In this document: piece by piece, positions 1-48,858 of the stretch
Layout of the letters: the number at the start of each line of letters is the position of its first letter
Numbering within the stretch: the first letter of the stretch is position 1
NCBI GenBank assembly: GCA_048940445.1
Contig: JBHLON010000027.1
Span: 1 to 48,858 of the forward strand
Reading direction: 5' to 3'
Length of the DNA: 48,858 nt
Source of the DNA: Promethearchaeota archaeon
GTDB lineage: Archaea > Asgardarchaeota > Lokiarchaeia > Sigyniarchaeales > SOKP01
Notes under the pieces: model-generated
Seen by the model: the letters and a program-made list of their open reading frames with translations, nothing else
Databases searched by the model: none
What the model was told of the DNA's origin: nothing
Position numbers and translations under genes: made by a program

Positions 1-108
1 CCGGGTGTTGGTGGTGCAGGCGGTTTCAAGATCATTTTAAAGAATTGTAAAATACACGCTGAATCGATAATTATCAAAAAGTTAGAACCTTCGAAAAAAA
101 AGAAATAA
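1..108 (+). CDS. cdhC: 3' end (partial) of probable CO dehydrogenase/acetyl-CoA synthase complex beta subunit (CdhC/AcsB)
   Basis: Frame 1 reads PGVGGAGGFKIILKNCKIHAESIIIKKLEPSKKKK*, resembling the GG(I/V)KI(I/V)LKNAKI(Y/H)AEK(V/I)II C-terminal tail of archaeal CdhC; followed by a T-tract. Only 35 residues visible; not in the ORF track. Confidence 0.6.
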   Translation, partial: PGVGGAGGFKIILKNCKIHAESIIIKKLEPSKKKK

Positions 109-170
109 TTTTTTAATCTATTTTATTCTACTTTTGTTTTTATTTGTTTTACTTAAAATAAGTATCAAGT

Positions 171-197
171 TACATCTAATTCATTGAATTAGATGTA
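171..197. repeat. Perfect 13-bp inverted repeat with 1-nt spacer (candidate operator or hairpin)
   Basis: TACATCTAATTCA-T-TGAATTAGATGTA; the arms are exact reverse complements. Confidence 0.8.
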
Positions 198-436
198 GCT
201 GCAATGGATCATCTTTTATTTACAGCAAGTTCGAAAATTTTTCCTGATCCAGTCAGTTTTGGGATAGACTTTTTTATTTTTTGATTGATGGGGTTCAATT
301 AACTGATCCTTTTATTCATGCTGGATTTTATCAAGGGGACGCAACATATCAATATTAACCAGTTGCAATTTGAGTCGAAGATATTTTGGCTATGTGACAA
401 AGAATCTTTAAATAGGTAACTCTTGATTAATATCAC

Positions 437-751
437 ATGAGACATGAAATCTTAAATTTAGAGAATGTTGACACAAATAACGTAATTAAGAATTTCGTTA
501 ACTTTTATCACCCACTTGGCAGGTTTACAGATATTACGGGTTCTATAAATGTGTTTGTGTTTGAAGAATATTATTTTAGAATTGAATCCAATCTTGCGGT
601 TACCATCATTTTTGAACAAAAAGGCAATAACGCATTATCAATTCATGCGATAGTAGCGGGAGGATCTCATGGAGTATTTGGATTTTCTTGGGGTGCTGAA
701 AAATCGATGCTCAATAAGCTTAAGAAATTCTTTTTAGGAGAGTCTATCTAA
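437..751 (+). CDS. Hypothetical protein, DUF6054-like
   Basis: 104-aa ORF; pattern EEYYFR..SNLAVTI...IHAIVAGGS.GVFGFSWGAE resembles DUF6054 proteins. Confidence 0.5.
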   Translation: MRHEILNLENVDTNNVIKNFVNFYHPLGRFTDITGSINVFVFEEYYFRIESNLAVTIIFEQKGNNALSIHAIVAGGSHGVFGFSWGAEKSMLNKLKKFFLGESI

Positions 752-895
752 ATTATGCTGTGCTATGTACTGAAAGAAATCTGAGTAAAAATTTCATTTA
801 TCATTTGTTCATCATTCTAATTTTTTATTATTTAATAGTTCCAATCTTCTTTTCTATTTGTTGCTAATTCAAATTTTTATAGAGTTGTTCTTGTT

Positions 896-960
896 ACAAA
901 TTTTTATATACATAACTATCATATAATCATATAACAGAAATCTAGTATAAATTGATTAGA
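896..960 (+). promoter_or_regulatory. Conserved promoter/leader, copy 1 (BRE-TATA-like ACAAATTTTTATATA ... CAGAAATCTA ... TTGAT)
   Basis: Same motif order and 65-66 nt spacing to ATG upstream of all three SBP genes. Confidence 0.7.
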
Positions 961-3084
961 ATGACCAAAAGATTAAAGAGTCTAAGTTATTTTTTTGCAT
1001 TTTTTATTGTATTGGCAAGCTGTAGTATAATAATATTTAATCCTACATATGGACAAAAGGTTTTAGAGAAAACAGATAATACTTTATCGAGATTAAAAAC
1101 CGATCAAAATTCTCTACCATTCATTGTTGGTGTAGCAGTTGGACCCCATACATTGGATCCAATTGATACATGGGATTCGGCGTCATATGATGTAATCGTT
1201 CAAGTATGTGAAGGCCTTTTCCAATATAACTTATCTGATCCCACTATGCCACGATTAAATCATCTTGCCGAGTCCTATTGGTGGCAAGATTTAACTACTC
1301 TTCAAATAAAACTAAGAGAAGGTATTTATTTTCATGATATGTATCCCTTTAATTCAACTGCTGCTGTATGGAATTTCAATAGAATCCTCTACTTTACAAA
1401 TAGTAGCGGTACACTTCCAGGAAATATGACCATTGCTGAGCCCTCATCTCTATACTACTTTCCTGATGGTATTACACCCATAATAAACTCGGTAATTGCA
1501 GTCGGTGAATATAATATCACAATTAATCTCAATGGTGCTTACTCTCCTCTCTTAGACTTATTAAGTTTCACCGGTAGTTATATGGTCTCTCCATATTCCA
1601 CTCCAGCAAGTGATTACATTGATCTTTATACGGGTGATTTGGTTGGCACTGGCCCCTTTGTTTATAATGGGTATACACCTAATGTTGAGGTAAATTTTAC
1701 TGCATTTGACACTTACTGGCAGGGAAAGGCAGATATCAATAAAATGACATTTCTAGTGCTTTATGATTCAGTATCTCGAAATAATGCCATGCTAGATCAT
1801 GATATTGATTATTTAAAATCTCCTTTGGCAAGTCTAATTCCAGTTTTTGATGCAGATCCTGCAATAACGGTTATGAAGTTTACTGACAGTTATGGCATTC
1901 CGAGTTTAGACTATCAATATCTAGGTATGAATAATAAGATTATTACACTTCCTTGGAGAAAAGCAATATCCTACGCGCTCAACTACACTTATATCATTCA
2001 AGAAATACAGAATGGTTTAGGAATTAGAGCTAATTCACCCATCTCTCTAGGTTTTGGGAATGCCTACAATTCGTCTGTTACTGCTGCAGATTATGATTTA
2101 TCTACCGCTAGACAAATTTTAGTTGATGAGGGCATAGCTCTAGGATACCCCGTAAACTCTGATCCTAATGATGCTTATTGGTTGACCAACCCTATTATTT
2201 CATTTAACTATACTTATAACGTAGGAAATAGTTTTAGAGAAGATATATTTGATGCATTAAATGTCTGGCTACCGTCAATCGGGATACAAGTAATTGAAAA
2301 TGGGGTGACATGGGATACCTTTCTCAGAAAATTATTTGTAGATCAAAATGAATTAGATCTTTTTTGGGTAGGATGGGCTCCAGATTACCTTGATCCCTTT
2401 AATATGCTTGATCCACTATTCAACCCTGCTGCATATACAAACTCTGCTCAGGTTGATGACTCAAAGTTAAATGCTATGATGGATCTCGCCTTATTCACCA
2501 CAGATGATATGGCTAGAAATGCTATTTATAAGAATATTCAATCATATCTAGCTGAAAGATTATATCCTCATTGTTTTGGATTCAACTCAAAAATTACATA
2601 TGTTTACAGCGCTAATTTAACAAACTATCCCCATAATGCCTTTAATCTATTGTATTTCTATCCATGTAAATGGATGCATTTATCTGTAGATCTTGTCTCT
2701 CCGATTATTACAATTATCGAACCAAATAATGGGGATGAGTTTACCACATCAATCCCTACTTATGAAATCGAGATTACTGAAGCAAATTTAGATGATGTGT
2801 GGTATACTGCAGATGGGGGAATCACTAATAATACAATTACATCTTTAGTAGGAACTATCGATGAAACAGTCTGGAATGCTTTATCTTATGGTGTTGTGAT
2901 GATTACTTTTTATGCTAATGATACTGCGGGTAACATTGGATATACTTCAGTGTTAGTGTATAAAAATGAACCGATCCCCCCTCCACCAGAGATTCCTGGA
3001 GCTCATCCGATTTTTGTGTTAATTATATTATCTCTTGGGATAACTGGGTTAATTTGGCATATCAAACTTAAAAAATCTAAGTAA
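952..3084 (+). CDS. Family-5 (DppA/OppA-like) ABC solute-binding protein + Ig-like domain + Loki-CTERM-type membrane anchor; likely start ATG 961
   Basis: LDP..WD..S..V..QVCEGL, LREGIYFHD..PF, VGTGPF, WAPDYLDP motifs; hydrophobic N-terminus; C-terminal PPPEIPG + TM helix + KLKKSK. Confidence 0.9.
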   Translation: MIRMTKRLKSLSYFFAFFIVLASCSIIIFNPTYGQKVLEKTDNTLSRLKTDQNSLPFIVGVAVGPHTLDPIDTWDSASYDVIVQVCEGLFQYNLSDPTMPRLNHLAESYWWQDLTTLQIKLREGIYFHDMYPFNSTAAVWNFNRILYFTNSSGTLPGNMTIAEPSSLYYFPDGITPIINSVIAVGEYNITINLNGAYSPLLDLLSFTGSYMVSPYSTPASDYIDLYTGDLVGTGPFVYNGYTPNVEVNFTAFDTYWQGKADINKMTFLVLYDSVSRNNAMLDHDIDYLKSPLASLIPVFDADPAITVMKFTDSYGIPSLDYQYLGMNNKIITLPWRKAISYALNYTYIIQEIQNGLGIRANSPISLGFGNAYNSSVTAADYDLSTARQILVDEGIALGYPVNSDPNDAYWLTNPIISFNYTYNVGNSFREDIFDALNVWLPSIGIQVIENGVTWDTFLRKLFVDQNELDLFWVGWAPDYLDPFNMLDPLFNPAAYTNSAQVDDSKLNAMMDLALFTTDDMARNAIYKNIQSYLAERLYPHCFGFNSKITYVYSANLTNYPHNAFNLLYFYPCKWMHLSVDLVSPIITIIEPNNGDEFTTSIPTYEIEITEANLDDVWYTADGGITNNTITSLVGTIDETVWNALSYGVVMITFYANDTAGNIGYTSVLVYKNEPIPPPPEIPGAHPIFVLIILSLGITGLIWHIKLKKSK

Positions 3085-3087
3085 ATC

Positions 3088-3099
3088 TTTTTTTTTTTT
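3088..3099 (+). terminator. Poly-T archaeal terminator
   Basis: 12 T immediately after the stop at 3084. Confidence 0.6.
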
Positions 3100-3220
3100 A
3101 ATTTTAGACTTTTCCTTTGACAATTTCTATAAATATCTTTCTTATCTATAAGTGTATATTTTATGCTAGGAAATCTATTTATCTAATTATTCAACGATTT
3201 TTTAAAAAAAAGATTTAAAA

Positions 3221-3285
3221 ACAAAATTTTATATACACTTTTGATATATAATATTATACCAGAAATCTAATTTAAATTGATAAAT
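3221..3285 (+). promoter_or_regulatory. Conserved promoter/leader, copy 2
   Basis: ACAAAATTTTATATAC...ATATAAT...CCAGAAATCTA...AAATTGATAAAT-ATG(3286). Confidence 0.7.
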
Positions 3286-6200
3286 ATGATTCGAACTAAA
3301 CAAAAGATAATAGGTTTTCTAATAGTATCAATTCTATTAGTGAGTGCTAGCTTTATTCTATATAATCCACAGAGACTAAGCGAAATAACAGACAATTTCA
3401 GTGATAATCATAGTAACTTTAAAGATTATAGATCTTTTTTAAAACCTAGCCAAGGAGCTCCTTTTATAGTTGGAGTAGAATCGAGTCCCGTGGATCTCGA
3501 CCCCGTAAATTCATGGGACAGTGCTTCTAATGATGTAATAGAACAAGTTTGTGAAGGGTTATTTAGATATAATTTATCAGAGCCAAATATGCCGCGTATT
3601 AATTGGTTAGCAGAAGATTATCACTGGGAAGATGAAGTAACACTCCAGATAACTCTTAGGGAAGGTGTGCTTTTTCATGATGGTACCCCTTTTAATGCTG
3701 CAGCAGCGAAATGGAATCTAGATAGGCTATTATATCTTACTAATTGTTCTGGTACTCTTCCAATAACAACACCAATCGCAATAACAACTTCATTATGGAG
3801 ATTTCCAAATAGTACTGCAATAATTAATCAGGTTGACGTTATTAATCAAACTAGTATCCGTATTCATCTAAATGGAGCTTACGGCCCCTTCTTGGATTTA
3901 TTAAGTTATACTAATGCCTATATGCTATCACCTACATCCACTCCAGCAACTGATTATATTGACCTTTATACGGGAGATTTAGTGGGAACTGGTCCATTTG
4001 TGTATGATAGTTATACTCCTGATATAGAGACTAGTTTTCATGCTTTTGATAACTATTGGCAGGGAATGGCAAATATTAGTGAAATGGTGTTCTCAATAAT
4101 GTCTGATGCTAATACAAGAAATTCTGCTATGTTGGCATATGATATAGACTTTTTGCAGGGGCATCTTAATACTTATCTCCCCAGCTTCGAAGCAGATCCT
4201 GAAATAACCGTAATGCATTATACAGACACTTATGGTATCTCTAGTTTAATATACTATTATCTAGGGTTCAATAATGAAATAATAAATAAAACTTGGAGAA
4301 AAGCAATGTCTTATGCGATAAATTATAGTTATATTATAGATGTATTGCAAAACGGAGAGGTTGTTAGAGCTAATTCACCCATATCTCCCGGTTTTGGAGA
4401 TGCTTACAATTCTTCAACTAAGGCAGCGACGTGGAATTTGGCAAAAGCACGACAAATTCTTATAGATGCGGGTATTCCTGGTACAGCCGGACTAACTGCA
4501 AATAATGATACAACCGGATCTGTAGCAGACACATGGAAAGCAGCTAACCTTGCTTCATTTAATTATACCTATAATATCGGAAATGCTTTTAGAGAAGATT
4601 TAGGTGTCTTACTCGAAGAGAATCTTGATCAAATAGGAATTACCGTAACAGACGCTGGAATGACTTGGTCTGAGTTTCTTGATAGATTATTCTTCAACCA
4701 TGATAAATTAGAACTCTTTTGGATAGCTTGGGGTCCAGATTATTATGATCCCTATAATATGCTTTATCCAATATTTGATCCGAATTCAATTGGTAATTCT
4801 GCCCAAGTAAATGACGCTAAGTTAAATATTATGTTAGAAAGTGCATTACAAGAGACCAATGATGTTATTAGGGATAGTATTTATAGAAATATTCAAGGTT
4901 ATTTAGCCACACAATTATATCCACACGCTTTTGGTTATCATCCGAAAATTACTTATGTGTATAGCGTTAATTTAACCAATTATCCTCATAATTCACTGAA
5001 TAGATTATATTTCTATCCTTGTGAATGGAAGACTGGACAAGTTACACCACCACCTCCACCGCCACCGCCTCCACCTTCACCAATCTTTAAGGTGGGTGTA
5101 AGAACAAGCCCTGCAGAACTTGATCCTGTGAATACATGGGATAGTACTTCTATGGATGTTATAGAACAAGTATGTGAGGGCCTTTTTAGATATAATTTAT
5201 CAGATCCTAATTTACCGCGCATTAATTGGTTAGCAGAAGATTATCATTGGGAAGATAAAGTAACACTTCTAATAAAATTGAAAGAAGGCGTAATCTTTCA
5301 TGATGGAACACCATTTGATGCTACAGCAGCGAAATGGAATCTGGATAGACTGTTATATCTTACCAACTGTTCTGGTACCCTTCCTCCAACAACTCAACAG
5401 GCATTACCCAGTGAATTATGGAAGTTTCCAAATGGTACTGCGATAATTGATCATGTAGATGTAATTAATCAAACTAATATTCTAATTCATTTAAATGGAG
5501 TATATAGCCCTCTCTTAGATTTATTGACTTTTAATAGTGCCTATATGCTATCACCTACATCCACTCCAGCAACTGATTACATTGACCTTTATACGGGAGA
5601 TTTAGTAGGAACTGGTCCATTTGTGTATGATGGCTATATTCCTGATATTGAAACAGATTTTCATGCATTTGATAACTATTGGCAAGGAAAAGCAAATATT
5701 AGTGAAATGGTATTCTTAATAATACCTGATTCTATTGACAGAAACGATGCTATGTTGGCATATGATATTGATTTCTTGCAAGGGTACCTTAATTCATATA
5801 TCCCAAGTTTTGAGGTTGATCCCGAAATAACCATTATGCATTATACTGATAGTTATGGCATTCCGAGTTTATTATATCAGTATCTAGGGTTCAATAATAA
5901 ACTAATAAATAAAACTTGGAGAATGGCAATGTCTTATGCGATAAATTATAGTTATATTATAGATGTAATGCAAAACGGAGATGTTGTTAGAGCTAATTCA
6001 CCCATCTCTCCCGGTTTTGGAGATGCTTATAATTCTTCAACTAGGGCAGCGACGTGGAATTTGGCAAAAGCACGACAAATTCTTATAGATGCGGGTATTC
6101 CTGGTACAGCTGGACTAATTGCAAATAATGATACAACCGGATCTGTAGCAGATGCATGGAAAGCAGCTAATCTTGGCTCTTTTAACTATACTTATAATGT

Positions 6201-8043
6201 TGAGAATCAATTTAGAAGTGATCTATACATTGTATTAGCTGAATGGTTAGACCAGATCGGTATTACTTTAATTGATGATGGTGGTACTTGGGGTGACTTT
6301 CTCACGAAATTATTCATCTATCCTGATAAACTGAACCTCTTTTGGATAAGTTGGATACCGGATCATCTTGATCCTTATAATATGCTTTATTACTTATTTG
6401 ATCCGACTTCATTAACTAATTCTGCCCAGGTAAATGACCCACAATTGAATGCTATGTTAGACAATGCGTTAAATGAGATTAATGATGCTATAAGAGATAA
6501 TATCTATAAAGACATTCAAGGCTATTTAGCGACCCAATTATATCCTCATGCTTTTGGATTTCATCCGAAAATTACCTATGTGTATAGCGCCAATTTGACT
6601 AAATATCCTCACAATGCGTTTGATAGATTATATTTCTATCCTTGTGAATGGAAGACTAGAAAAATTACGCCACCACCTCCACCAACGACAGCTATAATCT
6701 TCATTGATGATGCTGATCCCAACTATAATTGGAGTAAAACTGCATTAGAAAATGATTGGTGCTCCGGTTCAGGAACTTTCAATGACCCATATATTATACA
6801 AGATATCGAAGTTGATGGACAATCTACATATAATGGGATTGAGATATACAATTCTAGTGTTTATTTTATGATCGAAAATACTACTATCTACAACTGTATT
6901 CAGTATGGAATTCACCTGGTAAATACATATAACTCAATCATTCATAATAACAGTATATATAATACTTTCTTTAGCGGTATCTTTTTAGAATCCAGTGATT
7001 ATCATACGATTTATGAGAACAAAATTTGGAACATTTCGGGATACTCGGGGATAACTTTATTTATATCTTCCGATCATTGTGAAGTGAGACAAAATTCAAT
7101 AGAGCTTAGCTATGCTGGCATCATATCTGTTTACGGATTTGATAACTTTATACATGACAATACTCTAATCAATAATTTCATGGGAATAGGTGTTGGAGCC
7201 GCTTATAATATAACACTGAAACTAAATCAAATAATAAGTAATACAATGGGAGGAATACTATTACAAGAAGCAAATGAAACTCTTGTTAAAGATAACTTCT
7301 TAACAGATAATCCAGCTTATGGGATACTTCTTATGGGTTTTTGGAATGGAAATAATGACAATGAATTTATAGGAAATCAAATTTATAACAGTGGCTTAGT
7401 AGGTTTAGCAGTTGATTCTACTTCGAATAATAACAAAATATATCTTAATACATTTATTGGAAATACAATAAACGCTCAAGATAATGGTACATTAAATGCA
7501 TGGGATAATGGATCAAAAGGAAATTCATGGGATGATTATAGTGGCGTAGATGCAAATGACGATGGAATAGGAGATACACCATATCTAATTAGTGGAGATG
7601 CAGGAAGTATGGACAACTTTCCTATTTTTGATGATGGTCCCGACATTGATACAATTCCACCAGTAATCATTATCAATGAGCCTGATAATGGAGAAGAATT
7701 TACCACAATAGCGCCAATTTATGAAATTGAGATTACTGAACCTAACTTAGATTCTGTGTGGTATACGATAGATGGAGGAACTACTAATATTACAATCACT
7801 ACCTTAACTGGAACTATTGATGATGATGCATGGAATGCTTTGCCTTATGGGACAATAACAATTACCTTTTATGCCAATGATACTGAAGGAAATACTGGAT
7901 ACGCTTCAGTGTTTGTGTACAAAAATGAACCTGTTAGCCCCCCGCCAGAAATCCCTGGAGCTGATCCTATTCTAATATTAGCGATATTATCTATTGGAAT
8001 AATCGGCTTATTATGGCAATATAGACTTAAAAAACCTAATTAA
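3277..8043 (+). CDS. Surface protein: two tandem family-5 SBP domains + NosD/CASH-type beta-helix + Ig-like domain + Loki-CTERM-type anchor; likely start ATG 3286
   Basis: SBP motifs repeated twice and separated by a poly-Pro linker; Asn-rich GI.L...N.I..N.I repeats ending in GN.WDDY.G.D.N.DGIGDTPY; PPPEIPG-TM-KK tail. Confidence 0.9.
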   Translation: MINMIRTKQKIIGFLIVSILLVSASFILYNPQRLSEITDNFSDNHSNFKDYRSFLKPSQGAPFIVGVESSPVDLDPVNSWDSASNDVIEQVCEGLFRYNLSEPNMPRINWLAEDYHWEDEVTLQITLREGVLFHDGTPFNAAAAKWNLDRLLYLTNCSGTLPITTPIAITTSLWRFPNSTAIINQVDVINQTSIRIHLNGAYGPFLDLLSYTNAYMLSPTSTPATDYIDLYTGDLVGTGPFVYDSYTPDIETSFHAFDNYWQGMANISEMVFSIMSDANTRNSAMLAYDIDFLQGHLNTYLPSFEADPEITVMHYTDTYGISSLIYYYLGFNNEIINKTWRKAMSYAINYSYIIDVLQNGEVVRANSPISPGFGDAYNSSTKAATWNLAKARQILIDAGIPGTAGLTANNDTTGSVADTWKAANLASFNYTYNIGNAFREDLGVLLEENLDQIGITVTDAGMTWSEFLDRLFFNHDKLELFWIAWGPDYYDPYNMLYPIFDPNSIGNSAQVNDAKLNIMLESALQETNDVIRDSIYRNIQGYLATQLYPHAFGYHPKITYVYSVNLTNYPHNSLNRLYFYPCEWKTGQVTPPPPPPPPPPSPIFKVGVRTSPAELDPVNTWDSTSMDVIEQVCEGLFRYNLSDPNLPRINWLAEDYHWEDKVTLLIKLKEGVIFHDGTPFDATAAKWNLDRLLYLTNCSGTLPPTTQQALPSELWKFPNGTAIIDHVDVINQTNILIHLNGVYSPLLDLLTFNSAYMLSPTSTPATDYIDLYTGDLVGTGPFVYDGYIPDIETDFHAFDNYWQGKANISEMVFLIIPDSIDRNDAMLAYDIDFLQGYLNSYIPSFEVDPEITIMHYTDSYGIPSLLYQYLGFNNKLINKTWRMAMSYAINYSYIIDVMQNGDVVRANSPISPGFGDAYNSSTRAATWNLAKARQILIDAGIPGTAGLIANNDTTGSVADAWKAANLGSFNYTYNVENQFRSDLYIVLAEWLDQIGITLIDDGGTWGDFLTKLFIYPDKLNLFWISWIPDHLDPYNMLYYLFDPTSLTNSAQVNDPQLNAMLDNALNEINDAIRDNIYKDIQGYLATQLYPHAFGFHPKITYVYSANLTKYPHNAFDRLYFYPCEWKTRKITPPPPPTTAIIFIDDADPNYNWSKTALENDWCSGSGTFNDPYIIQDIEVDGQSTYNGIEIYNSSVYFMIENTTIYNCIQYGIHLVNTYNSIIHNNSIYNTFFSGIFLESSDYHTIYENKIWNISGYSGITLFISSDHCEVRQNSIELSYAGIISVYGFDNFIHDNTLINNFMGIGVGAAYNITLKLNQIISNTMGGILLQEANETLVKDNFLTDNPAYGILLMGFWNGNNDNEFIGNQIYNSGLVGLAVDSTSNNNKIYLNTFIGNTINAQDNGTLNAWDNGSKGNSWDDYSGVDANDDGIGDTPYLISGDAGSMDNFPIFDDGPDIDTIPPVIIINEPDNGEEFTTIAPIYEIEITEPNLDSVWYTIDGGTTNITITTLTGTIDDDAWNALPYGTITITFYANDTEGNTGYASVFVYKNEPVSPPPEIPGADPILILAILSIGIIGLLWQYRLKKPN
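3463..6680 (+). repeat. Intragenic tandem duplication, 1623-nt period (SBP domain A/B)
   Basis: Constant 1623-nt offset; 4281-4547 vs 5904-6170 differ at 11 of 267 nt; 5000-5034 is identical to 6623-6657. Confidence 0.9.
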
Positions 8044-8052
8044 TTTTTTTTT
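8044..8052 (+). terminator. Poly-T archaeal terminator
   Basis: 9 T directly after the stop at 8043. Confidence 0.55.
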
Positions 8053-8083
8053 ATTACCTTTATTTCTAGTTTTTTTACATTTG

Positions 8084-8149
8084 ACAAATTTTTATAAACG
8101 TTTTTATCATATAATAGTTTTAACAGAAATCTAAAATAACTTGATCAAA
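8084..8149 (+). promoter_or_regulatory. Conserved promoter/leader, copy 3
   Basis: ACAAATTTTTATAAAC...TATCATATAAT...AACAGAAATCTA...AACTTGATCAAA-ATG(8150). Confidence 0.7.
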
Positions 8150-11100
8150 ATGATGAAGAAGTTAAAAAGTCAAGGTTATCTTTATTTATTATTAATTATC
8201 TTGGTAAGTTGTAATATAGGAACTTTCAATCCTGAAAGCGGAGAAAAAACTTTAGAGAAAACAGATAATACTTTATTAAAGTTAAAGAGCAACCAAGTAT
8301 CTGAACCATTCATTGTTGGTGTAAGCTCTGGACCCCATTCAATAGATCCTATTAATTCATGGGATTCTGCATCTGACAATGTAATAGTTCAAGTATGTGA
8401 AGGGCTTTTTCAATATAATTTATCTGATCCTTCTATGCCACGAGTAAATCATCTTGCAGAATCCTATTGGTGGAAAGATGACACCACTCTCCAAATAAAA
8501 CTGAGAGAAGGCATTTTTTTTCACGATACGTATCCATTTAAAGCAATTGAAGCTGCATGGAATATAAATAGAATTCTCTACTTTACAAATTCAAGTGGCA
8601 CACTTCCGGGAAATATGACCATTGCTGATCCCTCATCTCTATACTACTTTCCTGATGGCACACCTATAATAAACTCAGTTGCTACTGTTAGTGAATATAA
8701 TATCACCATTACCCTTAACAATCCTTATGGTCCTTTCTTAGATTTATTATGCTTCCCGAGCAGCTATATGGTTTCTCCTTATTCTACTCCAGCAGATGAT
8801 TACATAGATCTTTATACAGGTGATCTGGTGGGTACAGGTCCTTTCATATATAATGGATATACACCTAATGTTGAGGTTAATTTTACTGCATTTGACACTT
8901 ACTGGCAAGGAAAAGCAGATATCAATGATATGACATTTCTAGTACTTCTTGATTCAGTGTCTCGAAGTAATGCTATGTTAAATCATGAAATTGATTATTT
9001 GCAGGGTCCTATTCCATCAATGTTTCCAACATTTGAAGCAGATCCTAGTATAACCGTGATGAAATTTACTGATACATATGGAGTTCCCAGTTTAACCTAT
9101 AATTACCTTGGTATGAATAATATGCTTATTAATCTTTCTTGGAGAAAAGCTATCTCTTATGCTATTAATTATACATATATCATTAAAGAGTTAATGAACG
9201 ACTTAGCTATCAGAGCTAATTCACCCATCTCTCCCGCATTTGGGGCTGCTTATAATGCTTCAGTTGCAGCCGCAGATTATGATTTAGCTACTGCGAGACA
9301 AGTATTAGTTGATGCAGGTATTGCTCCTGGTTATCCAGTAAATTCTGATCCTAATGATCCTACTTGGTTAGCTGCAAATTTACTCACAATCAACTATACA
9401 TATAACCTAGGAAATAAGTTTAGAGAAGATATGTATGATGCCTTACATAATTGGCTTTCGGCCATAGGAATTTTCGTAGAGGATGATGGTACAACTTGGA
9501 GTGACTTTCTCATGAAATTATATGTTTATCCAGACAAATTAGGTCTATATTGGTCCGCGTGGATTCCTGATTTTAAGGATCCCTATAATTTGCTTGATGC
9601 ACTATTCTCTCCCTGGTCAGCTGGTAACTCTGCTCAAGTAAATGATGCCAAGTTAAATTCCATGATGGCAACTGCCCTAGCTACTGTAGATGATCCTGCC
9701 AGAAATGCAATTTATAAAAATATTCAATCGTATCTAGCTGAACGATTATATCCTCACTGCTTTGGATTCCATCCAAAAATAACAGAAGTCCATTCTTCAA
9801 GACTTTCTAACGTACCTTATAATGCATTTCTAAGATTGTATTTCTATCCATGTAAATGGACACTACCATTTCACATTTACATAGATGATTCTGATCCGAA
9901 TTACGATTGGAGTAAGACAGCCTTGGAGAATGATTGGTGTACAGGTTCAGGCAGTTGGGGTGACCCTTATGTTATATCAAATCTCGAGATTAACGGAATT
10001 AATCTAGTTGATTGTATTGAAATAAAGAATTCGAATGCCTATTTTGAACTGAGAAATTGTACGATTCATCAGGCATTGCAATATGGGATCAAATTATCCA
10101 ATACAAATAATTCATTGATTTATAATAATAGCATATATGACAATCCAATAGGTGGTTTATATGCGGAATACAGCAACAATCATAGCATTTATGACAATAA
10201 GTTCTGGAACATAACAAACGGTTATAACGGTTATGGAATCATGTTGTTTTTTAGTAATCACTGTGACGTTTTTCATAATACGATTACATTTAATTTTGCG
10301 GGAATTGCTTCAGGTTATAACTTTGATAGCCACATTTTTGAAAATACAGTGCGTAATAATACACTTGGAATTGTCACGGGATATGGTTCTAATACTACAA
10401 TTGAACTAAATGATGTAATAAGTAGTACACTTCATGGAATAGTATTACAAGAAACTAATGAAACCATCGTAAAAAATAATTTAATAATGCATAATAATTA
10501 CACTGGGATTTATCTCATCGGTTATACGACTGGAAATAATTATAATACAATTACCTCAAATCAGATATATAATAATCGCTTAGGTGTAGGCTTGAACTAT
10601 CTTTCAGATCATAATGTGATATATCTGAATGAGTTTATTGGTAACACAATAAATGCTCAAGATAATGGTACATTAAATGCATGGGATAATGGAGAAATTG
10701 GAAATTCTTGGGATGATTACGTTGGAGTAGATGCTAATGACGATGGAATAGGAGATACACCATATCTAATTGAGGGGACAGCGGGAAGTATGGATAATTT
10801 TCCTATTTATGAAGATGGTGTCGATTTAGCTCCCGTTATTACCATAATCTCACCAAATCCCTCAGATGTATTTGGAACTCAAGCACCGTATTTTGAAATA
10901 GATATAGAATCAGTAGCTTTAAATTCAACATGGTATACTGTAAATCATGGTGTAAATATTACTTTTCTAGGGTCTAGTGGATATTTAGATACAACAGAAT
11001 GGAGTGGATTAGGTAATGGAACGGTTATTATTACTTTTTATGCAAATAACTCAAAAGGAGTAATTGGTATTGCGGAAGTAATTGTATATAAAGATATCTT

Positions 11101-11488
11101 AGCACCAATAATTATTATAAATGCACCAGAAGCTGCAGATGAGTTTACCAGCTATGCTCCTATTTATGATATCACTATTCAAGAGGCTAATTTAGATACT
11201 ATGTGGTATACCATTGATAATGGGATCACAAATTTTACGATCACTCTCTATAGTGGAACGATCGATGAAACCGCATGGTTTTCTTTACCAAATGGGCAAG
11301 TTACGATTTATTTTTATGCGAATGACACTTTAGGAGATATAGGGAGTTCATATGTAATAGTGTTTAAAAATGAACCGATCACCCCACCACCAGAAATCCC
11401 TGGAGCTAATCCTATTTTAATATTAGTAATATTATCCATTGGAATAGCTGGGTTAATTTGGCAGTTTAAAAATAAAAAATTAAAATAA
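8141..11488 (+). CDS. Surface protein: family-5 SBP + NosD/CASH-type beta-helix + two Ig-like domains + Loki-CTERM-type anchor; likely start ATG 8150
   Basis: SBP domain most similar to gene 952-3084; beta-helix similar to gene 3277-8043; two P.I.I..P...WYT...G..I.FYAN repeats; PPPEIPG-TM-KNKKLK. Confidence 0.9.
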   Translation: MIKMMKKLKSQGYLYLLLIILVSCNIGTFNPESGEKTLEKTDNTLLKLKSNQVSEPFIVGVSSGPHSIDPINSWDSASDNVIVQVCEGLFQYNLSDPSMPRVNHLAESYWWKDDTTLQIKLREGIFFHDTYPFKAIEAAWNINRILYFTNSSGTLPGNMTIADPSSLYYFPDGTPIINSVATVSEYNITITLNNPYGPFLDLLCFPSSYMVSPYSTPADDYIDLYTGDLVGTGPFIYNGYTPNVEVNFTAFDTYWQGKADINDMTFLVLLDSVSRSNAMLNHEIDYLQGPIPSMFPTFEADPSITVMKFTDTYGVPSLTYNYLGMNNMLINLSWRKAISYAINYTYIIKELMNDLAIRANSPISPAFGAAYNASVAAADYDLATARQVLVDAGIAPGYPVNSDPNDPTWLAANLLTINYTYNLGNKFREDMYDALHNWLSAIGIFVEDDGTTWSDFLMKLYVYPDKLGLYWSAWIPDFKDPYNLLDALFSPWSAGNSAQVNDAKLNSMMATALATVDDPARNAIYKNIQSYLAERLYPHCFGFHPKITEVHSSRLSNVPYNAFLRLYFYPCKWTLPFHIYIDDSDPNYDWSKTALENDWCTGSGSWGDPYVISNLEINGINLVDCIEIKNSNAYFELRNCTIHQALQYGIKLSNTNNSLIYNNSIYDNPIGGLYAEYSNNHSIYDNKFWNITNGYNGYGIMLFFSNHCDVFHNTITFNFAGIASGYNFDSHIFENTVRNNTLGIVTGYGSNTTIELNDVISSTLHGIVLQETNETIVKNNLIMHNNYTGIYLIGYTTGNNYNTITSNQIYNNRLGVGLNYLSDHNVIYLNEFIGNTINAQDNGTLNAWDNGEIGNSWDDYVGVDANDDGIGDTPYLIEGTAGSMDNFPIYEDGVDLAPVITIISPNPSDVFGTQAPYFEIDIESVALNSTWYTVNHGVNITFLGSSGYLDTTEWSGLGNGTVIITFYANNSKGVIGIAEVIVYKDILAPIIIINAPEAADEFTSYAPIYDITIQEANLDTMWYTIDNGITNFTITLYSGTIDETAWFSLPNGQVTIYFYANDTLGDIGSSYVIVFKNEPITPPPEIPGANPILILVILSIGIAGLIWQFKNKKLK

Positions 11489-11489
11489 C

Positions 11490-11498
11490 TTTTTTTTT
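11490..11498 (+). terminator. Poly-T archaeal terminator
   Basis: 9 T just after the stop at 11488. Confidence 0.55.
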
Positions 11499-11652
11499 CC
11501 AATTTTTTAAAAGAAGAATAAGTAATTCATCTATATCGTTTTTTATATTTAATAACTTCCTCATGATTTCACTTTTTATTCAGCCTTTAAACTTTTATAA
11601 ATGATTGAAGCACTGTTCACTCTATGTTTAAATTTATAAACCTCATATTCTA

Positions 11653-12840
11653 ATGTTAAAAACAAACTCATTTTATACAAAGTTTGGTGAATTTGTCAAA
11701 AATCAAAATCCAGAACTTACAATATTTATTCACGCTAGTGATCTTCATTTAGGGAGTCATCAATATAGAAATTGTTTTCGAGCAGATGACTTTATTAATG
11801 CCTTTCAACAAATTTTAGAAATTTGTATTTCATATCAGGCTGATTTTATTTTATTGGGAGGAGATGTTTTTACTTCTTTGGAAATGCTACCGGGAAAACT
11901 ACTCAAAATTATAAAGATACTAAAAGAATTTAAAGAATTTACCAAGGGAATGATCTCAATTATTGCAATAGAAGGAAATCATGATATTCGTAGATTTTCA
12001 CGGGGAGTAAGATTTTCTAAACGTGGACAATCATGGTTAAAACTCATATCTAATTTAGGTTTATTGGTACTGCTTGATGGTGATTTAGAATCCTTACCAA
12101 CTTCAGTTTACCCAACATATAACTTTAACTATAACAAAGGTGGTAAAATTAGAATTAAAAATGTTGTTATTTATGGCAATCATTATCTTGGTGAAAATCC
12201 AGCGGATTATGTTCAGAAAATCGCAAAAGCTATAGAAAAAGAAAAAGATTTGTTTTGTGTTCTTTTACAGCACTTTGGCATTGAAGGCCAAATGGAAAAT
12301 GTGCCAGGCATTAAATTAAGTAAGCTTTATCCATTGAGAGAAAAAGTTGACTATTTAGCATTAGGTCATTATCATTTACAATTTATTCTAGATAATTGGG
12401 TATATAATCCTGGTTCCTCCGAAGCTGTATGTTCCGTTGATTCAAAATTTAGACGAGGTATTTTTATTGTCAAAGTAAGGGGAAATAGTAGCACTTTTGC
12501 AAAGGAGGTTTACCCTATTCAATTAATTAATAGGAAATCTATTTGGAAAACACTTTATTTACCTTATCCATTTAAAACACAGAAAGAGATGATGATTTTT
12601 ATAACAAATAGACTAGAATCTGAGTTGAATTATTTAGATAAAAGTTGTAACGACCTTTCAAATCCTAAAGTACCAATACTATATCTTGTATTGAAGGGAA
12701 GAAAATCATTATTACATGGAAAATTCAATGAAAAAGAACTAAAAGAAGAATTAATGAAGGCACTTCCGATTGTAGATTTAGGGGTATATCAAAAATATTA
12801 TGAATCTGTCAAAACTTTGAATCAATTTCTTTATTTCTGA
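11653..12840 (+). CDS. Mre11/SbcD-family metallophosphoesterase (DNA repair nuclease)
   Basis: Calcineurin-like motifs SDLHLG, GGDVF, GNHD, HF, LGHYH, NPGS. Confidence 0.8.
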   Translation: MLKTNSFYTKFGEFVKNQNPELTIFIHASDLHLGSHQYRNCFRADDFINAFQQILEICISYQADFILLGGDVFTSLEMLPGKLLKIIKILKEFKEFTKGMISIIAIEGNHDIRRFSRGVRFSKRGQSWLKLISNLGLLVLLDGDLESLPTSVYPTYNFNYNKGGKIRIKNVVIYGNHYLGENPADYVQKIAKAIEKEKDLFCVLLQHFGIEGQMENVPGIKLSKLYPLREKVDYLALGHYHLQFILDNWVYNPGSSEAVCSVDSKFRRGIFIVKVRGNSSTFAKEVYPIQLINRKSIWKTLYLPYPFKTQKEMMIFITNRLESELNYLDKSCNDLSNPKVPILYLVLKGRKSLLHGKFNEKELKEELMKALPIVDLGVYQKYYESVKTLNQFLYF

Positions 12841-12884
12841 TTTTAATTATAAGTTTTTAAACTAAAATAATTAAAAATATAATT

Positions 12885-14489
12885 ATGAAATTAAAAATCT
12901 TTATAAAGAAAAACAAGTTCTTCAGTGTCTTAACCTCGCTTTTTGCTTTCTGGATAATATTTTTAGTGGTTTTAACTATCACGAGTCAAAAAAATGTTAT
13001 ATTTTGGGAAAATATCTCCAACATAGATGTTTCCTCCGATTATTCGATCATATTGCCTGTATCACGGTATATTTTAGAGCCTATTGCTCAATTATCATTC
13101 ATAATAGAAATGGAATTCACTTGGATGTTTCTTTTTTTCATATCATATCCCATCTTGCGTATACTTTATTTAATTTTACGGAAAAAAGGGAGATTTCGAT
13201 CTCAAAAGTATAATTTACTCAAAATTCTGTTGTCAGATATCATAAAATTCTCTTTTAAGGTTCTAATAACCACAATATTAATTATAGGGTTAATTATGTT
13301 ATTTGGTTATTTAATTCAAGGGTATTACTTTATTAGTAGATATTTTATGATTCCAGTTCAAATTGGAGTGCATTTATGTATTATCCTTATTGTTATTAAG
13401 ACTTTCTACGTTTTACTTAAATTATTTCATCCAAGGCTACAATTTAACTATTCTAAAAGAAAAATTAAATCAAATAAAAAAAAAAAGTTAAAAAATGTTA
13501 AAAAAGAGTTAATATATTTAATTGGGATAGGTTCTATTCTCTTGGGGGTTAATATTGTACTCATCTCGATCCCTTTTCCTACCCAAAAAATTGTACCTAC
13601 AGTTCAACTTGAAGATAATGAATTTCTCTTTGATTTCCACGTTCATACGATTTATTCCGATGGTTGGTTCACTCCTGAAAAGAGAGTATTATGGTATATA
13701 GAGCAAGGGATTTCAGGAGCTGCATTCTCAGATCATGATAATATCAGGGGAGCCTTATTAGCTCAAAAATTTGTTGATGATAATGAACTAAATTTTTTAG
13801 TCTTCATGGCTGAAGAATGGACTGATAATGATAATGACATTCATATGAATTATTATGGTGTAGCAGAAGAGTTGATACCTATTCAATACTATATTCCCGG
13901 AGGACCTCTAGCTCTAAATATTTCAGATACAATAGATTATGTGAAAAGTCACGGAGGCTATATTACAGTAAATCATTATAATTTCGATCCAAATCCTAAT
14001 GGAGGGTATGGAGTTCCCTATAGTTTGACTCAATTACGTGATTGGGGTGTAGATGGCTTTGAAATTATTAATGGAGGCAGTTATGGAGGGAAATATCAAA
14101 ACATAAGTGAATTTTGTCAAGACAACAACCTAATATGTATTGGAGGAAGCGACATTCATACTAATGAACCATTAAATACGTTTGTGAAGATAAAATTAAC
14201 TGATCCTTCCAATCTAACAATTGTAAATATCTTCGAGGCTATGAAAAACAATACAAATCAAGAAGTTATTGCAATCGATCTAAATCCAAAAATTGTTGAC
14301 TTTCCTAATGATTTAAATGATCTTGGGTTCTACATATTCGAAGATTTCATCAATTATTTTCTTAATATGGATATTTATCAATGTATCTCTTGGATGGTCT
14401 GGTCAGGATTGATATATCTAATCATATTCCTAATTTATAGAAAAATTAAAAAAGTAAATCTAGATGTACTAAAACGAAAAATTAGCTAA
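12885..14489 (+). CDS. Multi-pass membrane protein with PHP-family phosphoesterase domain
   Basis: About 5 N-terminal hydrophobic segments; DFHVHT..SDG, SDHD, NH, GGSDIH PHP motifs; C-terminal TM + basic tail. Confidence 0.8.
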   Translation: MKLKIFIKKNKFFSVLTSLFAFWIIFLVVLTITSQKNVIFWENISNIDVSSDYSIILPVSRYILEPIAQLSFIIEMEFTWMFLFFISYPILRILYLILRKKGRFRSQKYNLLKILLSDIIKFSFKVLITTILIIGLIMLFGYLIQGYYFISRYFMIPVQIGVHLCIILIVIKTFYVLLKLFHPRLQFNYSKRKIKSNKKKKLKNVKKELIYLIGIGSILLGVNIVLISIPFPTQKIVPTVQLEDNEFLFDFHVHTIYSDGWFTPEKRVLWYIEQGISGAAFSDHDNIRGALLAQKFVDDNELNFLVFMAEEWTDNDNDIHMNYYGVAEELIPIQYYIPGGPLALNISDTIDYVKSHGGYITVNHYNFDPNPNGGYGVPYSLTQLRDWGVDGFEIINGGSYGGKYQNISEFCQDNNLICIGGSDIHTNEPLNTFVKIKLTDPSNLTIVNIFEAMKNNTNQEVIAIDLNPKIVDFPNDLNDLGFYIFEDFINYFLNMDIYQCISWMVWSGLIYLIIFLIYRKIKKVNLDVLKRKIS

Positions 14490-14512
14490 AAGTTTTTTAA
14501 CAACCTTCTACT

Positions 14513-14968
14513 TTAAATGTAATAAAAATTCTTATCATCATCGTATTTATCTTTGTCATCATCATTATCATCATCATCATCATTCAGAAATCTCTTTGAA
14601 AGAAATTTTAAAAACTCTTCTGGATCCATATCAGGATCTAAATCTTTGATATCATTTAGATTAATTGGAATAATCCCTCCATTCTTTAATGATATGGCTT
14701 TTGCTTTAATTTCTCTTTCTAATTTTTCTTGTCTTTTAGTATTTGAAGCTAATTCTTTTTTCATTAGATCTCTTAGTTGATCCGCAACGAGTTCTTCTAA
14801 TTCCTCTGGAGTTAAACCCAGAAGCATTTCTACGCTATATAATTTGGTAAGCTTTTTCAAAGCTTTCTCTTTTTTAGATTCTGGTATTTGTCTGATTGAT
14901 TTTAAACCAAGAATGTTTAATATATTCAGCCAATCCAATTGATGAGTCCAAGCTTCTTCTTCTGGCAT
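14513..14968 (-). CDS. Hypothetical protein with acidic (poly-Asp) C-terminus
   Basis: 151-aa ORF filling the gap between genes; charged helical composition. Confidence 0.7.
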   Translation of the reverse strand: MPEEEAWTHQLDWLNILNILGLKSIRQIPESKKEKALKKLTKLYSVEMLLGLTPEELEELVADQLRDLMKKELASNTKRQEKLEREIKAKAISLKNGGIIPINLNDIKDLDPDMDPEEFLKFLSKRFLNDDDDDNDDDKDKYDDDKNFYYI

Positions 14969-15140
14969 TTTTTTATAAGAAGTTAATTTTCAATTTTTGA
15001 AATTTTAGATTGTTGTTAAATGTTTATCTTTTTCCTTATGAAAAAAATAGAATAATAATTGTTATAAATTTATGGTTTGTAATCTATTAAAGTTTTAGAT
15101 ACTTTGATTTAGAGGATAAAAGAAAATTTATTAATAGATT

Positions 15141-15992
15141 TTAATTTTTAAAAAAATTCTTGAAGTGTGAAATAACCACTTCTGGTTGATCATGAATGAT
15201 CCAATGAGAAGCATTTTCTACCCTAAGAATCCTTACATCTTTCACATAATCGGATAATCCGTTCAAATTTTGAGGTAAAACCGCTTTATCTTGCATACCA
15301 TGTATCACTAATGTAGGAACATCAATAATGCCTGTTAATTTATCAAAATTAGTATTTGCTCTATAATAATTTACTCCACTTAATATTGCATCTGGTTGAG
15401 ACCAAGCTTGTATATATTTTTGCTTGGTAAAATCATCAAAAGCGTGTTTATTTTTTGCAGTTCCAAAAACAGCCGCTTTTAATGCTTTAAAATTATCATC
15501 GAACAAATATTTCTCTCCTTGTGGTTTTTGAAATTCAAATATATAAAAACTAGCTTTTTGTTGTTCCTTATCAGTTACTAGGTTATGTTGAAATATTTTT
15601 GGGTGAGGTCCATTTAAAATAGCTAACTTTCTTACCATCTCAGGGTACTTTTCTGTGAAAGCCCATGCAATAACAGCCCCCCAATCATGTGCTGCTAAAT
15701 AGAAACTTTTCAGATTTAATTCTTTACCTAAATCTCTTATATCTTCCACCAAAATATCAAGCACATAATTTTCCTTTCCTTGAGGCTTGTCAGACAAATT
15801 ATAACCTCGCATATCAGGAATAATTAACCTATAAAACTTTTTAAGTTCTGGAATTACTGGAGCCCATCCAAACCAAAAATCTGGAAATCCATGGAGTAAA
15901 ATTAATGGTGATCCTTTTCCAATAAATATAGTGTGTAACTTTACGCCATTGGTCTCTATATATTTCTCTTCTAATTCATCTAATTCTTTCAT
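15141..15992 (-). CDS. Alpha/beta hydrolase, epoxide hydrolase/dehalogenase-like
   Basis: LLHGFPD, PDMRGYNLSDKP, HDWG (Asp nucleophile), C-terminal SHW. Confidence 0.9.
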   Translation of the reverse strand: MKELDELEEKYIETNGVKLHTIFIGKGSPLILLHGFPDFWFGWAPVIPELKKFYRLIIPDMRGYNLSDKPQGKENYVLDILVEDIRDLGKELNLKSFYLAAHDWGAVIAWAFTEKYPEMVRKLAILNGPHPKIFQHNLVTDKEQQKASFYIFEFQKPQGEKYLFDDNFKALKAAVFGTAKNKHAFDDFTKQKYIQAWSQPDAILSGVNYYRANTNFDKLTGIIDVPTLVIHGMQDKAVLPQNLNGLSDYVKDVRILRVENASHWIIHDQPEVVISHFKNFFKN

Positions 15993-16291
15993 TTTACTAG
16001 AAATTTGATTATTTTATCACTCTATAAGCAATTTATCTTTATTAAAAATTATAATGCTTAGTGTTTATCTTTTACTAAATTAATGTCTATTGATTAAATT
16101 ATGTAATTAAAGCAATTAAAGAGTAAGAATTAAATGTATGTATTCTGAATTGGAGTGAAGTATGGGTTAACTGATCGATATTCTCCAATATTACCATGAA
16201 TTTTTACCCATAAATTGGATTAATTAATGGTCTATGAATGATTAATATTTTAAATTGAATAAAAATAATTATTTAAAATAAAAAAAAGTAG

Positions 16292-16528
16292 ATGGAGTTT
16301 TTGAATAATCCTATTCCAGTAACTATTGCACTAGAAATTTGTGAATTGGTACGAGAGAGGAACAAAAACAAAAAGTTTAGCTTCGGAAAAGGTCAATGCT
16401 GGGGATGTATGAAGTTTTCTATTAAAAAAGAGGATATAAAAGCAAGATGTATTTTTAGCTCAGAAGATAATAGAGGATGTCAATTAGTAAATAGAATTTA
16501 TGATAATGAATATAATATCATGGAATAG
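16292..16528 (+). CDS. Small Cys-rich hypothetical protein
   Basis: 78 aa, five Cys including CWGC; ATG start. Confidence 0.65.
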   Translation: MEFLNNPIPVTIALEICELVRERNKNKKFSFGKGQCWGCMKFSIKKEDIKARCIFSSEDNRGCQLVNRIYDNEYNIME

Positions 16529-16590
16529 ATTAATGTAAATAATAAAAAGAAACAATAAAATAATATTAACAAAATATATTTAAAGTTGCT

Positions 16591-16800
16591 CTATTCAAAA
16601 TAATTTCTGAATGATTCCTCAAAATCATCAACAGATTCACTGTTCACTTCGGCAAATTTATAATGACCATGTGGAAGTTTTTCCTTTTTGTTAAAATGTT
16701 TCTTAAGAGAACTCTCAAAATCACTCGCGCTCATACTCTTTTCTTCAGCAAATTTGATTTCACCAAAGTATTTCAGATATTCTGGATCTGGTTTACTCAT
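16591..16800 (-). CDS. Small hypothetical protein
   Basis: 69-aa ATG ORF with protein-like composition, convergent on the previous gene. Confidence 0.55.
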   Translation of the reverse strand: MSKPDPEYLKYFGEIKFAEEKSMSASDFESSLKKHFNKKEKLPHGHYKFAEVNSESVDDFEESFRNYFE

Positions 16801-17248
16801 TTTTTTATCACAATTATGTTTTATTCAAATGTTTGTTTAATCAAATAAATATTAACATAAATAAATCAAATTCGACTATTTAAATATTTTCATACAATTA
16901 AACTTATGAAAAAAATTTCTTCGGAAAAGATTCCCACTTATCTTATATTAAACTTTTAAGGAAGCTTGTTATTTTTATTAATTTGAAACAATGTTACTTT
17001 ATTATTTCCGATGATAAGATCAACTTCGACAAAAATAATTAGCTAATAATAATAAACCCATTTCGAATCTGGAAGATTTTACATCATTTGAGAGAAACGA
17101 ATTTTACATTTTAGCCAAATAAATTATTAGTTTTTATAGAATTGTTTAGAAAAATTATAATCGAAACAATAGCCCAAAAATCATAAATAGTAGAGAAAAA
17201 ATTTATTATAAAAGATTGAAATTTTAAAACTTTAGCTAGGGCAATGGA

Positions 17249-18193
17249 ATGACACGGAAAGTAGAGAATAAAACTTATTTAAAATATTTATTGCAATCAC
17301 TAAACTTAGATGAATTAAAGCAGATTTGTCGAGATTTTAAGATAAAAGGATATTCAAAATGGAAAAAAGTAGAATTAATCGAGAACCTCTTGAGTTTTTT
17401 ATCCATTGAAGAAATAGAAGCACTAATAAAAGAAAAGGAAATGGATATTATTTCAAATTCGATATATGATGCAATAAATATAATTAAAGGTAAGGGTAGA
17501 GAAAAAATAAGTGAGATTAGAATTATTAATGAAGAAGATCATATAGTTGAATTGGACTTCAAAGGTTTTAACTGGGATACATCTTCCTTCTTATCTATTA
17601 ACGCACAAAATATTGATAATCCTGAGAGAGACTGTGATTGCCGAGTCGGCGCTAACATGGGACTGTGCAGTCATTTTTGGGTTGGATTTATATTGTCATT
17701 AAAAAATAATTATTTCAGCCTATCAGATTGGAATTTAACTCTATTACCAGATAATTTTGAAGAAATTATTCAATCAATAGAAATATCGACTATACCTACC
17801 GAAAATGAGGAAGAACAATTAACTCTGGTAGATTCTAGTTCTGATAATGTTCAATATATGAAATATTTAGATCAAAGTATCACTATTTATGAAGGAGAAA
17901 TTTCTAAAATCGAGACGAAAACCCAACAATTTCAAGAAATTGAAACGACTTATTATTTAATATCTTTAGTTAATGTGAAAATTGGGCCCCGTATTCAGAA
18001 AAAAAGAGATTTTAAGGAGGAAGACGTTGACTCTCTGGATGAATTAAGTATTCGAATAAGTGATAAATTACATGAAGAGATGAAATTGAAAGAAGGAGAT
18101 AAAATAACTGTGAATGGTAGAATGTCCAGAGACGACTTTTTAAACTTATTTATTGTTAAAAACATACGAAAAGTTACTAAAGTTAACAGTTAA
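17249..18193 (+). CDS. Protein with N-terminal Rho-N/SAP-like HeH, SWIM zinc finger and C-terminal OB-like domain
   Basis: L..ELK.IC....IKGYSK.KK.ELI; CDC-x9-CSH; beta-rich C-terminus with EGDKITVNG. Confidence 0.6.
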   Translation: MTRKVENKTYLKYLLQSLNLDELKQICRDFKIKGYSKWKKVELIENLLSFLSIEEIEALIKEKEMDIISNSIYDAINIIKGKGREKISEIRIINEEDHIVELDFKGFNWDTSSFLSINAQNIDNPERDCDCRVGANMGLCSHFWVGFILSLKNNYFSLSDWNLTLLPDNFEEIIQSIEISTIPTENEEEQLTLVDSSSDNVQYMKYLDQSITIYEGEISKIETKTQQFQEIETTYYLISLVNVKIGPRIQKKRDFKEEDVDSLDELSIRISDKLHEEMKLKEGDKITVNGRMSRDDFLNLFIVKNIRKVTKVNS

Positions 18194-18259
18194 TCTATAA
18201 AAAGTTAATTATATTAACTTTATTAATAATTTGTATTTATTAATGCCCCTACTAATCTG

Positions 18260-19651
18260 TTGTTATTTTATATGAACCGTATAAAATCTGGTTTTATTGA
18301 CAATTTAAATATGATTTTGGCGACTGACTTCTATCAATTAACGATGAGCGCTGCCTACTATCAGTATAATTTGGAAAATAATATAGATGAAAGCAATGAA
18401 GATGCCACTTTTGAATTATTTATAAGGCAATTTCCTAAGAATCGCAATTATTTAATCTTTGCTGGTTTGGAACCAGTAATATACTATCTTTCAAACACAA
18501 GATTTTCAGAGCGCACAGTAAACTTTCTAAAAGAAAAAGAAGTGTTTAAAAACATTGATTCAAGTTTTTTTAAAGATTATTTACCCAATTTTAAATTTAA
18601 ACTTAACGTATGGGCAATGAAAGAGGGTCAATTTTTCTTTCCAAACGAGCCAATAATACGCGTCCAAGGTCCAATTATTCACGCTCAATTAGCTGAAACA
18701 TATTTACTTAATGTAATTAATTATCAAACATTAGTAGCATCCAAAGCATCAAGAATAAGGAATATCGCTCCTAATAAAGTTCTTCTTGAATTTGGGACGA
18801 GAAGGTCCCATAGCCCACTTGCAGGAGTCTATGCTGCTAGAGCTAGTTATATTGCTGGTTTTGATGGTACTAGCAATGTGATTGCAGATCTAGAATTAGG
18901 AATTAATTCTAGTGGAACTATGGCGCATAGTTTTGTTCAAAGGTTTAATGATGAGAATGAAAGTTTTAATCTATATTGTAGACTTTATGGAAAAGATTCA
19001 ATTTTATTAATTGATACGTATGATACTGAGAAAGGTGCAAAAAAATCATGTAAATATGGAAATATTATGAAGGGAGTAAGAATAGATTCAGGTGATCTTA
19101 TTGAACATTCGAAAAAAGTTCGAAGAATTTTGGATAATAATGGTTGTAAAGATGTGATTATTGTTGCAAGTTCAGATTTAAATGAATATAAGATTGAAAA
19201 TATCGTTAAACAAAAAGCTCCTATAGATGCTTTCGGAGTAGGAACTGAATTAGTAACTTCAAGTGATGATCCTACCCTCTCAGGTGTTTATAAATTAATG
19301 GAATATAATGGAATACCAAAGATAAAAACTAGTGAAGAAAAGCTCACTTATCCTGGAATTAAACAAATTTTTAGGAGATACGATGTGAATGGAAGATTTA
19401 AAGAGGATATTTTAGCTTTAGAGAATGAAAAAAACCCTTCAAACTCAGAGCCATTACTGGTTCCTATTATGCAAAAAGGGAAAATTGTTTATAAATTCCC
19501 AAAATTAGATGAAATTCGCGATTATTACTTAAAAAATATTGAGAGGTTACCAGAGAATTATAAGTATTTAAATCGAAATCAACTTTTTGAACTGCAAATA
19601 TCTGATAAGTTACAAGCATTAACCAATTCATTGAAAGTTAAATATCAGTAA
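18260..19651 (+). CDS. pncB: Nicotinate phosphoribosyltransferase; likely start ATG 18272
   Basis: TDFYQLTM, EFGTRR, GTMAHSF, LIDTYD, VRIDSGDL, GVGT, GVYKL motifs. Confidence 0.95.
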   Translation: MLFYMNRIKSGFIDNLNMILATDFYQLTMSAAYYQYNLENNIDESNEDATFELFIRQFPKNRNYLIFAGLEPVIYYLSNTRFSERTVNFLKEKEVFKNIDSSFFKDYLPNFKFKLNVWAMKEGQFFFPNEPIIRVQGPIIHAQLAETYLLNVINYQTLVASKASRIRNIAPNKVLLEFGTRRSHSPLAGVYAARASYIAGFDGTSNVIADLELGINSSGTMAHSFVQRFNDENESFNLYCRLYGKDSILLIDTYDTEKGAKKSCKYGNIMKGVRIDSGDLIEHSKKVRRILDNNGCKDVIIVASSDLNEYKIENIVKQKAPIDAFGVGTELVTSSDDPTLSGVYKLMEYNGIPKIKTSEEKLTYPGIKQIFRRYDVNGRFKEDILALENEKNPSNSEPLLVPIMQKGKIVYKFPKLDEIRDYYLKNIERLPENYKYLNRNQLFELQISDKLQALTNSLKVKYQ

Positions 19652-19710
19652 ATCTTAAAATAATTTTATAGACTAAAAATTAAAATTTAAAATTTTCAAG
19701 GTTAAAAGAT

Positions 19711-19998
19711 ATGAGCGAACCTCCAAAATTAGGTTACAAAATTATAGGCACAATAAAAAATGTTAAAGGGACTTGCTCAGCAGGTCATAAAGTAGGGGAT
19801 AAAATAGAACTGAGTGGATATGATTCTGGAGGGTTATGTGGATTCTTTTACCATGATATCTTCCCATATATCATAATGCTGCAATTTGGGGGAAATTTTC
19901 CATCAGATTGGGGAGGAGACCCTGAAATAGTCGAAATTGGTTGCGTTGATAAAATAAATACAGTTACAATTGAATTAAGAAGATTAAAAGAAGAATAA
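19711..19998 (+). CDS. TIGR04076-family protein
   Basis: G.C.AGHKVGD...GLC..FYH..FPY...C.D pattern. Confidence 0.7.
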   Translation: MSEPPKLGYKIIGTIKNVKGTCSAGHKVGDKIELSGYDSGGLCGFFYHDIFPYIIMLQFGGNFPSDWGGDPEIVEIGCVDKINTVTIELRRLKEE

Positions 19999-20142
19999 AA
20001 TATTTAATTTTTAAAAGAAAAATAAACAACATTTTTTAATTAATATTTAATTTTAGTCAAATTTTTATTACCTCCTTCTAGTTTTTATCTAATACGAAAT
20101 ATTATTTTTGTAATAATATTGCTTAAGGAGTGAGGTCGATAT

Positions 20143-20316
20143 ATGGAGCATGAAATAAAGTCACCTCCAAATCTGCATATAATTTCTTGTCCATTCTTGA
20201 ATAGTTGTAATCTCCCAAAGTCTCAGAATTTATGCAACTTTCCTGAATATAAAATTTGTCCGGATTATCAAACTAAATTAAATAATTTAAAACGTACTTC
20301 AAAAGTATTACATTAA
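20143..20316 (+). CDS. Unannotated 57-aa four-Cys microprotein
   Basis: MEHEIKSPPNLHIISCPFLNSCNLPKSQNLCNFPEYKICPDYQTKLNNLKRTSKVLH*; SD-like AAGGAGTGAGG upstream; below the ORF-track size cut-off. Confidence 0.65.
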   Translation: MEHEIKSPPNLHIISCPFLNSCNLPKSQNLCNFPEYKICPDYQTKLNNLKRTSKVLH

Positions 20317-20455
20317 TAAAGATTTTATTTGTCTTTAATTAAATTAATAACTTTTGTGTATTTCCTTTAAGTTTATCTTTGATTTCATTAAAAAACAATT
20401 TATAATATTAGTAATATTTTAAGATCTTGATTTTTAATTAGGAAATAATTTAAAA

Positions 20456-21931
20456 GTGTTTAATTTGGATACAAGTTATAATGTAATTGACACCTTTCTT
20501 AATCCTAAGTCTGTAGCAGTTATTGGGGCTTCCAAGAATCCATTAAAAGGAGGACATCGTATTTTAAAAAATCTTGTAGATAATAATTTCAATGGAAAGC
20601 TCTATCCAATCAATATCAATTCAACAGGAAACGTATTAGGGTTAGAATTTAAGAAATCTGTCCTTGATATTGAAGGGGAATTAGATATCGCAATTTTTTA
20701 TGTGCCAAATCAACATATTCCAGGATTATTAGAAGAATGTATAGAAAAAGGCGTAAAAGGAGCAATTATAGAAGCCTCTGGATTTGAAGAAGTTGGAGCA
20801 AAAGGGATTGAATTAAGTGAACAGATTGTTAATATAACTGGAAGCTTTTCTAAGATTCGAATCGTTGGGCCTAATTGCATGGGTCTTACTAGGATTGATG
20901 GAGATAGTGATAGTGAGAAAAAGGGTGGTCTTTTCACCTCATTTTTGGTATTTAATAAATATAAAAGAGGAAATATCGCTGTTATAAGCCAATCGGGAAT
21001 GTTAAATGGAGGATATTTTACTCATATCCAAACAAAGTATCCTTATCTTGGCTTTAGATATATTTGTACTATTGGAAATAAAATGGATTTAAGCGAACTG
21101 GAATTTATGGAATATTTTATAGAAGATGATGAAATAAATGTTATTGCCATATATCTCGAATCTTTTAAAGACCCAAGGAGATTTATTAGCTTATGCAAAA
21201 AAGTAAAAAATTTGCAAAACAAGACTATAATCTTAACTAAAGGAGGAATTACTTCCCAAGGTCAAAAATCAACCTTGAGTCATACAGCTTCCCTTTCAGA
21301 AAACTCTAAACTAATTGAAGCCACGATAAAACAATCAAATATTATTCAAGCCAGAACTTTTTATGACTTATTTGAATTTGCTAGAACTTTTTCATGGATG
21401 TATAATACTAAAAAAATCTTTCCAAAAAAAGGTGGAGTAGCCCAAATCTTTGGATCAGGAGGTGCAGGTACAATCTCTGCAGATCTTACTATGCAATATG
21501 GCCTAAAACTCCCTTTATTTAAAGAGAAGACTTATTCTGTGCTTGTAGATTTATTTCCAAAATGGATGCCACCTAATAAATTCGCATTTGTAGATATTTG
21601 GCCAGCAATGGAACAAGCGATGACAAATGGGGGTAATCCAGGTGATGTAGTAAGGAAGGTTTATAATGCACTTCTAGAAGAACCTGAAATAGAAGGTATT
21701 TTTAACATGCTCTTTTGCTCTAAACAATTTAGAGTCGTAAATGATGTGAACTACTTGATCGATATCGTCTCAACATATCCTAAACCTGTTTTTCTCTTTT
21801 TAGTTGGAGAAAATGATGAAGTTCGCTTAATATCTCACCAATTAAGTAAATATGATATTCCCAGTTTCTCAAACTTAGAAGATATGGTTAAAAATTTTAA
21901 AATTTTACTTAATGATAAAAAAAATGAATGA
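20456..21931 (+). CDS. ADP-forming acyl/acetate-CoA ligase alpha subunit-like (CoA-binding) protein
   Basis: P.SVAVIGAS, GF.E.G, GPNCMG, SQSG, GNKMD, YLES, SHTASL (phospho-His site), SGGAG. Confidence 0.85.
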   Translation: MFNLDTSYNVIDTFLNPKSVAVIGASKNPLKGGHRILKNLVDNNFNGKLYPININSTGNVLGLEFKKSVLDIEGELDIAIFYVPNQHIPGLLEECIEKGVKGAIIEASGFEEVGAKGIELSEQIVNITGSFSKIRIVGPNCMGLTRIDGDSDSEKKGGLFTSFLVFNKYKRGNIAVISQSGMLNGGYFTHIQTKYPYLGFRYICTIGNKMDLSELEFMEYFIEDDEINVIAIYLESFKDPRRFISLCKKVKNLQNKTIILTKGGITSQGQKSTLSHTASLSENSKLIEATIKQSNIIQARTFYDLFEFARTFSWMYNTKKIFPKKGGVAQIFGSGGAGTISADLTMQYGLKLPLFKEKTYSVLVDLFPKWMPPNKFAFVDIWPAMEQAMTNGGNPGDVVRKVYNALLEEPEIEGIFNMLFCSKQFRVVNDVNYLIDIVSTYPKPVFLFLVGENDEVRLISHQLSKYDIPSFSNLEDMVKNFKILLNDKKNE

Positions 21932-21962
21932 AAATTAACTACTTTCTTTAATATAGAGTAAA

Positions 21963-22169
21963 TCAAGATCTTTTTTTACCAATTGAGTATCCTATAATAA
22001 CCAAGATAAAGACCACAAATTGTAGAATCAAAGCAGGACCTATAGAGGTGTTCCCCCAAAAATTACCATAACCTGTAAATCTACTAAAGATTTCAAACGC
22101 CCACAATTTGGACATACATTCCAATCTTCTTCGACTGAACTTCCGCAACTATTACAAAATTTCGCCCAA
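21963..22169 (-). pseudogene. Probable degraded zinc-ribbon + TM protein gene
   Basis: One frame (22165-22040) reads AKFCNSCGSSVEEDWNVCPNCGRLK with no in-frame canonical start; a different frame carries a TM + basic tail (ALILQFVVFILVIIGYSIGKKRS*). Confidence 0.5.
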
Positions 22170-22407
22170 GTAGATATTCGATTTTACATTATATAAATAT
22201 TTTTTGTTATTCACCTTTAGATTTTTTTTAAATTCTAATCTCTTCAAGTTTGATATAATAAAGCAGAATAAAGGCGTCTTACAATTATTACTAACTTTAA
22301 TAATATCAAATGTAATATTCGGAATAATCGGATTTTATTTAAATAATTTTAAATGTATTTCTTTTTAATTAAATAATTATTTTAACAAAACTTGGAGAAA
22401 AATAAAT

Positions 22408-24171
22408 ATGTATCATCTAGACGGTACAGATGTTTTAAACGCTAAATACTACAGAAAAACATTCAGTGTATGTCCAGAATGCTTAGAACGAATCCCTGCT
22501 GAGGTATACGAAGATGAAAATGAAGAGATATGGATGAAAAAAAATTGCCCTGAACACGGAGATTTTAAAGATAAAATTAGTTCATCTGCAAAATATTATA
22601 AGTGGACCCATCATGCAATGCGTGATAAGGATGGAAATATAATTTGGCAATTCGATAAAAATGGTGAAGCTAATCCTCCTGATTGCGCTCCAGAAGATCC
22701 ACGTGGTTGTCCTTATAATTGTGGGATTTGCCCTGAGCATTTATCTACTTGCTCATTAGCTTTAATAGACTTGACTAATCGATGCAACTTTTCTTGTAAC
22801 TTTTGCTATGCAAATGTTGAGAAAGCAGGATATTTAATAGAACCCACATTAGAAGAAATCGAACGAATAATGGATCACTTTAGAAGTAAACCAATCCCTG
22901 CTGTTGCTATTATGTTTACTGGAGGAGAACCAACTGTAAGAAAAGATTTTCCTGAAATTTGCAAGATGGCTAAGGATAAGGGATTTAAAGAGGTCATCGT
23001 AGCTACAAACGGTTATGGATTCCAACGTAAGAAAGGTGGACTAGAATTTACTAAAAAGTGTTGGGAAATGGGTTTAGATACCTTATATTTCCAATTTGAC
23101 GGAATTAATGATATCACTTATGAAAAAACCCGTGGAATTAAAAATCTTATGGCATATAAACAAAGAGTTATCGATAACTGTCGAGAAGCAGGTCTTAGCT
23201 CCGTCGTTTTAGTAGCTACAATTGCTAAGGGTGTTACTGATATTGAGATTGGGAACATTATACAATATGCAATCGATAATATTGATGTGGTAAGAGGTAT
23301 AACCTTTCAACCAGTTTCACTGTGTGGACGGATTACAGCTGAAGAGATGGATGATCTTCGAATAACAAATGCGGATGTCTTAAAAGCAATCGAGGAACAA
23401 ACTGGTGGAAAGCTCAGTATGGAAAATGCATGGTATCCGTTAACAACTATTGTAGAATTCGGCAGACTTGTCGCATACTTAGCTGATGTAGAACCTATTG
23501 AATTCACATGTCATCCTGACTGTGGATTTGCGACGTATCTTTCAGTAGATCCTGAGACTGGAACAATGGTTCCCATAATGGATTACTTTGATCCATTGAA
23601 AGTTATTGATTTTGCTAATAGATTCTGGGAAAAGGTAAAACATAAAGAAAAAGAGCAAATCAAATTCTTTGAAAACTTTCTTGGTGACTTTGGGAAAACG
23701 CTAGATAAAGGACTCAATTTTCTGGATAAACAGCAGCTTCGAGCGAGGTTTTTACTTGGCATATTACAATACATGAAGAAACCTGGAAAACTTATGGAAA
23801 TGTTTGGTAGATTGATAATGAATGGAGATTGGGAGAGTATCAGCTCGTTCAGTCATGGAACACTTTTGCTATCAAGTATGCACTTCCAAGATGCATATAA
23901 TATGGATCTTGAAAGAACAAAAAGATGTATTGTGCATTTTGGAGTAGCTATGCCTGATGAAACGGTAAAGGAAATTTCATTTTGCACTATGAATACAATA
24001 CATCGTCCCAATATAGAAAAACAAGTTGCTAAAAAGGTGACCCAAAAAGTTAGAGACGAATTTGACACTTCAGTCGGTCAAGCTCGAGAAGATATTGGAC
24101 AGAAAATAGAGCCCGAAGTCGCTCAAAACGGTGGTATTGATATAAACGATCTTAAAGAGGAGGATAAGTAG
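22408..24171 (+). CDS. tes: Radical SAM tetraether lipid synthase (Tes / GDGT-MAS, MJ0619-like)
   Basis: N-terminal CPEC...CPEHG, GCPYNCGICPEH, TNRCNFSCNFC, FTGGEPT, HPDCG, MHFQDAYNMDLER..RC, FC.MN motifs. Confidence 0.8.
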   Translation: MYHLDGTDVLNAKYYRKTFSVCPECLERIPAEVYEDENEEIWMKKNCPEHGDFKDKISSSAKYYKWTHHAMRDKDGNIIWQFDKNGEANPPDCAPEDPRGCPYNCGICPEHLSTCSLALIDLTNRCNFSCNFCYANVEKAGYLIEPTLEEIERIMDHFRSKPIPAVAIMFTGGEPTVRKDFPEICKMAKDKGFKEVIVATNGYGFQRKKGGLEFTKKCWEMGLDTLYFQFDGINDITYEKTRGIKNLMAYKQRVIDNCREAGLSSVVLVATIAKGVTDIEIGNIIQYAIDNIDVVRGITFQPVSLCGRITAEEMDDLRITNADVLKAIEEQTGGKLSMENAWYPLTTIVEFGRLVAYLADVEPIEFTCHPDCGFATYLSVDPETGTMVPIMDYFDPLKVIDFANRFWEKVKHKEKEQIKFFENFLGDFGKTLDKGLNFLDKQQLRARFLLGILQYMKKPGKLMEMFGRLIMNGDWESISSFSHGTLLLSSMHFQDAYNMDLERTKRCIVHFGVAMPDETVKEISFCTMNTIHRPNIEKQVAKKVTQKVRDEFDTSVGQAREDIGQKIEPEVAQNGGIDINDLKEEDK

Positions 24172-24459
24172 ATGTCAGAAGAACTAATAGAAACAAAAGA
24201 TGGGCTGAAACTTCGTAAATTAACTGAGTTAAAGACCTCAACAGCCAAAGAATATGAAGATGCGATGCTAAATCGAGTAGATTATTTTAAGAAGAAAAAC
24301 GAAGAAAAAAGCGGGTTTAACAGTATTTTGCAGAACTCATTTTTTAAAGCTTTTAGTTCTGCTTTAGATCTTAAGGTAAACATAGATAAAGCAATTGGAG
24401 AGGAAAATTTGAAAAAAATTCATGAAGTAATAGATAACATCCTCTTGTTTGGTTTATAA
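24172..24459 (+). CDS. Hypothetical protein, translationally coupled to tes
   Basis: ATG directly follows the TAG of tes; GAGGAGG upstream. Confidence 0.75.
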   Translation: MSEELIETKDGLKLRKLTELKTSTAKEYEDAMLNRVDYFKKKNEEKSGFNSILQNSFFKAFSSALDLKVNIDKAIGEENLKKIHEVIDNILLFGL

Positions 24460-24596
24460 ATTATTTTTTGACACTTTTTTTATTTTATTTTGATTTTCCT
24501 TTTATTTCATAATGGAATATTATTAATTTCATAGATAAAATAATTTCTTAATAGGATAAACATCTCATTTTATTGATTCCCTAGAGATATGTTAAC

Positions 24597-25106
24597 ATGT
24601 CAATAAAAATTGTATTATATGGAGATTTAAAACCTAATGATGAGAGAGCTGCTAATAGAGGCAGCAAACCTTTATTAATCAATATTAAAAATAGTGGAAT
24701 AAACATAATCTATGATATCTTTGAAAAACTTGGTATTAAAGAGGATGAAATAAGTCATATATTTGTAAATCATAAATATTGTGGTCCTGGAATAGAACTT
24801 AAAGAGGGAGATAGAGTTGCGTTATTTCCAAGAAGAATGGCTATAATGTTTGAAGAAATCCTTCACTCAAACTCAATTGAGATCACAGTTAAATTTTCTA
24901 ATAAGTTAAGAAAAAATCAACAAAAAGTATATTTAGTAAATGTTCCCATAGGGAGCAATATAATTAATGTTCTAAAAAAGTTTAATGTTAATTTTAGTAA
25001 CGACAATCTTAAGGTATTGGTAAATGAGTTTCCCTGCAATGATCCTAGATGTATTTTACACGAAAATGATGTTGTTAGAATCGCCTCATCTTCAGTTTTA
25101 ACTTAA
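24597..25106 (+). CDS. Tandem MoaD/ThiS-like beta-grasp domain protein lacking C-terminal GG
   Basis: Two I.(I/V)...//(F/L)VN......L.E.D.V modules; ends ...IASSSVLT. Confidence 0.7.
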   Translation: MSIKIVLYGDLKPNDERAANRGSKPLLINIKNSGINIIYDIFEKLGIKEDEISHIFVNHKYCGPGIELKEGDRVALFPRRMAIMFEEILHSNSIEITVKFSNKLRKNQQKVYLVNVPIGSNIINVLKKFNVNFSNDNLKVLVNEFPCNDPRCILHENDVVRIASSSVLT

Positions 25107-25150
25107 ATTACCAAAATCTATTTTTAAAATAATATTTTAAATTAGATATT

Positions 25151-26233
25151 ATGGTAACTAATTTCTTCACCTTACCAGTTACGATCCTTTTTATAGTAAA
25201 TGGATTTCTTCAATTATATTATGCTATAAGGTTAAGAAAGAAATTTTCTCACAAACACAATTTTCAAAATTCAATTTTGGTATTTTTTTTATGGATTCTT
25301 GCCGGAGTGGTATATCCTTTTTTCTATGTAAGAGATAATTTCCATATACGGTGGTTTCAGGCTTTATCAATGCAAATTATCTGTATGTACGCACCACTTC
25401 TTATTTTTGGGATACTATTTTACCAGTATCAATTTGTGTTAAAAAGGAATCTAGCAATAAGGTTGGAGAGAACAATTGAAACCTTTCAGAAAAAAATGAT
25501 TTCATTATACAACGAGAAAGCAAATAAGAAAAACTATCCCTTAATCACCGATTTGCATAGAAAGGCTTTTCATTTGATACCAGCAGTGGTTATAATTTTT
25601 TTATGGTTTTTTGCAATTTATATTTGGGATGGAATTTGGCATGCTAATCTTTTTTGGGGGATATCTGGTAAGGAATATGGAATCTTTTTGATTTTAACGG
25701 TAGGATATACAGGTATAATTATATTTGCAGCATTAGATTATGTCAGATTATCCTATATATTTAAAAGTAAAAGTATTTATCATTTAATGCCAAAATCCGT
25801 TTCAGATCTTTTGGTAAAAACGTTAAAACCAAATGAAATTTACGAATTCACTAAGCCAGTTGCTTTAGTGCTGTCATTTGTTCCAATTTTTTTCTTACCC
25901 GCAAGTATTTTTTCAGCAACGGCTCTTGTTTCCACTTTGGGAGATGCAGCGGCGTCTATTTTTGGAATATGTTTTGGTAAAAAAAATTTCCCTAAATCTA
26001 GTAAAAAGACAATAATTGGGTATGTTGCAGGCTTTTGTTCTTCATTTATATGCGGATTTCTTGTGTTATGGATATTTGAATCACACTTTCCCTTAATAAA
26101 AGTAATAATTATCTCTCTTAGTGGAGCAATAGTGTTCTTAATAATAGATTTAATAAGTTTAAAAGTTGATGATAATATTTTAAATCCAATATTTTGTGGA
26201 TTAGTTATGTATCTTCTCTATATATATATTTAA
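25151..26233 (+). CDS. SEC59/DGK1/VTE5-family CTP-dependent polyprenol/diacylglycerol kinase-like membrane protein
   Basis: RK.FH, GDAAASIFG..FGK.......KKT..G, DDN..P motifs; multiple TM segments. Confidence 0.8.
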   Translation: MVTNFFTLPVTILFIVNGFLQLYYAIRLRKKFSHKHNFQNSILVFFLWILAGVVYPFFYVRDNFHIRWFQALSMQIICMYAPLLIFGILFYQYQFVLKRNLAIRLERTIETFQKKMISLYNEKANKKNYPLITDLHRKAFHLIPAVVIIFLWFFAIYIWDGIWHANLFWGISGKEYGIFLILTVGYTGIIIFAALDYVRLSYIFKSKSIYHLMPKSVSDLLVKTLKPNEIYEFTKPVALVLSFVPIFFLPASIFSATALVSTLGDAAASIFGICFGKKNFPKSSKKTIIGYVAGFCSSFICGFLVLWIFESHFPLIKVIIISLSGAIVFLIIDLISLKVDDNILNPIFCGLVMYLLYIYI

Positions 26234-29157
26234 AGAAAAGCATCAATCCTTTTAATGCCACGTATTTCATCATAGGTGATTCCAAGAGCATCTAAAACTT
26301 GTTCTAAAGCTGATTGTAAACGTTCTTTATATTTCTTTGAATCAATATCCTGAAGATTTGCTATTTGTTTTGCTTTAGCACCCACATTTCCTCTGGTAAG
26401 TACAATACTGATTGTCTCTCCTTTTTGATATTTTTTTCCCGTAATTTTCTCTACTTCTAAAGCTGCTTTTACGTGTTGAGGAACTACTTTTATATATTTA
26501 TCTAAAGGTTTTTGTAATGTCATATTTATTGCATAATCGTCCAAGGTAAAAGTTCCGGATTTACCAATTTTTTTTAAGTCTTCTCTGACATTTTTTATTA
26601 TTTCCTCTCGAGCTTGTTTGAATTCTTCTTTAGTGGTAACATGTTTAAGAATTTCTAGTAATTCATTAAACACTTTTTTAATAAATTCTGGTGTATTTCT
26701 CTTCTTCGCAACTAATCCCTTTACATCGATATATTTTGTATCTTTATAAATCCCTAAATAATTTTTCTTCCTTTGAGAAAGAGCTAAAAATTGATAAGTC
26801 TTTTCTTCCTCTAAGTCTAAATCAAGTTCCTTCTTGCTCCATTCGGAGATCTCCTTCATTTGTTGTTTTGTAGGATTTAATAGAAAAACAGAGTCGGTAT
26901 CTCCATACAAAACTTTAACTCCAAGTTCTTCAGCTTTTTTGATTGTTTGTTTAATAGAATATTGTCCTATACCAGTAGTGCTTTCAGCTACGGGTAAACA
27001 AAATAAAGGAAAGTTTTGACTTCCAAATACCCCATATGATCCATTTATAAAAACTTTAAGTGCTTGTTGAATTGTTTGATAATAGTCTCTCTGTTTTTTA
27101 GATAAGTTTTTATCTCCTGATTTTGGTTTGAAGTATTTTACTCGAATGTCACGGAAAAATCCAACTACGTAGGCAAATATCCCTTTTTTATGAGTACATA
27201 TATGATAGGGGGTTCCTTTAACAAGATTATCTTCATCATCTTTATGAGGACATAATACAGTTTCATATGATAAATTATATTCTTTAATTATTGAGGGATA
27301 TAGCGAAGCAAAATCCATTACCACTACATTAAAGTGAATTCCAGGGGTAGGTTCGACCACATAAGCGCCTAGGAATTTATCATCATCGAATTTAGACATT
27401 AGTGACCCTCCTTTCTTAGATTCAGAAATTTCAGATCTTCTTGGAATAAGAAATCCTTTTCTTCTATGTTCAAAGTAGAAAATATTTTGTATCCAAGTCG
27501 AAATCTGGCGGCGAACCATTTCATGGATGGGCATTTTTGTTATCCTGCATAACAGAATTATTAAATTCCAGACCAAAGAATTATTAAACTGGGTTAATTC
27601 CATAGTTAAAATCGAATCTTTAAGATTATACCAAGAGAGGATATCATATTCCATTTCATAGATTTCTTCTTCATGTTCATATTTTTTCCTGCCTAATAAT
27701 GCTGCACTTATAGCATTAAGGGAAGCGTTTTCATATGCGCCTCCAAATGCATATCCCGAAATACTTCGGTTAAAGAAAAAATTGAATAAATCAATGTGAA
27801 TACCTTTTCTTAAATCGCAATCTGATTGTGATAACAGTCCAAATCCTCTTTTTACATGAATGGGATTTATACTTCTTTTTATTTTTAATTTATTCGCTCG
27901 ATGAAACATATAATTTAAATCAAAATTATCTCCGTTAAATGTTATAATAATTGGGTATTCCCATAAGATTCTAAAAGTTTCTTTTAATAATTCTTTTTCA
28001 TCTTTAAAATAGGCAATCTTAGCATCAGTTGGAAATTCCTTATGAACTTTACGATATGAAAAACCTTCCCGTTCTAAAACATATACTAATTTTAAACCAT
28101 CATTTGAAACGAATGAAATACTGATAATTGCTTGATTTGCAAGTTGAGGATCAGGTATAACAATATCTTCCGGTCCCAAGCTCACTTCAATGTCCATCGC
28201 TAGACGCTTAACATCTGGTATTGGAGTAAGAAAAATATCTAAAAATCGATCTGAAAATTCTTGAATTTCTGGGGACTCATCTTTAAATAAGTTACGTAAT
28301 TCTTTAGCCATCTTCTCAGATTCTACTGAATCTTTTTCAAAACTCACTCTTTCTAAATTACCATCTTTTATTTTATATATTAATCCAGGAATCAATTGAG
28401 TATCAAAAATATAGTTTAAATGATATCTAATATCTGCTTCCCATGCTTTAATTTCATTTTTTCCTAAAATATTTTTTATATTCAATCCAGAACCACCAAT
28501 ATTGGTGGGGGTTTTACCATATAACTTAATCATCCTTATCATTTCATCATTAATCAAATCATAACGTTCAATCTCCTCAAATCTCTTGAATCCGTCATAT
28601 TCGGTCAGCTTTTTCTCAATAACATGTTCATTAACCTTCTCATCATAGGAAATATTCTTTAGGGTTGAAATTGATTCTTTGCTTAAACAGTACGGTTCAT
28701 GTCCAGTTGTGTCTATCCAAATTTTTATATCATCAGAATCCAAATCATAAAATTTACAATAAGCCTTATTTTGGCCACCATCATAATCAACATCAAGCAA
28801 TAAACCCCTTTCTAAGTTCGATACTATCTCTCCTTTTTCAATCAAATAACGTATATATTTAGAGGTCATTGATTCACGTAAAACTTTTTTTAACTTTATT
28901 CCACCGACCTGGAGGCCAATTGGTTCATCATTTGTTTCAAAAAACAAGTCTTCTGGAATTTCCTTTATTTTTGGTTCCTCAACTATAGTATCTTCAGAAT
29001 TAATACTCCGTTCTTCTTTCAAGGGAGTTATTTTAGGGAGCTTTTTAGAAGCATTCTTTTTTTTGTGTTTATTCTCTACGAAGGAAAAGAGAGATTTTTG
29101 ATTTTTATCTTCCTTCTTGTTAGATTTTTTTGGACTAGGCAATTTGATTACCATCAA
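26230..29157 (-). CDS. polB: Family B DNA polymerase (PolB1-type)
   Basis: Exo motifs DIE, FNGDNFD, YNLKD; Pol motifs DFASLYPSII..YNLSYET, K..IN.SYG, YGDTDS, KKNY.G, KG..AKK. Confidence 0.95.
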   Translation of the reverse strand: MMVIKLPSPKKSNKKEDKNQKSLFSFVENKHKKKNASKKLPKITPLKEERSINSEDTIVEEPKIKEIPEDLFFETNDEPIGLQVGGIKLKKVLRESMTSKYIRYLIEKGEIVSNLERGLLLDVDYDGGQNKAYCKFYDLDSDDIKIWIDTTGHEPYCLSKESISTLKNISYDEKVNEHVIEKKLTEYDGFKRFEEIERYDLINDEMIRMIKLYGKTPTNIGGSGLNIKNILGKNEIKAWEADIRYHLNYIFDTQLIPGLIYKIKDGNLERVSFEKDSVESEKMAKELRNLFKDESPEIQEFSDRFLDIFLTPIPDVKRLAMDIEVSLGPEDIVIPDPQLANQAIISISFVSNDGLKLVYVLEREGFSYRKVHKEFPTDAKIAYFKDEKELLKETFRILWEYPIIITFNGDNFDLNYMFHRANKLKIKRSINPIHVKRGFGLLSQSDCDLRKGIHIDLFNFFFNRSISGYAFGGAYENASLNAISAALLGRKKYEHEEEIYEMEYDILSWYNLKDSILTMELTQFNNSLVWNLIILLCRITKMPIHEMVRRQISTWIQNIFYFEHRRKGFLIPRRSEISESKKGGSLMSKFDDDKFLGAYVVEPTPGIHFNVVVMDFASLYPSIIKEYNLSYETVLCPHKDDEDNLVKGTPYHICTHKKGIFAYVVGFFRDIRVKYFKPKSGDKNLSKKQRDYYQTIQQALKVFINGSYGVFGSQNFPLFCLPVAESTTGIGQYSIKQTIKKAEELGVKVLYGDTDSVFLLNPTKQQMKEISEWSKKELDLDLEEEKTYQFLALSQRKKNYLGIYKDTKYIDVKGLVAKKRNTPEFIKKVFNELLEILKHVTTKEEFKQAREEIIKNVREDLKKIGKSGTFTLDDYAINMTLQKPLDKYIKVVPQHVKAALEVEKITGKKYQKGETISIVLTRGNVGAKAKQIANLQDIDSKKYKERLQSALEQVLDALGITYDEIRGIKRIDAFL

Positions 29158-29300
29158 AGGTTTAATTTAGTTTATTATGTATTAATATTCTAATCTTAAT
29201 TATAATCTCAACTATTTTTGATTTAATAATCTTATAAAAGAAGAGGGAATAACATACTTTTAGCTAGCTAGCATTATTTAAAGAAAGAATAACATAAAAA

Positions 29301-29660
29301 CTAATGATGTATTCTATTTCTTTGAATGAGTTTTTTTATCTCTTCTAATAGAAGTTGTTTTTCAGCAATAAACCAATGCAATTTAGATTTCTCCGGGTGC
29401 TCTTTGTAAATCATTTTAGCAAGCTCCTTGATTTCCTCATTTTGGGGCTTGATAATTTCTCCATTTACATCTTCTCTTATCAATAATACTAAATTATCAG
29501 TTTCAAGGGGTTCAACATCATATCCATTCTTAATATTCTTATTAATCGTTACACATAATTCTGCTAAATACCACACACTTTTATCATAATCCTCGTCAGA
29601 TTTATACCTCTGATATGCCAATATCTCAACATCCTCTTTAGTAAACAGGTTTTTAAACAA
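29301..29660 (-). CDS. Hypothetical protein with two DUF2934-like helical repeats
   Basis: EDVEILAYQRY...VWYLAE and EEIKELAKMIY...HWFIAE. Confidence 0.6.
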   Translation of the reverse strand: MFKNLFTKEDVEILAYQRYKSDEDYDKSVWYLAELCVTINKNIKNGYDVEPLETDNLVLLIREDVNGEIIKPQNEEIKELAKMIYKEHPEKSKLHWFIAEKQLLLEEIKKLIQRNRIHH

Positions 29661-29799
29661 CTCCTTTATTCATATTATTTTTCAAGGTAATATATTATCA
29701 AAAAAGATAGTTTTACATTTAATTATTTGTATTCATTTTAAAAAGCTCTTAAAACCACAAATTTAAAAATTAATTCATGTTTATTATATTTTATAAAAT

Positions 29800-29871
29800 G
29801 CCTCCGTAGCTTAGCGGTATAGCATTCGACTTGTAATCGAAAGGTCGGGGGTTCAAATCCCCCCGGGGGCT
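29800..29871 (+). tRNA. tRNA-Thr(TGT), intronless, CCA not encoded
   Basis: Acceptor GCCTCCG/CGGGGGC; anticodon arm TTCGA-CT TGT AA-TCGAA; T arm GGGGG-TTCAAAT-CCCCC. Confidence 0.95.
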
Positions 29872-29977
29872 TTCACATGATTACAATCTTAATTCTATGA
29901 TTGTTTTAAATATTTTTTTAAACATCGATATAATTTATCTAGTCATATAGAAGTTAAAGAGGGTATATAAACACAAC

Positions 29978-31564
29978 ATGAACAAAATTAATAGAACAAT
30001 TTTATGCATTATTGATGATGTAAGTTCAGAGCAATTTTTTAGTTTAATAAGCAATGGATATCTTCCAAATTTGGAAAGACTAATGAATAATGGAATTTTT
30101 TCAAGGAATTGTATAACTGATTTCCCTGCAATAACTTTTCCAACTCAAGTATCAACCATTACAGGGACATATACAGGAGATTATCGTCATGAATATTGTC
30201 ATGGGGTTCCGATGTATGATTGGATGGACAGAAGTTTCTCACCTCCTATTTTGCGCTCTTATGGAACATATGGTTCTAAAAAGAGAATACAAATATATAA
30301 TATCAATGAAGATATGGGAAATAAGTGTAAGACTTTGATTGAAATGATCAATGAGGGAAACTCGGTAAGCATTCCTCAATTTATTAACAGAGGAACTAAC
30401 TTTTTTATCCCAGAACGGAAGTCAAAACTGATTTTATATTATCTCTTCATTAAATATTATCCCAAAATTAAAGAAATGATAGTTAGAGCGAATACTTTCA
30501 TAATCAAAAAGTTATTAAAAACATTTGAAAATCCAAAAAGGTTTTTTGAGATTAATGAGCCTCCTATTGCCTCACTTTTATGGTTTATGACTTCTGATTT
30601 ATTAATGCATATATTTGGTTATGATTCGTTTCTTTATAAGCTAAATCTTAGACATATTGACAAAGTCATTGGATTTTTAATCAAAAAGCTTGATAACTTA
30701 GGTTATTTGGATGATACCTCAATTGCTATTACTTCTGATCATGGAAATTACAAAACAAATAAAATTGGGAGTTTAAATTATTTTTTTGAAAAAAATGGGC
30801 TGACTCAATTCCATTCTCGTAAAAATTTGAATGGTAATATGGATTTAGCAGAATTTGGTGGGTTAGGCTTTTTTTACTTTAAAGAAAATAATCCATATTC
30901 GAATAAAATTTGGAACTTTCCTAAAATTAAATCACTTAAAGCATATGGTCCAAAGAAGGTGAATTTGTTCCAGGAATTATTTAATATTGAAGGGACTGAA
31001 CTAATGTATTATAGGGACGATGAGAATTCTATAGATAAAGGGAAGATTTTCTTAAAAAGAAAATTTAAGAAAAAAAATAGTACTATTAATGCGTTAATTG
31101 AATATCAAGGAAATGCAAGAAATCTTAAAACAAAATACATTGTTGATGAGAATGGTAATCACGATGTTTTCGGATATATACAGGATGAATATGCTGTAAA
31201 ATTAATGGATAATAGATATCATACCATTGATGAATGGTTGGAAGCTACATATCATTTAGATTTTCCATTATATCCCGATTTATTAGTGAGGCATTTTAAA
31301 AATCCACGAAGTGCTGATATTATTGTAAGTACAGAAGGAAAGATTTCATATAATATAAAACATGGACGAAAAACAAGTAATAATTATTACTTACATGATA
31401 TAGGACTTAGGAAATGCTCTGTTATACCGCTAATAATATCTGGTTCAGATGAAATCCCGCAGAAAGAAGTGCCATATTGTAAAATTACTGATATTGCGCC
31501 CTCTTTACTATATCTCCTTGGTAAGAATCCTCATAAAAGTGTGATAGGGAGAAATTTAATTTAA
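29978..31564 (+). CDS. Alkaline phosphatase superfamily (nucleotide pyrophosphatase/phosphodiesterase-like) protein
   Basis: IIDD, FPAITFP...TITG (Thr nucleophile), D..MH, TSDHG, HD.G motifs. Confidence 0.8.
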   Translation: MNKINRTILCIIDDVSSEQFFSLISNGYLPNLERLMNNGIFSRNCITDFPAITFPTQVSTITGTYTGDYRHEYCHGVPMYDWMDRSFSPPILRSYGTYGSKKRIQIYNINEDMGNKCKTLIEMINEGNSVSIPQFINRGTNFFIPERKSKLILYYLFIKYYPKIKEMIVRANTFIIKKLLKTFENPKRFFEINEPPIASLLWFMTSDLLMHIFGYDSFLYKLNLRHIDKVIGFLIKKLDNLGYLDDTSIAITSDHGNYKTNKIGSLNYFFEKNGLTQFHSRKNLNGNMDLAEFGGLGFFYFKENNPYSNKIWNFPKIKSLKAYGPKKVNLFQELFNIEGTELMYYRDDENSIDKGKIFLKRKFKKKNSTINALIEYQGNARNLKTKYIVDENGNHDVFGYIQDEYAVKLMDNRYHTIDEWLEATYHLDFPLYPDLLVRHFKNPRSADIIVSTEGKISYNIKHGRKTSNNYYLHDIGLRKCSVIPLIISGSDEIPQKEVPYCKITDIAPSLLYLLGKNPHKSVIGRNLI

Positions 31565-31604
31565 TTAATAGATAACTTAAAAAATCTAATATATTGAACC
31601 TAAA

Positions 31605-32534
31605 TTGATAAATGAGATATTAATTACTGGCACTGATGGTTTTATTGGTTCATACTTAAAACAGTTCTTTTTAGAAAATAATTATAAAGTTTTTGGAACG
31701 GTTTTCTTAAAAAAACCTCATGAAAATGAAATAAGACTTGATTTTCGGGAAAAGCAGGAATTTGGAAAATTATCTGACAGACATTTTAAGGTTATCATAC
31801 ATACAGTTGGTATCGTAGATCAAACTGCTTCAAAAAAGCTAATGAATATGGTGAATGCTAGGGGAACTAAATATATTTGTGAATGGGCTTTAAATCATAA
31901 CTGTAAACATTTTATATTCATTAGTTCTGTATCCGCTTATGGATACAGACTATTAGGAGAAAATCGTTTGGAAAAGAACACTAAAAGAACCATGGGGATA
32001 TTTGGTATCCCCTATATGAGGTCAAAAGCAAAAGCAGAACGATATGTGGAAAGGAGTGGTTTGAATTATACTATATTAAGACTTCCTCCTGTTCTAGGGA
32101 AAAATGATACCTACATCTCTCCTTCTATTATCCCGAGAATTCTTAATGGAACTTTTTTTTATTGCGGTAAAAAAGATCATAAATACTCGACACTCTACAT
32201 AAAAAATCTTGGACCAATTCTTAAAGAGATTATTGAAACTCCTCCAAGTTGCGATATCTTTAATTGTACTGATTTTCAAATTACTTGGAGGAATTTAATA
32301 AAAGAGTATGCAAAACATTTAAATGTTGATGTACCTATTCGATATAAAACGCTATTAAGTGTTTTGAGAAAATTTCATGATAAGAAATATTTATTGATGA
32401 TTTCATTTAGTCGCTTTGGGTGTCATTATCCAAATATAAAATTGAAAACCACTTATAACTTTCATCCTTCTTACTCATGGAAAGAAGGTGTCAAAGAAGC
32501 AGTTGATAATTATTTACCAAAGAAGGTAAAATGA
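31605..32534 (+). CDS. NAD-dependent epimerase/dehydratase (extended SDR)
   Basis: ITGTDGFIG, N..GT, ISSVSAYG, YMRSK. Confidence 0.85.
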   Translation: MINEILITGTDGFIGSYLKQFFLENNYKVFGTVFLKKPHENEIRLDFREKQEFGKLSDRHFKVIIHTVGIVDQTASKKLMNMVNARGTKYICEWALNHNCKHFIFISSVSAYGYRLLGENRLEKNTKRTMGIFGIPYMRSKAKAERYVERSGLNYTILRLPPVLGKNDTYISPSIIPRILNGTFFYCGKKDHKYSTLYIKNLGPILKEIIETPPSCDIFNCTDFQITWRNLIKEYAKHLNVDVPIRYKTLLSVLRKFHDKKYLLMISFSRFGCHYPNIKLKTTYNFHPSYSWKEGVKEAVDNYLPKKVK

Positions 32535-32768
32535 TTAGATGAATTTGGACAACCTTTTTATGGAAAGATGGTTTTTAACGCCGTTCACCTAAATTTAGCT
32601 CTCAACATTTAAGAGAATAACTAATATTTAAATTGTCAAAATAATCCGTGACATCGCAATATACTAAAAGTGAATTGTTATAAAGTTATAATTATATTAT
32701 TAATATTATTTTAATGAGCTAGTCTTCAGCAATTAGCTTAAAATTATTATAAGATTGATGCTTTAATT

Positions 32769-33389
32769 ATGGTTCAACTAAATAAGATCATTGAACAACT
32801 AAAAAAGATGCGAAATCTAATTCGTATAACTGTTGTGGGAGATGGAGCTGTAGGGAAAACCACATTAGTTCAAGCAATCCTGAGATTAACTCAAAATTGT
32901 GCCGAAATTCCCCCAGTTACTAATTTTATGGAAACTAAAAAAATTAGGCGTACTCCTTTCATAGAAATAGAATCATGGAATTATAAAGATCTATTAATTC
33001 AATGCTATGATCTAGCAGGACAAAGAAACCCAGGAGCTCATCCTTTAGATATGTTACAAAATCAAGTAATAGCCTCAATAGATATTTTTATCTTTGTTTT
33101 CTCAGTCGATAGATATGAATCTTTTGAAAATCTTAATAATTGGATGACACTGATGCATTTAAATAACCTATCTATAAATAAAAATAAAATGGGATTAATT
33201 CTTGTAGGAAATAAGATAGACTTAGTTAATAATGTATCAAAAGAGCTAATCCAATCGATAGTAGGAGAAAACAGATATTTTCATTCTTATGTAGAAACTA
33301 GTGCTACAAAAGGAGTTGGAATTGAAAATTTACTAGATGAGATAGCACATATTGGAAGGAATATTCTTAATACTTACATCAAGGACTAG
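32769..33389 (+). CDS. Small Ras-superfamily GTPase
   Basis: G1 GDGAVGKTT, G2 T, G3 DLAGQ, G4 NKID, G5 ETSA. Confidence 0.9.
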   Translation: MVQLNKIIEQLKKMRNLIRITVVGDGAVGKTTLVQAILRLTQNCAEIPPVTNFMETKKIRRTPFIEIESWNYKDLLIQCYDLAGQRNPGAHPLDMLQNQVIASIDIFIFVFSVDRYESFENLNNWMTLMHLNNLSINKNKMGLILVGNKIDLVNNVSKELIQSIVGENRYFHSYVETSATKGVGIENLLDEIAHIGRNILNTYIKD

Positions 33390-33430
33390 TTCATAGCTGT
33401 GAGATAACTAATTATAGATGATAAGATCAT

Positions 33431-35650
33431 ATGACCGAAATACATTGTAAGCTTTGTAATGAGAAAATTAGCTTTAATGTTCAAGACAAAGATACTTATT
33501 TACATAAAACTGAATCTGGAAATCCTATGATTGGAAAATTGTTTACTATACGCGTTGGACATCAAACTCGAGGAGGATTATTCCATATTAATGTTGTTGT
33601 TATTGATGAAAAAGGAGAATATCGCGCTCATAAAGATTATTATGAAGAAAAGGAAATAAAACAAAAATCCTTTGATAAATGGGAGAGATTAATACACCAA
33701 ATTCCAATTGAAATTAGGTTTTATTTAACTTTAGCAAATGATAATGAAAAAAGAATCTTATCTTCAATTACAGAACCACAAAATAAATCCGCAAGTGAAT
33801 TATATTATAATTTAGCAAGATTAAAACTTGAAAATCCATTTAGTCAGTTATTAAATTTCTTGGCTGTGAAATGGGGTTTTATAATTGGAAAAGGTAAATC
33901 CCTTTTACAAGAGGATTACAATTCAAATTCTTGGAGTTATCCAATATATTTACGTTTACAAGCAAGGTTTTCTCCTAAACCTGAACTTGTTGAGGCTATA
34001 AAAAGTTTAGATCTTAGCTCAGCTCCAGCCCTAATGCAATTAGAGGGTGCAATAGCCAAAACTGAGGTGTATCTTCGTTTAAGTGAATATAATTTATTAG
34101 AAGAGTTATATAATGAATCCTTAGAGAAATGGGGGAATGTTACTTCTATTGAAATGAAAACAGGTTGGATGTTAATACAAGGGTATTATGGTTTTAGCTT
34201 TTATTTTTTAGGAAATATCAATAAAGCAATAAAGTTAATAGAACCTGTCTTTAATTTTGGACAAATCATTGAGAATCGCGAAATAATTAATGTTGTTGGA
34301 AATTTTTATGCTGCAGTACTTCAATCCAGTGGAGATTTAGAAAAGACTTTGCAAACTTACAATATTGTTTTAAATGTAAGTGAGGATATGGGAGATGAGA
34401 GAACAAAAGCAGTAATTTCATCAAATATGTCTGTTGTTGAATCAAAACAAGGATTATATGATAAAGCTTTAGATCGTCAAAGAGCTATTTTAGAATTACC
34501 TATTGTCAAAGATGAATACTTCCTAAAAATGTCTCTCCAGAGTATCATAGCTGAAACTCTTTTTATCGCTGAGAAATACGATAAATCTATCGAATTGTGC
34601 AAAACTTTGATTCTTGATAAACATATGCCAACTAATTATAAGATTGATACACTTTCAACTCTGAAAAAAATAGCAGGTAAGACGAATTCTCCTGAATTAT
34701 TAGAATTTGTCAAAAATCACTTAATAGATGATAGAGAATTTGTAGAATCTCCAGTAAATCAAATTTTTAATTATGATTTACAGGCTATTAGTGCTAAGAT
34801 AGAGGAACATTGGGAAGATTTAGTTGAATACTTGAAAAAACAACGCGAAGTTATGTTTAATAACAATTTAATAGAAGATGCTAGTGATATTGAAATTAGA
34901 CTTGCTGAAGGTTATTTTAAATTATACCAGCAATTTGAAAAACTCGAAGATCTGAATCATGCATATAGTCATTTAGATCTTGCTAAAATGATTGCTTTAG
35001 AACGTCAAAACTATTTAGACTTATGTAGATTAGAGATTCTGAAAGGCTTACTTGCGAGTGAAAGTAAAGTAACTGAACAAGCAGAATTGAATCTTAAAAA
35101 TGCGCTAAAAATTGCTCGTGAGCATAATTTACAAAATTTAGAGACTCAAATTATTGAACATCTTGATCAATTAGAAAAAGGAATAATAGAAAAATCAGCA
35201 AGTTCATTTCTACGAAAATTATTTAATAGATTGTCGTTCAGGAAAGCTGAAGAAATAAAACCTAAACAGAAGGGATTAGTGTATTCAATAAGTATTACAA
35301 ATAAAGATTCAACCTGGAAATTGGTATTACAAAATGAAAAAGTAGGAGCTTCTGAATATACTTATTATTTATTAGGTTTCCGTGATTTATGGGAAGAATT
35401 AAGAAGGAGTAATTTTAAACAGCAATTCAATTATTTTAATGTAGATAAAGGAGCGGTGTTAATTGAGGATTCTCCCAATTTTCATTTAATCGCTTTATGC
35501 GACCAGTTAGATTACTTAACAAGATTAACAATTCAAAATATTTTACCATCATTAGAAGAATTTTCTTTTAAATATATTCCTGATGAGTTATCTGAAAAAG
35601 TGCTGGAGCTTCTCAATGATAATATCACAAGATTCATTAAAGTTGAATAA
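33431..35650 (+). CDS. TPR-repeat protein with N-terminal CxxC/His domain and C-terminal longin-like domain
   Basis: CKLC...H...H..V.ID..G; TPR-like helical repeats in the middle; C-terminal beta-beta-alpha-beta-beta-beta-alpha pattern (inferred). Confidence 0.65.
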   Translation: MTEIHCKLCNEKISFNVQDKDTYLHKTESGNPMIGKLFTIRVGHQTRGGLFHINVVVIDEKGEYRAHKDYYEEKEIKQKSFDKWERLIHQIPIEIRFYLTLANDNEKRILSSITEPQNKSASELYYNLARLKLENPFSQLLNFLAVKWGFIIGKGKSLLQEDYNSNSWSYPIYLRLQARFSPKPELVEAIKSLDLSSAPALMQLEGAIAKTEVYLRLSEYNLLEELYNESLEKWGNVTSIEMKTGWMLIQGYYGFSFYFLGNINKAIKLIEPVFNFGQIIENREIINVVGNFYAAVLQSSGDLEKTLQTYNIVLNVSEDMGDERTKAVISSNMSVVESKQGLYDKALDRQRAILELPIVKDEYFLKMSLQSIIAETLFIAEKYDKSIELCKTLILDKHMPTNYKIDTLSTLKKIAGKTNSPELLEFVKNHLIDDREFVESPVNQIFNYDLQAISAKIEEHWEDLVEYLKKQREVMFNNNLIEDASDIEIRLAEGYFKLYQQFEKLEDLNHAYSHLDLAKMIALERQNYLDLCRLEILKGLLASESKVTEQAELNLKNALKIAREHNLQNLETQIIEHLDQLEKGIIEKSASSFLRKLFNRLSFRKAEEIKPKQKGLVYSISITNKDSTWKLVLQNEKVGASEYTYYLLGFRDLWEELRRSNFKQQFNYFNVDKGAVLIEDSPNFHLIALCDQLDYLTRLTIQNILPSLEEFSFKYIPDELSEKVLELLNDNITRFIKVE

Positions 35651-35688
35651 ATTATATAATCAATTAATAGGTCAAAAATTGGTTATTA

Positions 35689-36708
35689 ATGATCGAACCT
35701 AAAATTGCAGCATCAAATGCTCTCGAATATGTTTTAGAAGCTAAACCCGGAGAATCAATACTTATAATTTCTGATGATGTAAAAAAAGAAGTAGGGCAAA
35801 CTTTTGCCGAAGGTGCAATTGAATTAGGATTATGGACCCGTCTAGTTATTCTTAGTACAGAATCAGATGTATTCAGAGACAGAATTCCAAGTAATTTATT
35901 AGAAATGTTGAATTCGCCTTCTAAACCGGATATCTTTATTAACACACTTAGAGATGCTGCTAAAGAGACTCCCTTCCGAATTAAAATAATTCAATTACAA
36001 ACTCGAAAGCACCTCTCTCGATTAGGACACTGTCCAGGTATTACAATGGATATGTTATCAAGGGGAGCTTTATCATTAACTAGAGAAGAGTATGATAAGA
36101 TGCAAAGTGAGGCTCGAAATCTATTAAGTTTGTTACAAGATGTTGATAGAGTCATTGTAAAGGCACCATCCGGTTCCGAATTTGAATTACAGGTTCAAGG
36201 TCGTACTTGGTTCAGTGATACTTTTTTAAATTGGAAGGAAATGAAATGGATGAATTTACCTACCGGTGAGGTTCTTGTAGGTCCTATTGAGACATCCATG
36301 AAAGGAACATTAGTTTGCGATTTAGCTATTGGAGGTATTGGCCCTATTAAAAAGAAAGTCACTTTAGTGGTTAAAGATGGTCGCGTAGAGAAAATTGAAT
36401 GCGATGATAATGAAATTCTAAAGGTTGTTAGAGAAACTCAAGCTACTGATGAAATGGCAAGACAAGTGGGAGAATTTGCTTTTGGACTCAACCCAAAAGC
36501 TAGATTAGTAAAACAATTTCTTGAATCAGAAAAAGTGGGAAATACAGTACATGTTGCTTTTGGAAACAATATGGATTATCCTGGTATTGTAGCGAATAAT
36601 TCGGCAAACCATCAAGATTTTCTAATTGATAAACCAACGGTAGACATAATTTACTCAAATGGAGGTTCTCGAAGAGTAATGGAAAAAGGTAAGTTGCTTT
36701 TAAAATAA
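35689..36708 (+). CDS. M29-type (thermophilic) aminopeptidase
   Basis: NLPTGEV...P, GEFAFGLNP.A, ESEK..TVHVAFG.N, NHQD. Confidence 0.85.
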   Translation: MIEPKIAASNALEYVLEAKPGESILIISDDVKKEVGQTFAEGAIELGLWTRLVILSTESDVFRDRIPSNLLEMLNSPSKPDIFINTLRDAAKETPFRIKIIQLQTRKHLSRLGHCPGITMDMLSRGALSLTREEYDKMQSEARNLLSLLQDVDRVIVKAPSGSEFELQVQGRTWFSDTFLNWKEMKWMNLPTGEVLVGPIETSMKGTLVCDLAIGGIGPIKKKVTLVVKDGRVEKIECDDNEILKVVRETQATDEMARQVGEFAFGLNPKARLVKQFLESEKVGNTVHVAFGNNMDYPGIVANNSANHQDFLIDKPTVDIIYSNGGSRRVMEKGKLLLK

Positions 36709-36724
36709 TTTATATATTTATTTT

Positions 36725-37150
36725 TTACAAAGGTTCCCTTACTAAATAATAAGTTTTTTCAGAATTGCATTTTGGACAAATCACTTTTTTAGTCTTCGAA
36801 GCTGTCTCATCTCTCCATTCTTCATTACAATTTAGGCATCCATATCCAATAAAACCTTTTTTAACATCAACATTGCCACCATAAACAACAATGAATTTTC
36901 CCTCCATTAAGGCTTTTGTTACCTTTTGATGAGCAACTTCCAATATTCTAGAAAAAGTCGGTTGAGATACACCCATCTTTTCAGCAGCATCTTTTTGATT
37001 TAGATTGATATAGTGCTTGAGTCGTAAAGCCTCAAATTCTGCCATATTTATAACTACATGGTTCTCAGAAGATAGATCCTTTCTCATACTATGAAAATAT
37101 TGATTATCAGGAGGAGCCTTTATCATTCTCATCCTTGTTCGGCGACCCAT
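36725..37150 (-). CDS. DUF134 (UPF0251) HTH protein with C-terminal zinc ribbon
   Basis: EFEALRL...LNQ..AA.KMGVSQPTFSRIL..AH.KV..AL.EG; CLNC...CPKC. Confidence 0.85.
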   Translation of the reverse strand: MGRRTRMRMIKAPPDNQYFHSMRKDLSSENHVVINMAEFEALRLKHYINLNQKDAAEKMGVSQPTFSRILEVAHQKVTKALMEGKFIVVYGGNVDVKKGFIGYGCLNCNEEWRDETASKTKKVICPKCNSEKTYYLVREPL

Positions 37151-37519
37151 TTTACACCAAATATAAGCTTACAATCTGTTTATAAATACATATTCAAAAT
37201 CTTATAATTATATATTAAAATTATTAATTTTAATCATTTGGTTATAGTTTAAAATTTTATTATAAATGACTTTTTAGTTAGTAGTAAAAAATCAAAGTGA
37301 ATATTAAAGAATCAGTTTTTTAAGTTGTTCATAGATTCCTTTTTTATTAATTAATAATATTAAAAATTATATCAACTAAGAAATTAATTAAATATCAATA
37401 TTGTAAAAAAACATCTAAATAGGTGTATTGAAGTTAGATATATCGAGTATCAAATAATAATTGGAGATGCTCCACCAAAATTAATAATTGAGGATATTAG
37501 AAAAATTGCTACTCCCGAA

Positions 37520-38524
37520 TTGAATGAATTAATTGAAGAACAAGCTGAGGATATTGACAAAGAAGCAAAATTATTTCCTAAGGGACTTATTCACCACCTC
37601 TCAACAGAAATGTTTGTTTGGAATTTTTCTTTGGTATATAAAGCACGCACTTTTGATGTGATAAAATGGAAAACTGCTTTTTCTTGGAAAGATGTTGCTG
37701 GTGGAAATGGAAAGAAATTTCAAGAAATTGAAAAAGGATTGTTTATTGGAGTAGTTGCTGGAGTATTCTTTTTTTTAATAGATGAAAATATCGATAGGAA
37801 TTATATTCAACTCGCTGAAATGATAGATGTTTTCATTCAAAAAACCAACCAAGAAGCCCCGTTTTTAGTCTATGGTCTTTTAGAAAATCAACAAGGCCTA
37901 ACTGATCTAAAAACTAATTCAGAAATGTTAAAAAATCTAGCAGATATTAAATCTTTGGTTTCTAAATATGGCGGAGAGTTTAAGATTGACAATTTAAAGG
38001 AAGTGAAAGTGAATTTACCTCAATTAATCAGAGAATATTCTTACTATATTTTAATGAATCTTAAATCCTCTTCCAGTAATTATTCAAACTTAAAATTCAA
38101 TCAATTTTATTTCTTAGATTATGAAGATATAGCAGCATTGAGAGAGATTGAATTATCCCTAACTGATCAATTGAAAATTGGTCAGACTGTTGATGAATTA
38201 TTATCTGAATTGTTTTTCAAGTATTTAAAAAAATATCAAAACAACATAATTATAACTTCAGAATTACCTAAACCTGAGAAAGTTCAAAAACCATTTACAG
38301 AAAAATCTGAAGTTATTAAGATAATCATTGAAGAAATAAAAAAGGGTATTAGAAGACAATGCCCAAAATGTCTGAATAATGATAGAAATAAAATAAGAGA
38401 AGTAATTGACCGTGAGAATATCATAATGGAGAATCCTAACATTTATGGTTTTAAGTATATTTGCGGGTTGTGCGGTTATGAGTTTACGAAAAAGGATATG
38501 ATTAGAAAAGTTGAAAAAGAATAA
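37520..38524 (+). CDS. Degenerate small-GTPase-like domain + C-terminal Cys4 zinc finger; true start probably upstream
   Basis: WKDVAG..KF.EI...F.G..AGVFFF...APFLVYG pattern; RRQCPKC...YICGLCG; frame is open upstream to 37388. Confidence 0.55.
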   Translation: MNELIEEQAEDIDKEAKLFPKGLIHHLSTEMFVWNFSLVYKARTFDVIKWKTAFSWKDVAGGNGKKFQEIEKGLFIGVVAGVFFFLIDENIDRNYIQLAEMIDVFIQKTNQEAPFLVYGLLENQQGLTDLKTNSEMLKNLADIKSLVSKYGGEFKIDNLKEVKVNLPQLIREYSYYILMNLKSSSSNYSNLKFNQFYFLDYEDIAALREIELSLTDQLKIGQTVDELLSELFFKYLKKYQNNIIITSELPKPEKVQKPFTEKSEVIKIIIEEIKKGIRRQCPKCLNNDRNKIREVIDRENIIMENPNIYGFKYICGLCGYEFTKKDMIRKVEKE

Positions 38525-38536
38525 TAAATTTTCAGG

Positions 38537-39721
38537 GTGTACAACATTCAAGTAAAATACGCAAATCGGTTAGAAAGTTTACCTAAATATGTATTTGCTG
38601 CCATTGAAGAATTAAAGGAACAAAAAAGAAGAGAAGGTATGGATTTAATATCTCTTGGGATAGGAGATCCAGATTTACCCACTCCAGAATTGATTATTAG
38701 AGAATTAATTCAACAAGTAAAAATACCTAAAAATCAGAATTATCCTTCAAGTATGGGTGAAAGTGATTTCAGAGAAGCGATTGCAAGATGGAATAAAGTG
38801 AGATATTCCATAAATATAGATCCGGCAACGGAAGTATCTCATGTATTGGGTGGTAAGGAAGGAGTGGCAAATATCGCTAGAGCTTTTATCAATCCAGGTG
38901 ATTTAGTACTGTGTCCAAATCCGGGATATCCTGTTTATGAAAATGGAGCAACTAAATTATGTGATGGAAAACCATATTTACTCCCTTTAAATAAAGAAAA
39001 TAATTTCTTACCTAATATTGATATGGTTGATACCGAAATCCTTAAAAAAGCTAAAATGATGTATTTAAATTATCCTAACAATCCCACTGGTGCAGTTGCT
39101 CCCATGGAATTCCTAAGAAAAATGGTGGATTATGCAGAAGATTATAGTTTTATTATAATTTATGATAACCCATATTCTGAATTCACATTTAATGATTATA
39201 TAGCACCATCTATTTTACAACTCAGTTTAGATCATGTAGAAATCAATAGTGCTTCTAAAATGTTCAATATGACAGGTTTTCGATGCGGTTGGATTGCAGG
39301 TAATGCTGATATAATTGAAGGTCTTAGAAAGGTGAAGTCTCAAATAGATTCAGGAGGACCAATTTTTATTCAAAAAGCAGTAGTCAAAGGTCTTAATCAA
39401 TATTATTCGAATAAAAAACCCGAAATAGTCGCAAATATCATGAATGAATATGAAAAAAGGCGAGATTTTCTAGTGAATGGTCTTAATAGTATGGGATGGA
39501 AAACAGATAAACCAAAAGCGACATTCTATGTATGGACTCAGATTCCTAAAGAGGAAGGGAATAGTATGGAATTTGTAAAGAAGTTAATCAATGTAGGAGT
39601 AATTATCACTCCTGGTATTGGATTTGGAAAATATGGAGAGGGATTTGTTAGATTTGCATTAACCCAACCTCTTGAAAAAATAAAAGAAGCCTTAAAAAGA
39701 ATAGAAAAAGTAATAAAATAA
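38537..39721 (+). CDS. dapL: Class I/II PLP aminotransferase, LL-diaminopimelate aminotransferase-like
   Basis: ISLGIGDPDLPTP, GGKEG, P.PGYPVY, NYPNNPTG, D.PY, SASKMFNMTGFRCG, PG.GFG..GEGFVRFAL. Confidence 0.75.
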   Translation: MYNIQVKYANRLESLPKYVFAAIEELKEQKRREGMDLISLGIGDPDLPTPELIIRELIQQVKIPKNQNYPSSMGESDFREAIARWNKVRYSINIDPATEVSHVLGGKEGVANIARAFINPGDLVLCPNPGYPVYENGATKLCDGKPYLLPLNKENNFLPNIDMVDTEILKKAKMMYLNYPNNPTGAVAPMEFLRKMVDYAEDYSFIIIYDNPYSEFTFNDYIAPSILQLSLDHVEINSASKMFNMTGFRCGWIAGNADIIEGLRKVKSQIDSGGPIFIQKAVVKGLNQYYSNKKPEIVANIMNEYEKRRDFLVNGLNSMGWKTDKPKATFYVWTQIPKEEGNSMEFVKKLINVGVIITPGIGFGKYGEGFVRFALTQPLEKIKEALKRIEKVIK

Positions 39722-39736
39722 AAATAAAAAGATATA

Positions 39737-39931
39737 TTATTTCTTTTTTGAATATTTATTTCTAAGATATCCTAATCTTCTTTGATCTTCATTTTCTAGC
39801 TTCCCTTCTGAAGAATCAAAATAGTCTAACGAAATCATTACGGGAGCTCTGTCAGAATCCCAATTTTTATAATAATCTAAGATAATTTTAGGATCTCGAT
39901 TCTCTGCCATCTTCTTTTGCGTATTTTTCAC
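39737..39931 (-). CDS. Small hypothetical protein (start uncertain)
   Basis: 64-aa ORF; strong AGGAGGTGA SD overlaps the called GTG, so the real start is probably downstream. Confidence 0.55.
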   Translation of the reverse strand: MKNTQKKMAENRDPKIILDYYKNWDSDRAPVMISLDYFDSSEGKLENEDQRRLGYLRNKYSKKK

Positions 39932-40068
39932 CTCCTTTTAAGTTTTTTTATTATGCAGAGAGATTAACCCTTATCTAACCTATTTCTTAGTATGTTGTAA
40001 AATTATGTTAAGAGAATAAATCCCAAAGATTATAAGAAAAAGGTCAGAAGAAGGATTTATTCTCTCTT

Positions 40069-40130
40069 CATAACACTACAACTGGGATAAAGGCTCTCTT
40101 ATAGCCTTCCCATGAGATTGTAGTATTATG
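40069..40130. other. Long intergenic stem-loop containing a bulge-helix-bulge-like motif
   Basis: CATAACACTACAA/TTGTAGTATTATG outer stem; CT/AG, GGGA/TCCC, AGGCT/AGCCT inner helices. Confidence 0.55.
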
Positions 40131-40320
40131 TTGTGAAAATATCATTTTTCTTATGATTGATGTTAATTATTATAAAATACAGTAAACTTATAAATTTACC
40201 CATTTCTTTCCCATTTGTCATATTATTATAACATATCATAAGAAAGTTTCATAAAGATTGTACTCTTTAAGAATTCTTTAAATAAAGTAATTATTTTATA
40301 ATATAATACTCCTTGAAGGA

Positions 40321-41652
40321 ATGTATGTAATTATGGAGAAGAAGATTGTTCTAGTTGGAGCAGCTAGTGCTTCGTTTGGATTTCCTACATTAACAGATTT
40401 ATTCCTTAGTAAAGTACTAACGGGTTCTACAATAGTATTGCATGATATCAACAAAAATCATTTAGAAATGATATATAAATTAATTTCTGCCGAAAATAAG
40501 CTTCAAAATAATAAATTTAGAATTGAGTATACTACAGAGAGACCTAAAGCATTTAAAGATGCTGATTTTATAATTAACTCAATTGAAGTTGGAGAACGCT
40601 TTAAATTGTGGAAAGAAGATTACGAAATTCCGAGAAGCCATGGTTCCACACAAATTCTGGGGGAATGCGGAGGACCGGGGGGGACAATGCATGCATTTCG
40701 TATTATACCTTCTATCATTGACATTGTAAAAGATGCTGAAAAAATTTGCCCAAATGCCTTTTTTATAAACTTTTCAAATCCACTTTCTCGAGTGTGTTTA
40801 GCGATTAAAAAGGTAACTAATAGTCTCAAATTTATTGGACTTTGTCATCAAATTGAATTTTTGAATAAACATTTACCTGTTTTATTAGGCAAATCTTTAG
40901 AAGAAATAAAGATCAAAGTAGGGGGTTTAAATCATTTTGCATTTCTATTAGGTTTAGAAGAAAAAGAAACTAAGAAAGATTTGATGCCCTTATTTAACTC
41001 AAAAGCATTAAAGTATTTCAAACAGAATGAAGACCGCTTTGAGTTTTCAACTTTGACTTTTGAAGTATATCAAAGATTTAATTTTTTCCCCTATGTTGGA
41101 GATAATCATTTAGGAGAATTTCTTCAATTTGGTGAAGAGTTCACTAAAAATCAAGATATGATTGATTGGATAGATCGGACAGAGTATGAAGGAAAATTAG
41201 TTTTTGAATATTTTAGATGGAGATTTAAAGAATTTCAGAAGGGTAGATTTCCTAGGAAGGGTATTCTTTCTAAGTTTCCTTCCAAAGAGAGAGCTATTCC
41301 AATTATAGAAGAAATTATTCAAGATAAAGCTGCTTATGAAGTTGCTGTAAATATTCCTAATGAAAATATTATTGAAAATTTACCTCAAAATTTGATATTA
41401 GAATGTTCAGCGATTGTAAGTAGAGAAGGGGTCTATGGAGTAAGGATAGGTGAGATTCCAAAACAAATTGAAGCAATATTAAATATAGAAGCTATTTTAC
41501 AAGATTTATGTGTTGAAGCTATATTAAAGAAGTCTAAAGAATTAGCTATAAATTGCTTAGCATTAGATCCAAATGTAGGCAATTTTGAAATGGCTGAAAG
41601 TATCTTTAATGAAATGAAAAGTAAAAGTAGTTATTACAATTATTTTAAATAA
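40321..41652 (+). CDS. Glycoside hydrolase family 4 (NAD+-dependent alpha-galactosidase/glucosidase-like); likely start ATG 40333
   Basis: IVLVGAAS..F, GECGGPGG, NFSNP, GLCH, GLNH, H..EF, N.PN...I.NLP. Confidence 0.9.
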   Translation: MYVIMEKKIVLVGAASASFGFPTLTDLFLSKVLTGSTIVLHDINKNHLEMIYKLISAENKLQNNKFRIEYTTERPKAFKDADFIINSIEVGERFKLWKEDYEIPRSHGSTQILGECGGPGGTMHAFRIIPSIIDIVKDAEKICPNAFFINFSNPLSRVCLAIKKVTNSLKFIGLCHQIEFLNKHLPVLLGKSLEEIKIKVGGLNHFAFLLGLEEKETKKDLMPLFNSKALKYFKQNEDRFEFSTLTFEVYQRFNFFPYVGDNHLGEFLQFGEEFTKNQDMIDWIDRTEYEGKLVFEYFRWRFKEFQKGRFPRKGILSKFPSKERAIPIIEEIIQDKAAYEVAVNIPNENIIENLPQNLILECSAIVSREGVYGVRIGEIPKQIEAILNIEAILQDLCVEAILKKSKELAINCLALDPNVGNFEMAESIFNEMKSKSSYYNYFK

Positions 41653-41757
41653 ACTACATAGAATATTTTATTAGGATCTCTTGATAAGCGTATGTCTTAG
41701 GAAAGATCGATAAAAAATCCTAAACATTTATTTAGTGATATAACCATATAATAGCTC

Positions 41758-44700
41758 ATGAAATCCATTGAGAAGAAAAAATCAAGTGAGAGAATTGAAC
41801 GTGCAACGACGTTTCTTACGAAACTATGGTGGTTTTTTGCTTTTTTAATCGGAATTCCAGTAACTATCTCTACAATTAGTTTTTATGTTTTCAATTTTAT
41901 AATAAGAGATATCTATATCTCTATTGGACTTTCGGTAGTTGTCTATTTATTTGCTCTTTTCATTTTTTACAAGAGTTTTGACCAATATCGAAATAAACCT
42001 TACTTTCTTAATAACAAAAATAATCTTAACGCAAGAATTCATACATTTTTTATAATTAGCAGCCTTGCGTTGATCGTTACTCCGATATTTATTTTTCTTG
42101 CCCCCGGAGGGTACTATTTTGAATTATTACCTCTCATTTCTTATAGTGTTTTATATAATATTATTTACTATTATAACTTTTATAAGCCAATTGAGGATTT
42201 TGATAGCTCTAAATTAATATTTAAAAGCGCTCTTAGTTTTAAAGCATCATTGAAGAAATTGCATAACATTGTACTCATTTTAAATTTTATAACTCAGATT
42301 TTTTTCCTGAGTTACGCATATTCTACAAAATTATCATGGTTATTTGCTTTAATAACAAATTTAATCTTCTATATTTATACTCTACTAACCACCAAAAATT
42401 TAAGAAATAAATTTAGGCTTGCACCCGAAAAATTAGAATTCGTCCTAAAGTATTTAATACTATTTAAGAAAAAGTTCACCATATCTATTCTTACCCTGAG
42501 TTTCGCGCTTATAATTCAATTACCTTTTGACTTTCTTATTATAAATGTCCTTTCTGGCGCGATTTACACCTATCTTGATTACATTATGATTGCATTTATC
42601 TCGATGATCTTCTTATTTTTGTACCTAAAATTAAGGATATACATTTCAATTTATTATAATAGGGAATCCTTCAAATTAATAGATCATGGTGTAAACAACA
42701 CAAATGAAGATTCTCTGGAATATCTAACAAAGTATCAAAGGTGGAACATGTTATTATCTTTATTTTTCTGTATATTCATCACCTTATTTTCATTTGGGAT
42801 CAATTTACCTTTGATAATCCTAATTTCTTACCCAGTCATCATTGTTATAACATATTATGAACAGAAGGCGAATTTTTGCCCTAGGAAGTATAGTCGCTAT
42901 ATCTTTTTATTCACAAGTATTGTTATCTTAAGCTTAATATTATTTTTACAAGTTTTTTCTCTCGAACTTCGAATAATTATACTTCTTCTAAGTATTTATT
43001 TGGATTTACAAATTTTTACTCATTATCAGTATTTTGATAAAAATAAAGTTGTCTTTGTCCAACATTTAATAGCCTTTACCTGTTTCTTAGTGATTACTTA
43101 CTTATTTTATCCAAATATTTCACTATTTTATCTTGAGCTGCCTATAGCTCCTTCGTTTTTAATTTTTATAAACTTTCTCATTTATACGCTATTAGTAAGC
43201 TTAGCTTTATTAGGTACATTCTATTATTTATATTTCCGTTATTTTAAGAGAAGCAAATGGGTACATTTTAGTTTAATTTTAAATATTGTTATTATCTTTG
43301 TCGAAATTCTTTCATATGTTCTAATAAATTTAAAGAACCTTTTTTCTTTAGAATTTGATATATTTATTAATTTTAGTCTAATAAGTACTATTTTTTTACC
43401 ATTAATTTTTGACTTATTTATTGGGCTGAATTATATTCTTAGAATAACCTCAAAAAAAGGATCTTTAAAGCAATTATACTATTCATGTTGGATTTTAATT
43501 GTAACAATATTTAGTTTTGCCTTTTATTTTTCCCTAAGTAATTACATATTCCTAATAGCTGATTTATTATACATTTCTATTTTTTCACAAATTTTACTTA
43601 AATTTGGAACGAAAATTGAGCAAGTAAACATTACAGCTTTCAAAAGATTTGTGAATTTTAACTCAATTTTAATTATTCTAGAGCTATATTGCCTAATATT
43701 CTCAATTATGCTATCAACTCTTACTTTTTTAGAAAATTCAAGTAATATTTTACTATCTTCGTATGTCTCATTAATTTCTATCGCATTTTTAATCAATATA
43801 TTTTTAAGGAGGATGATTTCAAAAGGAGTAATGCGCGTGATTAATTTGATTAGTTTATTGTTTTCCACAGGCATTATATTTTATTTTTTATATATTTATA
43901 CTCTTGGTTCTTTATTTATTATGATTGTTCCAAGTCTGTTTTCATGTATTTTCTTTTATATCTTTATTTTTTATCTTAAATCAATAAAATATGAATCTCT
44001 ATCAAAATCCTTATTTCTGATAAATACAATAATAGTATCCCTTTCTTTATCTCTTATACCTTCATTTTTTGCATTAGAAGATATAAAAATAGGATTAACC
44101 GTAGATGTTATTACAGTATTTAATCTAACTCTTTACATTATTATTGGAATATTATTCTTTATTACTATTTTCTCAAATCAGCTTAAAATTAGAGAAAGAA
44201 GGAGAAGATTTGCAATATTTATGCAAATTTTTATACTCTTTATCTTAACAGGAACTACAGTATTTTATTATTTTAATCTTATTTTTAGAGCTGCTTTTTT
44301 CGGAATTATAGTTCCTATAATCGCAACAGCAGCATTTCTCTTCATTCCTTTGATACTATTATACAAATTTCAATATATGAAAATTAATACTAGTAAAATC
44401 CTTATCCTTTTAGATTATCTTTTTCTCTGGGGAGCTTTTATGTCAATCCCGGTTAACTATTGTATAGAATTTATAAAGCAAGGCAATTTTGTTGAAATAT
44501 ATCTTATGATTACTCTATTGGTTATAATATTTTATGGTTTCTTAAAATCTATAACCCCTATATCAGAATCACTCAAATTAAGAGAGTCTTTTAATTATGT
44601 AATAAGAATAATGCAAATATGTATATGGTTTAGTATAGCAGTGATGATCTCATTGATTATTCCTCTTTTTCTTTTATTCCAACAATATTATTGGTTAAAT

Positions 44701-47700
44701 CTATTAATAATAAGTTGCACATTAATTGTTTTTTTCATTCTGAACATCGTAAATCTACCTCAATTAGAGAGTTTCAAGCAAAAAGTATTCGAAAACAAAA
44801 GGAGCAAATTGGATTTTTATAAAATTTACAAAATTTATGAATATCATAAGAATATTATTTATTTTGGATTAATTTTTTCAATATCCTTTTTATTTTATTC
44901 TATCTTCCGGGTTTTCAATCTAATTTATATAATTTTTCAATCAAATGATTTGTTATTAACGGCTTGCTTTAATATTGCAATCTTTTTGATCCTTACTTTA
45001 TTGTTATTGCATTTAACCAGTAAGGTAATTAGAATAGAATTTGTTAAAACAAGAGAAATAATTGAATTAATAATTTGGTTAGGTATAAAATTCAATGCCT
45101 TATTGTTCTTATCCTTATTACCTATTCAAATTTCACTTTATACCAGAATTTTTCTAATTCTTCTAGCGTTTGCTATTCAAAGTCCGATTACTATTTATTA
45201 TATCAACAAACACATGATTTTATTAGAAAACACCAAAACCCTCATGAAAGAATTCATAGGATTTTTGTTCTTTATATCTATATTAGGTTTTTCTATTGAA
45301 TATCTTTGGTATGTTAACAGCAACGTTTTATACTTCAGTGAAAATATCCCAATTCTTATTAGTTTTCTTTTCTGTCTAATTTTCCTATTTTCTAATCATT
45401 ATTTTATACATTTTAATGAATATATCCAAATGAGTAATACAATTAGAATATATAGATTATATTTAATTTCTTTTCTCCTATTAGGCCTATTTATCCTAAT
45501 GAATATCCAATTTATTTTGATATCTTTATTTATTATTGTTGTTATACTTTTTCTAAAAAGGAATAGAAATGTTATCTGGCAACTTATTAATTATTTAGTA
45601 ATTAGTTTTCTTAGTCTAATTGAAATAAATCTCTTTATATTAAAATTTAATTTACTCCCTATTATTCACCCAGGAACTTATGCATGGATATATTTTATAT
45701 CATTTATTTCACTTCTATTTATTTCCATTATCCTTAATCGCAAAAAAATTAATGTACTTGAGGAATTATTAGTAGATTTTTTAATTCCTTGTTTCATTTT
45801 TACTTCTGTTGTCATTTTCTTTCAAATTCCTATTTTTTATAATATAACAATTTCTATTAATATTCTACTCTTTTTAATAAGCTTTTTCTTTTATCGTAAA
45901 AAAGATAAATTATATATTTGGTTTATACGTCCATGTGTTTTATTATTTCTATTTAATCTAATAAGTGTTGGCTCTTATTTCATAATATTTAGCTTACCCC
46001 TCTATCTTAAATTTAACTTGATATTGAGTTCTACCCTAACTTTTAGCGTCATAGGCTTTTGTTTTGCTTTATTTTATCACAATTTAGAAAAGAAATTTAG
46101 AAGGAAAATAATCTCAATTATTCTTATTTTAAGCGTTATTAGTTCCTTCATATTTTCTTATCTCCTTATTGAAACCTCGTTTTCTTTACCCTTCATTTTT
46201 CCATGGTTGATTGCTGGTAATATTGCGATTATTTTATCATATTTATCTATTGGAATTTACCAATGGAGAATATCATGGGCAATTTGGAAGTCTGGGTATT
46301 GGATTTGGATATTTGTTCCAATCTTTAATTATCTATTAATTGCTCAATCATTTGCTGGAATTGATATCTACACTAATGCTCTAAATTTCTTTGGTTTAAG
46401 CATCTATGGTTCATATTTGATTACACTTGTCATTTGTTTATTACTAACATTGCCTTTTTGGTACACATGGATAAAAGACCATTTTAATATAGTTTTATTT
46501 ACTATTTGGGGATGTAGTTTATTTTTGATTTATTGGTTTAGTCAAAATGCTTTTTTTGGGTTTGATATATTGATTAATTTATCATTTGTAGGAATTTCTA
46601 TAATATTCCTTATGCCAATTTTTTATCGTTTACGTTTTTGGAAAATTCTATCAATTCTATGGCTGATATTCACTTCATTACTAATTATTTTTATCACGTT
46701 CATTTTATTTGCAGTTGGCTTCCTTTTAAACCTAATCATATCATTCGATTTAGTCTTAGGCGGATTTCTATTCATTATATTCTCCTTTTTTCCAAATTTG
46801 AAAGCAATGAAAAATGTTCTATTAATAATTGCTTACTCTGTAACGATGATTGGTATATTTTCAATAATATTAATCATCATGATCTCAATAACTTATAATA
46901 TCCCAATATCCATCAATATCTCTTTCATCATAATTGCTTTCAGTTTATTTTCTTCTCGCATCTTGAGATTAAACAAAAAATTATTCAATTTCTTAATTTC
47001 TACGATTTTAACAGCTAACTTCTCACTTCTAACATTCTTTAGTTTCCTTATGATCCCGAATTTTGAATTTTTCGCCTTATTTCTAGCCATAAGCATTTGT
47101 GGAGGATCTCTTCTTATATTTAATCGATATCGAATGTTTTCTCCTATTAAGATGATTATTCCTTTATCTATCTTATCCATAGGAATTTCCTTAACACTCT
47201 CCTCCTTGATGTATATCTTTTTGCCAAACTCATTTTTTCTTATATCTGCTGTGTTTGTTTCTATTATATTAATAATAAATTATCCTGTATTGAAATATAT
47301 ACGCCATATTCTATGGTACTCTATTCCTGTACCTTTTTGTCTGTTTATTTTACACTTCTTATCATTTTTAGAGCTTTTTCAATCATTATTAAATTTAACT
47401 TTAATTGGATTAATAATGTATACTCTAATATTCCAGATTCTTACAAATTTAATTTATGGTAACATTAAAAGCATAAATCTGTTAGCTTTTGTTTTAAATT
47501 CTACATACGTTTCAATATTTATAGCGATTCTTACCCCGTTATTTCTAATATATAAGATCCTTGAATTTTTCATAATCTGGTCTGTCTTGATTATATTCTG
47601 CATTAGATACGTTGAGAAGGGAGCGCTAGAGCTTTTTAAAAGTAGGACAATCACTATATTGATAAAAGTAAGCCGTTATATCGCATTATTTCTCCACTTT

Positions 47701-48858
47701 GAAATTGCTCTCCTTATTACTATTATCGTAAATGAAGTTATATTTCCCGAATTCACGAGCATTATTTTAGTTTTTTTTGGAAGCTTATTTTTATCATCAT
47801 TATTAGATCTTATTCTTATTAAGAAAGTTAGTAGCAAATTGATATATCCAATTAATGTGAGTTGCTACATTTTAATTTCAATTTATCTATTCATATTTCT
47901 AAATCGCTTTTTAGATATAAGTATACAATTCCTTTTCTTAAATCTGATAATATTATTGGTAATGCAATTTTATACCATAAAAATCATATTTTCTTTTTTG
48001 TATCAATTAGATCGTTATGATAAGGAGAAATTAACCTCTTTACAAAAAGTTGATCAAACGATCTTGCTAAATGTTATATTCTTAGTTATTAGTTTATTTG
48101 GTTCCTCTTATTTTACATCAATATTTATCAACGGTTCATTAGTACTTAGTGGATTACCATCTATTTTCTTATTCTTAATGATTTTTGGTTTTCTAATGTT
48201 TAACTTGAATCAGGTTATAAAAATTAAATTTAAACAAAAAGTGTTATTTGTTTATTACGTAATATTTATGGTAAGTTTTGTTTCTTTTTTTATCTTATAT
48301 ATGATAAGTTTCAATCTTGTCTCTCTTTTATATTTTAGCTTAATGTCCATCATTACTACTGTTTTGTTATCTTATCTTATCTACTTAATAAGCAAAATAT
48401 ATGTAGAAAAATTAGGAACTGAGGTTATTAAGAAAACTATTTCATTTTTGCAGTTTGTTCTTTACTTAGAAATTTCATTAATGTTCTATAGTCAATTTAG
48501 TATTTACTTTAATATATTCGAAAGTATCTTGATATCTCAAATAGTTTTATGTTCAATTTCATTAATAGAAATATATCTTATTAAAAAGGTAAAGCCTTCT
48601 TATATTATAATGATCCATACTATTAGCTATTTCAACATAAGTTGGACTTTATTTATTATGATATTTCAATTTACTTACAACTATTTTGGTTTAAATTTCA
48701 TTCTCTTCATATTAATGCAGTTCTATACAAATTATTCATACTTTACTACAAGATCTAAATTTAATCCAACTAAAAGACCACATTTTAAGAAATGGAAATT
48801 ATTCAGGCAAAAAATAATTGGATCTCTTTTCTATTTTGCAATACTAGCATATATTTAT
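41758..48858 (+). CDS. Giant polytopic membrane protein (at least 2367 aa, 3'-partial), function unknown
   Basis: ATG at 41758; I read the frame codon by codon to 48858 and found no stop. Starts MKSIEKKKSSERIERATTFLTKLWWFFAFLIG; F/I/L/Y/S-rich hydrophobic segments alternate with short K/R-rich loops. Absent from the ORF track because its stop lies outside the window. Confidence 0.9.
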   Translation, partial: MKSIEKKKSSERIERATTFLTKLWWFFAFLIGIPVTISTISFYVFNFIIRDIYISIGLSVVVYLFALFIFYKSFDQYRNKPYFLNNKNNLNARIHTFFIISSLALIVTPIFIFLAPGGYYFELLPLISYSVLYNIIYYYNFYKPIEDFDSSKLIFKSALSFKASLKKLHNIVLILNFITQIFFLSYAYSTKLSWLFALITNLIFYIYTLLTTKNLRNKFRLAPEKLEFVLKYLILFKKKFTISILTLSFALIIQLPFDFLIINVLSGAIYTYLDYIMIAFISMIFLFLYLKLRIYISIYYNRESFKLIDHGVNNTNEDSLEYLTKYQRWNMLLSLFFCIFITLFSFGINLPLIILISYPVIIVITYYEQKANFCPRKYSRYIFLFTSIVILSLILFLQVFSLELRIIILLLSIYLDLQIFTHYQYFDKNKVVFVQHLIAFTCFLVITYLFYPNISLFYLELPIAPSFLIFINFLIYTLLVSLALLGTFYYLYFRYFKRSKWVHFSLILNIVIIFVEILSYVLINLKNLFSLEFDIFINFSLISTIFLPLIFDLFIGLNYILRITSKKGSLKQLYYSCWILIVTIFSFAFYFSLSNYIFLIADLLYISIFSQILLKFGTKIEQVNITAFKRFVNFNSILIILELYCLIFSIMLSTLTFLENSSNILLSSYVSLISIAFLINIFLRRMISKGVMRVINLISLLFSTGIIFYFLYIYTLGSLFIMIVPSLFSCIFFYIFIFYLKSIKYESLSKSLFLINTIIVSLSLSLIPSFFALEDIKIGLTVDVITVFNLTLYIIIGILFFITIFSNQLKIRERRRRFAIFMQIFILFILTGTTVFYYFNLIFRAAFFGIIVPIIATAAFLFIPLILLYKFQYMKINTSKILILLDYLFLWGAFMSIPVNYCIEFIKQGNFVEIYLMITLLVIIFYGFLKSITPISESLKLRESFNYVIRIMQICIWFSIAVMISLIIPLFLLFQQYYWLNLLIISCTLIVFFILNIVNLPQLESFKQKVFENKRSKLDFYKIYKIYEYHKNIIYFGLIFSISFLFYSIFRVFNLIYIIFQSNDLLLTACFNIAIFLILTLLLLHLTSKVIRIEFVKTREIIELIIWLGIKFNALLFLSLLPIQISLYTRIFLILLAFAIQSPITIYYINKHMILLENTKTLMKEFIGFLFFISILGFSIEYLWYVNSNVLYFSENIPILISFLFCLIFLFSNHYFIHFNEYIQMSNTIRIYRLYLISFLLLGLFILMNIQFILISLFIIVVILFLKRNRNVIWQLINYLVISFLSLIEINLFILKFNLLPIIHPGTYAWIYFISFISLLFISIILNRKKINVLEELLVDFLIPCFIFTSVVIFFQIPIFYNITISINILLFLISFFFYRKKDKLYIWFIRPCVLLFLFNLISVGSYFIIFSLPLYLKFNLILSSTLTFSVIGFCFALFYHNLEKKFRRKIISIILILSVISSFIFSYLLIETSFSLPFIFPWLIAGNIAIILSYLSIGIYQWRISWAIWKSGYWIWIFVPIFNYLLIAQSFAGIDIYTNALNFFGLSIYGSYLITLVICLLLTLPFWYTWIKDHFNIVLFTIWGCSLFLIYWFSQNAFFGFDILINLSFVGISIIFLMPIFYRLRFWKILSILWLIFTSLLIIFITFILFAVGFLLNLIISFDLVLGGFLFIIFSFFPNLKAMKNVLLIIAYSVTMIGIFSIILIIMISITYNIPISINISFIIIAFSLFSSRILRLNKKLFNFLISTILTANFSLLTFFSFLMIPNFEFFALFLAISICGGSLLIFNRYRMFSPIKMIIPLSILSIGISLTLSSLMYIFLPNSFFLISAVFVSIILIINYPVLKYIRHILWYSIPVPFCLFILHFLSFLELFQSLLNLTLIGLIMYTLIFQILTNLIYGNIKSINLLAFVLNSTYVSIFIAILTPLFLIYKILEFFIIWSVLIIFCIRYVEKGALELFKSRTITILIKVSRYIALFLHFEIALLITIIVNEVIFPEFTSIILVFFGSLFLSSLLDLILIKKVSSKLIYPINVSCYILISIYLFIFLNRFLDISIQFLFLNLIILLVMQFYTIKIIFSFLYQLDRYDKEKLTSLQKVDQTILLNVIFLVISLFGSSYFTSIFINGSLVLSGLPSIFLFLMIFGFLMFNLNQVIKIKFKQKVLFVYYVIFMVSFVSFFILYMISFNLVSLLYFSLMSIITTVLLSYLIYLISKIYVEKLGTEVIKKTISFLQFVLYLEISLMFYSQFSIYFNIFESILISQIVLCSISLIEIYLIKKVKPSYIIMIHTISYFNISWTLFIMIFQFTYNYFGLNFILFILMQFYTNYSYFTTRSKFNPTKRPHFKKWKLFRQKIIGSLFYFAILAYIY

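Follow-up and report, generated by a model that had tools for sequence, protein, structure and literature searches.

A giant, nearly all-membrane protein of Lokiarchaeia with a predicted helix-hairpin ribbon architecture

The window analysed here is the entire 48,858-nucleotide contig JBHLON010000027.1 from a Promethearchaeota archaeon of the class Lokiarchaeia. Its end, at 41758..48858 (+), holds the first 2367 of about 2825 codons of a real, conserved Asgard gene for a giant polytopic membrane protein. Proteins of this family are predicted to carry about 80-115 membrane helices in one chain. Our favoured reading, to which we give roughly one chance in three, is a non-catalytic ribbon of helix hairpins, probably closed end-to-end, which would scaffold or protect the bilayer.

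A conserved gene cut by the contig end

The frame starts with ATG, contains no stop and is open at its 3' end, which may explain why it was missed by the open reading frame track. The remaining five frames over this stretch contain 123-301 stops apiece. The first-pass annotation had described a giant stop-free frame continuing past the window, and both points hold: the gene is truncated by the contig end, and full-length orthologs measure about 2,825 aa. According to an ortholog model, the ~460 codons past the contig end would add 13 helices together with a long amphipathic helix. The same assembly yielded neither an overlapping contig nor a piece from the C-terminus. The gene has a GC content of 22.5-27%, as against 24-37% per kb in the rest of the window, and T occupies 53% of its second codon positions.

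Such composition raises the question of an artefact, either a T-rich stretch that happens to lack stops or a gene without any expression, and half or more of the hydropathy segment count can indeed be ascribed to composition. However, the chance of a stop-free frame of this length is ~1e-77 at its own base composition, the gene is under purifying selection (dN/dS 0.16-0.17), the frame is intact in more than 100 genomes, closed genomes among them, and confident folds are predicted for the core and the C-terminus. The chance-frame reading is refuted, and the probability of an artefact of either kind is close to nil. An RNA run covering the Promethearchaeum syntrophicum gene gave contigs of 38-50 kb with flat, DNA-like depth, which confirms the intact frame and not transcription. 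In the part of the published expression table covered here, this gene has an RPKM of 152, towards the low end of values that hardly vary (109-375), and the Lokiarchaeum ossiferum locus is not among the entries listed in the text of the supplements.

Helices, repeats and constrained parts

Inside the window, 67 hydropathy segments are found at KD>=1.6 and 59 at >=1.9. Shuffled chains give 51±3 and 37±3, respectively, so that the count is partly compositional; when charge-free segment cores are required, 59 segments remain versus 30±3 in shuffles. The runner-up protein in the same genome has 15. Full-length orthologs have ~82 hydrophobic segments, 67 of them within the window, and for residues 1330-1905 AlphaFold2 places 20 hydrophobic helices versus 19 by hydropathy. 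The earlier estimate of 60-70 transmembrane helices was thus right or slightly low. Helices make up over half of the chain. The longest polar run covers just 42 scanning windows, so there is no soluble domain, as had been proposed. The topology is alternating and positive-inside, with K+R alternating between loops (lag-1 autocorrelation -0.44 vs -0.04±0.13 in shuffles), and the hydropathy period peaks at ~61 aa, corresponding to one hairpin.

Internal repeats are found above this period. The clearest pair of ~130-aa, four-helix units lies at 44023..44592 (+) (residues ~756-815 and ~886-945; score 47.1), and a pair ~251-254 aa apart lies at 47746..48858 (+) (residues ~1997-2116 and ~2251-2367; scores 34.6 and 35.2); the reversed-profile maximum was 21.1. 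The repeat spacings are therefore 131 aa and 251-254 aa. Between lineages, insertions or duplications of ~174-220 aa are tolerated, and family proteins range from 2676 to 4920 aa. Repeats and tolerated insertions together favour a ribbon, since a compact transporter would rarely grow in this way. A hairpin ribbon is very likely the architecture, as judged from these patterns and from structural models: hairpins would stack sideways into a long ribbon within the bilayer, a membrane counterpart of the alpha-solenoid.

Three parts of the protein are constrained, namely an N-terminal module, a Trp-rich core and a C-terminal cap, with length-variable stretches between them. The N-terminal module (41758..42672, +; ~305 aa, ~8 helices) has a dN/dS of 0.09-0.12. 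In many relatives it is a separate ~312-aa gene. The junction falls in a polar linker (42660..42720, +), where these relatives split into two overlapping genes and where the gene is fused here. A programmed frameshift at the junction was considered and ruled out: nearly all split copies have a Shine-Dalgarno-like motif and an ATG, GTG or TTG ahead of the stop, and ~312-aa products are called by gene callers in dozens of metagenomes. The module has been detached at this single junction on three or more occasions and fused again at least once, so its covalent link appears dispensable. These naturally split forms offer a ready two-part construct.

Downstream, a conserved charged loop with the motif FEN..SK.D.Y (44764..44868, +) is probably cytoplasmic, judged by its basic residues. 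The conserved core (45745..47472, +; residues 1330-1905) has a dN/dS of 0.10, and its 20 predicted helices are arranged in hairpins (pLDDT 90.4, pTM 0.71). Within it, a Trp/Pro/Asn-rich block (46243..46557, +) combines invariant W, P and N with modelled breaks in its helices and a single short beta-hairpin at residues ~1542-1549, and is the strongest candidate for an interface or binding site. Charged residues conserved in the core are located at helix ends or in loops, and the conserved mid-helix residues are Asn or Gln. The absence of an ATPase, a catalytic domain and any conserved mid-helix charge points to a passive action.

In an alternative, active reading, the protein would be a transporter, flippase or insertase that moves a large substrate (lipid, lipid-linked glycan or peptide) across the membrane at the core, while the remainder of the chain serves as a fence to collect it. 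The strongest constraint does fall in this single central block, mid-helix Asn and Gln are conserved, and single copy with wide retention suggests housekeeping. Conversely, a nucleotide-binding domain is lacking, the gene neighbourhood showed no conserved partner that could energise transport, and the great variation in length fits such a machine poorly, which makes it an unlikely reading.

The C-terminus, in an ortholog model, is all-helical (pLDDT 90.7). Near its end a 39-residue basic amphipathic helix (hydrophobic moment 2.27) precedes the last two helices (2760-2789 and 2793-2822), which are joined by a 3-residue basic turn. The last helix carries an Arg that is invariant in both the Lokiarchaeia-type family and the Thorarchaeia-type family described below. 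With the four-helix ~130-aa repeats, the amphipathic helix, this Arg and the broken core helices with invariant P, N and W, a channel or tension sensor may be envisaged, in which four-helix units form a Piezo-like blade and a pore, whether of an oligomer or of a closed ribbon, is lined by helices of the core or the C-terminus; the core features are also compatible with a pore or a site for substrate. Against a channel, the cap domain between the last two helices and any Piezo Pfam match are absent, the core lacks conserved mid-helix charge, and it lies mid-chain rather than at the terminus. We consider this reading unlikely. The first-pass suggestion of a membrane scaffold, channel or shaping protein thus stands as regards an undescribed giant membrane protein, but a Piezo-like channel is disfavoured.

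Inheritance, end docking and possible function

The gene is inherited vertically as a single-copy gene. When 153 further genomes of the order were searched for homologs, 115 were found to carry the family, mostly in one copy. It occurs in cultured Lokiarchaeia, with DSAG12_00898 in P. syntrophicum and two members in L. ossiferum (NEF87_002906 being the other locus tag from cultured species); UYP46621.1 and QEE15075.1 are protein accessions from these two species. The locus tags and accessions were absent from the papers searched and keyword searches gave no description of the family, in agreement with the initial view of an undescribed, Asgard-restricted giant polytopic protein. Loss is patchy in some genera, and no copy turned up in several near-complete genomes from the same taxonomic family. 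In 83 genomes of a different Asgard class, profiles of the two ends gave noise-level matches only, none in a frame >1,100 aa, and a plasmid tblastn search gave no match.

This distribution bears on two further readings. In line with the first-pass suggestion of a link to cell morphology, the protein may be dedicated to shaping or anchoring the long protrusions of Lokiarchaeia, linking membrane curvature to the actin cytoskeleton. Its occurrence in P. syntrophicum and, as two copies, in L. ossiferum, its amphipathic helix, and the flotillin (SPFH) gene that precedes it in P. syntrophicum would agree with this role. However, the flotillin neighbour is confined to one genus, no cytoplasmic domain is big enough for a folded adaptor, and the gene was not found in the near-complete genomes and the other class mentioned above. 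A role in protrusions is therefore quite unlikely. Alternatively, the protein may be a membrane barrier or decoy that acts in defence against, or exclusion of, viruses, mobile elements or contact-delivered toxins, for which Arc3A provides a precedent in inter-microbial defence and with which patchy loss and faster evolution outside the core are consistent. Single copy, stable chromosomal synteny beside metabolic genes across one large family, and the lack of a visible defence-island context around the gene make this reading improbable.

Further analysis revealed all-membrane proteins of 2,000-2,300 aa in 25 Thorarchaeia-type genomes (TFG09799.1 is one of them), which are probably a distant sister family, as judged by profile comparison. 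Detectable similarity is limited to the first helix, which belongs to the N-terminal module, and the last hairpin (hhalign P 6.9e-5 at the N end and 4.7e-5 at the C end; reversed controls 0.11 and 0.046). Reciprocal HMM scores exceeded the best own-proteome background in 10/23 and 12/148 cases for the N end and in 4/23 and 1/148 for the C end. Mid-chain, the best P was 0.012 versus 0.051 in the reversed control. That only the extreme ends are detectably common to both families fits a conserved interface formed by the ends.

Complex prediction offers weak support for such docking. The C-terminus and the N-terminal module, taken from two orthologs (76% identical), gave an ipSAE of 0.39, in a range more often wrong than right, versus 0.00 for the best of 3 controls; runs agreed in at least 89% of contacts and partner pLDDT was at least 74. 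Of 80 solved complexes, 58 attained the docking mark, as did 2 of 110 mismatched pairs; only 7 of the solved complexes, but both mismatched pairs, did so at ipSAE <=0.60. Covariation across 78 full-length members was dominated by phylogeny. End-to-end docking of the module on the C-terminal cap, to which we assign somewhat less than even odds, would close the ribbon into a ring of lineage-dependent size or link copies head to tail.

As for function, a passive lipid scaffold or protector is put forward tentatively, by analogy. The hairpin ribbon would act on lipids by fencing, bending or stabilising a membrane patch, and membrane-damaging lipids may be sequestered at the Trp/Asn core, in a manner like that of Arc3A but without membership of its family. 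Since neighbouring genes differ from one family to the next, there is no obligate partner. A broader view, which is a long shot, would see an old Asgard family (Lokiarchaeia and Thorarchaeia) of single-chain, ring-closed membrane solenoids that, with 50-115 helices or more, either fence a membrane domain off or open it. Their rings may measure 10-20 nm across (a rough figure, at ~1 nm per hairpin), as a one-polypeptide scaffold or large pore.

The new elements are the Thorarchaeia-type sister family, the repeated fission of the N-terminal module, the end-docking hypothesis and the Arc3A analogy. At near-full helix density, the predicted helix count is more than double that of characterised polytopic chains, which raises the question of how an archaeal translocon would insert and fold 80-115 helices per chain. 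Retention as a single copy in most of a large Asgard order, together with a probable sister family in a second class, suggests that the protein may belong to old Asgard membrane biology, and its presence in cultured species makes it experimentally accessible. If true, a ring-closing solenoid family would give a one-polypeptide ring scaffold or large pore without described counterpart.

Comparison with known systems

Full-length matches to characterised families were sought by Pfam, PDB and fold, and none was found. Pfam searches of the window protein and 82 core members gave nothing recurrent and 0 families at E<=0.1. PDB profile searches with the two ends gave as best matches a SWEET-type chain (80 residues aligned at E 0.0027) and designed helical bundles, which were rejected as generic hydrophobic matches. 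Foldseek gave no match at E<=0.001 for the core or C-terminus model. VIA-align matches cover 3-4 helices only, with Z<=9.1, which is background for helical proteins and does not imply a novel fold. Transporter superfamilies (MFS, ABC, RND, APC, Mrp/complex I) had no Pfam match, and the fold matches of the core and C-terminus models stayed within these limits. The top scores of the Atlas feature search (0.89 and 0.85) were unnamed clusters and serve as leads only.

Piezo1 and Piezo2 have four-helix repeat units, an extracellular cap and, ahead of their terminal helices, a long amphipathic helix. The giant protein shares many four-helix repeats in one chain and the amphipathic helix, a likeness that does not imply homology, but lacks both large loops and a cap between its final two helices, and has about twice as many helices. 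Piezo Pfam domains were absent at E<=0.1, no Piezo chain appeared in the PDB profile searches of the two ends, and Piezo was not listed in fold searches of the core and C-terminus models, which does not exclude a Piezo-like fold. To our knowledge, Piezo is still the largest among well-characterised membrane proteins, and to that extent the first-pass annotation was correct. Beyond these, Omnitrophota giants are predicted to have 56-331 helices, amounting to ~2% of residues (10.64898/2026.06.07.730766; 10.1101/2023.11.21.568195). They too are prokaryotic single chains with very many membrane helices, but set amid soluble enzyme domains, whereas the Asgard giant has no soluble domain. Other hairpin-rich membrane proteins, namely DUF2157 (PF09925) and unnamed polytopic clusters from bacteria in the ESM Atlas, are short (250-680 aa) and uncharacterised. 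An unnamed Chloroflexota cluster matched core-model residues 325-576 (TM 0.61 by target, 0.31 by query; rmsd 4.9), and no sequence link to these groups was found among 1.84 billion proteins.

The closest characterised analogue appears to be bacterial Arc3A/DUF2339 rather than Piezo, by analogy and not by membership. The PF10101 gathering score was not reached by the window protein or any of the 82 core members, and no giant gene scored in 301 Asgard genomes. An hhalign comparison gave P 0.02-0.05 and a probability of ~1-2%, with a DUF2339 alignment of only 10-15 sequences. By features DUF2339 is the nearest named Atlas family (0.79, 102/256 shared), and its partial shape match has a TM of 0.47 by target over 150 residues (rmsd 4.6), where both structures are predicted models; the two findings serve as leads only. 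Ester phospholipases do not act on the ether lipids of archaea, so for a host with such lipids the analogy is not literal. Arc3A (PA5114) has 35 predicted helices (Ting et al. 2022, PMC8926400), versus ~80-115 here. It lacks catalytic residues, prevents lysophospholipid build-up and acts across species alone (PMC8926400, PMC12663445). Both are very large polytopic proteins with helices end to end, variable in number, without a soluble catalytic domain or evident catalytic residues. The giant protein differs in having no Arc3B-type partner and, unlike Arc3A, combines a separable N-terminal module with a Trp-rich core, features that are specific to this Asgard family.

Reading frame, selection and topology

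The giant gene begins with an ATG at position 41758 of the plus strand and remains open for 2367 codons (41758-48858) to the window's last base, which is the end of its contig in an assembly of 3.64 Mb and 139 contigs. The remaining five frames contain 123-301 stops over the gene, and the probability of such an open frame at its base composition is ~1e-77. Compared with two relatives (76% identity), the gene has a dN/dS of 0.16-0.17 overall, 0.09-0.12 over the first 310 residues and 0.10 over residues 1330-1905, and neighbouring enzyme genes have similar values (0.09-0.12). The stop-free 7.1-kb frame described in the first-pass annotation was thereby borne out, as was its claim that the protein runs past the window, since full-length orthologs span 2,825-2,839 codons. 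The contig extension it proposed yielded this ortholog-based length and no continuation among the 139 contigs searched.

By a 19-residue hydropathy rule the window has 67 segments and a full ortholog 82; every other protein of the source genome has at most 15. Shuffled chains of the window part gave 51±3 segments (maximum 56). When charge-free segment cores were required, 59 remained against 30±3 in shuffles, and the alternation of Lys and Arg between loops was -0.44 against -0.04±0.13. The hydropathy period is ~61 aa. An AlphaFold2 model of the Trp-rich core (residues 1330-1905), built on an 82-sequence alignment, contains 20 hydrophobic helices in 576 residues (pLDDT 90.4, pTM 0.71), with Lys or Arg preceding each odd-numbered helix and almost none preceding the even-numbered ones. 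The ortholog's last 435 residues were modelled as 13 hydrophobic helices and a 39-residue amphipathic helix (pLDDT 90.7, pTM 0.58). We infer that the window encodes 67-75 helices and the whole chain 82-90, so the order of 60-70 first estimated by eye was about right or a little low.

Distribution, modularity and neighbourhood

Of the 153 other genomes of its order, 115 carry the gene according to a core profile, nearly always in one copy, which counters the possibility that it lacks homologs. The same profile matched one genome of a neighbouring order weakly and did not find the gene in several near-complete genomes of the order (0/2 in genus g23, 1/10 in g27). Among 1.84 billion representative proteins there were only 56 matches, of which the named ones are annotated as hypothetical proteins from Promethearchaeota. 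Complete members have 2,676-4,920 aa and 71-116 segments. Members from cultured or closed genomes are those of P. syntrophicum (DSAG12_00898, 3,940 aa), L. ossiferum (NEF87_002906, 3,146 aa, and a paralog of 4,920 codons) and H. repetitus (4,296 aa). Judged by these relatives, the window's organism is probably a member of the Lokiarchaeia. The published RPKM of the P. syntrophicum gene is 152, close to the lowest values of an almost flat range, and the sole RNA run assembles into DNA-like contigs. Four close homologs (P0100, P0103, P0133 and P0142; 44-61% identity) carry the NCBI labels 'Thorarchaeota' or 'Hodarchaeota'; these are probably mislabelled bins, and such labels are therefore unfit to define the family's range. 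One genome encodes a second, shorter paralog of 1,043 aa and 26 segments with the N-module at its start (L137:126-3254). Single in-frame stops interrupt otherwise intact frames at L040:11423-11425 and L131:10532-10534, which may reflect assembly error, a recent break or read-through; one of the two, in genome G038, is a TGA.

The most conserved parts are the N-module, a charged loop around residue 1,010, the core and the C-terminal cap. When the profile was compared with itself, internal repeats emerged at spacings of 131 and of 251-254 residues, scoring higher than a reversed control, and length differences among lineages come from inserted or duplicated blocks. Ahead of the cap, some genomes have a ~185-aa block in tandem copies (in the regions L111:13132-14931 and L112:13190-15016), by which the chain has recently lengthened. 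In 18 of 76 tree-placed genomes the first ~312 residues are encoded separately, by a gene that overlaps the second one; the junction carries a start codon and a Shine-Dalgarno-like motif. The tree requires a minimum of three independent splits and one or more re-fusions. The fused clade that holds the window has a split clade as its sister (support 0.99), and one deeper node is unresolved.

The gene's neighbours (a family 4 glycosidase, an aminotransferase and a small 4-5-helix gene) are common only within the host's taxonomic family, and in other families they are unrelated. In this genus the giant gene has a conserved gene of ~185 aa downstream, which encodes 4-5 hydrophobic segments and belongs to no Pfam family (L021:13947-14498; equivalents in L022-L039, L115 and L120); genes of TrmB-like and GyrI-like proteins and of a second family-B polymerase come next. 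The small gene may encode a partner of the giant protein or reflect mere synteny. In P. syntrophicum an SPFH/flotillin gene (DSAG12_00897, L095:4117-5439) precedes the giant gene, and ORFs of similar size do so in two other genomes, both of the P. syntrophicum genus and in no other genus. Elsewhere in the window, family-5 solute-binding proteins of 710, 1588 and 1115 aa are encoded in tandem at 952-11488; NosD-like beta-helix domains are fused to two of the three, and one has two binding domains. At 32769-35650, the gene of a Ras/Roc-like small GTPase stands immediately before that of a 739-aa TPR protein.

A candidate sister family in Thorarchaeia

In another class, four genomes matched the N-module profile weakly (E ~1e-4). 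Three of the matches lie at the start of frames of >2,000 codons and the fourth at the start of a similar frame that one stop interrupts, and all these frames are hydrophobic throughout. This Thorarchaeia-type family has 2,000-2,300 aa and 51-67 segments and occurs in 25 genomes, several NCBI-labelled Thorarchaeota. Profile comparison linked the two families at the first helix (P 6.9e-5, reversed control 0.11) and at the last hairpin (P 4.7e-5, reversed control 0.046), the latter independently of how the members were found; their middles do not align. Reciprocal HMM scores rise above the background of each genome's own proteome for the N-terminus, and marginally so for the C-terminus. Moreover, an Arg in the last helix is invariant across both families, and one neighbouring-order member combines a Loki-type core with a Thor-type C-terminal motif. 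On this sequence evidence the families are quite likely homologous, and the Thorarchaeia-type proteins probably form a sister family. Terminal profiles run on 83 genomes of a third class returned only noise, none within a giant frame.

Possible function and known systems

The hairpins would stack into a ribbon that can accommodate changes in length. End-to-end docking was modelled because the ends alone are conserved between classes and because the N-module persists where its covalent link has been lost. The N-module with the C-terminus scored an ipSAE of 0.39 (best of three controls 0.00). For comparison, 58 of 80 solved complexes and 2 of 110 mismatched pairs reach the ipSAE mark, but just 7 of the solved complexes, and both mismatches, do so at ≤0.60. 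Contact agreement between runs was ≥89% and partner pLDDT ≥74. The models weakly suggest that the two ends dock, which covariation, dominated by phylogeny, could not confirm.

An invariant W/P/N block with broken helices in the core is the main argument for a channel, which we consider unlikely, and for a transporter or flippase, which is somewhat more doubtful. Conserved core charges lie at helix ends, whereas polar residues conserved in mid-helix are Asn or Gln; sequence and neighbourhood comparison identified no energy-coupling domain or fixed partner. On these grounds we prefer a passive scaffold or protector of lipids, probably closed into a ring (probability roughly 0.35), to a channel or transporter, and also to an improbable protrusion-specific shaper and to a defence barrier, the least probable of these readings. 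The protein is very unusual and conserved, and it is carried by cultured species, so it is testable there.

The family matched nothing in Pfam, among PDB sequences or by fold, and no full-length match to a characterised family emerged. No paper describing it was found in a literature search thin on subscription journals. The first-pass interpretation held in part, in that this is a conserved giant membrane family; the missing cap and the lack of sequence similarity speak against membership of the Piezo family, which it had named for comparison. A survey found very few proteins with ≥32 helices (PMC6851277). Omnitrophota giant proteins exceed this one in predicted helices, but their helix density is only ~2% (10.64898/2026.06.07.730766). 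The ESM Atlas pointed weakly to DUF2339 and DUF2157. The giant family has no match to PF10101 (DUF2339), and profile comparisons with DUF2339 alignments of 10-15 sequences are at background; we regard it as new as a family, and a better structure comparison is unlikely to recast it as a remote DUF2339 variant. One Lokiarchaeia bin encodes a DUF2339-like protein of 972 aa (L189:196-3114) that is 34-37% identical to proteins including one of Ca. Protochlamydia; it has no profile link to the giant family and may reflect gene transfer or a misbinned contig. The DUF2339 protein Arc3A of Pseudomonas aeruginosa has 35 predicted helices, a number and density its authors called unusual, without catalytic residues, and prevents lysophospholipid build-up during phospholipase attack (PMC8926400); this protection is confirmed in PMC12663445. 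By analogy, Arc3A would be the best candidate for the giant protein's closest functional counterpart.
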